A stretch of 53,512 nucleotides of DNA from Candidatus Woesearchaeota archaeon (GTDB lineage: Archaea; Nanobdellota; Nanobdellia; Woesearchaeales; JACPBV01), in assembly GCA_019323195.1 (NCBI GenBank), contig JAHWHQ010000035.1, positions 1 through 53,512 on the forward strand. Reading direction: 5' to 3'. The notes under the pieces were generated by a model that was not told the DNA's origin, searched no databases, and saw nothing but the letters and a program-made list of their open reading frames with translations. Position numbers and translations under genes: made by a program. Below are positions 1-53,512 of this stretch, one piece after another (position 1 is the stretch's first letter; every line of letters begins with the position of its first letter).

Positions 1-375
1 ATGGAGGTCGAGCATATAGGGCTGAGCAGCGACATAGCAGCTGCCCTGGCAGGAAGGCCTGAGATAGATACAACGTCAAAGGCTAACGACACCTATTCAG
101 AGGAGATTGCGCTGGCACAATATAATATGGCGCTGGCGCTTGCCAACCTTAATATATATGTCAGGAGGGGGTTTGCAGCAGATAATGAATTTGACCTTCC
201 TATAATAACATGCGGGGATGCAACACCTGCAGTACCTGTCATATATTTCATGAAATCAGACCAGACAAATATCACTATGCAGGGAGGCTGCATCATCGCA
301 GAGGCAAGAAGCGGCGTTGACATATTGAGGATGAAGGACAGGATGCTTTATTCTGCTCTTGGCATAATGAGGTGA
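1..375 (+). CDS. hypothetical protein (possibly 5'-truncated by window edge); paralogue of next ORF
   Basis: Open frame from base 1 to TGA at 373-375. The C-terminal ~60 aa (LPIITCGDA...GGCIIAEARSGVDILRMKDRMLYSALGIMR) align by eye with the C-terminus of 382..1119. Confidence 0.5.
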   Translation: MEVEHIGLSSDIAAALAGRPEIDTTSKANDTYSEEIALAQYNMALALANLNIYVRRGFAADNEFDLPIITCGDATPAVPVIYFMKSDQTNITMQGGCIIAEARSGVDILRMKDRMLYSALGIMR

Positions 376-381
376 TACCTT

Positions 382-1119
382 TTGGAAGATGTTAATGAGG
401 CTGAGAAAAAGGATGAAGAGATAAAGGAGACAGAGGAGACGAAAGAGACAAAAAAGGAGACAGAAGAGGAAAAAAAGGTATCTGACTGGATGCTGGTGGC
501 TTCTGTTGTTATACTTATCCTTATCATAGGGGTTATAATCGGCCTTAGGTTCTTCAGGAGGCAGGAGGTAATGACAGTACGTGATATGCACCTATTGAAC
601 CTGGATGGGAAGCTGAAGCCCGAAGAGGGGTATATATACAACGGATATTCTTTTGTCTATGCAAACGGGCTTTGGTATACGCAGGTGCAGACAGCATCAG
701 GGACATCGCAGTTTGATATCCCGCTGCATTACGGGCCTGAGCAGCTGGAGGATGTTCCTGTCGAGGGGGAGCTTAATTATACACTGCTTGATTCTGTAAG
801 GGGCGTATATGTTACTTTCGATCCTTTGGGCCCTGAACTGCAGTATGTTGCACTGGCTGTGGGGGAGTTTGACCAGAGCATAACAAAGGCTTTCAATAAG
901 CTGCCTGTCGCTGCCTGCGACAGGAATGAGACAACAGCATGCGCAGGAAGGCCTATCATAACGTGCAATAACACGAAGAACCCTGTCTTTTACCTGCAGC
1001 AGGAGCCAGAGGCAAGGGTGATCCTTGATAACAACTGCATGATCGTCCAGGGAATAGGGCCTGAGATAGTTAGGGCTACTAACAGGCTGCTGCTTGGGCT
1101 TTACGGCATAATGCCATAA
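382..1119 (+). CDS. membrane-anchored hypothetical protein (acidic/Lys-rich N-terminus, one TM helix, Cys-containing C-terminal domain)
   Basis: 245-aa ORF with a TTG start in the track; the true start is uncertain. TM segment WMLVASVVILILIIGVIIGL. The C-terminal RPIITCNNT...RLLLGLYGIMP is shared with 1..375. Confidence 0.55.
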   Translation: MEDVNEAEKKDEEIKETEETKETKKETEEEKKVSDWMLVASVVILILIIGVIIGLRFFRRQEVMTVRDMHLLNLDGKLKPEEGYIYNGYSFVYANGLWYTQVQTASGTSQFDIPLHYGPEQLEDVPVEGELNYTLLDSVRGVYVTFDPLGPELQYVALAVGEFDQSITKAFNKLPVAACDRNETTACAGRPIITCNNTKNPVFYLQQEPEARVILDNNCMIVQGIGPEIVRATNRLLLGLYGIMP

Positions 1120-1181
1120 AAGAGGATATTGGAATTTCCTGCATTTAGGATGAGATTAAACATTTAGGGAGTGAGTTCTTT

Positions 1182-1772
1182 ATGGAACACTATTTTTCTG
1201 AAAAACAGACATCCAGGCTGAGGATAAAGGAGATAAATGAATCTTTAAGGGGGAATTCGTTTAGGTTTTGTACAGGATCAGGGGTCTTTTCTGTCGGAAA
1301 GGTGGATAAGGGGACAGAACTTCTGATAGAGAAATGCCTAATTAAGGAGGGATGGAGGATACTTGACATGGGCTGCGGCTATGGTGCTATCGGCATTTCT
1401 GTTGCAAAAGCATTCCCTTCAGCTAATATCCTCATGGCAGACATAAACCAGAGGGCTGTCAAGCTGAGCAGGAGGAATATTGGGCTGAATAAGGTGGGGA
1501 ATGCGGAAGCTGTGCAGTCTGACCTTTACAAGAGGATTGAAGGAAAGTTCGATTCGATAATAACAAACCCGCCGCAAAAGGCAGGAAAAAGTGTGTGCTT
1601 TGAGATAATAGAAAGGGCAAAGGATTATTTGAAAAAAGATGGCTTGCTGCAGATTGTTGCAAGGCATAACAAGGGCGGCAAAGAGCTTGAGAGAAAGATG
1701 AAAGAGGTTTTCGGAAATGCTGAGGACATAGCAAGAAAATCAGGGTACAGGGTTTATGTTTCTTGTAATTAA
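1182..1772 (+). CDS. class I SAM-dependent methyltransferase, small-domain (RsmC/RlmG-like) type
   Basis: Motif I ILDMGCGYGAIG and motif IV IITNPPQKAG. The ~196-aa length is typical of methyltransferase small domain proteins. Confidence 0.8.
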   Translation: MEHYFSEKQTSRLRIKEINESLRGNSFRFCTGSGVFSVGKVDKGTELLIEKCLIKEGWRILDMGCGYGAIGISVAKAFPSANILMADINQRAVKLSRRNIGLNKVGNAEAVQSDLYKRIEGKFDSIITNPPQKAGKSVCFEIIERAKDYLKKDGLLQIVARHNKGGKELERKMKEVFGNAEDIARKSGYRVYVSCN

Positions 1773-1923
1773 AGGGGCAGAAAGACTATTTTTTATGCAA
1801 GAAAAAATATAGCCTAAGGCGACAGTATGACGGAAGAAAACTTTTTGTCGAGCTAGGAGAGCTTTTTAGTAAATTATTCTAGTGGCTTTGGCGTTTTTTT
1901 TGGCTTTGTTTTGGGCTAAAAAC

Positions 1924-1940
1924 AGAAAGTTTTATATATT
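1924..1940 (+). promoter_or_regulatory. BRE/TATA-like promoter element upstream of the antitoxin gene
   Basis: AGAAAG followed by TTTTATATATT about 40 nt upstream of the ATG at 1974. An SD-like AAGGTGAT lies at 1963-1970. Confidence 0.4.
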
Positions 1941-1973
1941 AATACCATATTAATTTCATATTAAGGTGATATT

Positions 1974-2216
1974 ATGGTACAAGCAATAATAAACATTGAA
2001 GAAGAAACTAATAGAGTTTTGAATATAGTTAAGGCTAAATTTGGGCTAAAAGATAAAAGCGAAGCTATAAATATAATGGCTGAACAATACGAGCAAGAAC
2101 TTCTGGAACCTCAACTTAGACCAGAGTATTTAGAAAAGCTTAAGAAAATAAAGAAAGAGAGGGGAATTCGTTTCAAAAGCGTGGGCGAGTTGAGGAAACA
2201 TATAGAAAATGCGTGA
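1974..2216 (+). CDS. putative antitoxin (archaeal DUF2683-like small protein)
   Basis: 80-aa ORF MVQAIINIEEETNRVLNIVKAKFGLKDKSEAI... that overlaps the downstream RelE-like toxin gene by 8 nt. The family assignment is from memory. Confidence 0.6.
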   Translation: MVQAIINIEEETNRVLNIVKAKFGLKDKSEAINIMAEQYEQELLEPQLRPEYLEKLKKIKKERGIRFKSVGELRKHIENA

Positions 2217-2475
2217 ATTTGAAATCAAGCCAGAACTTAATAAAAAATTAGTTAAGCTATCCAAGAGGGACAAAAACAGATTCGAAGCAGTGATGAAGAA
2301 AATTGAAGAAGTAGTAAGTTCTGGTGACATTGAACATTATAAGAATTTACGATATGACATGAAAGATTCTAAAAGAGTTCATATTGGTCATTTTGTTTTA
2401 ATCTTTAGTTATGATAAATCTAATGATTTTGTGTCATTTGAAGACTATGACCATCATGATAACATATATGGATAA
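2209..2475 (+). CDS. RelE/ParE-family toxin
   Basis: 88 aa. The C-terminal KRVHIGHFVLIFSYDKSNDFVSFEDYDHHDNIY matches the RelE-type core pattern (R.HIG.F.LIF ... DY.HHD.IY). Translationally coupled to 1974..2216. Confidence 0.6.
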   Translation: MREFEIKPELNKKLVKLSKRDKNRFEAVMKKIEEVVSSGDIEHYKNLRYDMKDSKRVHIGHFVLIFSYDKSNDFVSFEDYDHHDNIYG

Positions 2476-2586
2476 AGCCCAAAACCCTTTCCAGATTTAG
2501 CCGATTTTTTTATTGAGTTTATCATATCCTAAGGTGTTGCTTTACGCACCGACCCCTACGAAGCGGGGGGAGGGAAGTATGACGGA

Positions 2587-2612
2587 GGGACGTAACATAT
2601 TCTAGGGGCGAC
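2587..2612. repeat. left arm of bipartite inverted repeat flanking the AT-rich ORF 2602..3078
   Basis: GGGACGTAAC...GGGCGAC. Its reverse complement GTCGCCC-(9 nt)-GTTACGTCCC matches 3121..3144, which reads GTCGCCC-(7 nt)-GTTACGTCCC. Confidence 0.5.
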
Positions 2613-3078
2613 TTTCTCCACTCCTCTTGAGTTTGAAATTGTCATACATCTTCTTTAGAAATATAGTTGGTAAGATTATATGCAACATATAAAATATAAC
2701 ATCAAATTTTTGAATTATATTTGATTTTTGGATAGCTATATCAAATGGATATATTGAGTTATATACTGATAACACTATATAGTAGACTACAAAAGCCCAT
2801 ATAACATAATAGAATGTGTAATATATTGGGATAAAAGAATAAGATTTTGGCATTTTTTTCAAAATAACCATTATTATAAAGAATAGACTTAAAATAAACA
2901 CAGTAGCAGCAATATAGTATAACCAATAATTTAACATAACAAATCCTACTTCCTGAAATTCTTTCCACTTAAGATATATGTCATAATTTCTAAATAACAC
3001 TGTAAATAAATCATGCAATCCAAGGTAGATAATTGCTACAAGATAAAGGATGTAAGTTATTTTAAGTCTCTTATCCAT
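2602..3078 (-). CDS. polytopic membrane protein, hypothetical (very AT-rich)
   Basis: 158-aa ORF with about 4-5 hydrophobic segments. Composition is markedly AT-richer than the flanks. Bracketed by the inverted repeat 2587..2612 / 3121..3144. Confidence 0.5.
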   Translation of the reverse strand: MDKRLKITYILYLVAIIYLGLHDLFTVLFRNYDIYLKWKEFQEVGFVMLNYWLYYIAATVFILSLFFIIMVILKKMPKSYSFIPIYYTFYYVIWAFVVYYIVLSVYNSIYPFDIAIQKSNIIQKFDVIFYMLHIILPTIFLKKMYDNFKLKRSGESRP

Positions 3079-3120
3079 ATTGATTATTCAAGTCTAATAT
3101 ATATAAATAAATATCTATAA

Positions 3121-3144
3121 GTCGCCCTCTTCGCGTTACGTCCC
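3121..3144. repeat. right arm of bipartite inverted repeat
   Basis: GTCGCCCTCTTCGCGTTACGTCCC. The 7-nt and 10-nt end blocks are perfectly complementary to 2587..2612. Confidence 0.5.
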
Positions 3145-3191
3145 GAGTAATATTTTGGGTAACAACCAATAAACGAACTGCTACCTCTCAA

Positions 3192-3563
3192 CTAAATAAC
3201 CCTGACACCTTCTCTTGTCAGGGCAACAAGCCTTATCCCCAGGCCGAGATGCAGAAGGGCAGAGATCACTGCCATGTGCTCCCTTCCTTCTCCTGATACG
3301 ATATTAAGGGCAACCTCCAGGTCGCTTATCTTCCCTTCTAACGCTTTCCTTATTTCAGCGGACATCTCTGTTATGGTCTTTCTTGTGTCGATTGCGATTA
3401 TCTCTACTTCTTTTCCTTTGTTGAGGTTTTTGCTTGTAAGCCTGTCCTTAAACAAGCTGGTCGTCACTAAGAAGACCTTATTCCATTCCATGCCTTCTAT
3501 TACCTTTGCAACATGCGCGGATGTCCCTTTTCCTTCGGATAAGCATGCGATCAAGTCTGTCAT
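3192..3563 (-). CDS. hypothetical protein with small Rossmann-like (CARF/Csa3-N-terminal-like?) domain
   Basis: 123 aa. The alternating beta/alpha pattern and the SGEGREHMAVISALLHLGLG segment resemble the N-terminal half of 19500..20144 by eye. No DNA-binding domain is attached. Confidence 0.5.
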   Translation of the reverse strand: MTDLIACLSEGKGTSAHVAKVIEGMEWNKVFLVTTSLFKDRLTSKNLNKGKEVEIIAIDTRKTITEMSAEIRKALEGKISDLEVALNIVSGEGREHMAVISALLHLGLGIRLVALTREGVRVI

Positions 3564-3628
3564 AATGCGGGGAAATCAGTAAGTTTTAAATAGTTTTTCT
3601 ATCCCATATTGCATAAGAGGTGGTTCAT

Positions 3629-4348
3629 ATGGGGCTTTTCAGCGCTAAGAAAGGTTTACGGAAACTGTGTATTTTAGGGTATATCATTCTGATATTTTCT
3701 GTTTTTATACTGCTGTCAGGATGCATCAAGGTGGAGCAGAGCGGGAGGAAAGTGGCTGAGTCAGAGGACGGGACTGTTGGATACTCCCCAAAGGCGGAAG
3801 AGGAGGCGGAGCCGGAAGAGCCTGAGGAGATTATTAAGATACCTAATGATATAAGGGAGATGCTTGAAAGGGCAGAGAATAAGCTTAAAAGCTATTCCTA
3901 TAATTATAAAGGGCCTGCGAGTGAAATCGCATACCAGGTTTATGTTAACGGGGATAACATGAAGATAGTGCTCCCAAAGGCGAATACCGAGGAAAAGGAC
4001 AAGCGGTATAATACTGTTTATCTTGATATGGCGGAGAAAACAGCACAGGCATACTGTATAGGGTATTCTGCATGCGAGGGCAAGACAGGGAAGATAAAAG
4101 ACCTTGATTATGGGGATACTTATATCGAAACGCCTAAGGACTGGCTTGATAAGATAGAGAGGACAGAGAAGATCGATGAAAGGCGGGTTGAAGGAAGGGA
4201 TGCTGTCTATCTGGAAACAAATGCAGGAAGGATGGTGATAGAGTCCTATTACGGCTTCCTTTACAAGGTGGAAGACGGAAGCAAGGTATGGGAGTTTACA
4301 GATGCTAAATTTAATTCTGTCGGGAAGGAGGATGTGATGCCTTCATAG
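3629..4348 (+). CDS. putative lipoprotein / secreted hypothetical protein
   Basis: ATG at 3629 preceded by AGAGGTGG; the track starts at a GTG at 3620. N-terminal TM followed by lipobox-like LLSGC, then an acidic linker EEEAEPEEPEE. Confidence 0.6.
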   Translation: MGLFSAKKGLRKLCILGYIILIFSVFILLSGCIKVEQSGRKVAESEDGTVGYSPKAEEEAEPEEPEEIIKIPNDIREMLERAENKLKSYSYNYKGPASEIAYQVYVNGDNMKIVLPKANTEEKDKRYNTVYLDMAEKTAQAYCIGYSACEGKTGKIKDLDYGDTYIETPKDWLDKIERTEKIDERRVEGRDAVYLETNAGRMVIESYYGFLYKVEDGSKVWEFTDAKFNSVGKEDVMPS

Positions 4349-4367
4349 CAGGCTGTGCTGTGATTTA

Positions 4368-4455
4368 GTAAAAGACAAAAGTTTTGCATAATTTTGTTTG
4401 TCTTTTACAACTTAGAAGACGAAATCTATCATGCATTACTTATGTCGTCTTCTAA
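4368..4455. repeat. double-hairpin intergenic element, copy A
   Basis: Hairpin 1 is GTAAAAGACAAA (4368-4379) / TTTGTCTTTTAC (4397-4408). Hairpin 2 is TTAGAAGACGA (4412-4422) / TCGTCTTCTAA (4445-4455). Same architecture and partial sequence as 11848..11935. Confidence 0.6.
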
Positions 4456-4497
4456 TTAAGGATAAGCTTTATAAAGTGCCTCTTATTAACCAGGACT

Positions 4498-4926
4498 ATG
4501 TTCAGAACAATATTTTTTCCGCTTAAGATGATGCTTATATTCCCGTTTCTGTTATTTGTCTTTATGTTCTGGGTGTGGATGCTTGTTGATTGTATCAGGT
4601 CTGAATTAAAGGATGCTGACAAGATAATATGGGTCCTTATCATATTCTTCTTTAGCTTTATAGGGGCCCTGATTTACCTTATCTTTGTGAAGCTTAACAG
4701 GAATTATAAAGGTATTTCGGTTAAAATGAAGACGGACAAAAAGATAAAGAAGCTTTATAGGAGCAGAAAAAACAGGATAATAGCAGGTGTCTGCGGAGGG
4801 ATCGGCGAATACTTTAATGTAGACCCTACGCTGATAAGGCTGTTGTGGGTATTTCTTATCTTTATAGGAGGATCAGGGATATTTGCCTATATCATAGCCT
4901 GGATAATAATGCCTGTCAGGGAATAA
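4498..4926 (+). CDS. PLD-N-terminal-like membrane domain fused to PspC domain protein
   Basis: The C-terminal RIIAGVCGGIGEYFNVDPTLIRLLWV is a typical PspC motif. The N-terminal FWVWMLVDCI...IIWVLIIFFFSFIGALIYLIF resembles the PLDc_N membrane domain. Confidence 0.75.
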   Translation: MFRTIFFPLKMMLIFPFLLFVFMFWVWMLVDCIRSELKDADKIIWVLIIFFFSFIGALIYLIFVKLNRNYKGISVKMKTDKKIKKLYRSRKNRIIAGVCGGIGEYFNVDPTLIRLLWVFLIFIGGSGIFAYIIAWIIMPVRE

Positions 4927-4927
4927 G

Positions 4928-5494
4928 ATGCTATTGACACTGATGGAGATAGTGGACATAGTAATAATGAGCTTTGCAATAGGCTATATCTTCTCTGATT
5001 TTTTTGTGAGGGAGCCTCTGGAGGGTTATGATCCACTGAAATACTACCAGAAAAAGCCGCTGTTTGAGAATATCAAGTTTGCAGCGATGATAGCTGCTCC
5101 TGCGGTTGTTTTTCACGAGCTGGCGCACAAGTTCGCAGCTATCATGTTCGGGGCGTCTGCCACCCTGCATGCTCCGTATTTCTGGTATGCTGCGGTTGTA
5201 CTGCTAAAGATGATGAACTTTCCGCTGCTGTTCTTTGTAGGAGGTTATGTGAGCCATACGCCTTTGCCGCCATTGCAGTCATCAATAGTGGCAATAGCAG
5301 GGCCGCTCATGAACCTTCTCTTATGGCTGCTTTCAATGGCAGTGGTCAAATACGGGCTGGTTGACAAGAGGTATTATAAGATAGTTGTTGCCATGGGGAA
5401 GATCAACCTGTTCCTGTGCGTGTTTAACATGCTGCCTCTGCCTGCATTTGACGGCTATCATTTCTTTTACGGGCTGTACAGGGCTTTTTTCTGA
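4928..5494 (+). CDS. site-2 protease family (M50) metalloprotease
   Basis: HELAH zinc motif inside a TM helix, and the NMLPLPAFDGYH motif near the C-terminus. Start is 1 nt after the upstream stop. Confidence 0.8.
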   Translation: MLLTLMEIVDIVIMSFAIGYIFSDFFVREPLEGYDPLKYYQKKPLFENIKFAAMIAAPAVVFHELAHKFAAIMFGASATLHAPYFWYAAVVLLKMMNFPLLFFVGGYVSHTPLPPLQSSIVAIAGPLMNLLLWLLSMAVVKYGLVDKRYYKIVVAMGKINLFLCVFNMLPLPAFDGYHFFYGLYRAFF

Positions 5495-5605
5495 AGGGAT
5501 GATTCAGGGAGTTAAGGCTAATGTGATTTTTTTAGGGAATTATATTATAAAATATATTAAATAATAGAAAGTATTATAAAGTACATAATGTAATATATTT
5601 CAAAA

Positions 5606-5749
5606 ATGGGCAAGAAGCCGATATCAGCAACCATTGATGAGGAGCTTATAGCCTGGATAGGCCAGAAGATAAAAGACAAGACAAGGTTCAGGAATAAGTC
5701 GCATCTTATCGAGATTGCGCTGGAAAGGCTTAGAAAAGAGGATAAGTGA
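5606..5749 (+). CDS. ribbon-helix-helix (CopG/Arc-like) protein
   Basis: 47-aa ORF not in the track: MGKKPISATIDEELIAWIGQKIKDKTRFRNKSHLIEIALERLRKEDK. This fits the RHH pattern of a beta strand followed by two helices. Lies directly upstream of the ATPase operon. Confidence 0.6.
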   Translation: MGKKPISATIDEELIAWIGQKIKDKTRFRNKSHLIEIALERLRKEDK

Positions 5750-5829
5750 GCAGCTGATATTGCGTAAGGCATTGCAGAATGGCTGTAAATAAAGGAATGA
5801 TATTATTATCTTAAAAAGAGGCTGGAAGA

Positions 5830-8115
5830 ATGGCTTTGTTCAATAAAAAACCTTTTTCATACGATATAATCAGGGAAGGGGAGGATGTTATCCTTCAGGT
5901 CAATTGCGAGAACTACTCAAGGGTGCCTTCCCTGGAGGATGACCCTGTCGCGATGTCCAAGACCATAGACATACTGAACCAGGTCGGGACGATAACAAAG
6001 ATCGTGTATTTCCAGAGGAGGAATATAGAGTATGACTACTCGCAGACAGCGCTTATAAAGGAGATAGGGGACCTCTACAAGAAACTGCTGAAGCAGAGGG
6101 AGATCTTCAGGTATGATGCGTTTGTCTATGACAGGGCGTGCACAAAATGCGTCGATAAGTGGTATTCTGACATGAGGGATGTGCTTTCAAACATGCTCAG
6201 GTCAGACCCGATAGGGGCCTATGTTGAGCTGAAGAGGATGCTGAGGGATGAGGGCATAAAAGAGCAGAAGGCAGCAGACCAGAGGTGCAGGAACTGCGAG
6301 AGGAAATACATGGCCCTGGTGAGCAGGGTTGCACAGCTTCTGGAGAAGACAAGGATAATATCGATAGCAAAGCCTCACCTTGCAGGCTATAAGGTGGGGT
6401 CAAGGGACGTGTACAGGATGATCTTTAAGCCGCTGATAAAGCCGGACTTTCTTTTCACGAAGCTCATGTCAAAGTTTCCTGAGGACGGGGAGGAGCTGGA
6501 CTCTTATATGGTAGACAATACTGAAATTACCATCTTTAACCTGCAGGATACTATACAGCACCTTTACCACATTAACCCTACTGAGTTCAGGCTTAGCGAG
6601 GACCAGTATGAGATACTTGATTCTGCAAGGAAGATAATGACAGAGCACAAGCCGAAAAGGTCTGAGTTTGTGGACCCTGAAAGGATGAGGGCTGTGTTCT
6701 ATAATATCGGCCATGACCTTATAGATGAGCTGGCAGAGTTCAAGAAGATAAGGATGACAAGCAGGGAGATAGACGAGCTTACAAACATCCTTGTAAGGTA
6801 TACAGTAGGGTTCGGCCTTATAGAGATCCTGCTGAAGGATGAGAAGATCCAGGACATAACGATAAACTCGCCGATGGGTGAGATGCCTATATTTGTCGTC
6901 CATGAGGAGTTCGGGGACTGCAAGACCAACATAATGCCTACAGGGACAGAGGCGGACTCATGGGCGTCAAAGCTGAGGATGATCTCAGGAAGGCCGCTTG
7001 ATGAGGCAAACCCGATACTGGATACAGAGCTTATAATACCTGGGGCAAGAAGCAGGGTCTCTGTAATAACATCCCCGCTGGACCCTACAGGACTGGCGTA
7101 CGCCTTCAGGAGGCACAGGGACAGGCCGTGGACACTTCCCCTGTTCATACATAATAAGATGCTGAACCCTTTAGGCGCAGGGGTGCTGAGCTTCCTTGTC
7201 GACGGGTCAAGGACGATGCTTGTTGCTGGGACAAGGTCTGCTGGAAAAACTTCGCTGCTTGGAGCGATGCTGACAGAGATCATGAGGAATTACCGCATAA
7301 TAACGATAGAGGATACGCTGGAGCTGCCGGGGGAGTCGTTGAGGAAATTAGGCTATAATATCCAGCAGATGAAGGTGGCCTCGGCGATGACAAAGGCTAC
7401 TGCAGAGGTTTCGGCAGAGGAGGGGATAAGGACGACGTTAAGGATGGGGGATTCATGCCTTATCGTGGGAGAGGTGAGGTCTTCAGAGGCAAGGTCACTT
7501 TACGAGGCGATGAGGGTAGGGGCACTGGCAAATGTGGTGGCAGGGACAATACACGGGGATTCGCCGTACGGGGTCTTTGACAGGGTTGTCAATGACCTGG
7601 AGGTGCCTAGGACAAGCTTTAAGGCTACGGACATAGTGGTGGTGGCAAACCCGATACGCTCGGCAGACGGCCTGCACAGATGGAGGAGGGTTACGCAGAT
7701 AACAGAGGTAAGGAAACACTGGGAGCAGGACCCCTTGCTTGAAAACGGGTTTTCTGACCTGATGAAGTATGACAGCAAATCAGACGAGCTGCAGCCGTCA
7801 GATGACATGATAAACGGCGAGTCTGAGATACTTAAGTCGATAGCAGGGTCTGTGAAGGAATGGGCAGGCAACTGGGATGCTGTGTGGGATAATATACTCC
7901 TGAGAACAAAAATTAAGGAGACTATAGTCGATTTTGCTGTAAAGCAGAAAGAGCTGTCGCTTCTTGAGGCGCCTTTTGTCATACAGTGCAATGACGAGTT
8001 TCATAAGATATCGGATAATGTGAAGGAAGAGATAGGGTCGTTGGATTCAAAAAGGATATTTTTCGAGTGGAACGAATGGCTCAGAAGAAGCATAAAAAAG
8101 AAAAAGATGAGCTAA
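5830..8115 (+). CDS. type II/IV secretion-family ATPase (archaeal FlaI/PilB-like) with long N-terminal extension
   Basis: Walker A GTRSAGKTS, Asp box IITIEDTLEL, Walker B CLIVGEVR and His box GTIHGDSP. 761 aa with about 450 aa before the ATPase core. Confidence 0.85.
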   Translation: MALFNKKPFSYDIIREGEDVILQVNCENYSRVPSLEDDPVAMSKTIDILNQVGTITKIVYFQRRNIEYDYSQTALIKEIGDLYKKLLKQREIFRYDAFVYDRACTKCVDKWYSDMRDVLSNMLRSDPIGAYVELKRMLRDEGIKEQKAADQRCRNCERKYMALVSRVAQLLEKTRIISIAKPHLAGYKVGSRDVYRMIFKPLIKPDFLFTKLMSKFPEDGEELDSYMVDNTEITIFNLQDTIQHLYHINPTEFRLSEDQYEILDSARKIMTEHKPKRSEFVDPERMRAVFYNIGHDLIDELAEFKKIRMTSREIDELTNILVRYTVGFGLIEILLKDEKIQDITINSPMGEMPIFVVHEEFGDCKTNIMPTGTEADSWASKLRMISGRPLDEANPILDTELIIPGARSRVSVITSPLDPTGLAYAFRRHRDRPWTLPLFIHNKMLNPLGAGVLSFLVDGSRTMLVAGTRSAGKTSLLGAMLTEIMRNYRIITIEDTLELPGESLRKLGYNIQQMKVASAMTKATAEVSAEEGIRTTLRMGDSCLIVGEVRSSEARSLYEAMRVGALANVVAGTIHGDSPYGVFDRVVNDLEVPRTSFKATDIVVVANPIRSADGLHRWRRVTQITEVRKHWEQDPLLENGFSDLMKYDSKSDELQPSDDMINGESEILKSIAGSVKEWAGNWDAVWDNILLRTKIKETIVDFAVKQKELSLLEAPFVIQCNDEFHKISDNVKEEIGSLDSKRIFFEWNEWLRRSIKKKKMS

Positions 8116-8122
8116 CCATAAA

Positions 8123-10306
8123 ATGCCTGCTAATAAGGACATAAAACAGCTGGTGGAAAGGTACAAGCAGAAGCTGGAAGAGGAACTGGGGGGCAGCGTT
8201 AAGGAGCCTCAGGGCCAGGATGAGAGGATAGTCACCAGGGAGTACATGGAGTTCAAGGAGGAATACCTGCCAGGGCATCTGACGTTCTATGAGAAGCTGT
8301 GCAACCTTTCTGAAAGCCTGGTCAGGATAAAGGCAGAAAAGAAGAGGGAGCAGGGACTTCAGGAGTCGATAAACATATGCCACCTTAATATCACGCCGGC
8401 AGGAGCAACGTCCTTTTCCATGGTAGCTCCTGTATTTTTTATCATTCTGATGTCTGTCATATCAATATTATTCCTGCATTCCTTTTTTTTTGTCCTATTT
8501 TTTATCATACTTGGTATCTCGCTGATAAAGCCGCTGTCAAGCCTGCCGGAATTCCTGGCAAATACATGGCGGCTTAAGGCGTCCAACCAGATGGTACTGT
8601 GCATATTCTATGTCGTGACATACATGAGGCATACATCCAACCTGGAGCTTGCCTTGAGGTTTGCATCCAACCATATCGCACCGCCACTCAGCCTTGACAT
8701 AAAGAAGATCATATGGGACCTGGAGACAGAAAGGTATTCCACGATAAGGGAGTCGCTGGAGGCGTACCTGCAGACATGGAGGAAATGGAACCTGGAGTTT
8801 ATCGAGGCGTTCCACCTTATAGAGGCATCGCTTTATGAGGGGGATGAGAAGACAAGGATATCTACCCTTGATAAGTCATTGGATGTCATACTGACAGAGA
8901 CATACGAGAGGATGCTGCACTATGCGCAGAACCTTAAGAGCCCAATAACGATGCTGCATATGCTGGGGATCATACTTCCTATACTTGGACTGGTGATACT
9001 GCCCCTTATCGTGAGCTTTTTGACTGATGTGAAATGGTATTATATATCCCTTATCTATAATATCGGGCTGCCTGTCATGGTATTTTACCTGGGAAAGACA
9101 ATACTTTCAAAAAGGCCGACAGGTTATGGAAGCACTGATATAAGCGAGCTTCCTGAATACAGGAAATATAGTGGGATATTGTTTAAGGTGGGAAGGAAGG
9201 AGGTGACGCTTTCCCCTGCTTACCTTGCTTTGATAATGGCATTGATGCTTTTTATCGTAGGGATAAGCCCGATATTCCTGCGTGCCTTTATCCCCAGTGA
9301 GGCAGGGCTTGGCTTTGGGGATTTTGACGAGACATCCACCTGCCAGAGGGCGTTCTGCCTGCTGGATTACCGCATGAGCGAGACCGGCAAGGTTTCAGGG
9401 CCTTTCGGCCTGGGGGCTTCATTGCTGAGCCTGTTTGTCACGATAAGCGCAGGCCTTTCCCTGGGGTATTACTTCAAGCTGAGGTCAAAGAACGTCATCA
9501 AGATAAGGAAAAAGACAGAGCAGATAGAGCAGGAATTTGCCTCGGGATTGTTCCAGCTTGGGAACAGGCTTGGGGACGGGCTGCCGGCTGAGACTGCGTT
9601 CGGGAAGGTAAGCAATGCCATGCAGGGGACTGTATCAGGCTCTTTTTTCCAGGCTGTCTCCATCAATATAAGGAAGCTGGGGATGGGGGTGGCTGAGGCG
9701 ATATTCGACCCAAGGCACGGGGCTTTAGTGCATTTTCCGTCTAACATTATAGAAAGCTCCATGAAGGTGCTTATCGAGTCAGTGAAGAAAGGGCCGAGGG
9801 TGGCGGCAATGGCGCTTATGAACATCTCAAGGTACATAAGGGAGATACATAAGGTTAACGAGCGCTTAAAAGACCTCATGGCAGAGGTTATATCCTCTAT
9901 GAACTCGCAGATAAAGTTTCTTACTCCTGTAATCGCAGGGATCGTAATTGGGATAACCTCTATGGTTACGACAATACTTGGGAAGCTGTCATTGCAGATG
10001 AAGGAGCTGACAACAGGGGCAGAGGAGGGCCTAAGCAGCGCTGTGGCAGGAGGCTTTTTCGGGCAGGGCGTGCCAACATATTTTTTCCAGATAATCGTTG
10101 GCATATACGTTGTGCAAATAACATATATCCTGACAGTGCTGTCGAACGGCATAGAGAACGGCTCTGACAAGCTGAACGAGAGGTACCTGCTGGGGAAGAA
10201 CCTGGTAAGGTCAACACTGCTGTACTGCATCGTCGCTTCGGCTATTATGATTATATTCAACATGATCGCTAATAAGATAATGCTGGTCAGCCTGATAGGC
10301 GGGTAG
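8123..10306 (+). CDS. polytopic membrane protein, probable FlaJ/TadC-like platform protein
   Basis: 727 aa with many TM helices. Starts 7 nt after the ATPase stop, which is the usual ATPase-platform gene pairing. No diagnostic motif was recognised by eye. Confidence 0.6.
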   Translation: MPANKDIKQLVERYKQKLEEELGGSVKEPQGQDERIVTREYMEFKEEYLPGHLTFYEKLCNLSESLVRIKAEKKREQGLQESINICHLNITPAGATSFSMVAPVFFIILMSVISILFLHSFFFVLFFIILGISLIKPLSSLPEFLANTWRLKASNQMVLCIFYVVTYMRHTSNLELALRFASNHIAPPLSLDIKKIIWDLETERYSTIRESLEAYLQTWRKWNLEFIEAFHLIEASLYEGDEKTRISTLDKSLDVILTETYERMLHYAQNLKSPITMLHMLGIILPILGLVILPLIVSFLTDVKWYYISLIYNIGLPVMVFYLGKTILSKRPTGYGSTDISELPEYRKYSGILFKVGRKEVTLSPAYLALIMALMLFIVGISPIFLRAFIPSEAGLGFGDFDETSTCQRAFCLLDYRMSETGKVSGPFGLGASLLSLFVTISAGLSLGYYFKLRSKNVIKIRKKTEQIEQEFASGLFQLGNRLGDGLPAETAFGKVSNAMQGTVSGSFFQAVSINIRKLGMGVAEAIFDPRHGALVHFPSNIIESSMKVLIESVKKGPRVAAMALMNISRYIREIHKVNERLKDLMAEVISSMNSQIKFLTPVIAGIVIGITSMVTTILGKLSLQMKELTTGAEEGLSSAVAGGFFGQGVPTYFFQIIVGIYVVQITYILTVLSNGIENGSDKLNERYLLGKNLVRSTLLYCIVASAIMIIFNMIANKIMLVSLIGG

Positions 10307-10375
10307 ATTTCTTGCAGAGGAATGAGAATTGCAGGGCAGCTAGGGGAATAAACCGATAAAAATATAAAATAATCT

Positions 10376-11074
10376 ATGATACAGGGTATAATGCGCAATT
10401 TATGGGATAATCTTGCAGGGTATTTTAGTGGTTCTAATGCCAGCTCCTCGGACAATATTGAAATCATTGAGCCTGTTCTTATAGAGGAGCTCAAAAAGAT
10501 AGATAATCTCAATCTGATTGATTTTGGCTGCGGTTCCGGTAATTTCTGTAAAAGGGTATCTCCTTTTGCCAGAAGGGTTCTTGGGATAGACAGCTCAAAG
10601 GAGATGATAAAGACTGCCAAGGAGAAGAACAAATCAGGCAATACAGAATTTACCAACAAGCCTATATATGACCTGGACATATCCTCCTTTAATGTACTAA
10701 ACGCAGAGTTTGTTACAGAATTCATGCCAGACGAGGAGCTATCCTATCTTTTGGATTATCTTGCCAAAAGCAGCATAAGAAAGATATTAATGGCTAACGA
10801 CAGGTATGAATTCATCAAGGAGACCATAAAAAGAAAAGTAGCGAATTATGGCATTGATGATGGTGGCTATACCATAAATCTGAATGGGAATATAATCAGG
10901 ATATACCCCCGCTCATCCGGTTTGTTGAAAAGCATGTTCCAGAGAAGGGGTTTTGAGCTGGAGAGGCTGGAGGAGTTGGGCTTTCCTGAGGAATTTCTTA
11001 AAAGATTCCCTGAGATGAGGGAAAGAAGTATAGGCATGGATGCATACAGCGTTTTTGTTTTTGGGAGGAAATAA
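10376..11074 (+). CDS. class I SAM-dependent methyltransferase
   Basis: Motif I LIDFGCGSGNF followed by an acidic loop (VLGIDSSKEM). Confidence 0.75.
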   Translation: MIQGIMRNLWDNLAGYFSGSNASSSDNIEIIEPVLIEELKKIDNLNLIDFGCGSGNFCKRVSPFARRVLGIDSSKEMIKTAKEKNKSGNTEFTNKPIYDLDISSFNVLNAEFVTEFMPDEELSYLLDYLAKSSIRKILMANDRYEFIKETIKRKVANYGIDDGGYTINLNGNIIRIYPRSSGLLKSMFQRRGFELERLEELGFPEEFLKRFPEMRERSIGMDAYSVFVFGRK

Positions 11075-11125
11075 GATATATTACTCCAAGAAATTGATGT
11101 TCACTAATCTTCTTAGGAATAGCTA

Positions 11126-11809
11126 TTAGCTTAAGGAATATTTGTCATCCAAAGATGCAGCGATATAGCCCGTTATGGCAAACACCAGGGCAAATTCGCA
11201 ATAAATCGAAGGGAACATGATCCTGTAAGCAGGGAATATGGCTATGAACAGTAATGCAGGTAAAGTGCTGATAAGCACCGCGGAAATTCCTATAAGGTAT
11301 AGCCTTCTTCTCATTCTGTTTCTCTCTTTCTTGCATCTGTTCCATATTAAACAGCACGCAATTGAAATATACCCGAAATAATAAAGAAAGTAAATGAAAA
11401 ACAGGACATTTCCTGGATTAAGTAAGATGTTTCTGACTGTAATGAAGACAGCATGGCATGTTCCTCCTGTCACGAATCTCTCCTGCGATAATGGAAGCAT
11501 TGCAAAAATCAGAGCCGGAACGTATAATGGGAGGGGCTTCCTTTTGGAATGGATGAGCCTAAGGGCAAAATGAAGCCCGACAGCAGGCAATAGGGTATAT
11601 GCGATGAACCCCAGCGAACCCCAAAGAACAAAATTATCTGAGGTGCATAGCATGAACTCTGTAAGCTGGTAGAATCCCAGAATAAAAATGAAAAGCGCTG
11701 TAAACCTGGAAACTATCGATCTCCTGAACCTGAGCAGTATAATCGTCCCTATGGCAAATTCAACCAAGGAGGTTATGATTGAAACATGGGGGCTGAAGCA
11801 CATAACCAT
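11126..11809 (-). CDS. polytopic (about 7 TM) membrane protein, hypothetical
   Basis: 227-aa ORF, almost entirely hydrophobic helices. Confidence 0.55.
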   Translation of the reverse strand: MVMCFSPHVSIITSLVEFAIGTIILLRFRRSIVSRFTALFIFILGFYQLTEFMLCTSDNFVLWGSLGFIAYTLLPAVGLHFALRLIHSKRKPLPLYVPALIFAMLPLSQERFVTGGTCHAVFITVRNILLNPGNVLFFIYFLYYFGYISIACCLIWNRCKKERNRMRRRLYLIGISAVLISTLPALLFIAIFPAYRIMFPSIYCEFALVFAITGYIAASLDDKYSLS

Positions 11810-11847
11810 GATAGAATCCTTATCCTATATTAAGTTAATGGAAATAT

Positions 11848-11935
11848 AGAGAAAGACAAAAATAGGTTATAATTTGTTTGTCTTTCTCTATTTAGTAGCG
11901 GCTATTTATTATAACTTACTTTAGTCCGCTACTAA
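11848..11935. repeat. double-hairpin intergenic element, copy B
   Basis: Hairpin 1 is AGAGAAAGACAAA (11848-11860) / TTTGTCTTTCTCT (11877-11889). Hairpin 2 is TTAGTAGCGG (11892-11901) / CCGCTACTAA (11926-11935). Collinear with copy A at 4368..4455. Confidence 0.6.
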
Positions 11936-11981
11936 TACAGAGGAAATGAGCTTCATTTTTAGGCAGTAAAAAAGAAAAAAA

Positions 11982-12126
11982 TGGGACCTGCGGAATTTGA
12001 ATCCGCGACACCTAGATCTCTGATAATCATCGGCAGATGCCTCATCAGATCTTTTCTGCTCTGGTCTGGAATCTTCAGTTTCACCTTTTTAAAAACTAGT
12101 GCTCTCCCAGGCTGAGCTAAGGTCCC
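11982..12126 (-). tRNA. intron-containing tRNA (isotype unresolved; Lys-UUU or an anticodon-UUA species depending on splice model)
   Basis: The reverse complement gives acceptor GGGACCU/AGGUCCC+A, D arm GCUC-AGCCUGGGA-GAGC and T arm GCGGA-UUCAAAU-UCCGC. Total length is 145 nt, so about 71 nt between CUAGU-UUUUAAA and CUAG-GUGUC must be an intron. Confidence 0.8.
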
Positions 12127-12189
12127 ATCAGGGATAAAGAATAAGGAAACCATATATAAACTTTATTGTTGCATCCCTATGTTAAAGGC

Positions 12190-13101
12190 TCATGTACTGA
12201 ATTCTTGAGTTGATTCCTCAAATTCACCCATATTAAAGGCTTTACGGAAAGCTAAGATAACAGCCCTGATCTTAACATCGGCATATCTTGGTCTTAACTT
12301 TTTTATCATCTTGTAAAGCAGATCATCATTTTCAATCAAGTCCTCCAACCTTTTTATGCCCTCAGTGATGTCCTCGCTTCTTAATAATTGAACTCTATCA
12401 ACAAGTTCAGAGAATATGTCTTCTCCAAGTCTCCTATAATGGTGTTTGGAGCCCTCTCTCATTTTTTCAGAAATATCTCTGGCAAATTTCTCCTCTTCAC
12501 TCTCGATCTCCTCTTTGAGCTCTTCTTGAAGCAGAACAGCCCTTACAAATCTTGATATAGCTTCATTTGTTGATTTATTGAAGAGTTCCTTCCTGAAAGG
12601 TTTGTAGAGTTCATCCTCATGATAGAATATGAGCTTAAAAAGGTGCTTCAAGAGCTTTTCTACATTAGGAGGCCATTCCTTAATTAGCTCTATCAGATGC
12701 AGCTCTATTTCCAGAACATCATAGGTTTCGCCAAAGAGCTTTACAAGCGCCTCTTTTTTGCGCTTCTCATAGAGAAAAATTTGAGATAAGCTTTCAATCT
12801 CCTTAATTTCTTTTAGGCGTCCCATATCATCTAATATCTCTTCCTCTAGTTTTTTCTCATCTCCTATAGTTATTAGATCAGGAGAGATCAATGACTCTAT
12901 TTTTTCCAATATGGGAAGAATTTCGTTAGAAGCTGGTGGCGCCTTCCTCATATTTGCAGGCGAGAACTTCTTACACAGTTGTTCTCTTTGTTTCCAGTTG
13001 GATATATGCTGCTCCCATAGAGGAATGCATTTTTCATTATCAACAGCCAGCTCTTTAGCTATATCTTTCTTATCCCCAAAAATATGATTTAACAACCCCA
13101 T
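12190..13101 (-). CDS. hypothetical helical protein (distant paralogue of 14747..15691)
   Basis: 303 aa. The N-terminus MGLLNHIFGDKKDIAKELAVDNEKCIPLWE aligns by eye with MTYLNRIFGSVEDIAKNEVMDDNTILGKWE of 14747..15691. Lengths are similar (303 vs 314 aa). Confidence 0.6.
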   Translation of the reverse strand: MGLLNHIFGDKKDIAKELAVDNEKCIPLWEQHISNWKQREQLCKKFSPANMRKAPPASNEILPILEKIESLISPDLITIGDEKKLEEEILDDMGRLKEIKEIESLSQIFLYEKRKKEALVKLFGETYDVLEIELHLIELIKEWPPNVEKLLKHLFKLIFYHEDELYKPFRKELFNKSTNEAISRFVRAVLLQEELKEEIESEEEKFARDISEKMREGSKHHYRRLGEDIFSELVDRVQLLRSEDITEGIKRLEDLIENDDLLYKMIKKLRPRYADVKIRAVILAFRKAFNMGEFEESTQEFST

Positions 13102-13166
13102 ATAAGAATTAAGAACAATAAGATATATTAATAAATCTTTCTTTAAACGAGCCTATCTCTAAAAGA

Positions 13167-13574
13167 TTAATATACTATCTCTTCTTCGTCTTTAATAATC
13201 TCTTCATCCTGCCCTTCTTCAGAACCAGTATCTTCTTCACCGCCTTCTGCGGGTTTTTTATCATTGGTAGCGGGCTTTTCACTGCCTTCTTCAAGGACCT
13301 CAAGCTGGCCGAACTTTCCTGTCGAAAGCTGCTTCTCTCCCTGCCATTCGCTTACCCAGCCGTTTATTATGTGGATCTTGCTCCCTACATTGACCTGGTC
13401 AACCTGCTCGTTCCATAAGGTCAGTGTTATCTCTCCTGAAGAATCCTTTATCTTGGCGTTGCAGACCCTTCCTTTTTTTCCGAACTTCTCAAACTCCCTT
13501 ACATCGCCTTTCTCAGTGACCTGGGCTATGATGTCAACCTGGCCCTGCCTTGCCTGTAGGTCTTTTATCTCCAT
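13167..13574 (-). CDS. single OB-fold ssDNA-binding protein (SSB/RPA-like) with acidic C-terminal tail
   Basis: The OB-fold-like pattern VDIIAQVTEKGDVREF...GRVCNAKIKDSSGEITLTLWNEQV...IHIINGWVSEWQGEKQLS is followed by a Glu/Asp-rich tail. Confidence 0.7.
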   Translation of the reverse strand: MEIKDLQARQGQVDIIAQVTEKGDVREFEKFGKKGRVCNAKIKDSSGEITLTLWNEQVDQVNVGSKIHIINGWVSEWQGEKQLSTGKFGQLEVLEEGSEKPATNDKKPAEGGEEDTGSEEGQDEEIIKDEEEIVY

Positions 13575-13664
13575 TTTAGCTTAAGAAATTCAGCTTTTTT
13601 TATAAATGTTTTTACTTTTGGATGAGTTAAGCTTTAAAAGATATATCAAATTCTTTATTAAAGT

Positions 13665-14600
13665 ATGGTTAATATAGATGTTGATGGATTTGCGGAAAAG
13701 GTTGAAGAATATCATCATGAACCAGACAGACCACAAGAATGGTTTTATCTGCCTGGAAGACTTAACTTGGATGACAGATCTATAGAATCTAAATTGTGCT
13801 CTCCATTTGAGGTTAATATAAAACTTGGAGGAGGTTCTTATCCTTTTATAGAAAGGACTGGAATTAGTTTTGATTATACTATTAAATTAGTTATGCTCCT
13901 GTTGGAAAGGGCATATAGGGGGTTGTTAGACGGATCTTGCATAAGCGATTACGCAAAAGCGGTTGCTGAGGCTATGAAAAATTTTGCAGAGCCATTCCCT
14001 GATGAACAGAGCACTAGGTGTTATCCCCATTTTTTATTGCATGGCATTGCATTACCAACTATGGAGGAGGTTATTTGCAAGATTTATTCAAACAGCAGGA
14101 TTATTCATGAAACACTTAAAACAAGAGAAGGGATAAAGAACAAACATGGGACGCAGCTTCTTGATGGTGATCTTCAGCTAACGATGAAGGATGGGCTTGT
14201 TGATGATTATTTTGGAATCGCTTATTTACTGGCTAAGCGAGATGCTGCTCTGTTGAGCAGTACATGGAACTATATCGCAAAAACAAGCTTCTTTGTGGAT
14301 AAAACGAAGAGTGAGATTTATGTGATGACAATTCAAGGATGTAAGTTTTGTGATATCAGTGGGGAAGATGAATATCAGAGGATAGTAGATATTCTTGAGA
14401 TGGGTCCAAGGCTATTTGTTCTTACTAAACTTAAGGATTTTGTAGAAGAGCAGGGCTTCAGGAAAATAAAGGTAATAAAACCAGAAGAACATCCCATGTT
14501 TATTGAAGGGCATAGGGGTTTTTTCGGCAATTATGAGCCTCTAATCAGAAAAGCAGGAATAACATCTGGGAATGGATGTTATTTAGAAAGCAGGCTATAA
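13665..14600 (+). CDS. hypothetical protein
   Basis: 311-aa ORF with coding-like composition. No recognisable motif. Confidence 0.55.
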   Translation: MVNIDVDGFAEKVEEYHHEPDRPQEWFYLPGRLNLDDRSIESKLCSPFEVNIKLGGGSYPFIERTGISFDYTIKLVMLLLERAYRGLLDGSCISDYAKAVAEAMKNFAEPFPDEQSTRCYPHFLLHGIALPTMEEVICKIYSNSRIIHETLKTREGIKNKHGTQLLDGDLQLTMKDGLVDDYFGIAYLLAKRDAALLSSTWNYIAKTSFFVDKTKSEIYVMTIQGCKFCDISGEDEYQRIVDILEMGPRLFVLTKLKDFVEEQGFRKIKVIKPEEHPMFIEGHRGFFGNYEPLIRKAGITSGNGCYLESRL

Positions 14601-14647
14601 ATTCTAAGCATCAGCGTTAGACATCTAAAGATACGGGTCTTTTATTA

Positions 14648-14746
14648 TCAGGCAGCAATCTTAGGCCCAAATTCAGCCTCACCGTTAACCAGCTTTTCAA
14701 TTATAGATTCAAAATGTTTATTAAGAAGGCTGTTATTATCTAGTAT
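14648..14746 (-). pseudogene. possible relic of a GlyRS C-terminus
   Basis: The minus-frame translation ...HFESIIEKLVNGEAEFGPKIAA* resembles the true glyS C-terminus ...DLSSVIGKLVSCEAEFGSIK*. The 14-nt block CCAAATTCAGCCTC is identical at 14667-14680 and 15741-15754. Confidence 0.3.
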
Positions 14747-15691
14747 ATGACCTATCTAAATCGCATTTTTGGCTCTGTTGAAGATATCGCTAAGAATGAA
14801 GTAATGGATGATAATACAATTTTAGGCAAGTGGGAGGATTATCTTGAGACTATTCCTGAGAAAAAGAGGATCATAGAAAAACTATCTCGTTTATTTGATA
14901 AAAGGAAGGCTTCTTTGAGAAGATTGAAGAAATTGCTTACTTTAGAGATAGTTGATGTTCAAGTAACGAAGAAAGATGAAGATGATATGATAAGCAATCT
15001 TGAGTCTTTAGAACATTCCAGAAGGATGAAACGGATTGAGAGATTAAGACTTTGTTTCGATTCTGTTGAAACAGAGGATAAGTATGTCTATAACCTGCTT
15101 TGCCATATCTATGTGATCCTAAGGTCAGAATGGCGTTTAGTTGAAAAGCTTGAAAATAATGAGGATATAAGAAAATACAGGAAATGGGTTGGTCTTTTAA
15201 GATCAGAACTTGCTATGGAAAGATCTGTCCTGAACCAGATGTATTATGATAATCATGATGTGCCTGTGTTTCATGACATATTTACAGCATTAGTCAGAAG
15301 AGAAAAGGTTATGGAGTCCATGGATGATAAGGAAAAAAAGCTTCTTCGGACTATGCAGAAAAGAATGGATAAAATATCCTCTGGAAAGATTTCAACCGGA
15401 ATAACACTTGAATGGGGAAGAGCTGTTTTCCATGCAACTAAAATTAAGGTTCAGGAGGCATATGATAGAGGTATTTTAAGTGGGGATTATGGTGCAGATT
15501 TTCAATTCGTGAACAGGCCTGAATTTATTGATTTAGTAAGGGAGGTGATATCTAAAATAAGAAACAAAAGAGAAAGAGAAGGGTACAAGGGAGATCCCTT
15601 ACTTTTTTTTCCAAGAAATAAGGATGTTTCAGAGCGGATGATTAAGGTCTTTGTTCATGTATTTAGAGAATGGTTCAATGAATTAGATTGA
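14747..15691 (+). CDS. hypothetical helical protein (distant paralogue of 12190..13101)
   Basis: 314-aa ORF. See the N-terminal similarity noted for 12190..13101. Confidence 0.6.
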   Translation: MTYLNRIFGSVEDIAKNEVMDDNTILGKWEDYLETIPEKKRIIEKLSRLFDKRKASLRRLKKLLTLEIVDVQVTKKDEDDMISNLESLEHSRRMKRIERLRLCFDSVETEDKYVYNLLCHIYVILRSEWRLVEKLENNEDIRKYRKWVGLLRSELAMERSVLNQMYYDNHDVPVFHDIFTALVRREKVMESMDDKEKKLLRTMQKRMDKISSGKISTGITLEWGRAVFHATKIKVQEAYDRGILSGDYGADFQFVNRPEFIDLVREVISKIRNKREREGYKGDPLLFFPRNKDVSERMIKVFVHVFREWFNELD

Positions 15692-15727
15692 CTTGATTGT
15701 CAATTGATTGAAGTTTATACAGATAAT

Positions 15728-17161
15728 TTATTTTATTGAACCAAATTCAGCCTCGCAGCTTACCAGCTTTCCAATCACGCTGCTTAGGTCCTTTATCTTT
15801 ACCCTTACCTGTTTTGTGGTGTCTCTTTCCCTTATGGTCACTGAATGGTCTTTTAATGTGTCGAAGTCTATGGTTATGCAGAAAGGGATGCCTGATTCGT
15901 CTGCCCTTGCGTATCTTCTGCCTACGCTTCCTCCCTTGTCGTAGATGCAGTTTAGGTCTTTCTTCAGGATGTTAAAGATATCTTTGGCCTTGTCGTTCAG
16001 CTTGTTTACCAATGGAAAGACACCTGCCTTGACAGGGGCCAGCCTTGGGTTTAGCTTTAGGACTATATTGCCCCTTTTCCTGTCATCTTCGTAAGCGTCT
16101 GTGAGGAAAGCGAGGAATGCCCTGTCAATGCCCTGGGATGGCTCAGCAGCTACATAAGGAACAACCTTTTCCTTGCTTTCCTCATCGAAATATTCTAACG
16201 ATGCCTTGGAAAATTTTATGTGCTGGCTGAGGTCAAACTGTCCTCTATCAGCATTACCGTGTATCTCTTTCCAGCCGAAAGGGAACCTGTATTCAATATC
16301 GAAACAGGCAGAGGCGTAATGGGCCAGCTCGTCCTTCAGGTGCTCCCTAAGCCTTAGGTTCTCTTTTTTAATGCCAAAATCAAGGAAGAATTTGTAATAC
16401 TGGGCGAGCCAGTAGGCATGCCATCCTGAGCAGAGCTTCTTTTGTACCATCTGCTTTATGGTTGTTGTGTTGTGTTCTTTTCCTTTTTTTTGATCGTCTG
16501 CGGTCATGATGTTTACCTTCATGTCCTCAACCTCCTTGATAAGAGGGCAGGAATTGTACTTTTTTGGGTGGACAAAGAACTCTATCTCGAACTGCTCGAA
16601 TTCGCGGCTCCTGAAAAGGAAATCTCGCGGGGAGATCTCGTTCCTGAAGGCCTTTCCTGTCTGGGCGATGCCGAAAGGCAGCTTTTTCCTGGAGCTTTCC
16701 TGGACAAGCTTATAGTCTGTGAAGATAAGCTGGGCAGTCTCTGGCCTTAAGTAGGAGATGTTTCCTTTGGCAGGGCCTACGTTTGTGCCGAACATGAGGT
16801 TGAACCTGCCTTCATTAACCATCTTTCCCTTACATTTAGGGCATTTCATACCCTTGCTGTCGTCACCCTTGGCAGTTATCTTGCATTTCCCGCATCTGTA
16901 GACGTAGTCAGTGAAGGAATCTACATGGCCGGAGGCTTTCCAGACCATGGGATGGGTTATTACAGTGCCGTCAATCCCTACTATGTCGTCACGCTGGTGG
17001 ACAAACCTTTTCCAGAACTCGTTCTTTATGTTGTTCTTAAGCTCTACGCCCAAAGGGCCGTAGTCGAAGAAGCCTGCAAAAGAGCCGTAGATCTCGCTGT
17101 TAGGGAATACAAAGCCCTTTTTCTTGCAGAAAACCGAGATGTCCTGTATTGTCAATGCCAT
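15728..17161 (-). CDS. glyS: glycine--tRNA ligase (dimeric archaeal/eukaryotic type)
   Basis: N-terminus KKGFVFPNSEIYGSFAGFFDYGPLGVELKNN, class II motifs (FRNEISPR, GWKEIHGNADR.QFDL, GIDR) and a C-terminal anticodon-binding domain. All are typical GlyRS signatures. Confidence 0.9.
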   Translation of the reverse strand: MALTIQDISVFCKKKGFVFPNSEIYGSFAGFFDYGPLGVELKNNIKNEFWKRFVHQRDDIVGIDGTVITHPMVWKASGHVDSFTDYVYRCGKCKITAKGDDSKGMKCPKCKGKMVNEGRFNLMFGTNVGPAKGNISYLRPETAQLIFTDYKLVQESSRKKLPFGIAQTGKAFRNEISPRDFLFRSREFEQFEIEFFVHPKKYNSCPLIKEVEDMKVNIMTADDQKKGKEHNTTTIKQMVQKKLCSGWHAYWLAQYYKFFLDFGIKKENLRLREHLKDELAHYASACFDIEYRFPFGWKEIHGNADRGQFDLSQHIKFSKASLEYFDEESKEKVVPYVAAEPSQGIDRAFLAFLTDAYEDDRKRGNIVLKLNPRLAPVKAGVFPLVNKLNDKAKDIFNILKKDLNCIYDKGGSVGRRYARADESGIPFCITIDFDTLKDHSVTIRERDTTKQVRVKIKDLSSVIGKLVSCEAEFGSIK

Positions 17162-17328
17162 AATTGAGGTATAACTTAAGGGATATATATAAATATTGCC
17201 TTACTTACTTTGGTTTTTGGGTTTTTTTAGCTTAATATAATTAATGAGAAGATCTATTTTTTATGGGATAAATTCTGGTTTCTGGCGGTCGGGAAACATT
17301 TATATATCCTGGATATTCCCTTCTGGTT

Positions 17329-17410
17329 ATGATTAAAGCATTTATCTTTGATATAGGGGGGGGTATTGGTCAGAAATGATGAAGCAGCTATCGAGTGTGC
17401 TGCCCAATAG
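17329..17410 (+). pseudogene. relic of HAD-family hydrolase N-terminus, frameshifted in a G8 run
   Basis: ATG..MIKAFIFDIGGG then stop. Removing one G from the 8-G run (17356-17363) gives MIKAFIFDIGGVLVRNDEAAIECAAQ*, which contains the HAD-type FD.GGVL motif. The reading frame then ends. Confidence 0.4.
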
Positions 17411-17497
17411 GAACTGATACAATGGGGGTATTAAACCAATCTTGAGCAATATAGCAATAGAAATACTTATAAATAAGCCCTGTTTCCTCACCCTGGC

Positions 17498-18148
17498 ATG
17501 AAAAACGATTCAGATTTTAAGACAAATTTACTGCTTGGCCTTTTTGTGGCTGCATTGATAGCAGGAAACCTTATAGGGACGAAAATCACGAAGTTCTGGA
17601 TCATCGAGGTCTCTGTCGGGATATTCGCTTATCCGCTTACTTTCCTTATCACTGATGCTGTGCAGGAGGTGTACGGGAAGGAAAAGGCAAACCAGTTTGT
17701 CTGGGTGGGCTTTATATGCCTGTTGTTCATACTGATGGTAACGGCTTTTGCTGTGTGGCTGCCTTTTGCCCCCAGGAGCTTTGTGAAGGAGAACTACACG
17801 CAGGTGTTCGGGAGCACTTTGAGGATATTTGTGGCAAGCATAATAGCTTTCATGGCCTCGCAGTTCCATGACGTGTGGGCGTTCAATTTCTGGAAGCAGC
17901 AGACAAAGGGAAGGTTCCTGTGGCTGAGGAATAATGCCTCTACTATAGTGAGCCAGTTTATCGACACTGTGATGTTCATGTTCATAGCATTCTATGGGCT
18001 GACGCCTAAGCATAACGCAGCTTATATGTTTACGCTGATAATACCTTATTACCTGCTCAAGATTGTTATCGCGCTGGCGGATACTGCGCCTGTCTACCTT
18101 ATCGTGTGGTGGCTTAGGGGGTCTGGTAAGGATACTGGTAAGAGATAA
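17498..18148 (+). CDS. yhhQ: queuosine precursor transporter (YhhQ/DUF165 family)
   Basis: Motifs YPLTFLITDAVQEVYGK, ASQFHDVWAFNFWK and SQFIDTVMFMFIAF. Confidence 0.85.
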   Translation: MKNDSDFKTNLLLGLFVAALIAGNLIGTKITKFWIIEVSVGIFAYPLTFLITDAVQEVYGKEKANQFVWVGFICLLFILMVTAFAVWLPFAPRSFVKENYTQVFGSTLRIFVASIIAFMASQFHDVWAFNFWKQQTKGRFLWLRNNASTIVSQFIDTVMFMFIAFYGLTPKHNAAYMFTLIIPYYLLKIVIALADTAPVYLIVWWLRGSGKDTGKR

Positions 18149-18233
18149 TGGAAAAGCTTTCTTTGCTGCAGGATTAGGATAGGCAGTTAATGGAATAAAT
18201 CAGTCTTGTTTTTATGTTGTAAAGAATATAAAA

Positions 18234-18506
18234 TCACAACCCAAACGAATCAGAGAATTCCTTGATCTTCTTGAACTCCTGGATGTAATTGGCGCCTTTG
18301 TCTGTCAGGGTGTAGACCTTTTTTCCTTTGCACTCTTCCTCGCTGACCATTCCCTTGCCTATTAGGTCTTTAAGGTACTCGAGCATCTTCTTGTAGGATA
18401 GGTTGGACTTGTAGAGAAGGTGAGTTGGCTTGATCTTTCCCCCCTTTTTTTGTATTGCAGTCAGGATGTCAGCTATGATCTCGATCTTTGTTCTTCTTGC
18501 ACCCAT
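18234..18506 (-). CDS. small winged-helix DNA-binding protein (archaeal COG3432-like)
   Basis: 90 aa. RRTKIEIIADILTAIQKKGGKIKPTHLLYKSNLSYKKMLEYLKDLIGKGMV is the typical pattern of this archaeal wHTH family. Confidence 0.7.
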   Translation of the reverse strand: MGARRTKIEIIADILTAIQKKGGKIKPTHLLYKSNLSYKKMLEYLKDLIGKGMVSEEECKGKKVYTLTDKGANYIQEFKKIKEFSDSFGL

Positions 18507-18529
18507 ATTAAGTCGCCTTATGAACCGGA

Positions 18530-19210
18530 TTATTTCTTTGCCATCATGCTTATCATGGCAATCAGCAGCATGAGGTAGCCGATAAGCTGGATACTTTCCC
18601 CAAGGACATAAAAATGCTTTACAATGCCTTCGAAGATGAAGAATACCTGGCTCACCAGCAATGCTAAAAAGGAATACATGACTGTTTTTGCATTTTTGCT
18701 CTTTACCCTTAGATAGTTCTTCTTATAGCCCAGGAAAAGAATTCCAAGCATAAGGAGAAGTGTGATATGGAAGATGATATATGAGGCGCTTACAAGGGTT
18801 GTGGATATTATAAGGAGATATATCAGAAGGATGATGATCTTCCTGTCCTTTATCTTTAAAGAGACCAGGACAAGAAGAAGGAATGCAAAAAGCATGATAA
18901 GCCTCGCGATAGAGACGCCAAGGGCATTGATCCACCTTACGTTGTTTATGACCTGGGAGGTTATGGTCACCAGGCCTACGGTCTCTACCTTTAACTGCTT
19001 TGAATAGACAGGTATTGTAGCAAGTATCTTGCTTACAAAGGCCAGGGCAACAAGGAAAAAGGAGGCTGCGAAGTAGAAGTACTTCTTCTGCGAGGTGTAC
19101 CTGTAGCTCTTATAGGCAAAATAGCTTATCATAAGGCCGACGATGACAGAAACTAGGTCAAAGATATAATCAATGCCGTAAAACCATGTAGGCCCGAATA
19201 CATATGCCAT
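18530..19210 (-). CDS. polytopic membrane protein, hypothetical
   Basis: 226-aa ORF with about 6 TM helices. Confidence 0.55.
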   Translation of the reverse strand: MAYVFGPTWFYGIDYIFDLVSVIVGLMISYFAYKSYRYTSQKKYFYFAASFFLVALAFVSKILATIPVYSKQLKVETVGLVTITSQVINNVRWINALGVSIARLIMLFAFLLLVLVSLKIKDRKIIILLIYLLIISTTLVSASYIIFHITLLLMLGILFLGYKKNYLRVKSKNAKTVMYSFLALLVSQVFFIFEGIVKHFYVLGESIQLIGYLMLLIAMISMMAKK

Positions 19211-19439
19211 TTTTTATTGTTGATCCAGATTTAACTAAGGGTTGAATATTGGCTTTATCCGTTTATAAACTTTATGGATTCTTGTTCTTTATCCGCACTT
19301 CATAACCTATTTATAAATGCCTGCTTATTAGAATTATATCAGGGATTTTGAATATCACGTTCATGATGAATTCCTGCTGGCTTGTGTTTTACCCCCTCAA
19401 TTTCCACGAGCCAGCGCATACCGCTAAACACCTCTTTTG

Positions 19440-19492
19440 AAAAGGCAAAGGAAACCTCGTTTAAAAACCCCTAGAAAATTCCTTTGCCTTTT
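19440..19492 (-). terminator. hairpin immediately downstream of 19500..20144
   Basis: AAAGGCAAAGGA (19441-19452) pairs with TCCTTTGCCTTT (19480-19491). U-rich flanks on both strands. Confidence 0.35.
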
Positions 19493-19499
19493 TTTTCTT

Positions 19500-20144
19500 T
19501 TAGGGGGATTTAACATACCCCTTGACAAGCAACTTTCCAAGCAGGGTTAACGAGACCTTTATCCTGCCTTTTTGTTCGTCAGCTATAACTAAGCCCATCT
19601 CTTTAAGGCCTTCGGACTTGAGATTGCCGTTTATATGGTAGGAGACCAGGGGCAGGGACATGCCCAGCCTTTTGCCTAGGCCTTCCAGAGAGGAGCAGCA
19701 GTCCTTATTCTTGTACAGAAACTTAAGGATGTCCATCTTCTTGTCAGTAAGGATCTTATAATATGAGAATTTCAGTATGGGCATAAGGACTACATCGTTT
19801 CCATGGACAGTGAATGCCTTCAGGCCGTTGACAAAGGCTGCTGAGCATAGGGCACATTTGCTGGCTCCTGCATCCCCTGAGGCTGAATTTATTATAAGGT
19901 CCCTGTCGCCCTCTGCCTCTTTAATCTCCTTGACAGCCTGGAATATGCTCTCCCATGGGTCGCCGTCTATTTTTTTTATCTGGACAGGGATCTTGAATTT
20001 TTCCAGGTCTTTTTTGGCTTTTTCAGCCAGTTCCTCCTTGCCTTTGGGGGTTATGAGGATGATCCTTTTTGTCGGGAATTCCCTTATCCCTACAAACAAT
20101 GAATCCATGTTTTCCCCTGCAGCAGCTATAACAGTATGCGCCAT
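19500..20144 (-). CDS. transcriptional regulator: Rossmann-like (CARF/Csa3-N-like?) sensor domain + C-terminal wHTH
   Basis: ATG at 20144 preceded by AAGGTGGT; the track starts 9 nt upstream at a GTG. The N-terminal about 125 aa is an alpha/beta domain. The C-terminal MDILKFLYKNKDCCSSLEGLGKRLGMSLPLVSYHINGNLKSEGLKEMGLV is a wHTH. Confidence 0.6.
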   Translation of the reverse strand: MAHTVIAAAGENMDSLFVGIREFPTKRIILITPKGKEELAEKAKKDLEKFKIPVQIKKIDGDPWESIFQAVKEIKEAEGDRDLIINSASGDAGASKCALCSAAFVNGLKAFTVHGNDVVLMPILKFSYYKILTDKKMDILKFLYKNKDCCSSLEGLGKRLGMSLPLVSYHINGNLKSEGLKEMGLVIADEQKGRIKVSLTLLGKLLVKGYVKSP

Positions 20145-20260
20145 GAATACCACCTTTATAATGTTTAAGTATTATTTAATATTTAAACTTTTTGTTTAAT
20201 ATGTAAGGGCTAGTTTAATATTTTTCTTTTGGGTCGAAAACAGAAGGTGATGAAAAAGAA

Positions 20261-20437
20261 ATGAAAAAGAAACAATTCATATGCAAGACATGCGGATGCA
20301 AGACAAATGATATAGGGCATCTTTGCGATCCTAAGAGGGTTTCGAAAAAAGCAAAGCTCTTTATATGCCAGGGATGCGGGCTGATAACAACAGAGGATTA
20401 CCTGCTCTGCAGGCCTAAGATGCTTAGGCTGAAATAG
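20261..20437 (+). CDS. small Cys-rich protein with two CxxC...LC(D/R)P half-repeats
   Basis: 58-aa ORF not in the track: MKKKQFICKTCGCKTNDIGHLCDPKRVSKKAKLFICQGCGLITTEDYLLCRPKMLRLK. An SD-like AAGGTGAT lies about 10 nt upstream. Confidence 0.45.
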   Translation: MKKKQFICKTCGCKTNDIGHLCDPKRVSKKAKLFICQGCGLITTEDYLLCRPKMLRLK

Positions 20438-20482
20438 TGCTAATAGTAAACTTAATAAACAACCTTAATCCGCCAATCTAAC

Positions 20483-21118
20483 ATGGTGAAAAACAAGATT
20501 GTCCCGGCAATAATCGCGAAATCACAGGAAGAGCTGGATAAGAGGATAGACAAGGTGAAGGACTATTTTGAGATTCTGCAGCTTGATGTTATGGACGGAA
20601 TCTTTGTTCCTACGCATTCTATCGATTTTGATTTTAAGCTGCCTAAGACCAAATGCAGGTATGAGGCGCACCTGATGGTAGATAACCCTTATGAGTGGAT
20701 TGTGAAGAACAATGAGGCAGCGGACATATTTCTTGTCCATATAGAATCATGCAGGGAGCCGGAGAAGGTGATAGGACTGGTAAGGTCAAAGGGAAAGAAG
20801 ATAGGGTTTGTTATCAACCCTAAAACACCACTGGAAAAGATAAAGCCTTATCTTGACAGGATAGACCAGGTATTGGTCATGACAGTCGATCCAGGATATT
20901 ACGGCAGCCCGTTCCTGCCTGAAGCGCTGGATAAGGTCAGGGAATTGAGGGAATTAAAGCCTGGCCTTGACATAGAGGTGGACGGCGGGATCAATGCTGA
21001 TACGATCAAGAAGGCATACCAGGCAGGGGCTAACCTTTTTGTATGCGGGTCGTACCTGCAGAAGAGCGGGGATGTGAAGAAGGCTGCTGAAGGGCTTGAG
21101 AAGGCATATTTAAATTAA
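20483..21118 (+). CDS. rpe: ribulose-phosphate 3-epimerase
   Basis: Motifs LQLDVMDGIFVP, HLMV, MTVDPGYYGSPF and EVDGGIN. Confidence 0.9.
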   Translation: MVKNKIVPAIIAKSQEELDKRIDKVKDYFEILQLDVMDGIFVPTHSIDFDFKLPKTKCRYEAHLMVDNPYEWIVKNNEAADIFLVHIESCREPEKVIGLVRSKGKKIGFVINPKTPLEKIKPYLDRIDQVLVMTVDPGYYGSPFLPEALDKVRELRELKPGLDIEVDGGINADTIKKAYQAGANLFVCGSYLQKSGDVKKAAEGLEKAYLN

Positions 21119-21298
21119 GATAACTTAAGCCTTAAACATATTCTTTAAATCTTTAAGATTAGCTTATTATATCTTATTCTTCTATAGTTGTTCTATATTT
21201 GCTTAAAAGATACAATCATGCTAAAAAGCAATGAGCTTAAACCCTTGAGCAGGCTGAAGCTTAACCCCCTCTTTCTTCCGCCTGCTCTTATTAGTCAA

Positions 21299-21479
21299 AT
21301 CTTTTAGGTCGCATTGAAAACTCCGCTAACGCTACGTCCACTGGCTTCAAAATTCTTTATGTTGTTTTGAAAAGTGCTGCGTCCCCGTAAGGGACATCCC
21401 CCCGCAACGCACTGAATCTTCTTTTTTATGGAATTTTGACCTTAGGCCAGTGGAACTTTTCAATGCGACCATCTTTTAG
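21299..21479. mobile_element. MITE-like element (163 bp) with 13-14-bp terminal inverted repeats and 9-bp direct flanking duplication
   Basis: Direct repeat ATCTTTTAG at 21299-21307 and 21471-21479. TIRs are GTCGCATTGAAAA (21308-21320) and TTTTCAATGCGAC (21457-21469). Nested internal complementarity: CCACTGGC/GCCAGTGG, TCAAAATTC/GAATTTTGA and GTGC-TGCG/CGCA-GCAC. Confidence 0.55.
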
Positions 21480-21527
21480 CAAACTATATAAATAATGACA
21501 GATAAATAAATATGCGAGGTGGTTTTG

Positions 21528-21761
21528 ATGGCAAAGGTAATCGTTTACGGGACGGAAAGGTGCCCATGGTGCCATAAGGCTAAGGACTTTCTGAAAGAGA
21601 ATAACATAGAGTTCGAGGACAAGGATGTTTCTTCAGATGAAGGGGCGAGTAACGAGATGATAGAAAAGTCAGGGCAGAGGGGGGTTCCGGTCATCGATAT
21701 AGACGGTACTATTATTGTGGGCTTTGACCAGGAAGCGATAAAAAAGGCATTGAAAATTTAA
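21528..21761 (+). CDS. glutaredoxin-like protein (NrdH/Grx family)
   Basis: CPWC active site (VIVYGTERCPWCHKAKDFL) and GVPVIDIDG. ATG at 21528 preceded by GAGGTGG. Confidence 0.8.
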   Translation: MAKVIVYGTERCPWCHKAKDFLKENNIEFEDKDVSSDEGASNEMIEKSGQRGVPVIDIDGTIIVGFDQEAIKKALKI

Positions 21762-21762
21762 G

Positions 21763-22710
21763 ATGTATGACGTGATAATAATAGGAGGGGGAATCTCTGC
21801 TTTTGGGGCGGCGGTATACTGCGGGAGGTTCCAGCTTAAGACGCTCGTTATAGGCGGGAATGTAGGCGGGACTGTGGTTCTTGCAGGCAATATCTCAAAC
21901 TACCCAGGCTTTAAGGAGATAACAGGGATGGAGCTCTTTGACAGGGTCAAGGGGCATGCTGAGGATTACGGGATAGAGGCCAGGGAACAAAAGGTTGAGA
22001 GGATAGAAAAATCTGCAGGTTATTTTAAGGTCTCCGGGAAGGATTACAGCTATAAGAGCAGGACAATAATAATTGCAACAGGGACGGAATGGAGGAAGCT
22101 TAATGTTCCCGGCGAGAAGGAGTTTTCCAATAAAGGTGTCCATTACTGCGCATTGTGCGAGGGAATGCTGTATAAGGATAAGGTAATAGGCGTGGTAGGA
22201 GGATCAGATTCAGCGGCAAAGGAGGCACTGCTGCTGGCAGAGTATGGCAGGAAGGTCTATATCATCTACAGGAAGGAGAAGATAAGGGCAGAGCCGATCA
22301 ACCTTAAGAGGGTTGAGCAGAATAAGAAGATAGAGGTAATAAGCAACACGAACATCAAGGAGATCAGGGGAGATAGGTTTGTTACAGGTGTTGTTTTTGA
22401 CAAGCCCTATAAGGGGTCGAAGGAGTTCAGGCTGGATGCCCTGTTTATCGAGATCGGGCATGTACCTGTTTCCGGGCTGGCGAAGCAGATCGGCGTAAAG
22501 ACGAACAGGAAAGGGGAGATCATAAGCAGCAAAGAGACAGCAGCAACGAATGTGAAAGGAGTCTATGCATGCGGGGATGTGGCGGACAACAGGTTTAAGC
22601 AGGCAATAACAGGGGTGGCAGAAGGGGTTATAGCTGCATATAATGTTTACCAGTACATAAATAATGAGATGATGGTGTGCGGGTGCAGCGATGACGGCAC
22701 AGATGCCTAG
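21763..22710 (+). CDS. trxB: thioredoxin-disulfide reductase
   Basis: FAD motif DVIIIGGGISAFGAAVY, redox CALC, NAD(P)H motif VVGGSDSAAKEALLL and YACGDV. Start is 1 nt after the Grx stop. Confidence 0.9.
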   Translation: MYDVIIIGGGISAFGAAVYCGRFQLKTLVIGGNVGGTVVLAGNISNYPGFKEITGMELFDRVKGHAEDYGIEAREQKVERIEKSAGYFKVSGKDYSYKSRTIIIATGTEWRKLNVPGEKEFSNKGVHYCALCEGMLYKDKVIGVVGGSDSAAKEALLLAEYGRKVYIIYRKEKIRAEPINLKRVEQNKKIEVISNTNIKEIRGDRFVTGVVFDKPYKGSKEFRLDALFIEIGHVPVSGLAKQIGVKTNRKGEIISSKETAATNVKGVYACGDVADNRFKQAITGVAEGVIAAYNVYQYINNEMMVCGCSDDGTDA

Positions 22711-22792
22711 GATTTCTATGAGGCATGAAAAACAAAAGATTTATATATAATTTCAGGAGTTAACTGTTCCATAAAAGAGGTGGGCATATCTT

Positions 22793-24466
22793 ATGAAGAA
22801 AATAGTCTTATTTGCACTTATGCTTTTGTTTTTGACCCCGGTAATATTCGCTGAGGAGTATGTTATTGTCAATTCTGAGGACTGGAGGGATGTTTATTCT
22901 GCAATGCTGTACGGGAGCCTTAGCGGCAGGGGAGTGAGCTTTCTTGTGAGCGACAGGCACAGCACACTTATACTTGGCTCAATACCGAAAGAAACCTCTA
23001 TTATAGCAATGAGCTCCAGGAAATCCCCCTTTATCATAGGGTACGGGGCTGTGCTGGAGAACAGCGGGTATGATACTGAAGAGGTGGTATATGACGGGTT
23101 TAACCTGGAGGTTGCAAGGCTGCTGGATGTTGAGAATTATATCATAGTAGATGATTCTTACGGGTATAATGCTGTCAGCGTAGCGCCATATGCGGTCGTT
23201 TCTGATTCCTATGTTCTGTTTGCAGACAGGGGAAATATCAGGGAGATCGACTCTTTTTTAAGCGAAAGGAATGTCGGCAATCTGCTGATATACGGCAATG
23301 TGGACAGGCAGGTGAAGGAGGCTTTGGCGCGGTATGATCCTGAGATCATAAACAAGGACGGGGACAGGTTTGCCAATAACATAGAGATCGTGAAGAAATA
23401 CCAGAAGATTAAGAATGCAAAGCAGGTTATGCTTACGAACGGGGAGTTTATAGAGAAGGAGGTAATGTCAGGGGCTGAGCCTGTTATCTTTATAGGGGCG
23501 AATAATGTTCCTGACCAGGTAAGGGACTATATACAGAGCACTGACATTGAGATTGGGGTGCTTGTAGGAAACGAGCTTGTAGGGACAGCCACCTACATAA
23601 GAAGGAACGTGGGGATAAGCGTTTTTGTCAAGTTTGCACAGGGAGCAAGGGCGCCTAAGGGGGCGATCTCGCAGGTGGAGGCGCTGGACATGTTCTATCT
23701 TCCTGTCTACTCGCTTAACATCGAGGTGGATTCAATAAAATATAACAAGGCAACAAACCAGCTCGAAGTTAATATCAAGAATACCGAAGACCAGGCTGTC
23801 TATTTCAAGGGCACCTATTCAATCATGGGGGACGGCGCAGAGCAGAAGGTGGGCGACATAGACCCAATATTCCTTGACGGCAATGAGATCAAGACGGTTG
23901 TCTATGACCTTGAGCCGATAACCGGAGAGGAGATAAGGGCTGATGTCTACATCATCTACGGGGAGTCAAAGGGCTCTATGGAGAAGGTGATAGACCTTAG
24001 CATGACTATAGAACTGGTGGAGATATATGATAAATGCGAGATATCTCTGAATGACCTAAGGTATAATAAGAGAAAAGGCGTATTCTATATTGAGGTCGAA
24101 AACACGGCTGATGTAGACTGCTATGTTGATGTGGAGCTGGTGGACCTTTTGATCAATTCTGAGACAAGGAGCTTTAGCGCAGATGATGTTCTGCTGCTTA
24201 AGCCAGGGGAAAAGAATAAGCAGAGGATCAAGGCAAAGCTCGAGGAGGAGGATATAGAGGATAATGACATCATCAATGCAAGGGCCTATTACGGGGAAAG
24301 GAGCGACAGCCTGGTGAAGCTTATCGAGGCTGAGTTTGAGCTGGCCTTTGAGGATATAGACTATGTCTCATATTCACTGCTGCTGATAATAATACTGCTT
24401 ATACTGCTTATCATCTGGAGAAGGTACCAGAACAGGAAAGAGAGGAAGAAGAAGAAGCGTTCTTAG
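22793..24466 (+). CDS. surface-anchored protein with signal peptide, three alpha/beta (CWB2-like?) N-terminal repeats and a C-terminal TM anchor
   Basis: Signal peptide MKKIVLFALMLLFLTPVIFA. Repeated Y(V/I)IV(N/D)..... modules. C-terminal TM LLLIIILLILLIIW followed by the basic tail RRYQNRKERKKKKRS. Confidence 0.65.
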   Translation: MKKIVLFALMLLFLTPVIFAEEYVIVNSEDWRDVYSAMLYGSLSGRGVSFLVSDRHSTLILGSIPKETSIIAMSSRKSPFIIGYGAVLENSGYDTEEVVYDGFNLEVARLLDVENYIIVDDSYGYNAVSVAPYAVVSDSYVLFADRGNIREIDSFLSERNVGNLLIYGNVDRQVKEALARYDPEIINKDGDRFANNIEIVKKYQKIKNAKQVMLTNGEFIEKEVMSGAEPVIFIGANNVPDQVRDYIQSTDIEIGVLVGNELVGTATYIRRNVGISVFVKFAQGARAPKGAISQVEALDMFYLPVYSLNIEVDSIKYNKATNQLEVNIKNTEDQAVYFKGTYSIMGDGAEQKVGDIDPIFLDGNEIKTVVYDLEPITGEEIRADVYIIYGESKGSMEKVIDLSMTIELVEIYDKCEISLNDLRYNKRKGVFYIEVENTADVDCYVDVELVDLLINSETRSFSADDVLLLKPGEKNKQRIKAKLEEEDIEDNDIINARAYYGERSDSLVKLIEAEFELAFEDIDYVSYSLLLIIILLILLIIWRRYQNRKERKKKKRS

Positions 24467-24514
24467 GGGTTTAGGTAGATGACTAGATCCCAATAAGGAT
24501 ATAGAGGGCTTTGA

Positions 24515-24928
24515 TCAATCTAATCTTTTTTTGATAATGGCTTTTAGTTTTTTAACTATTGCCTGAATATCTTTTATTTTCCTTTTAATGTAATCCTTGT
24601 CGATAAAAAATCCATCATATGCAATCTTATTTCTTGTTATCCTCAGATCATCAATCAAAGAGACCTCATACTCGTTAAACTCTTTATAATTGGATTGGAG
24701 GTATTCAACTAATTTTTTATGTGCTCCTTCACCATAAGTCTTGTAGCCGTCAAGTAGAAGAACAATACTCATTAACTCTCTGATTATATCATAATATTCT
24801 TTTGTTACATTGGAACTAAATTTAGCTACATCAATGATCTTAATCATCTCTATAGTGGTATCAACCATCTTTAGGATAGATTGTGCTTTTTCCTTATTTG
24901 GTGTTATCTTTATCATACCTTCTTCCAT
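24515..24928 (-). CDS. HEPN domain protein (toxin partner of the MNT gene)
   Basis: 137-aa all-helical protein with the R(I)TRNKIAY motif region. Overlaps the upstream nucleotidyltransferase gene by 16 nt. Confidence 0.65.
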   Translation of the reverse strand: MEEGMIKITPNKEKAQSILKMVDTTIEMIKIIDVAKFSSNVTKEYYDIIRELMSIVLLLDGYKTYGEGAHKKLVEYLQSNYKEFNEYEVSLIDDLRITRNKIAYDGFFIDKDYIKRKIKDIQAIVKKLKAIIKKRLD

Positions 24929-25497
24929 TTTGACATTTGCACCCTTAAGTACCCTTTTAACTTATCACCATTGATAATATTATTCTTTAATTCTTCGCTG
25001 ATCTTATTGAAGTTCTTTTCAAAGAATAAATTTATCTTTCTGTTTAATTCTTTCTCGTATTTGCCTAAATCCAGCTTCTTTTCATCACATTGCAAATATA
25101 AATCAATATCACTACCTTTAATATCTTCTCCTTTTGAGGCAGAACCAAATAAAACTATCACATCAGGCATACATTGCTCATTTAAATAATTCAACAAACC
25201 AGATTCTTCTATGGATATAATCATATCTATTTTCTTAAGAAATCTAAATACTTCACTTGCCCTATTTGCCCAGTAAACAGGATAACCATGTATTCTATGT
25301 TTAGAGCTTATAACCAAAGGAGCGCCATATCCCTCATCTTTGCATAATTCATTTAGGTAGTTCTTTACTGAAGTTGGAGCCAAATCTGTTTTTCTGCTAA
25401 TCTCTCTGAGTTGAAAACCTGCTCCCTTAGGGTTTGGATCATCAAAAAAGACCTTCAATATTTTCCACTTGTTATACTTTTGTAACATATGTAACAA
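24913..25497 (-). CDS. nucleotidyltransferase (MNT) domain protein with N-terminal wHTH
   Basis: The LFGSASKGEDIKGSDIDL motif (GS-x9-DxD) preceded by a wHTH-like N-terminus. Confidence 0.75.
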   Translation of the reverse strand: MLHMLQKYNKWKILKVFFDDPNPKGAGFQLREISRKTDLAPTSVKNYLNELCKDEGYGAPLVISSKHRIHGYPVYWANRASEVFRFLKKIDMIISIEESGLLNYLNEQCMPDVIVLFGSASKGEDIKGSDIDLYLQCDEKKLDLGKYEKELNRKINLFFEKNFNKISEELKNNIINGDKLKGYLRVQMSKWKKV

Positions 25498-25602
25498 TAA
25501 TATTACAACTGTTATATAAATGTTACTGTTCTTGACCGATAATTCAGCCTGTGTTAAATAGAATGCAGTCTCGCTATGATTCCTATATGTTAGCCTTCAA
25601 TT

Positions 25603-27966
25603 TCAACCTTCCAGCAGAATCATTATCTCTTCCTTTTTCTGGGTTTTTCTCAGCTTCTCTGCCAGCTCCTTGTTGACAGGGGCTATCCAGTCAGCGAAGT
25701 CGTTCTTTTCCGCATTTACGTGCTTGCTTAATACGTCATCGTCCATGGTGTTGATGGAGTCGATAAGCTCCTGGATGCTCCTTACGGTTGTTCCGTTCTT
25801 GAGCTTTAAGGGGGCAAGCTCAGGGCCTTTCTTGGCAGGCGGAGCTGCTGCTGCAGGCGCTGGAGCCCCTTTAGCTGCTCCAGCCGCAGCACCTGCCTTT
25901 GCTTTTGCCTGCTCATTTTTCTCGTATTCCTCCCTTGCCTTCTTCGCCTTTTCGAACTCCTTCTTCAGCTCCTCTTCAGCTACGAGCTTGATCTTTCTCT
26001 TCTCAGGCTTTTTCCCGAGCTTTTTCCAGTGGTCCTCCAGCCTTGGCTTGAGGCCTTCAAGGTAGATGTCTACCATGTTAAATGATCCTGACTTTACCTT
26101 GTCAAGGGCCATCTTAAGCTCGAGCTTGATGTCAAATACGTCTATCCCCTCTTTTTTAAGCTGCTCGATCTGGTAGTCCAGGTCATCTATCAGGTCGTTG
26201 TACTTGTTGTAGTTCTCAAGCTCGTCGTCGCTCAGCCTTGCATGCTCATGCATAAGGGGCCTGAAGGTGACGAAGTAAGGGTTGCCGCGGTTATAGGCGG
26301 AGTTCTCTATCATTCCTGTGCCAGTGGATGCCTTAAGCAGGGACTGGAGCATATAGCCGCCGTACTTGTTCTTGATCCTGTCCAGGTCACCCTGGTCACG
26401 CGTCCTCATCTGGATCTCGGTGTTGATGTTGGCTTTTGTCTCGCCGACAAAGTCTGTCAGTACCTGGCTGATAAGCATCAGGCCTACGCCCCATTTCCTG
26501 AACTCCCTTGCAGCCCTCTCTATCTGGATGAAGCCCTGGCCGGAGCCGCCGAACTTGGGCAGGAGCCTGTGGACCTCGTCGAATATTATCATGAGCTTGA
26601 GCTCAGGGGACTCAGGAAGGTTGGCATGGAATACCTCCCTCATGGTGTTTGCGACCAGTGTATCTATGTCCCCCGGATCGAGCCTGTTGATGGCGAAGGA
26701 GTGGATCTCGCCGGGGATCATGTATTTCTTTATGTCTATGATCTGCCTTGCATCCATGATCTGGTGGATATTGCCGTTGAAGGCCTTTGCATCTGTCTTC
26801 TTCATGCCGAATTTTGGGTAGAGGGCTATCATCTTCTTGTTCTGGCATTTTCTCAGGAAGCCTGTCCACTGGGCAGTAGGGTCAAAGACGATGACAGCGA
26901 CATTCTTCTCTAAAGCGCCTTCTATAAGGACCTCTGCCGAGACTGTCTTGCCTCCTCCTGTCGAACCGGCAATAAGGGTGTGCATCGTCAGCTGGTCGAT
27001 GTCAAAAAAGGCGTCTTTGTTCGTTTCGGCGATTTTTCCAATCTTTACTGACCTTGGGCCGGCTTTAGGCAATAATGAGAAATCAAGCTTGCCCTTGTAC
27101 CTTTTCCGCTTTTCCATCTGTCTCTTATAGACCAGGTAGATTACAGTGAACAGAGTTATGACGCATATGCTGAATATCACCCATCTCAGCGGAAGGATGC
27201 CAAGGATAAAATAGTCCATCACCTTTTCAGCTACAAAGAACCTGATGCTTGAATGGGAGGTTAAATCCAGATACTCTGCCTTTACAGTAAGGACATACTC
27301 TCCAGGCCTGACAAAGTCAGGAATGTCGAATTTCTTGAGCAGGGTTGCGGAGGTCTCTATGAATATGCCCTCGCTTTCGCTGAGGAATGACTTGTTCAGC
27401 TCATAGGTCTTTACATCCCCAAGCTTATCTATCGAATAATGCAGCGTGACATTAAACGCTTTTTCAACCAGAAGGTTCTGAATGTCAATACGGTACCTGA
27501 ATGAATCACCGAGGTAGACCCTTTTTGTGAGTGCTTCAAGCTCCATGCTGATGGCCTCTACGGAGGAGCCTAACGAGTCGACATTGAGGATGACGGGTAT
27601 CGCCTCGCTAATGCCGCCGGAGATGGCTAATGTGCCGTTATAGAACCCCAGGTGGTCTGCAAAGAAGGTTATGTTTATGGCATTCTCCGAGTCATGCCCT
27701 ATGTTCATCCTCTGGGTGCTTAGCTGGAGGTATTCTGAGACATTGCCGCTCAAGGAGAAGTATACGCTTATCGTTTCAGCCCTGTTGTTCTTTATCCTGA
27801 GGGGGACATCCTTGTAGTTGCCTATCTTCATCCTTTCCCTCATGGAACTGGATGAGATCTCATAGTCCCTTGTCTTTATCTGGGCTGAAACATTCCCTAT
27901 GGAGCAGAGGGCGAAAACTGCAAATATCAGGAAGTATGCTAGACCTATCACCCTTTTTTTGCTCAT
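25603..27966 (-). CDS. membrane-anchored HerA/FtsK-like (DUF87-type) ATPase with an extracytoplasmic N-terminal domain
   Basis: Signal/TM MSKKRVIGLAYFLIFAVFALCSIG, about 230 aa outside, then a second TM (RWVIFSICVITLFTVIYLVY). Walker A GSTGGGKT and Walker B MIIFDEVHRL. An Ala/Pro-rich linker precedes a small C-terminal domain. Confidence 0.8.
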   Translation of the reverse strand: MSKKRVIGLAYFLIFAVFALCSIGNVSAQIKTRDYEISSSSMRERMKIGNYKDVPLRIKNNRAETISVYFSLSGNVSEYLQLSTQRMNIGHDSENAINITFFADHLGFYNGTLAISGGISEAIPVILNVDSLGSSVEAISMELEALTKRVYLGDSFRYRIDIQNLLVEKAFNVTLHYSIDKLGDVKTYELNKSFLSESEGIFIETSATLLKKFDIPDFVRPGEYVLTVKAEYLDLTSHSSIRFFVAEKVMDYFILGILPLRWVIFSICVITLFTVIYLVYKRQMEKRKRYKGKLDFSLLPKAGPRSVKIGKIAETNKDAFFDIDQLTMHTLIAGSTGGGKTVSAEVLIEGALEKNVAVIVFDPTAQWTGFLRKCQNKKMIALYPKFGMKKTDAKAFNGNIHQIMDARQIIDIKKYMIPGEIHSFAINRLDPGDIDTLVANTMREVFHANLPESPELKLMIIFDEVHRLLPKFGGSGQGFIQIERAAREFRKWGVGLMLISQVLTDFVGETKANINTEIQMRTRDQGDLDRIKNKYGGYMLQSLLKASTGTGMIENSAYNRGNPYFVTFRPLMHEHARLSDDELENYNKYNDLIDDLDYQIEQLKKEGIDVFDIKLELKMALDKVKSGSFNMVDIYLEGLKPRLEDHWKKLGKKPEKRKIKLVAEEELKKEFEKAKKAREEYEKNEQAKAKAGAAAGAAKGAPAPAAAAPPAKKGPELAPLKLKNGTTVRSIQELIDSINTMDDDVLSKHVNAEKNDFADWIAPVNKELAEKLRKTQKKEEIMILLEG

Positions 27967-28058
27967 CTTTTTTCTTATGGTTTATAAAGTTTTAAACTCT
28001 TTGAGTTCTAAACCGATTAAAAATCTTCTATTTTTGATAGTTTAAAAATGAAATTTTA

Positions 28059-31000
28059 TTATGCTGCTATCTTCCTGTGCAGCTCATTGCACCTTTGGAC
28101 TACGCCTGACTTGAATTCCTGCGGGATCTTCTTATATATATGGGAGACCTGCCTGTAGATCAGGGATGCCTCCTTCCGCTGGTTGTTCTCAAGGCTGAAA
28201 TTGGCCTTGTCAATAAGCTTGTTAATATGGAAGACATCTAATTTATTTGAGAGGAGGGTTACCTTCTCATAAACCTCTTTTTTAATCTCTTTCGGAAGCT
28301 GCCTGAAAAACTCATTGATGCTCCTGTAGGCTGCCTTTGCCTTTTCATACTCGCTGTTCTGCAGATGGGCCAGGCCCTCCTCGAGGTGCCTGTTTATCTC
28401 TTTTATGTGCTTCATAGAGCCCCTGCCTTTGACCAGGAGCCTTATCTTTTTAAATCCTCCGCTGAATCCAATGTATGTGAGGGCAAGTATTATGATTATT
28501 ATCACCTCTATAACCAGTCTTGCATTGTTGGGCTGGATGATCCTTAACGGAAGATCGCCAAGGACCGCGAAGCCGATAACGGGGTTCCTTTTGGTCAGAT
28601 CATCAGAAACCAGGATGGACTTTATCTCCCTGGCTTTGTCCATATCTATCTTCTTCCTGATATAGTAGGAGTATTTTTCTGCCGGCATATCAAGCTTGAT
28701 TATGGGGTCTTCAAGGATGGTGGCATACTCAAACTGCGCATTTATATGGGAGGTGTTGGGAGCTATGCTTTTTGGGATCCACTCTATAAGGGCTGTATCC
28801 TTCAGATCATCTTCTGCCATGATATCTTTTTCTATCAATGTTATATCCCCCTTGTCCCCTGAGATATACTCCGCTTCTATATAGCTTGTTTTTGTCGTTA
28901 TCTTGACCAATTTCTGCAGCTCCTGGTTATAGGCCGCGTAAGACTCCATTTCCTTGTTTTTGTACTTCTTTTTCATGAACTCCAGGAATGTGAAGGATAT
29001 ATTTGTTATGTCCTCTTTGCCGGGGTAATCGATGAATTCCTTTGACTCAGCAACCCTGATAGCCTTTATGGTGCGGCTTTTTATGCCCCTTATCCTGTCA
29101 TATATGGAGTTTCTTAGCTCCTCTTCCCCGCTCTGGTTCAGCCTTCTCCATATGATGTTGTGAAGGTCGCGCTTTGCCATCTGAAGCTCTTTTTTTGACT
29201 TTTCAAGGTGTTTTTCCAGGCCAAGGGCGGCGGCAGCGTCCTTCTCTTTCTTGTCCAGGTAATTAAGGTCTGACAGCGAGCTGTCTATGATCTTTATTGC
29301 ATTATCTATCGAGATGTCCTCTTCTGTGACAACTGTTATGTTGACATGGAATCTTTTGGTCTCGCTTATCCTTGAGTTTCCGAACCTGTCAACGCATTCA
29401 ACCTTCCACTGGTAATCCCTGTTCTCCAGGTTTTCTATGGTAAATGAGTTCTCGCTTCCGCTTGCTATGTTCTCTTTATGCCCCTGCTCTACCCACCAGC
29501 TGTCGCCCATGTTGGCGTATAGTGTGCAGTTGACGCTGGAACGGTCAAATACCTTGTAGGTTATGACAGCGCTGCCCTGGGTGATGGCTGCATCATTTTC
29601 AGGGCCGAACAGTTCTATGACAGGATCCTCGTTATCGAGTTCATATATGGGCAGCTTTACCCCTATCGTTGCGCTGCTTTTTATGTCGGTGGTGTTGGAG
29701 AATGAGCTATAGCCGTCTTTCTCTACGATGAGCTTACGGCTGCCTTTATTTACCTCAAATGAGGCCTTGCCTTCGCTGCTTGTATTTTTCTTGACATAAT
29801 CGAATTCAACATCCGCGTTTTCAATCGCCTGGCCGGATTCGTTCTTTACTATGATGGTGACGTTGAATACCTCTCTTACTGTTATCGCACTTGCAGCTGA
29901 CCTCTTCCATTCTTCCCAGGCTATGGTGAGGTTTGCGGTGTAGGTCCCGTTTGAGCTGTAGGTGTGGGATGGTCCTGAAGCGGATGATGAAGAGCCGTCG
30001 CCGAAATCCCAGCTATAGCTGCTTCTGGGGCTTGTATTGCCGCTTGCAGATGCAGTGAACCTTATCGTTTCACCCCTGTCTATAGCGGTTGCGTTTGAGC
30101 TGATGCTCAGGATTAGGGGGTTTCCTGAGGTGTCATTAACATAGAAGAAGATGCTCTTGTTCTCGCTGTGGCTCATATAATGCATCACTGCATCTATCGT
30201 GTAGTTCCCCGGGGAGTTGATGTTCTGCAGGGCTTTTATGACCCATATCATAAGGCCGGGTGAATAAGGCGTTATAAAGTCGCTTTCCACTATGCTGCCT
30301 TCGAGAAGGACAGTGAGGTTTACCATGGAGTTGGCCCTTGATATTACGGTTATGGAGACGTCTTCCCCTAGTTCATAGTGGGTTTTATCAGTGCTTATGT
30401 TGAACCCTATGCAGGAAGGGCATGAGCCGCCGCAGTCAATGCCCTGCTCATCTCCGTTTTTTATCCCGTCTGAGCAGGAAGGCAGGAAGGTAAAGTTTAT
30501 GCTGTAGCTTATAATCCTGTAGTTTCCCTGCATGTCGCTTATGTTTATCGTGAGGTTGTTTAGGCCGGTTTCAACTTCTATGCTGAATGTACTGGCCTTT
30601 TCCCAGCCCAGGCTCAGGGTTGTGGGATCTTCATTATTTATGCTGTGTGATATGCTGCTGTATTCATCGGAAGATATCGTTATCTCGACAGCACCTGATG
30701 TTCCGTTTATTCCGGATACTGGACCAGGGCTTAACTGCATGCCTCCTGCTGTGGCATTTATACCAGGGGCAGTTGAGTCGTTTACTGTAAAATAATGGAT
30801 GTGGTTTGTTATGTTGGAACTGTTGTCCATAAGGTAGATGGTTATGTTGTGCAGGCCGTTTTTTATCACGCCATATTCTAATGAGCCGTTTAGTTTTGAT
30901 GAAAAGGAGTTCCCTTCCACTGAGGGTTCGGCATACCTGTCATCAAATAGGTAGCCTGCGCTTACTGTTATATTCGTTGTAAAATTAAGATAAACATCTT

Positions 31001-32144
31001 CCCCGCTTTCAAGAGAACTGTCATTCTCAGGGCTTATTACATCAAGGTTTATCGTTGAGGTGTTCAGGACCAGTATTACTGAGGAGAAGTGGGGTATGAA
31101 GACCACTACTTTTTCTCCTTCCTCGATGTAGCAGCTTTCTTTTTCATCGCTGCACATCTTTATCGGTGAGCACTGGTATAGGTCATTGCAGTACATGACA
31201 CCGCTGTAGGCTGCGTCTTTGATGTCAAACTCCACAATGCCGTCATAGCTTTCTTCATCTATTATGCCATCCATGCCCTTAAGTGAGATGGACTTTTTCG
31301 GGATAAGGCGCATGTCTTTTATGCGCCTGCTAGCTACATTGTCTTCTGCATCTAATGATACCTTTTCAAGGTTCTGCCAGTTCAGGTTTTCTTCTTTGAA
31401 ATTGTTTATGGAGGCTGTTACGCCGTCGTCAGCATAAAACTTCATCTTAAGGGGCCTGTTCTTAAGGCTGCCGCCTACCTTGTTGCCTTTTGTGTCTGTA
31501 AGGTCTATTTTCTTGAGCCTGTTCTTCTCTTTTATCTTCTCGAACGAGCTTAGCGTGGCGAGGTAGCCTTTGTCTGATGTTGTGTTGCTGGATACTGCAT
31601 CGCTGAAGTAGTTGTTGTCAAGATAGACTGCATACAGGTAGTCTTTTTCGCTGTAATATATGTCAGAGTAAAGGTTGTTTATGTCCAGGCTGTAGTCAAG
31701 ATAGATGACCTGGGCATAAACCTTGTTGTTCCTGGAGGAGCCGTACTTGCTGTACTGTAGATATAACGGCTCATCCCATTCCTGCTTTTCGGGGTAGAGG
31801 TCTATGAATGAGCAGCATCTGGAGCTGCCATGGCATAGGGGGGTGGTCCTGCCATTGTCCACTGAATAGACGTCCCATCTTGTGCAGAGATTTTTTTGCT
31901 CAGCATCCCAGCTGAACCCTGTATCCTCTACAGTGAAGTCTATAGCAGCACTGTCAGATTCGATGCCGTTGTCATCGCTGTCCCAGACAGAGCCTGACTT
32001 GTATTCCAGCTCAATCGAGATTGTTTTTGACGGGTTGGATTTTGTGAATTCCACATTCGATACGAGGAGGAGGGCCAGCATGAAGGCCAGAATAAAGGCT
32101 CTTTTTTTGCTTATCAAACCCGGAAAAAACTGTTTTGCGTTCAT
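28059..32144 (-). CDS. giant (1361 aa) surface protein with a PKD domain, C-terminal TM and helical cytoplasmic tail
   Basis: N-terminal signal/TM. PKD signature YSWDFGDGSSSSASGPSHTYSSNGTYTANLTI. A Cys-rich segment SCSDGIKNGDEQGIDCGGSCPSC. TM LVIEVIIIIILALTYIGF near residue 1190. Confidence 0.8.
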   Translation of the reverse strand: MNAKQFFPGLISKKRAFILAFMLALLLVSNVEFTKSNPSKTISIELEYKSGSVWDSDDNGIESDSAAIDFTVEDTGFSWDAEQKNLCTRWDVYSVDNGRTTPLCHGSSRCCSFIDLYPEKQEWDEPLYLQYSKYGSSRNNKVYAQVIYLDYSLDINNLYSDIYYSEKDYLYAVYLDNNYFSDAVSSNTTSDKGYLATLSSFEKIKEKNRLKKIDLTDTKGNKVGGSLKNRPLKMKFYADDGVTASINNFKEENLNWQNLEKVSLDAEDNVASRRIKDMRLIPKKSISLKGMDGIIDEESYDGIVEFDIKDAAYSGVMYCNDLYQCSPIKMCSDEKESCYIEEGEKVVVFIPHFSSVILVLNTSTINLDVISPENDSSLESGEDVYLNFTTNITVSAGYLFDDRYAEPSVEGNSFSSKLNGSLEYGVIKNGLHNITIYLMDNSSNITNHIHYFTVNDSTAPGINATAGGMQLSPGPVSGINGTSGAVEITISSDEYSSISHSINNEDPTTLSLGWEKASTFSIEVETGLNNLTINISDMQGNYRIISYSINFTFLPSCSDGIKNGDEQGIDCGGSCPSCIGFNISTDKTHYELGEDVSITVISRANSMVNLTVLLEGSIVESDFITPYSPGLMIWVIKALQNINSPGNYTIDAVMHYMSHSENKSIFFYVNDTSGNPLILSISSNATAIDRGETIRFTASASGNTSPRSSYSWDFGDGSSSSASGPSHTYSSNGTYTANLTIAWEEWKRSAASAITVREVFNVTIIVKNESGQAIENADVEFDYVKKNTSSEGKASFEVNKGSRKLIVEKDGYSSFSNTTDIKSSATIGVKLPIYELDNEDPVIELFGPENDAAITQGSAVITYKVFDRSSVNCTLYANMGDSWWVEQGHKENIASGSENSFTIENLENRDYQWKVECVDRFGNSRISETKRFHVNITVVTEEDISIDNAIKIIDSSLSDLNYLDKKEKDAAAALGLEKHLEKSKKELQMAKRDLHNIIWRRLNQSGEEELRNSIYDRIRGIKSRTIKAIRVAESKEFIDYPGKEDITNISFTFLEFMKKKYKNKEMESYAAYNQELQKLVKITTKTSYIEAEYISGDKGDITLIEKDIMAEDDLKDTALIEWIPKSIAPNTSHINAQFEYATILEDPIIKLDMPAEKYSYYIRKKIDMDKAREIKSILVSDDLTKRNPVIGFAVLGDLPLRIIQPNNARLVIEVIIIIILALTYIGFSGGFKKIRLLVKGRGSMKHIKEINRHLEEGLAHLQNSEYEKAKAAYRSINEFFRQLPKEIKKEVYEKVTLLSNKLDVFHINKLIDKANFSLENNQRKEASLIYRQVSHIYKKIPQEFKSGVVQRCNELHRKIAA

Positions 32145-32425
32145 CTGGATACGGCCTCTTTTTTTATCTCTTTCTTTATGCTTTCAAGCTCGCTGATTAT
32201 CTCCAGCTTTACGAGCTTTTCACTCCTTTTCCTGAGCTCTTCTTTTATGTCCTGCTTCAGTTTCCTGAGCTCCTCCAGTTCAGGGTTCCTGGAGCTTAGC
32301 CAGCGGTCCCTTACGATGCTCCTTATCTCCTCGCTTATGTCCATGTAATGGTCCTTTTCAGCTGACCTTTTCAGCTCTGATAAAAGTGATCCAGGAAGCC
32401 TTACAGAGACCATTACCTCATCCAT
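32141..32425 (-). CDS. ribbon-helix-helix protein with coiled-coil tail
   Basis: Starts at the internal ATG (MDEVMVSVRLPGSLLSELKRSAEKDHYMDISEEIRSIVRDRW...). Its stop overlaps the start of the giant gene by 4 nt. The track's 29-aa N-terminal extension overlaps the upstream RHH gene. Confidence 0.6.
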   Translation of the reverse strand: MDEVMVSVRLPGSLLSELKRSAEKDHYMDISEEIRSIVRDRWLSSRNPELEELRKLKQDIKEELRKRSEKLVKLEIISELESIKKEIKKEAVSR

Positions 32426-32588
32426 CCTGCACCTCTTTCTCCCTTGCTGCGAGGTATTTCCTGCTGTAATCGCGGATAGCCTCTGACCTGCTCTTGTAAA
32501 TCCCGCGCTCAATCAGGGAATCCAGCCATAGAACTATCTCTTTAGGAAGCCTTACGTTTAATGTTTGGATCTCTATTGTATTTGTCAT
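32418..32588 (-). CDS. ribbon-helix-helix (CopG-like) protein
   Basis: 56-aa ORF not in the track: MTNTIEIQTLNVRLPKEIVLWLDSLIERGIYKSRSEAIRDYSRKYLAAREKEVQDG. This is a classic CopG pattern. Overlaps the next RHH gene by 8 nt. Confidence 0.6.
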   Translation of the reverse strand: MTNTIEIQTLNVRLPKEIVLWLDSLIERGIYKSRSEAIRDYSRKYLAAREKEVQDG

Positions 32589-32824
32589 GTAATCTTATTG
32601 TATTCTTTCTGTATTCATTTCTCTTTTATATGTTTTTTCTTATGTTGCTTTTATATTGATTATTTTATGTTTTTATTGTATTTATCACGTAATTTTATTG
32701 TAAGATTTATTCTTGTATTTAAAGCTTTCGGAAAAATGCCTTGTGCTATTTTGCTGGATTTAACTTTCCTAACTCCAAAGTGATATAATAAATATTAAAT
32801 ACTATAGAATGAAATGCTGTCCTG

Positions 32825-41449: not shown

Positions 41450-43012
41450 TCAACCCTGGCTTTTCTGCCTGTTGAAGTCATTAGCCCTCTGGACGTCTAC
41501 AGGGTAAAGGTCCTTGTCTACTATCACTGTGCTCTTTACCCTGTTCTTGCCCTCTGCCTTTGCCGTGTACAATGACTTGTCTGCCTCTTTTATAAGCTCA
41601 ACTGCAGAGATGGACCTGTCCATGCATGTAATCAGGCCGGCGCTTATCGTTATCGTTTTCAGCGGCTGGTCTTCCTTGCCGAAGAAGCTGTTCTCTTCTA
41701 TCTTTTTCCTTATCTTCTCTATCATGTCAAAGGCAACATTGCTGTTGGTGTCTAATGATATTATGATGAACTCCTCTCCTCCGTACCTGCCGACAACGTC
41801 GCTCTCCCTTGTCTCGTCTTTTATTATCTTTGCTATATCCTTCAGCAATGAATCGCCCCTTATATGGCCGTGGGTGTCGTTGTAGTGCTTGAAATCGTCT
41901 ATGTCCATGAGGGTTATGGAGAGGGGGTTCCTCAGCCTGACGCTTCTTATCATCTCCATCTCAAGGATGTTCATGAAGAATTCGCGGTTGTAAAGGCCTG
42001 TCAATTTGTCGGTTATCGCCTTGTTCTTTATCTTTTCAAGGTTCTGGGAGTTTAATACGGCCATGGAGATCTGGTCAGAGAGAACCCAGAGGAAGTTCAG
42101 GTCGTCTTTTTTTGTCTTATTTGTGGGGTAGAGGTAGAATATGACGCAGCCCATCATGTTGCTGTTTATGATAAGGGGTATGGCTATGAGGCTGTGCGGG
42201 AGGTAGCTTATGCCCTTGTTCCTGAACCGTGGGTCGTCCTGGAGGCTGTCTACCTTTACTATCTTTTTTGAGCTTAGTATCTCTTTTTCTATTATCTCCT
42301 CTATCTTGTCATAGCCGGTCTTCTCTTTTTTTGCTTTATCGCTGCTGAATATTATAACAGAGCAGTCTTCGATGTATATTATCTTTCTTATGTTCTCCTT
42401 GACCTTTTCCAGGGTCTTTGACAGCTCGGTGACATGGCTTACTGACTGGGCTACCTTGTGGAGGATGTTCAGCTCCTCGATCCTTCTTTCACTCATCTTT
42501 TTCTGGTGCACCAGCTCAGGCAGTGTGGTGGACAGAAGGGACAGTATCCTGGAGTATTCCTTTATCTTTTCCTCCTTGGTTGCGGGGATGGTGCTTATGT
42601 TCTCGAGCAGCTCTTCGCTTTCGATGCCTATCTCCCTGCTGAGGCTGTCGAATACTGCCTGGTCTATGCGCTCTTTGAGGATAGCGCCGCAGATGACTGC
42701 GCCAACCTGCTCGCCCTTTACTTTTATGGGGGCTATTATGTTGAGAAGGCCTGCATGGCAGTAGTATAAGATGAGCTTCCTGCCCTCTTTTTCCAGCCTT
42801 TCCATGAACTTCAGCCTGCAGCTGCGGCATGATGAAAGGCCCTTGTCTTTTGACTTTATGACCTGGCAGAAGAAAGGGAACTCTTTTGAGCTGGAGATCT
42901 CCTCGCCTTTTCTGTCGACTGTGTAGACGACTGTTTCGATGGATTCTGAGAAATTGTCCTGGAGGCTGTTCCATAGTTCCATGTCAAGGGTCTCGCTGAT
43001 TTTCCCGTCCAT
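41450..43012 (-). CDS. PocR-GAF-GGDEF diguanylate cyclase
   Basis: The N-terminal PocR-like FFCQVIKSKDKGLSSCRSCR...YYCHAGLLNIIAPIKVKGEQVGAVICG is followed by a central GAF-like region. The C-terminal GGDEF domain has RYGGEEF and an RESD (RxxD) I-site 5 residues upstream. Confidence 0.85.
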   Translation of the reverse strand: MDGKISETLDMELWNSLQDNFSESIETVVYTVDRKGEEISSSKEFPFFCQVIKSKDKGLSSCRSCRLKFMERLEKEGRKLILYYCHAGLLNIIAPIKVKGEQVGAVICGAILKERIDQAVFDSLSREIGIESEELLENISTIPATKEEKIKEYSRILSLLSTTLPELVHQKKMSERRIEELNILHKVAQSVSHVTELSKTLEKVKENIRKIIYIEDCSVIIFSSDKAKKEKTGYDKIEEIIEKEILSSKKIVKVDSLQDDPRFRNKGISYLPHSLIAIPLIINSNMMGCVIFYLYPTNKTKKDDLNFLWVLSDQISMAVLNSQNLEKIKNKAITDKLTGLYNREFFMNILEMEMIRSVRLRNPLSITLMDIDDFKHYNDTHGHIRGDSLLKDIAKIIKDETRESDVVGRYGGEEFIIISLDTNSNVAFDMIEKIRKKIEENSFFGKEDQPLKTITISAGLITCMDRSISAVELIKEADKSLYTAKAEGKNRVKSTVIVDKDLYPVDVQRANDFNRQKSQG

Positions 43013-43061
43013 AAGGTTTCTGTATGCCGCTTTTTTATAAATATTGCGCTGGCTTTATGCA

Positions 43062-43100
43062 GAAATAAAAAATCCCCGCCCTAAAGGGCAGGTATTTTTT
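43062..43100 (-). terminator. hairpin + T-tract (bidirectional look) downstream of small ORF 43211..43375
   Basis: CCCCGCCCT-AAA-GGGCAGG flanked by an A-run on the left and TATTTTTT on the right. On the minus strand the stem is followed by AUUUUUUAUUU. Confidence 0.4.
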
Positions 43101-43210
43101 AAGTCTCAAACTGTGTTATTAATTATAGTAGTAGAGTATGAAACCCAGTTTGAGCAATAATCTATAGGTATGATTAAGAAGGATCTTTTATGCATGATAA
43201 TGGGGGTCTT

Positions 43211-43375
43211 TCAGCCAAGCTTCTCATAGGTTCCGGTAGAGTGCCCACAGGGCTGCTTGTTCCATGAGCAGTTGTTTATGCAGCATCCGAGGTGGACTGC
43301 GCCTTCCTTATGGCCGCATAATAGGACAGAGTCCGGGCTGCTCTTGAAATCCCCATCGCATATCTTACACTTCAT
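43211..43375 (-). CDS. small Cys/His-rich zinc-finger-like protein
   Basis: 54-aa ORF not in the track: MKCKICDGDFKSSPDSVLLCGHKEGAVHLGCCINNCSWNKQPCGHSTGTYEKLG. An SD-like GGGTGAT lies 6 nt upstream of the ATG. Confidence 0.5.
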   Translation of the reverse strand: MKCKICDGDFKSSPDSVLLCGHKEGAVHLGCCINNCSWNKQPCGHSTGTYEKLG

Positions 43376-43452
43376 TTACGATCACCCTCTTTTAACCAGT
43401 ATATACCAGGATTTTCTTCGTTTCATTATTTAAACTTTTCGGAATAATTCAG

Positions 43453-43474
43453 TAGTTAAGTGGTTAATTAATTA
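43453..43474. repeat. 22-bp direct repeat, copy 1 (TAGTTAAGTGGTTAATTAATTA)
   Basis: Perfectly repeated at 43539..43560. Contains the palindromic TTAATTAA core. Confidence 0.7.
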
Positions 43475-43538
43475 TAGAAGTTTGTTATTTATTTAATCCT
43501 TGCGTTTGTCTTTTGGATGTTCTTTTTTTGATCTGTAT

Positions 43539-43560
43539 TAGTTAAGTGGTTAATTAATTA
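43539..43560. repeat. 22-bp direct repeat, copy 2
   Basis: Identical to 43453..43474, with 86-bp spacing, in a divergent intergenic region. Confidence 0.7.
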
Positions 43561-43675
43561 GTTAAATTTATTAAATAAATAATTTGTTAAGGGTTTTAGT
43601 TGTTTTGCAGGGCTTGTTTTGCTTGAAGAGGTTATTATGGTTACCTTTAAATAAGGCGGCGGAAATCCGTTCTTT

Positions 43676-44224
43676 ATGTATACTGAAATAAGGCTGCATA
43701 ATGGCAAAGAGGTAGAGGTGAGGTTTGATGAATTAAGCAGGCTGAACAATACGCTTGCAGATTTATGCGGGAGTACAAGCCGTCTGGCGGATGATGTCAA
43801 TCTTGGAAGAAAAGATATTGTAAATGCGTTGCTGGAGGCGGGGTCTCTAGCAGATGAAGCCTTTAAAAGATTACAGGAAGAGATAGGCTTGTTGTATAAT
43901 GAGCCTCATGTTTTGGATGAGCAGATAAGCCCCGGCATGAGCTTATGCTATTTTTATCTAGGAAGCTTATATTCTGAAATTGTGCTTGCTACATCTCAAC
44001 AAAAAGAGATTTTTTATCTGACAAAGGAATATTTTGAGGACATGTATCTCCTGCAGGTCTTATCGGACATGGAATTCAGCAGGGGTGACAGGAATGATAA
44101 GATCGCATATGAATTAGGTAAGAATCTTGAAGAACTTGCACCTTCATATAAACTGCAAGTTTCAAGGCAGACAAGGGAGTTTCAGATATTATCTTATATG
44201 CTGTTAAACAGGGTAATCCATTGA
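43676..44224 (+). CDS. hypothetical protein
   Basis: 182-aa ORF. No motif recognised. Confidence 0.5.
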   Translation: MYTEIRLHNGKEVEVRFDELSRLNNTLADLCGSTSRLADDVNLGRKDIVNALLEAGSLADEAFKRLQEEIGLLYNEPHVLDEQISPGMSLCYFYLGSLYSEIVLATSQQKEIFYLTKEYFEDMYLLQVLSDMEFSRGDRNDKIAYELGKNLEELAPSYKLQVSRQTREFQILSYMLLNRVIH

Positions 44225-44275
44225 GGATTTTTTTTTGTTGTTCTGGGATGGTGGTGGGTTTTGTTCTGTTTATTA

Positions 44276-44536
44276 TCATCTGGATAACTTAATCGCATCA
44301 TCCATGAGCTTAAGAAGCTTCTTGCCTTTATCTGTAATCTCATAATCGACTTTCTTATGGCCTATATCTTTCTTTGTTATGGCTTTTGCATTTGCAAGGT
44401 TAGAAAGGACATTCTGCAAGGTAGTATGGGATACTTTGGTCGTCCTGAACATTTCAGAATAGGTTGTTTTTCCTGAGCTTAATAATTTCAGTACTTCAAC
44501 GCTGCACTCGACTTCTTTGAACTTGAACCATACCAT
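44276..44536 (-). CDS. small winged-helix transcriptional regulator
   Basis: Starts at the internal ATG (MVWFKFKEVECSVEVLKLLSSGKTTYSEMFRTTKVSHTTLQNVLSNLANAKAITKKD...). A TATA-like TTATATATAAAT lies about 25 nt upstream. The track's longer version runs through the divergent gene. Confidence 0.65.
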   Translation of the reverse strand: MVWFKFKEVECSVEVLKLLSSGKTTYSEMFRTTKVSHTTLQNVLSNLANAKAITKKDIGHKKVDYEITDKGKKLLKLMDDAIKLSR

Positions 44537-44568
44537 ATGAAGAAAATAATAACATTTATATATAAGCA

Positions 44569-44590
44569 TTACATCGTTATAACGATGTAA
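44569..44590. promoter_or_regulatory. perfect 22-bp palindrome, candidate operator
   Basis: TTACATCGTTA|TAACGATGTAA lies between the divergent wHTH gene (start 44536) and 44592..44843 (the ATG is 2 nt downstream). Confidence 0.5.
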
Positions 44591-44591
44591 A

Positions 44592-44843
44592 ATGAACAGG
44601 ACAGAAAGGTTCAGGCTGGAAAGGATATTCTGGGACTGCGTAAGGCTTGAAAGGGAAACCCGCCTTTCAGAGTACGATGCAGCGCAGGGTGACCTGTGCA
44701 TAAGGCTGCTGAGGAAGAGAAGGCAGCTGTTCAGCCTGAAAAGGATAACAAGGATAAGATGCAGGGGCTGCGGCAGGGTCTACAACAACAGGAAAAACTG
44801 TGTTTTCTGCGACTGTAAGGATATGGAGTTCCTGAGGGAGTAA
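44592..44843 (+). CDS. hypothetical protein with C-terminal CxxC...CxC zinc-ribbon-like motif
   Basis: 83 aa with RCRGCGRVYNNRKNCVFCDC. Translationally coupled to the next ORF. Confidence 0.5.
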   Translation: MNRTERFRLERIFWDCVRLERETRLSEYDAAQGDLCIRLLRKRRQLFSLKRITRIRCRGCGRVYNNRKNCVFCDCKDMEFLRE

Positions 44844-44844
44844 G

Positions 44845-45099
44845 ATGCGAAGGTATATTTTATTAACACTTCTGGCAATATGCTGTATCTTATCTATGTG
44901 CTATATAACTGTCTTGGATGAAGGGCTGAATGATCTTGCAGCCCATAAGATGAAGGCTGGGTTTAGGAACCTTAACCTTACAGAGAAGCAGGAAGCGGTG
45001 GATAAGGGATATTTCTACTCATGTTCAGAGGTGGAGGACTTCTGCAGGGAGAACAGGAATGCTTCTGGCTGTGTCCGGTATTGTTTGGGGGGTGGGTGA
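44845..45099 (+). CDS. small secreted/membrane Cys-containing protein
   Basis: 84 aa with N-terminal hydrophobic segment YILLTLLAICCILSMCYITVL. ATG is 1 nt after the upstream stop. Confidence 0.45.
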   Translation: MRRYILLTLLAICCILSMCYITVLDEGLNDLAAHKMKAGFRNLNLTEKQEAVDKGYFYSCSEVEDFCRENRNASGCVRYCLGGG

Positions 45100-45253
45100 G
45101 TGGTGAGATGGTTTTATAAAATGGATATATCAATATACCAAAAATGTTATTTCATTTCTTTTTATTGTATTTCAATTTAATCTATTTAAAGATGATTACC
45201 ATTTATGAAATTTTTAAGAAAGGTTTATTAAGGTAGAAAAAATAGAAAAAGAT

Positions 45254-46024
45254 ATGGAACTAAACCTGTATCAAAAAGAAGTTTTCAATACTTACAAAAG
45301 TAATTCCCAAAGAATAAGGATTTTAACTGAAAGTTGGATGGAAAATAATATGTTCTGTCCTGTTTGTCTAAACTTAAGTATTAATTCACTGCCAAATAAT
45401 ACGCCTGTTGCTGATTTTTTCTGTCCAAAATGTAATGAACAATTCCAATTAAAAAGCCAAAAAAATAGTTTTGGTAAGAGAATACTTGATGGTGCTTTCC
45501 AAAAGATGATGGAATCAATCAAACAAAACTTAAGACCTAATTTTTTCTTGCTACATTACAACTTAGATTATTATGTGAATAATCTTTTTTTAATACCTTA
45601 CTTCTTTTTTACTGAATCAATTATTGAAAAAAGAAAACCATTATCCAAAAAAGCAAGAAGAGCAGGATGGATTGGTTGCAATATATCCTTAGATAAACTT
45701 CCTCCTGAAGGAAAGATTAGAATCATAGAAAATGGAATATTATATGAAAAGAAATTAATAGCAGACCAATGGAAAAAGATAAGCTTCATTAAAGATACTC
45801 CATTACCTGAAAGAGGATGGACAGTAGATGTGTTAAGAGTGGTCCATTCTTTAGGAAAAAAGGAATTTGCACTCAAGGAAGTTTATGAATCTGAAGAAGA
45901 ACTTGCCAAAGAACATCCAAATAACAATTATACCAAAGCTAAAATAAGGCAGCAACTACAGATATTAAGAGATAAAGGAATATTAAGATTCAAGAAAAGA
46001 GGAAACTATCTTGTTATGAGATAA
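45254..46024 (+). CDS. DpnI-like (methyl-directed type IIM family) restriction endonuclease
   Basis: 256 aa. YKSNSQRIRILTESW, CPVC...PVADFFCPKC..QFQLKS, RRAGWIGCNI and C-terminal wHTH KAKIRQQLQILRDKGILRFKKRGNY. These closely match my recollection of S. pneumoniae DpnI (254 aa). Confidence 0.75.
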   Translation: MELNLYQKEVFNTYKSNSQRIRILTESWMENNMFCPVCLNLSINSLPNNTPVADFFCPKCNEQFQLKSQKNSFGKRILDGAFQKMMESIKQNLRPNFFLLHYNLDYYVNNLFLIPYFFFTESIIEKRKPLSKKARRAGWIGCNISLDKLPPEGKIRIIENGILYEKKLIADQWKKISFIKDTPLPERGWTVDVLRVVHSLGKKEFALKEVYESEEELAKEHPNNNYTKAKIRQQLQILRDKGILRFKKRGNYLVMR

Positions 46025-46098
46025 TTCTGACTAGTAACACGTTACCAAATCCCGTAACCAAGTTTTAAATATAGCTTACCTAAGATCTTAAAGATCCA

Positions 46099-46917
46099 AT
46101 GCATCAATTGGGTTTATTGCCTTACTATCCAACTTACTCTTCAAAAACATATCATAAGATCTATTTTGGTGATTGCCGTGAGATTCTTCCAAAGATTCCA
46201 TCTGAATCCATAGACCTAATATTCGCAGATCCTCCCTACAATATGTCTAAGAAGAAGGGGCTGGGGTGGAAGTACTCAAAACATGTTACAATGCAGGAAG
46301 AATGGGATATGTTCTCTAAGGATGATTATTTTCAGTTTAACAAAAACTGGCTTAAAGAGGCGTTAAGGGTTTTGAAACACGGCGGAAGCTTATGGATCTC
46401 CGGCAGCTTTCATAATATTTATCAGGTTGGTTTTATATTGCAGCATATTGAAGAGGTAAAGATAAATAATTCCATCGTCTGGTTTAAGCCTAATGCCCAG
46501 CCAAATATAACATGCAGAATGTTTACAGAAAGTACAGAGCATTTAATCTGGGCATCAAAAAACGGAAAGGGCAAAAGATGGACATTCAACTATGAGGACA
46601 CGAAAAATAAGATTGTGGACCCATGGTCGCCTAAGGGAAAACAGGCAAGAAATGTTTGGTCTATACCTTTAACCTCAAAAAAAGAAAAATGGGCAGGCCC
46701 TCACCCAACACAAAAGCCAGAAGAACTATTGAGAAGGATAATTCTAGCATGCAGTAACAAGGGAGAAACTGTTTTGGATCCTTTTGTTGGTTCCGGGACG
46801 ACCTCTGTTGTCGCTAAATCACTAGGCAGAAATTCAATCGGGATTGAGAAGGACAGGAAAAATCTGGATATTATTAAGAAGAGGCTGGGGCAGGAGATCC
46901 TAGAGATGGAAGGTTAA
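46099..46917 (+). CDS. DNA methyltransferase, beta-class (N6-adenine/N4-cytosine), DPPY type
   Basis: Motif IV IFADPPYNM is N-terminal. Motif I DPFVGSGTTSVVAKSLGRNSIGIEKD is C-terminal, preceded by HPTQKPEELLRRII. Confidence 0.85.
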   Translation: MHQLGLLPYYPTYSSKTYHKIYFGDCREILPKIPSESIDLIFADPPYNMSKKKGLGWKYSKHVTMQEEWDMFSKDDYFQFNKNWLKEALRVLKHGGSLWISGSFHNIYQVGFILQHIEEVKINNSIVWFKPNAQPNITCRMFTESTEHLIWASKNGKGKRWTFNYEDTKNKIVDPWSPKGKQARNVWSIPLTSKKEKWAGPHPTQKPEELLRRIILACSNKGETVLDPFVGSGTTSVVAKSLGRNSIGIEKDRKNLDIIKKRLGQEILEMEG

Positions 46918-47377
46918 TTAAAACTTAAAGTGCGAAGCACTTTGGATCCCCTAATTCTACATTTAGAAATTCTGTGAAGGTATACTATTGTCCGAAGGAT
47001 AAGGGATTTGAGACTTTTTTCCACTTAGCGAATACAATATTTCTAGAACAAAAATGAAGGGGACAGTTTGGATTAAAAAATTAAGAAAAAAGGGTTATCA
47101 TTTTTTCTACGCAGTAGACATAACCATTCGGCTATGCCGTATATCTTTAAACTACCCTGATCTATTTAAATATTTCTATTTTTTGAACTTCCTAGGAACA
47201 AGATTATCAAAGTTGAATAATTTGAAGTTTTTACCCACTTTGATATATGATTCAATATGCATATATATTCTTCAATTTCAAGAAATCTTCTGGTTGTCAA
47301 GAGTATCTTTCCTGTCGACAGGAAGATATTCTTAATATTTAAATCTTTTTATTTTGATGGCTTATTCAGTCTAAAAA

Positions 47378-47395
47378 ACGAAAGATTTAAATATT
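47378..47395 (+). promoter_or_regulatory. BRE/TATA-like promoter element
   Basis: ACGAAAGATTTAAATATT lies about 90 nt upstream of the ATG at 47468. It is nearly identical to ACGAAAGATTTATATATA at 50861. Confidence 0.4.
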
Positions 47396-47467
47396 AATTA
47401 TAGTTAATATAATTACTATAGCAACTATAACTAATATTGCTAATATAATAAAAACTATTGAAATAAG

Positions 47468-48211
47468 ATGACTCCAAGACCCAGCGTTATAAAACCAGAT
47501 TCGAGAGAAAATAAGACTACAATTCAAGTAGATAAAGATACCAAGATGATTTTGACAAAAATAGGTCTAAAAGGTGAGACTTATAATCAAATAATTAAAA
47601 GACTGATTACTTACTTTGAAGAACATGTTAATCAATCTGAAAAATTTGTTGAATCTATTGAAGAAAAACACTATTCTGGTCAGATTCAAATCGGTGAAAA
47701 TTTAGTATTATCAAAATATGACCGAGTTACTATATCAATAAAAGATCAAATCAATGTACAAGAACTATATTTATCAAGTCCAACAATAACTCTTGAAGCA
47801 ACTTATAATAAACCATTCAAGAAGGAAGATGAAATCTATCAAATTGATTTAAAGATAGATAAAGTTATTTTTGACAATGAAGCATACAGCCCTAAAGAGT
47901 TTTTTGGAGTTTTACAAAAAGATATAGTCTATTGTAAAGAATTTGTTTATTATTATTTGAGGTCTATTCTTGAAGTAATAAAGATAGAGTTTAAGAAATC
48001 AAATTATTTTTTTAAAGAGTATCATGATTATTTTGATTTGGCAAGATGGAGAACTTTTTTATTGAATTCCAGACTTAGTCCAGAAATTCTTTCTAATGAT
48101 GTTGAAAGTATATTATCAGATCTAAAAAATGAAAAAACTAACAATAAATTAATTGAAGATGTTAAAAATTCATATTATATAAAAATAAAAGAATTTGGGA
48201 GATATGGTTAA
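47468..48211 (+). CDS. hypothetical protein with RHH-like N-terminus
   Basis: 247 aa, AT-rich. The N-terminal TTIQVDKDTKMILTKIGLKGETYNQIIKRLITYFEE looks like a ribbon-helix-helix. Confidence 0.55.
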   Translation: MTPRPSVIKPDSRENKTTIQVDKDTKMILTKIGLKGETYNQIIKRLITYFEEHVNQSEKFVESIEEKHYSGQIQIGENLVLSKYDRVTISIKDQINVQELYLSSPTITLEATYNKPFKKEDEIYQIDLKIDKVIFDNEAYSPKEFFGVLQKDIVYCKEFVYYYLRSILEVIKIEFKKSNYFFKEYHDYFDLARWRTFLLNSRLSPEILSNDVESILSDLKNEKTNNKLIEDVKNSYYIKIKEFGRYG

Positions 48212-48785
48212 TGTGACAGAAGGATTACAATTTTTAAATGAATTTTTTATTAATAAGAAGTTTGAAGTAGAGGATAGTACAATAACACTTGATGAAAGGC
48301 CATCTTTCGATGTAAGATCCGAGGATTATCACTTTAGAGTTGTTATTGCTGAAGTAGTAGACGAAGTTGAGATCTATTATCGAGACATAGCAATAGAAGA
48401 TCATCATAGACAAGATAAACATAAAAAACCCCACCTTCAATTTAAATTACATGCAGACGGAATAGGAAATATTCACATTTTCTTACCAATCAACGATGCT
48501 AAAGACTATAAAAAATATATATTTAGTTTTTTGGATATTATTGGCTCTATTTTAGTCAAAATGGATAATGAGAAAAAGGAATTACAACATAAATTTATGA
48601 GAATGGATAAATTTAAGGAAATTGAAGGAATGGGAGATAATATCAAGAAAATTGTTTGCGAGAGTTATAAACAAGGAAAATTAAAACTTTTAACTGTAGA
48701 TAGAGAAACAAGAGTAATTGATGGTGAGTATCTAAAACGCATTAAAGGAATACCTCAAATAGAACCTTTTTTTGAGAAATTATAA
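48195..48785 (+). CDS. hypothetical protein
   Basis: 196 aa. Overlaps the upstream gene by 17 nt (coupled). No motif recognised. Confidence 0.5.
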   Translation: MGDMVNVTEGLQFLNEFFINKKFEVEDSTITLDERPSFDVRSEDYHFRVVIAEVVDEVEIYYRDIAIEDHHRQDKHKKPHLQFKLHADGIGNIHIFLPINDAKDYKKYIFSFLDIIGSILVKMDNEKKELQHKFMRMDKFKEIEGMGDNIKKIVCESYKQGKLKLLTVDRETRVIDGEYLKRIKGIPQIEPFFEKL

Positions 48786-48930
48786 TTTGATTTTCTTTCC
48801 TTATGAAAAATAATAATTTCTTTTTCAAACAAAAAGACTCTATAACTCCTTCTATTTGTTCTAACCTCCAATAAAAAAACATCCAGGGTGAAGTCAAACC
48901 TAACCGCACCCTTTCAAAAAAACCTTTCAT
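48742..48930 (-). CDS. small hypothetical protein (doubtful)
   Basis: 62-aa ORF whose ATG is preceded by a very strong SD (AAGGAGGTGATAT-ATG), 14 nt downstream of the DHH gene stop. It overlaps the convergent 48195..48785 by 44 nt. Confidence 0.3.
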   Translation of the reverse strand: MKGFFERVRLGLTSPWMFFYWRLEQIEGVIESFCLKKKLLFFIRKENQIIISQKKVLFEVFL

Positions 48931-48943
48931 ATATCACCTCCTT

Positions 48944-53512: not shown

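What the first reader, a model, noticed from the sequence alone, without database searches (positions are those of the whole stretch)
25603..32588. Operon of two RHH proteins, a 1361-aa PKD surface protein and a membrane-anchored HerA/FtsK-like ATPase: candidate cell-surface DNA/macromolecule translocation or attachment system
There are four co-directional minus-strand genes.
- The first three are coupled by overlaps: the RHH genes 32588->32418 and 32425->32141 overlap by 8 nt, and the second RHH gene overlaps the giant gene (32144->28059) by 4 nt.
- The ATPase gene (27966->25603) follows after about 90 nt.
- The ATPase has an unusual layout: signal/TM, an about 230-aa outside domain, a second TM, then a cytoplasmic Walker A/B (GSTGGGKT, IIFDEVH) HerA/DUF87-type core, an Ala/Pro linker and a small C-terminal domain.
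- The giant protein is also a bitopic surface protein. It has a PKD domain, a Cys-rich module, and a cytoplasmic helical tail.

Membrane-bound HerA-like ATPases are the motors of the crenarchaeal Ced DNA-import system. Pairing such a motor with a giant adhesin-like protein in a putative episymbiont-like archaeon suggests a contact-dependent uptake or export machine. I do not recognise this gene combination as a described system.
Basis: partly seen in the sequence, partly recalled or inferred. Interest (0 to 1): 0.7.

Follow-up and report, generated by a model that had tools for sequence, protein, structure and literature searches.

The report
Membrane HerA-like ATPase surface operon
A four-gene operon conserved in Woesearchaeota (tiny DPANN archaea) pairs two small DNA-binding proteins and their 11-bp repeat array with a large glycosylated surface protein and a membrane-anchored HerA-type motor ATPase; I found no description of it, and it is a good candidate for a machine that moves DNA or another polymer at the cell surface.

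Summary

- **Genes.** Four co-directional minus-strand genes have the stated overlaps (8 nt, 4 nt) and a 92-nt gap.
- **ATPase.** It has the stated topology and motifs.
- **Synteny.** In 78 related loci from species-representative genomes, 51 show the same RHH1-RHH2-surface protein-ATPase order by strict criteria. Two more show it by eye, and 10 more are cut by contig ends. About seven lack it.
- **Fold.** The cytoplasmic domain (model pLDDT 88) is closest to the HerA dsDNA translocases, then SIR2-HerA, TcpA, FtsK and EccC, at about 15% identity. It is not a HerA-NurA, Ced, FtsK or T4SS member.
- **Family.** The family (414 representatives at E<=1e-30) always has [ectodomain]-TM-ATPase. Ectodomains run from about 250 to about 5,600 aa.
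- **New cis element.** TACA motifs spaced exactly 11 bp apart cover the operon's promoter and start codon. They are conserved across the family and are the likely RHH binding sites.
- **C-terminal domain.** The ATPase's C-terminal domain is an OrfY/DUF5752-like module.

Function is inferred, not shown. The most likely reading is an autoregulated, envelope-spanning, contact-related polymer (probably DNA) translocase. No paper was found that describes it.

The parts
32714..32730 (-). BRE/TATA-like promoter element (cgaaagctttaaataca) upstream of the operon. A second TATA-like element, acatataaaag, lies at about 32622-32632.
   Evidence: Read directly. A similar (c)GAAAgnTTTAtATA element is present upstream of RHH1 in the homologous loci printed. 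No promoter activity was tested.
32677..32702 (-). Distal iteron cluster: three 11-bp-phased TACA/TACG motifs (T at 32702, 32691, 32680).
   Evidence: It is part of a 29-nt direct repeat (32674-32702 and 32574-32602, 90% identical). The family-wide 11-bp phasing is shown.
32577..32613 (-). Proximal iteron cluster: four TACA motifs exactly 11 bp apart (T at 32613, 32602, 32591, 32580). The third overlaps the RHH1 ATG and the fourth lies in codons 3-5.
   Evidence: In one search the pattern TACA-N7-TACA-N7-TACA gave 4 hits in 53.5 kb, all at this site, against 0.17 expected. Searches show conservation.
32418..32588 (-). RHH1, a 56-aa ribbon-helix-helix protein.
   Evidence: Pfam RHH_1 3.3e-6. 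Profile versus NikR N-terminal domains in the PDB 2e-7. N11, R13, R34, R39 and R43 are invariant. Conserved in position in 51+ loci.
32141..32425 (-). RHH2, a 94-aa ribbon-helix-helix protein with a C-terminal helical (coiled-coil-like) extension. It overlaps RHH1 by 8 nt.
   Evidence: hhalign against the RHH1 family gives probability 95.7%, E 1e-8. Weak NikR hits. Conserved in position.
28059..32144 (-). GIANT, a 1361-aa bitopic surface glycoprotein.
- Signal peptide: aa 1-34.
- Variable N-terminal part: aa 35-560.
- Conserved core: aa ~560-1361.
- Cys-rich module: aa 557-578 (nt 30411-30476).
- PKD domain: aa 679-742 (nt 29919-30110).
- CarboxypepD_reg-like: aa 762-819.
- Ig-like domain: aa 835-935.
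- Uncharacterised membrane-proximal module: aa 940-1200.
- TM: aa 1210-1228 (nt 28461-28517).
- Cytoplasmic helical TPR-like tail: aa 1229-1361 (nt 28062-28460).
   Evidence: One search shows that the C-terminal roughly 800 aa is the part conserved in 85-96% of 68 homologues. Searches found no known family for the membrane-proximal module or the tail.
25603..27966 (-). Membrane-anchored HerA-clade ATPase, 787 aa.
- Signal peptide or anchor: aa 1-28.
- Two Ig-like ectodomains: aa 31-250 (nt 27217-27876).
- TM: aa 262-280 (nt 27127-27183).
- P-loop core: aa ~300-575.
- Walker A: aa 334-341 (nt 26944-26967).
- Walker B: aa 460-466 (nt 26569-26589).
- Helical bundle: aa 580-690.
- Disordered Ala/Pro linker: aa 690-718.
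- OrfY/DUF5752-like C-terminal domain: aa 720-787 (nt 25606-25809).
22793..24466 (+). p557, a possible accessory: a 557-aa bitopic protein (signal peptide, C-terminal TM, polybasic tail) of unknown family. It is a conserved neighbour of the short-type operons.
   Evidence: Homologues lie within a few kb in 10 loci. They are convergent directly after the ATPase in L001, L005, L007 and L015. No family or structure hit was found. Membership in the system is not established.

Best explanation
SHOWN
- This is one conserved operon of Woesearchaeota (DPANN archaea). Relatives of its ATPase also occur in MAGs labelled Pacearchaeota, Aenigmatarchaeota and Altiarchaeota.
- It encodes four proteins:
  - two paralogous ribbon-helix-helix proteins;
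  - a Sec-exported, sequon-rich (probably N-glycosylated) type-I surface protein, whose conserved parts are its membrane-proximal module, its TM and a cytoplasmic helical tail;
  - a type-I membrane protein with two Ig-like domains outside and, inside, a catalytically intact HerA-clade P-loop ATPase, followed by a helical bundle, a flexible linker and a small OrfY/DUF5752-like domain.
- The 5' region carries two clusters of TACA motifs spaced exactly 11 bp apart, one helical turn. They cover the promoter region and the RHH1 start codon.

INFERRED
1. RHH1 and RHH2 bind the iterons cooperatively on one face of the DNA and autoregulate the operon.
2. The ATPase forms a hexameric ring at the inner face of the membrane, as its structural relatives HerA, FtsK and TcpA do.
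3. Its six TM helices and ectodomains sit next to the giant protein. The giant's cytoplasmic tail and the ATPase's C-terminal domain are the likely contact points.
4. Together they form an envelope-spanning complex that recognises something outside the cell. The variable ectodomains, up to about 5,600 aa in relatives, point to this. The complex uses ATP to thread a polymer at the membrane. That polymer is most probably DNA, taken up from or exchanged with a partner cell.
5. The RHH-iteron complex may also act as a DNA site recognised by the motor, as oriT-TrwA does for TrwB and clt does for TraB.

Steps 2-5 are hypotheses.
For: Synteny
- 51 of 78 loci have the full ordered quartet by strict criteria. 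L025 and L034 also have it by eye. Ten more have GIANT-ATPase cut by a contig end. About seven are true exceptions, at least three of them second paralogues in genomes that carry the operon elsewhere.
- Genes overlap or abut in the window and in relatives.

Fold
- The cytoplasmic model has pLDDT 88 and pTM 0.86.
- Foldseek top hits are Sulfolobus HerA 4d2i (E 1.6e-11, TM 0.51) and T. kodakarensis HerA-NurA, then SIR2-HerA, TcpA, FtsK, DndH and EccC.
- The viral library gives HerA-like, FtsK-like and packaging ATPases.
- Sequence profiles agree.
- Catalytic residues are invariant.

Topology.

Family architecture
- There are 414 representatives at E<=1e-30. The ATPase is always C-terminal to a TM and to ectodomains of about 250 to about 5,600 aa.
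- The two membrane-proximal Ig-like domains are retained in 121 and 93 of 146 representatives, including those checked among the giant fusions (5 of 6 retain the first).

Iterons
- TACA occurs at 22.7 per kb against 3.2 per kb in controls, and only on the operon strand.
- 108 motif pairs are exactly 11 nt apart, 55 at 22 nt and 18 at 33 nt, against 1.3+-1.1 in shuffles.
- The phased triplet is found only at this site in the window (4 hits against 0.17 expected).
- In the loci where the operon lies near the 10-kb match position, the hit coordinates fall just upstream of RHH1; no exact match lies on the opposite strand in the 79 loci.

Other
- It is not viral or mobile: no relatives in IMG/VR, and it has housekeeping neighbours such as adenylate kinase.
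- The C-terminal domain matches the PDB entry OrfY, deposited as 'transcription factor' (E 2e-6), and DUF5752 in 19 of 20 members.
Against: - No function was tested, and no substrate is shown.
- The operon encodes no polytopic channel protein, pilin, relaxase or nuclease. A DNA path across the membrane would have to be made from single-pass helices only.
- RHH proteins with iterons over a promoter are fully explained by simple autoregulation.
- FtsK-HerA-fold ATPases also move proteins (EccC is among the hits) or act in defence. PADLOC mad8 (2e-17) and HerA models also hit.
- The ATPase has AT-rich TATA-like sequences in the 92-nt gap, so co-transcription in this genome is not certain.
- The giant-ectodomain paralogue examined stands alone, without RHH or GIANT genes, so the ATPase can work without them.
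- Hexamer formation and the tail-to-C-terminal-domain contact are assumptions.
Confidence: 0.4

Rival explanations
1. Chromosome segregation or anchoring (FtsK/Par-like). The RHH proteins form a centromere-like complex on the iterons. The membrane-bound HerA-like ring captures or pumps chromosomal DNA during division of these very small cells. The surface protein only positions the complex in the envelope.
For: - RHH plus two clusters of 11-bp iterons around a promoter is the layout of ParR-parC of plasmid R1 (own knowledge; the iteron data are).
- The fold is that of dsDNA pumps.
- The operon is widespread and syntenic among the sampled Woesearchaeota genomes, with housekeeping neighbours, which fits an essential function.
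- The flexible linker plus small C-terminal domain recalls the FtsK gamma domain.
Against: - A purely intracellular job does not explain the conserved extracellular Ig-like domains, or the huge, variable ectodomains (up to about 5,600 aa) fused to the same motor in relatives.
- No ParA, actin or tubulin partner is encoded.
- The C-terminal domain is not a recognisable wHTH.
- Whether the iteron site is unique in the genome or lies near the origin could not be tested.
Confidence: 0.15
2. Protein-handling machine. The ATPase works like T7SS EccC/EssC, or like an extraction or assembly motor. It exports, inserts, tensions or recycles the giant surface glycoprotein, or other surface or S-layer-like proteins such as p557. 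The RHH proteins are only regulators.
For: - EccC is among the structural matches.
- The ATPase is always adjacent or fused to large surface proteins.
- In long-type relatives it is followed by small proteins that share its C-terminal domain, at least two of the six read being tail-anchored, and by a coiled-coil protein. This looks like a structural envelope complex rather than a DNA-processing set.
Against: - The giant protein and the ATPase both carry ordinary Sec-type signal peptides, so no special exporter is needed.
- The closest structures by score are DNA translocases, not EccC.
- No WXG-like substrates were recognised.
Confidence: 0.15
3. Motorised or signalling adhesin with no transported substrate. 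ATP hydrolysis changes the conformation or clustering of the ectodomains and the giant protein, controlling attachment and detachment, or it reports outside contact to the cytoplasm.
For: - The ectodomain is fused in cis to the motor across the family, with extreme length variation typical of adhesins.
- PKD, Ig-like and CarboxypepD_reg-like domains are typical of attachment proteins.
Against: - I know of no precedent for a HerA/FtsK-fold ring acting without threading a polymer.
- Every one of the catalytic and ring-interface-type residues listed is invariant, which fits a processive motor.
Confidence: 0.12
4. Anti-virus defence system or relic of a mobile element built around a HerA ATPase.
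For: - PADLOC hits to mad8 (2.1e-17) and several defence HerA models.
- Defence HerA complexes are among the structural matches.
- An MNT/HEPN-like pair sits directly downstream in this window.
Against: - No effector partner (SIR2, DUF4297 nuclease and the like) is present.
- The operon is conserved in order across hundreds of species rather than patchy.
- It is absent from the viral contig collection.
- The MNT/HEPN pair is absent from the relatives.
- The hits cover only the generic P-loop core.
Confidence: 0.04

Closest known systems
Ced DNA-import system of Sulfolobales (CedB/CedD membrane-anchored HerA-clade ATPases; PMC11868833, PMC9905601)
   Same: - An archaeal HerA-clade P-loop ATPase tethered to the membrane by N-terminal TM segments.
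- The best NCBIfam partial hit is CedD (1.1e-9).
- A proposed role at the cell surface in DNA movement between cells.
   Different: - The score is 37.5 bits against a cutoff of 600, and the hit covers only the Walker A region.
- There is no CedA/CedE polytopic VirB6-like channel and no CedA1/A2 pilin-like proteins in the operon.
- Ced ATPases have a cytoplasmic VirB4-like N-terminal domain (PMC11868833). Here the N-terminal part is extracellular Ig-like domains.
- RHH genes, iterons and a giant surface protein are not mentioned among the Ced components in the passages of PMC11868833 read here.
HerA-NurA DNA end-resection helicase (PDB 4d2i, 9x1l/9x1m)
   Same: Closest solved structures for the cytoplasmic domain (E 1.6e-11, TM 0.51). 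Also the best PDB sequence-profile hit (3.3e-9).
   Different: - About 15% identity.
- No N-terminal HAS barrel; TM and ectodomains stand in its place.
- No NurA, Mre11 or Rad50 neighbours.
- NCBIfam HerA equivalogs score 22-35 bits against cutoffs of 800-970.
Conjugative coupling proteins with RHH accessory proteins at oriT (R388 oriT-trwA-trwB; pCW3 TcpA)
   Same: - A membrane-anchored FtsK/HerA-superfamily ATPase encoded downstream of RHH gene(s), whose likely binding repeats lie just upstream (layout recalled from own knowledge).
- TcpA is a structural match (5e-9).
- Pfam TrwB_AAD_bind and T4SS-DNA_transf just pass their cutoffs, over the Walker A region only.
   Different: - No relaxase, VirB4, VirB6 or pilin.
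- It is chromosomal, with housekeeping neighbours and no relatives in viral contigs.
- It has a large extracellular domain and a partner surface protein.
FtsK/SpoIIIE and Streptomyces TraB-clt
   Same: A membrane-bound ring motor, a flexible linker and a small C-terminal domain. A cis-acting repeat array lies next to the motor gene (TraB-clt; own knowledge). FtsK motor structures match (about 5e-8).
   Different: - Pfam FtsK_SpoIIIE scores 20.3 bits, below the cutoff of 24.
- One or two TM segments rather than four.
- The C-terminal domain is OrfY/DUF5752-like, not a gamma wHTH.
ParR-parC type partition/operator sites (RHH protein on phased 11-bp iterons)
   Same: RHH proteins sit next to two clusters of direct repeats with an exact 11-bp period that overlap their own promoter.
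   Different: No ParM or ParA partner. The downstream genes are a surface protein and a membrane HerA-like ATPase. Binding was not tested.
Type VII secretion ATPase EccC/EssC
   Same: A membrane-anchored FtsK-like ATPase working with bitopic proteins that have large ectodomains. The EccCb1 D2 domain is a structural match (1.3e-7).
   Different: One ATPase domain instead of three. No WXG100-like substrates, EccB/D/E or EssA/B. The hit is weaker than those to the DNA translocases.
OrfY / DUF5752 (PDB 4cso, Pfam PF19027)
   Same: The ATPase's last roughly 65 residues, and the N-termini of small proteins downstream of long-type relatives, match one repeat of this two-repeat protein (PDB profile hit 2e-6; 19 of 20 members hit PF19027).
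   Different: - It is a single copy used as a terminal module of a membrane ATPase.
- Its function is unknown. 'Transcription factor' is only the depositors' label.
- Scores of single sequences are below Pfam's cutoff (18-22 bits against 23).

Membership tests
FtsK-HerA superfamily, HerA clade (fold level) | RecA-like P-loop core with Walker A, Walker B (DE), a conserved polar residue (Q) at the end of the sensor strand and an arginine finger; structural similarity to HerA | tested here: met
   AGSTGGGKT, FDEVH, S500-Q501 and R521/R523 are invariant. Pfam DUF87 46.8 bits (cutoff 23.2) and HerA_C 29.4 (cutoff 22). Foldseek top hits are HerA.
HerA-NurA repair helicase | N-terminal HAS beta-barrel, soluble protein, adjacent nurA (usually with mre11/rad50); passes the NCBIfam HerA equivalog cutoff | tested here: not met
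   The N-terminus is a signal peptide, Ig-like domains and a TM. Neighbours are RHH, the surface protein and MNT/HEPN. HerA models score 22-35 bits against cutoffs of 800-970.
Ced system (CedA/A1/A2/B, CedD/E) | CedB/CedD equivalog-level similarity | tested here: not met
   CedD model scores 37.5 bits against a cutoff of 600, over residues 307-374 only.
Ced system (CedA/A1/A2/B, CedD/E) | Associated polytopic CedA/VirB6-like channel and small pilin-like CedA1/A2 | tested here: not met
   Within +-10 kb of 78 loci, family clustering recovered no polytopic membrane protein as a constant member of the cluster. A multi-TM family (fam13) lies upstream in 6 loci; a further 11-locus family (rank 6) was not examined. 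A trans-encoded partner elsewhere in the genome cannot be excluded.
Type IV secretion/conjugation (VirD4/TrwB-type coupling protein) | Full-length match to T4CP families; co-occurrence with relaxase, VirB4 and VirB6 | tested here: not met
   TrwB_AAD_bind 23.8 bits and T4SS-DNA_transf 21.1 bits pass their cutoffs only marginally, over 44-89 residues around Walker A. TraD models score 21-34 bits against cutoffs of 366-648. No relaxase, VirB4 or VirB6 families are conserved nearby.
FtsK/SpoIIIE | Pfam FtsK_SpoIIIE above cutoff; four N-terminal TMs; C-terminal gamma wHTH | tested here: not met
   20.3 bits against a cutoff of 24. There are two hydrophobic segments, the first signal-peptide-like. 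The C-terminal domain matches DUF5752/OrfY.
Type VII secretion (EccC/EssC) | Three tandem FtsK-like ATPase domains; WXG100 substrates; EccB/D/E or EssA/B partners | tested here: not met
   There is a single ATPase domain. No such partners appear among the conserved neighbours.
Ribbon-helix-helix (CopG/Arc/MetJ) DNA-binding proteins | N-terminal beta-strand followed by two helices; Pfam RHH_1 or profile similarity to solved RHH domains | tested here: met
   RHH1: RHH_1 27.3 bits (cutoff 20.5), and NikR RHH domains 2e-7. RHH2: hhalign to RHH1 gives 95.7%. DNA binding itself was not tested.
ParR/parC-type partition locus | RHH centromere-binding protein, phased iterons and a cognate ParM/ParA NTPase | tested here: not met
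   RHH and iterons are present. No actin-like or ParA-like NTPase is in the operon; the only NTPase is HerA-like.
HerA-based anti-phage systems (SIR2-HerA, DUF4297-HerA, MADS mad8) | HerA adjacent to an effector; patchy distribution in defence islands | tested here: not met
   PADLOC hits cover only the ATPase core, and the other three proteins have no hits. The operon has conserved synteny across species and is absent from viral contigs.
The new family itself (type-I membrane HerA-like ATPase of DPANN) | [variable ectodomain]-Ig-like e1-e2-TM-HerA-like core with FDPTAQW and REFRKWG motifs-helical bundle-linker-DUF5752-like C-terminal domain | tested here: met
   The window protein is the minimal form. 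414 representatives at E<=1e-30 have the ATPase C-terminal. e1 and e2 are found in 121 and 93 of 146 representatives.

The most novel reading that the evidence does not exclude
The operon encodes a previously unknown kind of contact-dependent trans-envelope DNA conduit of DPANN archaea.
- A hexameric HerA-like motor has its own six single-pass helices and Ig-like ectodomains. In relatives these are extended into fibres of thousands of residues.
- Together with the giant glycoprotein they form the extracellular part of the machine, which docks on a partner cell and pumps DNA in or out. Import could serve as a nucleotide or gene source.
- The RHH-iteron nucleoprotein complex at the operon's 5' end serves as both the switch and the DNA site recognised by the motor's OrfY-like C-terminal domain.

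This would be a DNA-transfer system built without VirB6-, ComEC- or pilin-type components.
Probability: 0.15. Interest if true: 0.9.

Novelty: new variant of a known kind. Interest (0 to 1): 0.66.

Why it matters
**The open question.** DPANN archaea have tiny genomes and lack most nucleotide, lipid and energy metabolism. They are thought to live attached to other cells. How they take material from partners is an open question, and almost no molecular machinery has been assigned to it.

**What this offers.** Its motor family also occurs in MAGs labelled Pacearchaeota, Aenigmatarchaeota and Altiarchaeota. It joins a DNA-pump-type ATPase directly to cell-surface domains, sometimes thousands of residues long. 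It therefore gives concrete, testable candidates for partner recognition and polymer transfer:
- a motor;
- a partner surface protein;
- two regulators;
- a defined DNA element.

**If the function is internal instead.** If the role turns out to be chromosome handling or envelope assembly, this would still be a new architecture within the FtsK-HerA superfamily, and the iteron/RHH pair would be a clean archaeal regulatory module to study.

Tried and rejected
1. Foldseek of the full-length ATPase model (pLDDT 71) was swamped by Ig-like matches to the ectodomain (ASH/SPD-2, RbmA, transglutaminase). It confirmed the beta-sandwiches but not the ATPase class. I re-modelled residues 285-700 separately.
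2. The word-indexed homologue search with the giant protein's C-terminal 542 aa returned a single hit and was uninformative. Family data for it come from the fetched loci instead.
3. Pfam, NCBIfam and PDB profile searches of the giant protein's membrane-proximal module plus tail gave nothing significant. The best hit was a bacterial dynamin helix at E 0.01, and the weak J-domain-like hits lack an HPD motif, so I rejected them.
4. p557 has no family or structure hit.
5. Literature searches for CedD/CedB, DPANN+HerA, DUF87+DPANN, DUF5752, OrfY, and DPANN+DNA uptake found no description of this operon.
6. RHH1's similarity to CdrS (25 bits against a cutoff of 100) is generic RHH similarity, so I did not treat it as a cell-division link.
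7. The MNT/HEPN-like pair at 24515-25497 is not part of the system. It is absent from the relatives.
8. A viral or mobile origin was checked and not supported.
9. The exact 8-mer ATACAATA alone is not significantly enriched in the window (5 against 2.3 expected, with 9 of 100 shuffles reaching 5). The signal lies in the 11-bp phasing, not the word count.

Full report
**Observation.**
- RHH1 is 32588->32418 (56 aa). RHH2 is 32425->32141 (94 aa). They overlap by 8 nt (ATGGATGA).
- RHH2 overlaps the 1361-aa gene (32144->28059) by 4 nt.
- The 787-aa ATPase gene (27966->25603) follows after 92 AT-rich nt that contain TATA-like strings.
- The ATG starts are supported by homologue alignments in which M1 is invariant.

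**The two small proteins.** RHH1 passes Pfam RHH_1, and its family profile matches the RHH domains of NikR structures (2e-7). RHH2 has no Pfam hit, but its profile aligns to RHH1's with 95.7% probability (E 1e-8). It carries an extra C-terminal helical segment. They are therefore paralogous RHH proteins, as claimed.

**The ATPase.**
- Hydropathy, the positive-inside rule (8 K/R after the second hydrophobic segment) and six sequons between the segments support this order: N-terminal signal peptide or anchor (6-24...NVSA/Q), outside domain, TM 262-280, cytoplasmic remainder.
- The full-length model (pLDDT 71) shows two beta-sandwiches (35-130 and 139-246). Their Foldseek matches are tandem Ig-like/ASH/FnIII-type domains.
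- A separate model of residues 285-700, built from 21 homologues, is confident (pLDDT 88, pTM 0.86). Its best PDB matches are Sulfolobus HerA (4d2i; E 1.6e-11, TM 0.51) and the Thermococcus HerA-NurA complex. SIR2-HerA, the coupling protein TcpA, FtsK, DndH and EccC follow. The viral library returns HerA-like, FtsK-like and packaging ATPases.
- Sequence searches agree: DUF87 and HerA_C pass their Pfam cutoffs, while FtsK_SpoIIIE does not. NCBIfam CedD, HerA and TraD models give only partial hits of 20-38 bits against cutoffs of 366-970. PDB profile hits are HerA proteins.
- Walker A, Walker B, the sensor Gln and two Arg are invariant.
- It is therefore a catalytically intact, highly divergent (about 15% identity) HerA-clade ATPase. 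It lacks the HAS barrel and has no NurA partner.
- After a helical bundle and a disordered Ala/Pro linker comes a folded domain of about 65 aa (720-787). The profile of this domain hits one repeat of OrfY (PDB 4cso; E 2e-6). Nineteen of 20 members hit Pfam DUF5752.

**The giant protein.**
- It has a signal peptide and more than 30 sequons in the ectodomain.
- It has a Cys-rich module at 557-578, which corresponds to MopE-type metal-binding motifs in a relative.
- It has a PKD domain (8.7e-16), a CarboxypepD_reg-like domain, a further Ig-like domain, a TM at 1210-1228 and a 133-aa helical, weakly TPR-like cytoplasmic tail.
- Across 68 homologues only the C-terminal roughly 800 residues are conserved (85-96% coverage). 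The N-terminal roughly 560 residues are variable.
- The membrane-proximal module (940-1200) and the tail match no known family or structure.

**Relatives and synteny.**
- The ATPase has more than 800 homologues in the word-indexed search. All named ones come from Woesearchaeota or Nanoarchaeota MAGs and are annotated only as DUF87 or HerA-like.
- HMMER on their ORFs shows the ordered, same-strand quartet in 51 loci by strict criteria. L025 and L034 also have it by eye. Ten more are truncated by contig ends. About seven are true exceptions. At least three of those (L050, L055, L057) are second paralogues in genomes that carry the full operon on another contig.
- The ATPase comes in a short form (about 780 aa, as here) and a long form (about 1300 aa, with extra CarboxypepD_reg-like ectodomains). 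Some genomes place both in tandem.
- Long-type operons continue with one to three small proteins whose N-terminus is the same DUF5752-like module as the ATPase C-terminus. At least two of the six read in full are tail-anchored. A 355-aa coiled-coil protein follows them. None of these is in this window.
- In short-type loci a bitopic 557-aa protein is a frequent neighbour. Here it lies at 22793-24466, separated from the ATPase by an MNT/HEPN-like pair that the relatives lack.

**Family architecture.**
- A full HMMER scan of 1.84 billion representatives with the cytoplasmic-domain profile found 414 proteins at E<=1e-30.
- In those listed, the ATPase is C-terminal and is preceded by a TM and ectodomains from about 250 to about 5,600 aa. 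Proteins reach 6,253 aa.
- The two membrane-proximal Ig-like domains are recognisable in 121 and 93 of 146 representatives. Among six giant fusions checked, five retain the first domain and two the second.
- Named members come from Woesearchaeota, Pacearchaeota, Nanoarchaeia, Aenigmatarchaeota and Altiarchaeota MAGs.
- One 4,862-aa fusion stands alone, without RHH or giant-protein genes.
- The window's protein is therefore the minimal form of a DPANN-wide family of surface proteins with a cytoplasmic HerA-like motor.

**A new cis element.**
- Upstream of RHH1 there are two clusters of TACA motifs spaced exactly 11 bp apart. The distal cluster has T at 32702, 32691 and 32680. The proximal cluster has T at 32613, 32602, 32591 and 32580. 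The third proximal motif overlaps the start codon.
- The phased triplet occurs four times in the 53.5-kb window, all at this site, against 0.17 expected.
- In 52 homologous upstream regions TACA is seven-fold enriched over 119 control intergenic regions, on the operon strand only. There are 108 motif pairs exactly 11 nt apart, 55 at 22 nt and 18 at 33 nt. Shuffles give 1.3+-1.1.
- All exact triplet matches in the 79 loci are on the operon strand. In the loci where the operon lies near the 10-kb match position, the hit coordinates fall just upstream of RHH1.
- One-turn phasing of direct repeats over a promoter is the classic binding mode of RHH proteins. Binding by RHH1 and RHH2 is inferred, not shown.

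**Interpretation.** The shown facts are:
- a conserved, tightly packed operon;
- a Sec-exported glycoprotein with a conserved cytoplasmic tail;
- a type-I membrane HerA-clade ATPase with conserved outside domains;
- an RHH/iteron module.

I consider an autoregulated, envelope-spanning complex most likely (confidence about 0.4). In it a hexameric motor at the inner membrane face is coupled to outward-facing recognition domains, and it threads a polymer, probably DNA.

Two arguments support this reading. First, the closest structural relatives by score (HerA, TcpA, FtsK) are DNA translocases; the protein translocase EccC and defence-type HerA assemblies rank lower in the same list. Second, an internal function would not need conserved, and in relatives enormous and variable, ectodomains fused to the motor.

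The weak points are these:
- The operon has no channel-forming polytopic protein, pilin, relaxase or nuclease.
- The iterons are sufficiently explained by autoregulation.
- The fold also occurs in protein translocases and defence systems.

The rivals are chromosome segregation or anchoring (0.15), protein handling or envelope assembly (0.15), a substrate-less motorised adhesin (0.12) and defence or a mobile relic (0.04).

**Comparison with known systems.** At the fold level the ATPase is a member of the FtsK-HerA superfamily, HerA clade. It fails the membership tests for HerA-NurA, Ced, T4SS coupling proteins, FtsK/SpoIIIE, T7SS EccC, ParMRC and HerA-based defence systems (see the membership table). 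It works most like Ced or coupling-protein ATPases, which are membrane-tethered HerA/VirD4-type motors. Its regulatory layout most resembles RHH-iteron modules such as oriT-TrwA-TrwB or ParR-parC; those layouts are recalled from my own knowledge.

**Novelty and score.** No paper in the searchable library describes the operon, the ATPase family's architecture or the iterons. I classify it as a new variant of a known kind (membrane-anchored FtsK/HerA-superfamily motor systems), with a realistic chance of being something more distinct. Interest is 0.66:
- It is widespread in a major uncultivated lineage.
- Its architecture is unusual.
- It bears directly on the open question of how DPANN cells interact with partners.
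- Its function is still entirely inferred.

Noticed in passing
window 32577-32613 and 32677-32702 (minus strand); the same position upstream of RHH1 in L001-L078: An array of TACA motifs with an exact 11-bp period lies in two clusters over the operon promoter and the RHH1 start codon. It is conserved across the family: 108 motif pairs exactly 11 nt apart in 52 upstream regions, against about 1 in shuffles. It is the likely RHH operator or recognition site.
   Followed up: yes
proteins P0127-P0266; locus L079 10001-24589: The same ATPase core sits at the C-terminus of giant surface proteins of up to 6,253 aa (ectodomains up to about 5,600 aa) in Woesearchaeota and Aenigmatarchaeota MAGs. One 4,862-aa example stands alone, without RHH or giant-protein genes.
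   Followed up: partly
L022 12838-14761, L031 12847-14668, L059 12844-15179 and other long-type loci: Downstream of long-type ATPases lie one to three small proteins whose N-terminus is the same DUF5752/OrfY-like module as the ATPase C-terminus. At least two of the six read in full have a coiled coil and a C-terminal TM. A conserved 355-aa coiled-coil protein follows them. None of these is present in this window.
   Followed up: partly
window 24515-25497 (minus strand): An MNT-like nucleotidyltransferase (194 aa) and a HEPN-like partner (137 aa; PADLOC PDC-M05A/B) overlap by 16 nt. They are inserted between the ATPase and p557 and are absent at this position in relatives. This is probably a toxin-antitoxin or defence pair.
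   Followed up: partly
window 22793-24466 (+): A 557-aa bitopic protein (signal peptide, C-terminal TM, polybasic tail) matches no known family. It is a conserved neighbour of the short-type operons in 10 genomes.
   Followed up: partly
window 41450-43012 (minus strand): A PocR + GAF + GGDEF protein (GGDEF E 4e-41), i.e. a predicted diguanylate cyclase. From my own knowledge, this is unusual in an archaeal genome. It could be a horizontal acquisition or a binning or assembly issue.
   Followed up: no
window 32825-34615 (+) and 39664-41436 (+): A glycogen synthase (PF05693, 6e-160) is transcribed divergently from the operon, and an amylo-1,6-glucosidase (GDE_C) lies nearby. Glycogen synthase is also near the operon in L011, L014 and L019. 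I recalled DUF5752 as occurring with alpha-glucan or trehalose genes, but that association was not checked. The link may be coincidental.
   Followed up: no
window 5830-10306 (+): A 761-aa T2SSE-type (type IV pilus/archaellum-like) ATPase is followed by a 727-aa ORF without Pfam hits. This may be a pilus-like surface apparatus about 18 kb from the operon.
   Followed up: no
window 11982-12126 (minus strand): Rfam finds a tRNA spanning 145 nt (46.6 bits), while ARAGORN reports none. It is probably an intron-containing archaeal tRNA.
   Followed up: no
window 34729-35369 (+): An 87-aa ORF is followed, with a 1-nt overlap, by a 125-aa ORF that has a weak ParE-toxin hit (7e-4, below cutoff). This may be a second toxin-antitoxin-like pair.
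   Followed up: no

What the first reader, a model, noticed from the sequence alone, without database searches (positions are those of the whole stretch)
41450..43012. PocR-GAF-GGDEF diguanylate cyclase with intact GGEEF and RxxD I-site in an apparently archaeal genome
The GGDEF domain looks catalytically competent: RYGGEEF, with RESD exactly 5 residues upstream as in feedback-inhibited cyclases. PocR-like and GAF-like sensor modules precede it. c-di-GMP signalling is regarded as essentially bacterial, and archaeal GGDEF genes are rare and uncharacterised. The surrounding genes carry archaeal hallmarks (intron-containing tRNA, BRE/TATA promoters, FlaI-like ATPase). No EAL, HD-GYP or PilZ gene is visible in this window. 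A DHH/DHHA1 phosphoesterase lies 6 kb away (48944..50044).
Basis: partly seen in the sequence, partly recalled or inferred. Interest (0 to 1): 0.65.

Follow-up and report, generated by a model that had tools for sequence, protein, structure and literature searches.

The report
Native diguanylate cyclase in DPANN archaeon
The gene is a complete, apparently active sensor enzyme for the bacterial messenger c-di-GMP that is native to an uncultured Woesearchaeal (DPANN) archaeon, and it belongs to a large archaeal family that travels with a DHH/DHHA1 phosphoesterase, so archaeal c-di-GMP use can now be tested on defined genes.

Summary
ORF 41450..43012 (-) encodes a 520-aa PocR-GAF-GGDEF protein with RYGGEEF and an RESD I-site five residues upstream.

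The contig is archaeal. Its GlyRS is 60-80% identical to Woesearchaeota/Nanoarchaeota proteins. It carries an intron-bearing tRNA, and its gene order matches other Woesearchaeal contigs.

The gene is not contamination or recent transfer:
- Its GC3 matches the core genes.
- About 48 family representatives exist at 50% clustering, and every named one is Woesearchaeota or Nanoarchaeota.
- GGEEF is kept in 64/64 members and the GTP-binding motif in 63/64.
- The family forms a clade against bacterial PocR-GAF-GGDEF proteins (183/200 bootstraps).
- It has its own C-terminal tail.
- It sits in archaeal neighbourhoods (arvA/oapBC ... ychF).

No EAL, HD-GYP, PilZ, MshEN or c-di-GMP riboswitch was found in the window. 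The annotated genes of seven related loci also lack EAL, HD-GYP and PilZ.

In the window, a low-GC restriction-modification island separates the two. In one metagenomic protein, DHH/DHHA1 is fused in frame to the cyclase. It is the best candidate for the degrading enzyme.

Verdict: a new member of a known enzyme kind in an unexpected domain of life. Activity, turnover and output are inferred, not shown.

The parts
41450..43012 (-). PocR-GAF-GGDEF sensor diguanylate cyclase gene (520 aa)
   Evidence: ORF. Pfam and NCBIfam domain matches. AlphaFold model with mean pLDDT 84.7.
42521..42991 (-). PocR sensory domain (residues 8-164), PAS/GAF-like fold. Cys49, Cys62, Cys65, Cys85 and Cys108 are conserved in about half of the family.
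   Evidence: PF10114, E 8e-35. Cysteine columns. The fold search gave only generic ligand-binding PAS/GAF hits.
42056..42328 (-). GAF domain (Pfam residues 229-319; about 197-300 in the model), flanked by long helices 147-193 and 302-331
   Evidence: PF01590, 28.2 bits against a cut-off of 22.4. Secondary structure of the model.
41540..42019 (-). GGDEF catalytic domain (residues 332-491)
   Evidence: PF00990, E 4e-41, full model length. 31-40% identity and TM about 0.85 to the GGDEF domains of WspR, GcbC and DgcB.
41768..41782 (-). A-site GGEEF (residues 411-415)
   Evidence: Read from the sequence. GGEEF is present in 64/64 family members.
41798..41809 (-). Primary inhibitory site RESD (residues 402-405), five residues before GGEEF. 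PleD has the same four residues.
   Evidence: RxxD at this spacing is present in 46/64 family members.
41453..41539 (-). Family-specific C-terminal tail (residues 492-520, 'STVIVDKDLYPVDVQ...'). Bacterial homologues lack it.
43031..43041 (-). TATA-like box TTTATAAAAAA starting 29 nt upstream of the ATG. This suggests an archaeal promoter and a leaderless or near-leaderless mRNA (inferred).
   Evidence: Sequence.
48944..50044 (-). DHH/DHHA1 phosphoesterase (366 aa) with the DxD, DHH and GGH motifs intact. It is the candidate c-di-GMP/pGpG-degrading partner and lies on the same strand as the cyclase.
   Evidence: Pfam. Motifs. Linkage to the cyclase in other loci. Fusion protein P0299. Closest solved relatives are archaeal RecJ-type nucleases.
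50051..50818 (-). Secreted or membrane-anchored protein rich in N-x-S/T sequons (255 aa). It ends 6 bp before the DHH gene, and one or two paralogues precede DHH in related loci.
   Evidence: Translation. tblastn on L085 and the gene list of L102.
50945..51889 (+). AbrB/MazE-PhoU-type regulator, transcribed divergently from the w255-DHH(-cyclase) unit. This position is conserved in L085, L086, L087 and L099.
   Evidence: Pfam. tblastn and locus gene lists.
44800..48800 (.). Low-GC inserted island: DpnI-like endonuclease, N6/N4 methyltransferase and two ORFs with GC 0.25-0.29. It separates the DHH gene from the cyclase in this genome only.
   Evidence: Pfam. GC and GC3. In L102 the DHH and cyclase genes are 340 bp apart.

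Best explanation
This is a native gene of a Woesearchaeal (DPANN) archaeon. It encodes a cytoplasmic sensor diguanylate cyclase.

Proposed mechanism:
1. The protein dimerises through the long helices that link its domains (inferred from the model and from solved bacterial cyclases).
2. An unknown signal is read by the N-terminal PocR domain and the GAF domain. It could be a small molecule or, in the cysteine-rich subfamily that includes this protein, a redox or metal cue.
3. The signal sets the register of the helix before the GGDEF domain, so that the two GTP-loaded active sites meet and make c-di-GMP.
4. The product binds the RESD I-site and shuts the enzyme off.

The family entered Woesearchaeota long ago, most likely from bacteria, where the same domain order exists. 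It has since been inherited and diversified within the lineage.

Its most likely degradative partner is the neighbouring archaeal RecJ-derived DHH/DHHA1 phosphoesterase, acting on c-di-GMP, on pGpG or on both, in place of EAL or HD-GYP. I put that step at about 50%.

The output is unknown. The gene neighbourhoods point weakly to cell-surface or attachment proteins, glycogen turnover or the ArvA vesicle operon.

Shown: sequence, domains, conserved residues, taxonomy, family, synteny and the fusion. Inferred: enzymatic activity, product, dimer mechanism, the DHH role and the output.
For: Domains and residues:
- Full-length GGDEF, PocR and GAF matches.
- In the alignments to WspR and GcbC, and by motif against PleD (numbering from the literature, offset 43), D370, K375, N378, D387, R409, E413, E414 and K485 occupy the metal, phosphate and guanine positions.
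- D387 is Asp, not the Ser of cGAMP-making Hypr enzymes.
- These columns are invariant in 24/24 close relatives. GGEEF is present in 64/64 and the DxDxF..N..GH..GD motif in 63/64 wider members.

Structure:
- The model has pLDDT 84.7 with PAS-like, helix, GAF, helix and GGDEF segments.
- The best PDB match is the phytochrome-regulated cyclase IsPadC. The GGDEF domain has TM about 0.85 to the solved GGDEF domains of WspR, GcbC and DgcB.

Archaeal and native:
- GlyRS on the same contig is 60-80% identical to proteins named only Woesearchaeota, Nanoarchaeota or Nanoarchaeia.
- Gene GC is 0.47 and GC3 0.67, like the core genes. The adjacent island has GC3 of 0.16-0.42.
- The same gene with the same neighbours lies on an independent JGI contig. 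Logan contigs from a marine-sediment run cross the GDE_C/cyclase junction at 100% identity and even depth.
- L102 is collinear with 30 kb of the window.

Family:
- About 25 clusters by word search and about 48 full-length representatives at 50% identity.
- All named members are Woesearchaeota or Nanoarchaeota.
- Monophyletic against bacterial PocR-(GAF)n-GGDEF proteins in 183/200 NJ bootstraps.
- A tail is found only in this family.
- Conserved placement between arvA(oapA)-oapB-oapC and ychF. The arvABC genes are archaeal and vertically inherited in DPANN.

DHH partner:
- It lies upstream on the same strand in L093, L102, L086, L085, L099 and the window.
L102 bears this out for the P0002/P0245 pair, although on a shorter contig.
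- P0299 is an in-frame DHH/DHHA1::PocR-GAF-GGDEF fusion.
Against: - No activity, product or transcript was observed, and no RNA run holds the gene.
- No receptor (PilZ, MshEN, riboswitch) and no canonical phosphodiesterase was found. A complete pathway is therefore not demonstrated, and whole genomes could not be scanned.
- The tree built on the GGDEF domain alone is unresolved. The full-length tree is only NJ with a limited bacterial sample, so the bacterial origin and a single acquisition are not proven.
- On the DHH partner: the fusion is a singleton on one 13-kb contig. Distant DHH relatives at 32-34% identity sit elsewhere without a GGDEF neighbour. About half of the cyclase loci have no DHH within reach. 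The closest solved relatives of the DHH family are RecJ-type nucleases, not NrnA, GdpP or PggH.
- The I-site is lost in 28% of members.
Confidence: 0.72

Rival explanations
1. The gene is bacterial DNA: a binning or assembly chimera, or a very recent horizontal transfer not integrated into the archaeon's biology.
For: Past reviews raised exactly this worry for archaeal GGDEF hits. The domain architecture exists in bacteria.
Against: - The window is a single contig with archaeal markers on both sides of the gene.
- The gene's composition matches the core genes.
- Independent assemblies reproduce the junctions.
- The gene's position is conserved across Woesearchaeal contigs that share only 30-52% protein identity.
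- The best bacterial full-length match has only 34% identity.
Confidence: 0.03
2. The GGDEF domain is active but its physiological product or role is not c-di-GMP signalling. It could make another (cyclic) dinucleotide, act as a GTP sensor, or serve phage defence as Cas10/CD-NTase-type palms do.
For: - Second GGDEF genes next to family members have altered specificity positions: QHLAGS in L001 and DHIKGN in L088.
- There is a weak sub-threshold Cas10 palm2 hit.
- No c-di-GMP receptor was found.
Against: - N378 and D387 (equivalent to PleD N335 and D344) are invariant, and the position is not the Ser of Hypr enzymes.
- PADLOC gives no hit.
- A product-inhibition I-site is kept in 72% of members.
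- The gene context is housekeeping and cell-surface genes, not defence.
Confidence: 0.1
3. The cyclase is real, but the DHH/DHHA1 neighbour is an unrelated RecJ-like nuclease or nanoRNase. The adjacency is inherited synteny, and degradation is done by something else, such as the HD protein seen in L001 and L088, or is absent.
For: - The closest solved relatives are archaeal RecJ, RecJ2 and GAN.
- Distant members are not linked to a GGDEF gene.
- L001, L087, L088, L092, L094 and L096 have no DHH next to the cyclase. Two of these have an HD gene there instead.
- The fusion is a singleton.
Against: - The pair stays together while its flanks change from arvABC/ychF to glycogen/PKD genes.
- The in-frame fusion has only a short linker of about 13 residues.
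- Bacterial DHH/DHHA1 enzymes (PggH, NrnA, GdpP) are established pGpG or cyclic-dinucleotide hydrolases.
Confidence: 0.35

Closest known systems
Bacterial GGDEF diguanylate cyclases with feedback inhibition (PleD of Caulobacter, WspR of Pseudomonas)
   Same: The GGDEF fold is the same. So are the GGEEF A-site, the RxxD I-site at the same spacing (PleD also reads RESD), and the metal, phosphate and guanine residues. Identity is 31-40% and TM about 0.85.
   Different: The input is PocR plus GAF, not a receiver domain. The host is an archaeon. An extra conserved tail of about 29 residues follows the domain.
Bacterial PocR-(GAF)n-GGDEF proteins (e.g. P0027 from Bacillota, P0039 and L004 from Nitrospiria, P0052)
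   Same: The domain order is the same, and these are the likely evolutionary source.
   Different: The bacterial proteins are longer (556-729 aa, often with two GAF domains). Their PocR similarity is weak (6-75 bits). They have no C-terminal tail, form a separate clade (183/200), and sit in bacterial contexts with an HD-GYP-type gene nearby.
IsPadC, the bacteriophytochrome-activated diguanylate cyclase (PDB 5LLW)
   Same: It is the best whole-chain structural match. Both have PAS/GAF sensor modules joined to GGDEF by a long helix, which implies control by coiled-coil register.
   Different: There is no phytochrome chromophore module, and sequence identity is only about 19%. The mechanism is inferred by analogy.
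GdpP/YybT (bacterial PAS - degenerate GGDEF - DHH/DHHA1 phosphodiesterase)
   Same: This is the only well-known protein kind that joins a GGDEF domain and a DHH/DHHA1 domain. Its DHH/DHHA1 domain cleaves cyclic dinucleotides (title of Rao 2010, listed; the architecture is from my own knowledge).
   Different: In GdpP the GGDEF domain is degenerate and lies N-terminal to DHH/DHHA1. Here the GGDEF domain is canonical, the DHH protein is usually a separate upstream gene (N-terminal in fusion P0299), and it is related to archaeal RecJ, not GdpP.
PggH and NrnA (DHH/DHHA1 pGpG hydrolases of bacteria)
   Same: They are stand-alone DHH/DHHA1 proteins of about 310-370 aa that complete c-di-GMP turnover.
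   Different: The profile search found no significant sequence match to them. The archaeal family is nearest to RecJ-type proteins. Its substrate is untested.
Previously noted archaeal GGDEF genes (Methanocella arvoryzae CAJ37382; BLAST hits in Asgard and DPANN MAGs)
   Same: These are GGDEF domains in archaeal assemblies, uncharacterised.
   Different: Those reports gave no family, synteny, residue or partner analysis and left contamination open. Here the gene is shown to be native and part of a large lineage-specific family.

Membership tests
GGDEF diguanylate cyclase (Pfam PF00990 / TIGR00254) | Full-length domain match above the curated cut-off | tested here: met
   PF00990: 140.9 bits against 23.8, model positions 1-161 of 161. 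TIGR00254: 164.8 bits against 37.4.
GGDEF diguanylate cyclase (Pfam PF00990 / TIGR00254) | Intact GG[D/E]EF active-site loop | tested here: met
   RYGGEEF at residues 409-415. GGEEF is present in 64/64 relatives.
GGDEF diguanylate cyclase (Pfam PF00990 / TIGR00254) | Metal-binding Asp, and the guanine-binding Asn and Asp (PleD D327, N335, D344; numbering from the literature) | tested here: met
   DIDDFKHYNDTHGHIRGD contains D370, N378 and D387. It aligns to the same motif of WspR and GcbC. These columns are invariant in 24/24.
GGDEF diguanylate cyclase (Pfam PF00990 / TIGR00254) | Dimerisation that brings two GTP-loaded domains together | tested here: inconclusive
   Long helices at 147-193 and 302-331 in the monomer model, and the IsPadC match. 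No multimer was modelled.
GGDEF diguanylate cyclase (Pfam PF00990 / TIGR00254) | Synthesis of c-di-GMP from GTP | not testable with these tools
   This needs an enzyme assay.
Feedback-inhibited cyclases (I-site) | RxxD five residues upstream of GG[D/E]EF | tested here: met
   RESD at residues 402-405. The motif is present in 17/24 and 46/64 relatives.
Hypr GGDEF (cGAMP synthases) | Ser in place of the guanine-specifying Asp (PleD D344) | tested here: not met
   D387 is Asp and invariant in the 24 aligned relatives. The GH..GD motif is present in 63/64.
PocR sensory domain (PF10114) | Domain match above the cut-off | tested here: met
   120.4 bits against 23.9, model positions 2-157 of 162. The ligand is unknown.
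Complete bacterial-type c-di-GMP circuit | EAL or HD-GYP phosphodiesterase | tested here: not met
   None among the window's ORFs of 120 aa or more. None in the annotated genes of L001, L003, L085-L088 and L102. Whole genomes were not scanned.
Complete bacterial-type c-di-GMP circuit | Known receptor (PilZ, MshEN or GEMM riboswitch) | tested here: not met
   No Pfam hit. The motif regexes found nothing in a real gene. Rfam found only tRNAs in the window and in six loci.
Woesearchaeota / DPANN archaeal genome | Housekeeping markers and gene order of that lineage | tested here: met
   GlyRS is 60-80% identical to named Woesearchaeota and Nanoarchaeota proteins. There is an intron-bearing tRNA. 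Gene order is collinear with Woesearchaeal MAG contigs. No rRNA or ribosomal protein gene lies in the window.
GdpP-like GGDEF-DHH/DHHA1 phosphodiesterases | Degenerate GGDEF followed by a C-terminal DHH/DHHA1 in one membrane-anchored protein | tested here: not met
   The GGDEF domain is canonical. The DHH protein is a separate gene, or N-terminal in P0299, and no TM segment was seen in the model or in the sequence.

The most novel reading that the evidence does not exclude
Woesearchaeal DPANN archaea run a self-contained c-di-GMP circuit built differently from the bacterial one. A GGDEF cyclase of bacterial ancestry is paired, and once fused, with an archaeal RecJ-derived DHH/DHHA1 phosphodiesterase instead of EAL or HD-GYP. 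It signals through receptors that are not PilZ, MshEN or riboswitches. Possible targets are attachment and surface proteins, glycogen turnover or ArvA-driven vesicle formation in these host-dependent cells.
Probability: 0.35. Interest if true: 0.85.

Novelty: new member of a known kind. Interest (0 to 1): 0.66.

Why it matters
c-di-GMP is the main lifestyle switch of bacteria, and reviews up to 2023 state that it has never been found in archaea. Archaeal GGDEF hits have been left as possible contamination.

This locus shows that at least one archaeal lineage has kept a catalytically intact cyclase family under purifying selection for a long time. The family sits in archaeal chromosomal contexts and has a specific candidate for turnover.

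That turns the question "do any archaea use c-di-GMP?" into concrete experiments on two small soluble proteins. It also offers a handle on how ultra-small, host-dependent DPANN cells might regulate attachment, storage or vesicles.

If the DHH/DHHA1 protein is the phosphodiesterase, it would be a case of a signalling pathway rebuilt from parts of two domains of life.

Tried and rejected
It says nothing about archaeal distribution.
A 6-sequence PocR alignment worked.
- The NJ tree on the GGDEF domain alone is unresolved: the core clade has 12/100 support. I used the full-length tree instead.
- ARAGORN found no tRNA. Rfam did.
- No c-di-GMP riboswitch in the window or in six related loci.
- PADLOC gave no defence-system hit for the cyclase or the DHH protein, so the defence reading was dropped.
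- The PocR-only model (pLDDT 69) matched only generic PAS/GAF ligand-binding folds. There is no clue to the ligand.
- The HD protein next to the second GGDEF genes in L001 and L088 is a generic HD domain, not HD-GYP, and has no informative PDB relative.
- No RNA-seq run holds the gene.
- arvABC, ychF and the HD gene are absent from the window itself.
- The glycogen link rests only on adjacency and convergent transcription in one subclade, so it stays a weak lead.
Full report
**Observation.** It spans 41450..43012 on the minus strand, starts with ATG and encodes 520 aa.
- Pfam finds PocR (residues 8-164, E 8e-35), GAF (229-319, just above its cut-off) and a GGDEF domain that covers the whole model (332-491, E 4e-41). 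TIGR00254 agrees.
- RYGGEEF is residues 409-415 and RESD is residues 402-405, with five residues between them.
- The alignments to the solved WspR and GcbC domains show every functional motif in place: DIDDFKHYNDTHGHIRGD, RYGGEEF and ADKSLYTAKAEGKNR.
- With PleD numbering from the literature and an offset of 43, the correspondences are D370=D327, K375=K332, N378=N335, D387=D344, RESD=RESD 359-362, E413/E414=E370/E371 and K485=K442.
- The guanine-specifying position is Asp, not the Ser of cGAMP-making Hypr enzymes.

**Structure.** An AlphaFold model built on 24 relatives has mean pLDDT 84.7.
- It shows a PAS-like PocR module (1-140), a long helix (147-193), GAF (197-300), a second long helix (302-331), the GGDEF domain (332-497) and a short C-terminal element.
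- Foldseek ranks the phytochrome-regulated cyclase IsPadC first for the whole chain. The GGDEF domains of WspR, GcbC and DgcB match at TM about 0.85.
- The PocR domain modelled alone (pLDDT 69) matches only generic ligand-binding PAS/GAF folds, so the signal is unknown.
- Five cysteines of the PocR domain (C49, C62, C65, C85, C108) are conserved in roughly half of the family and absent in the rest. That hints at a metal or redox input in this protein's subfamily, but I could not test it.

**Whose gene is it?**
- The glycyl-tRNA synthetase on the same contig is 60-80% identical to more than 100 clusters. Every one that carries a name is Woesearchaeota, Nanoarchaeota or Nanoarchaeia.
- Rfam finds a tRNA of 145 nt for a 71-position model, so it carries an intron.
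- The best family for the 761-aa ATPase is archaellum FlaI, though below its cut-off.
- The cyclase gene's GC (0.47) and GC3 (0.67) match GlyRS, HerA, FlaI and the DHH gene. The DpnI/methylase island next to it has GC3 of 0.16-0.42.
- The identical protein with identical neighbours lies on a separate 16-kb JGI contig.
- Logan contigs of a marine-sediment run cover 37597..41956 and 46875..51291 without a mismatch at even depth of about 8-9. They cross the GDE_C/cyclase junction and the island/DHH junction.
- Chimerism and contamination are therefore very unlikely.

**A family, not an orphan.**
- The word-based search found about 25 full-length relatives at 30-52% identity. The named ones are Woesearchaeota or Nanoarchaeota. 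Bacterial hits cover only the GAF-GGDEF part or belong to longer PocR-(GAF)n-GGDEF proteins.
- A profile search of 1.84 billion representatives at 50% identity found about 48 single-stretch, full-length members of 463-527 aa among the top 150. Newly named members are again Nanoarchaeota or Woesearchaeota.
- Over 64 sequences, GGEEF is present in 64, the DxDxF..N..GH..GD motif in 63 and the I-site in 46. That is the signature of active enzymes under selection.
- In a full-length NJ tree, the 24 close members form a clade against 13 bacterial proteins of the same architecture in 183 of 200 bootstraps. The tree on the GGDEF domain alone is unresolved.
- A tail after the domain ('..VIVDKNL..IDVQ.A') occurs in the archaeal family, including members that lack PocR. 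Bacterial relatives do not have it.
- One bacterial relative, P0052, sits in a typical bacterial context with an HD-GYP-type gene nearby.

**Neighbourhoods.** In most related loci the gene lies between arvA(oapA)-oapB-oapC and a convergent ychF-type GTPase.
- arvABC is the archaeal vesicle-forming GTPase operon, reported as vertically inherited in DPANN.
- The slot between arvABC and the cyclase holds varying extras: a PhoU/AbrB regulator, the DHH/DHHA1 gene, secreted glycoprotein paralogues, an HD protein, a PfkB kinase and second GGDEF genes.
- In the window's own subclade, the block w255-DHH-cyclase sits instead next to glycogen genes and an RHH-PKD-HerA cluster.
- L102, the locus of the closest relative, reads w256, w248, DHH, cyclase, then GDE_C and glycogen synthase on the opposite strand, then RHH, a 91-aa gene, PKD and HerA.
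- The window has the same order over 30 kb, with two insertions. One of them is the low-GC restriction-modification island that now separates DHH from the cyclase.

**The DHH/DHHA1 gene.** It has all catalytic motifs (DxD, DHH, GGH).

*Evidence for a functional link to the cyclase:*
- The subfamily is narrow, with 25 clusters. Four of them share their longest-contig length with cyclase clusters. L102 confirms one of these pairs on a shorter contig.
- The gene lies upstream of the cyclase on the same strand in L093 (128-bp gap), L102, L086, L085 and L099. In L099 the cyclase lacks PocR.
- One metagenomic protein, P0299 (871 aa), is an in-frame fusion. Residues 4-368 are 37% identical to the window's DHH protein (E 5e-88). 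Residues 382-871 are 30% identical to the window's cyclase (E 6e-81), tail included.

*Evidence against a functional link:*
- P0299 is a singleton.
- Two distant DHH relatives are not linked to any GGDEF gene.
- Half of the cyclase loci show no DHH nearby.
- The nearest solved relatives are archaeal RecJ, RecJ2 and GAN, not NrnA, PggH or GdpP.

Bacterial DHH/DHHA1 enzymes do hydrolyse pGpG and cyclic dinucleotides, so the role is plausible. I rate it at about 50%.

**What is missing.** I found no EAL, HD-GYP, PilZ or MshEN domain and no c-di-GMP riboswitch in the window. The annotated genes of seven related loci also show no EAL, HD-GYP or PilZ, and Rfam found no riboswitch in six of them. There is no PADLOC hit and no RNA evidence. 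Whole genomes could not be scanned.

**Literature.**
- c-di-GMP was not detected in Haloferax or Sulfolobus, and reviews say it has not been described in archaea.
- Braun et al. 2021 noted more than 300 BLAST hits in archaea, many in Asgard and DPANN.
- Galperin et al. 2018 and Römling 2022 left contamination open.
- So the presence of such genes is not unknown. Their native status, family structure, conserved chemistry and partner had not been worked out in the papers I could search.

**Verdict.**
- The protein meets every sequence-level criterion of a feedback-inhibited diguanylate cyclase, so it is a new member of a known kind.
- Its setting is unusual: a large, old, Woesearchaeota-specific family with its own tail, embedded in archaeal gene neighbourhoods.
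- It is coupled to an archaeal DHH/DHHA1 enzyme instead of the bacterial phosphodiesterases.
- The product, the turnover enzyme and the output all remain to be shown experimentally.

Noticed in passing
window 44800..48800: Low-GC island holding a DpnI-like endonuclease (45254..46024, GC 0.30), an N6/N4 DNA methyltransferase (46099..46917) and two ORFs of GC 0.25-0.29 (47468..48211 with a DUF7557 hit; 48195..48785). It is absent from the collinear locus L102, so it looks like a recent insertion.
   Followed up: partly
window 25603..32512 (-): Conserved cluster: a small ORF (32141..32512), a 1361-aa PKD-domain protein (28059..32144) and a 787-aa HerA/DUF87 ATPase with weak TrwB-like hits (25603..27966). 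It recurs with an RHH gene in L003, L085 and L102. It may be a surface, secretion or DNA-transfer apparatus.
   Followed up: partly
window 24515..25497 (-): An overlapping pair: a nucleotidyltransferase-domain gene (24913..25497) and a 137-aa partner with no Pfam hit (24515..24928). They hit the PADLOC candidate families PDC-M05A and PDC-M05B. This is a likely toxin-antitoxin or defence module.
   Followed up: no
window 11982..12126 (-): A tRNA gene carrying an insertion of about 74 nt (a presumed archaeal intron). Rfam detects it and ARAGORN in bacterial mode misses it.
   Followed up: partly
window 50051..50818 (-); L085 6690..7472 and 8583..9416; L102 258..1823: A family of secreted or anchored proteins of about 250 aa with a hydrophobic N-terminus and about 12 N-x-S/T sequons. 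It has no Pfam hit. One or two copies precede the DHH gene in the window and L102, and copies flank it in L085.
   Followed up: partly
window 51993..53512 (+), runs off the end: A large cysteine-rich repeat protein with a signal-like N-terminus. It contains repeated 'SCSDTDGGNVIATFGTTSGYYGG...' units. The ORF listing does not list it because it is cut by the end of the window.
   Followed up: no
window 43031..43583: The intergenic region upstream of the cyclase holds three features: a 54-aa cysteine-rich (zinc-ribbon-like) ORF at 43211..43375 (-), followed by a hairpin plus T-run at 43092..43075, and a 45-nt direct repeat at 43453-43497 and 43539-43583 (80% identical).
   Followed up: no
window 11126..11809 (-) and 18530..19210 (-): Two stand-alone membrane sensor-like modules with no output domain attached. 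One gives a HisKA_7TM hit and the other a weak, sub-threshold MASE3/DUF7521 hit.
   Followed up: no
L001 8832..9881; L088 7544..9904; L094 1140..2066 (-); L092 2399..4312 (-): Additional GGDEF genes next to the family member in other Woesearchaeal loci. Two look canonical (RLGGEEF, RYGGEEF). Two have altered specificity positions: NYAGDEF with QHLAGS, and RWGGEEF with DHIKGN. L088 is a PfkB-GAF-GGDEF fusion, while L001 has PfkB and GGDEF as separate genes.
   Followed up: partly
L088 6680..7531; L001 6945..7679: A conserved 283-aa generic HD-domain protein (not HD-GYP) lies upstream of the GGDEF gene pair in loci that lack the DHH gene. It is a second candidate hydrolase.
   Followed up: partly
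window 32825..41436; L085; L097; L102: Glycogen synthase and a GDE_C amylo-1,6-glucosidase flank the cyclase in this subclade in three different arrangements. c-di-GMP is known to bind the debranching enzyme GlgX in Streptomyces (PMC9530166). This is only a lead.
   Followed up: partly
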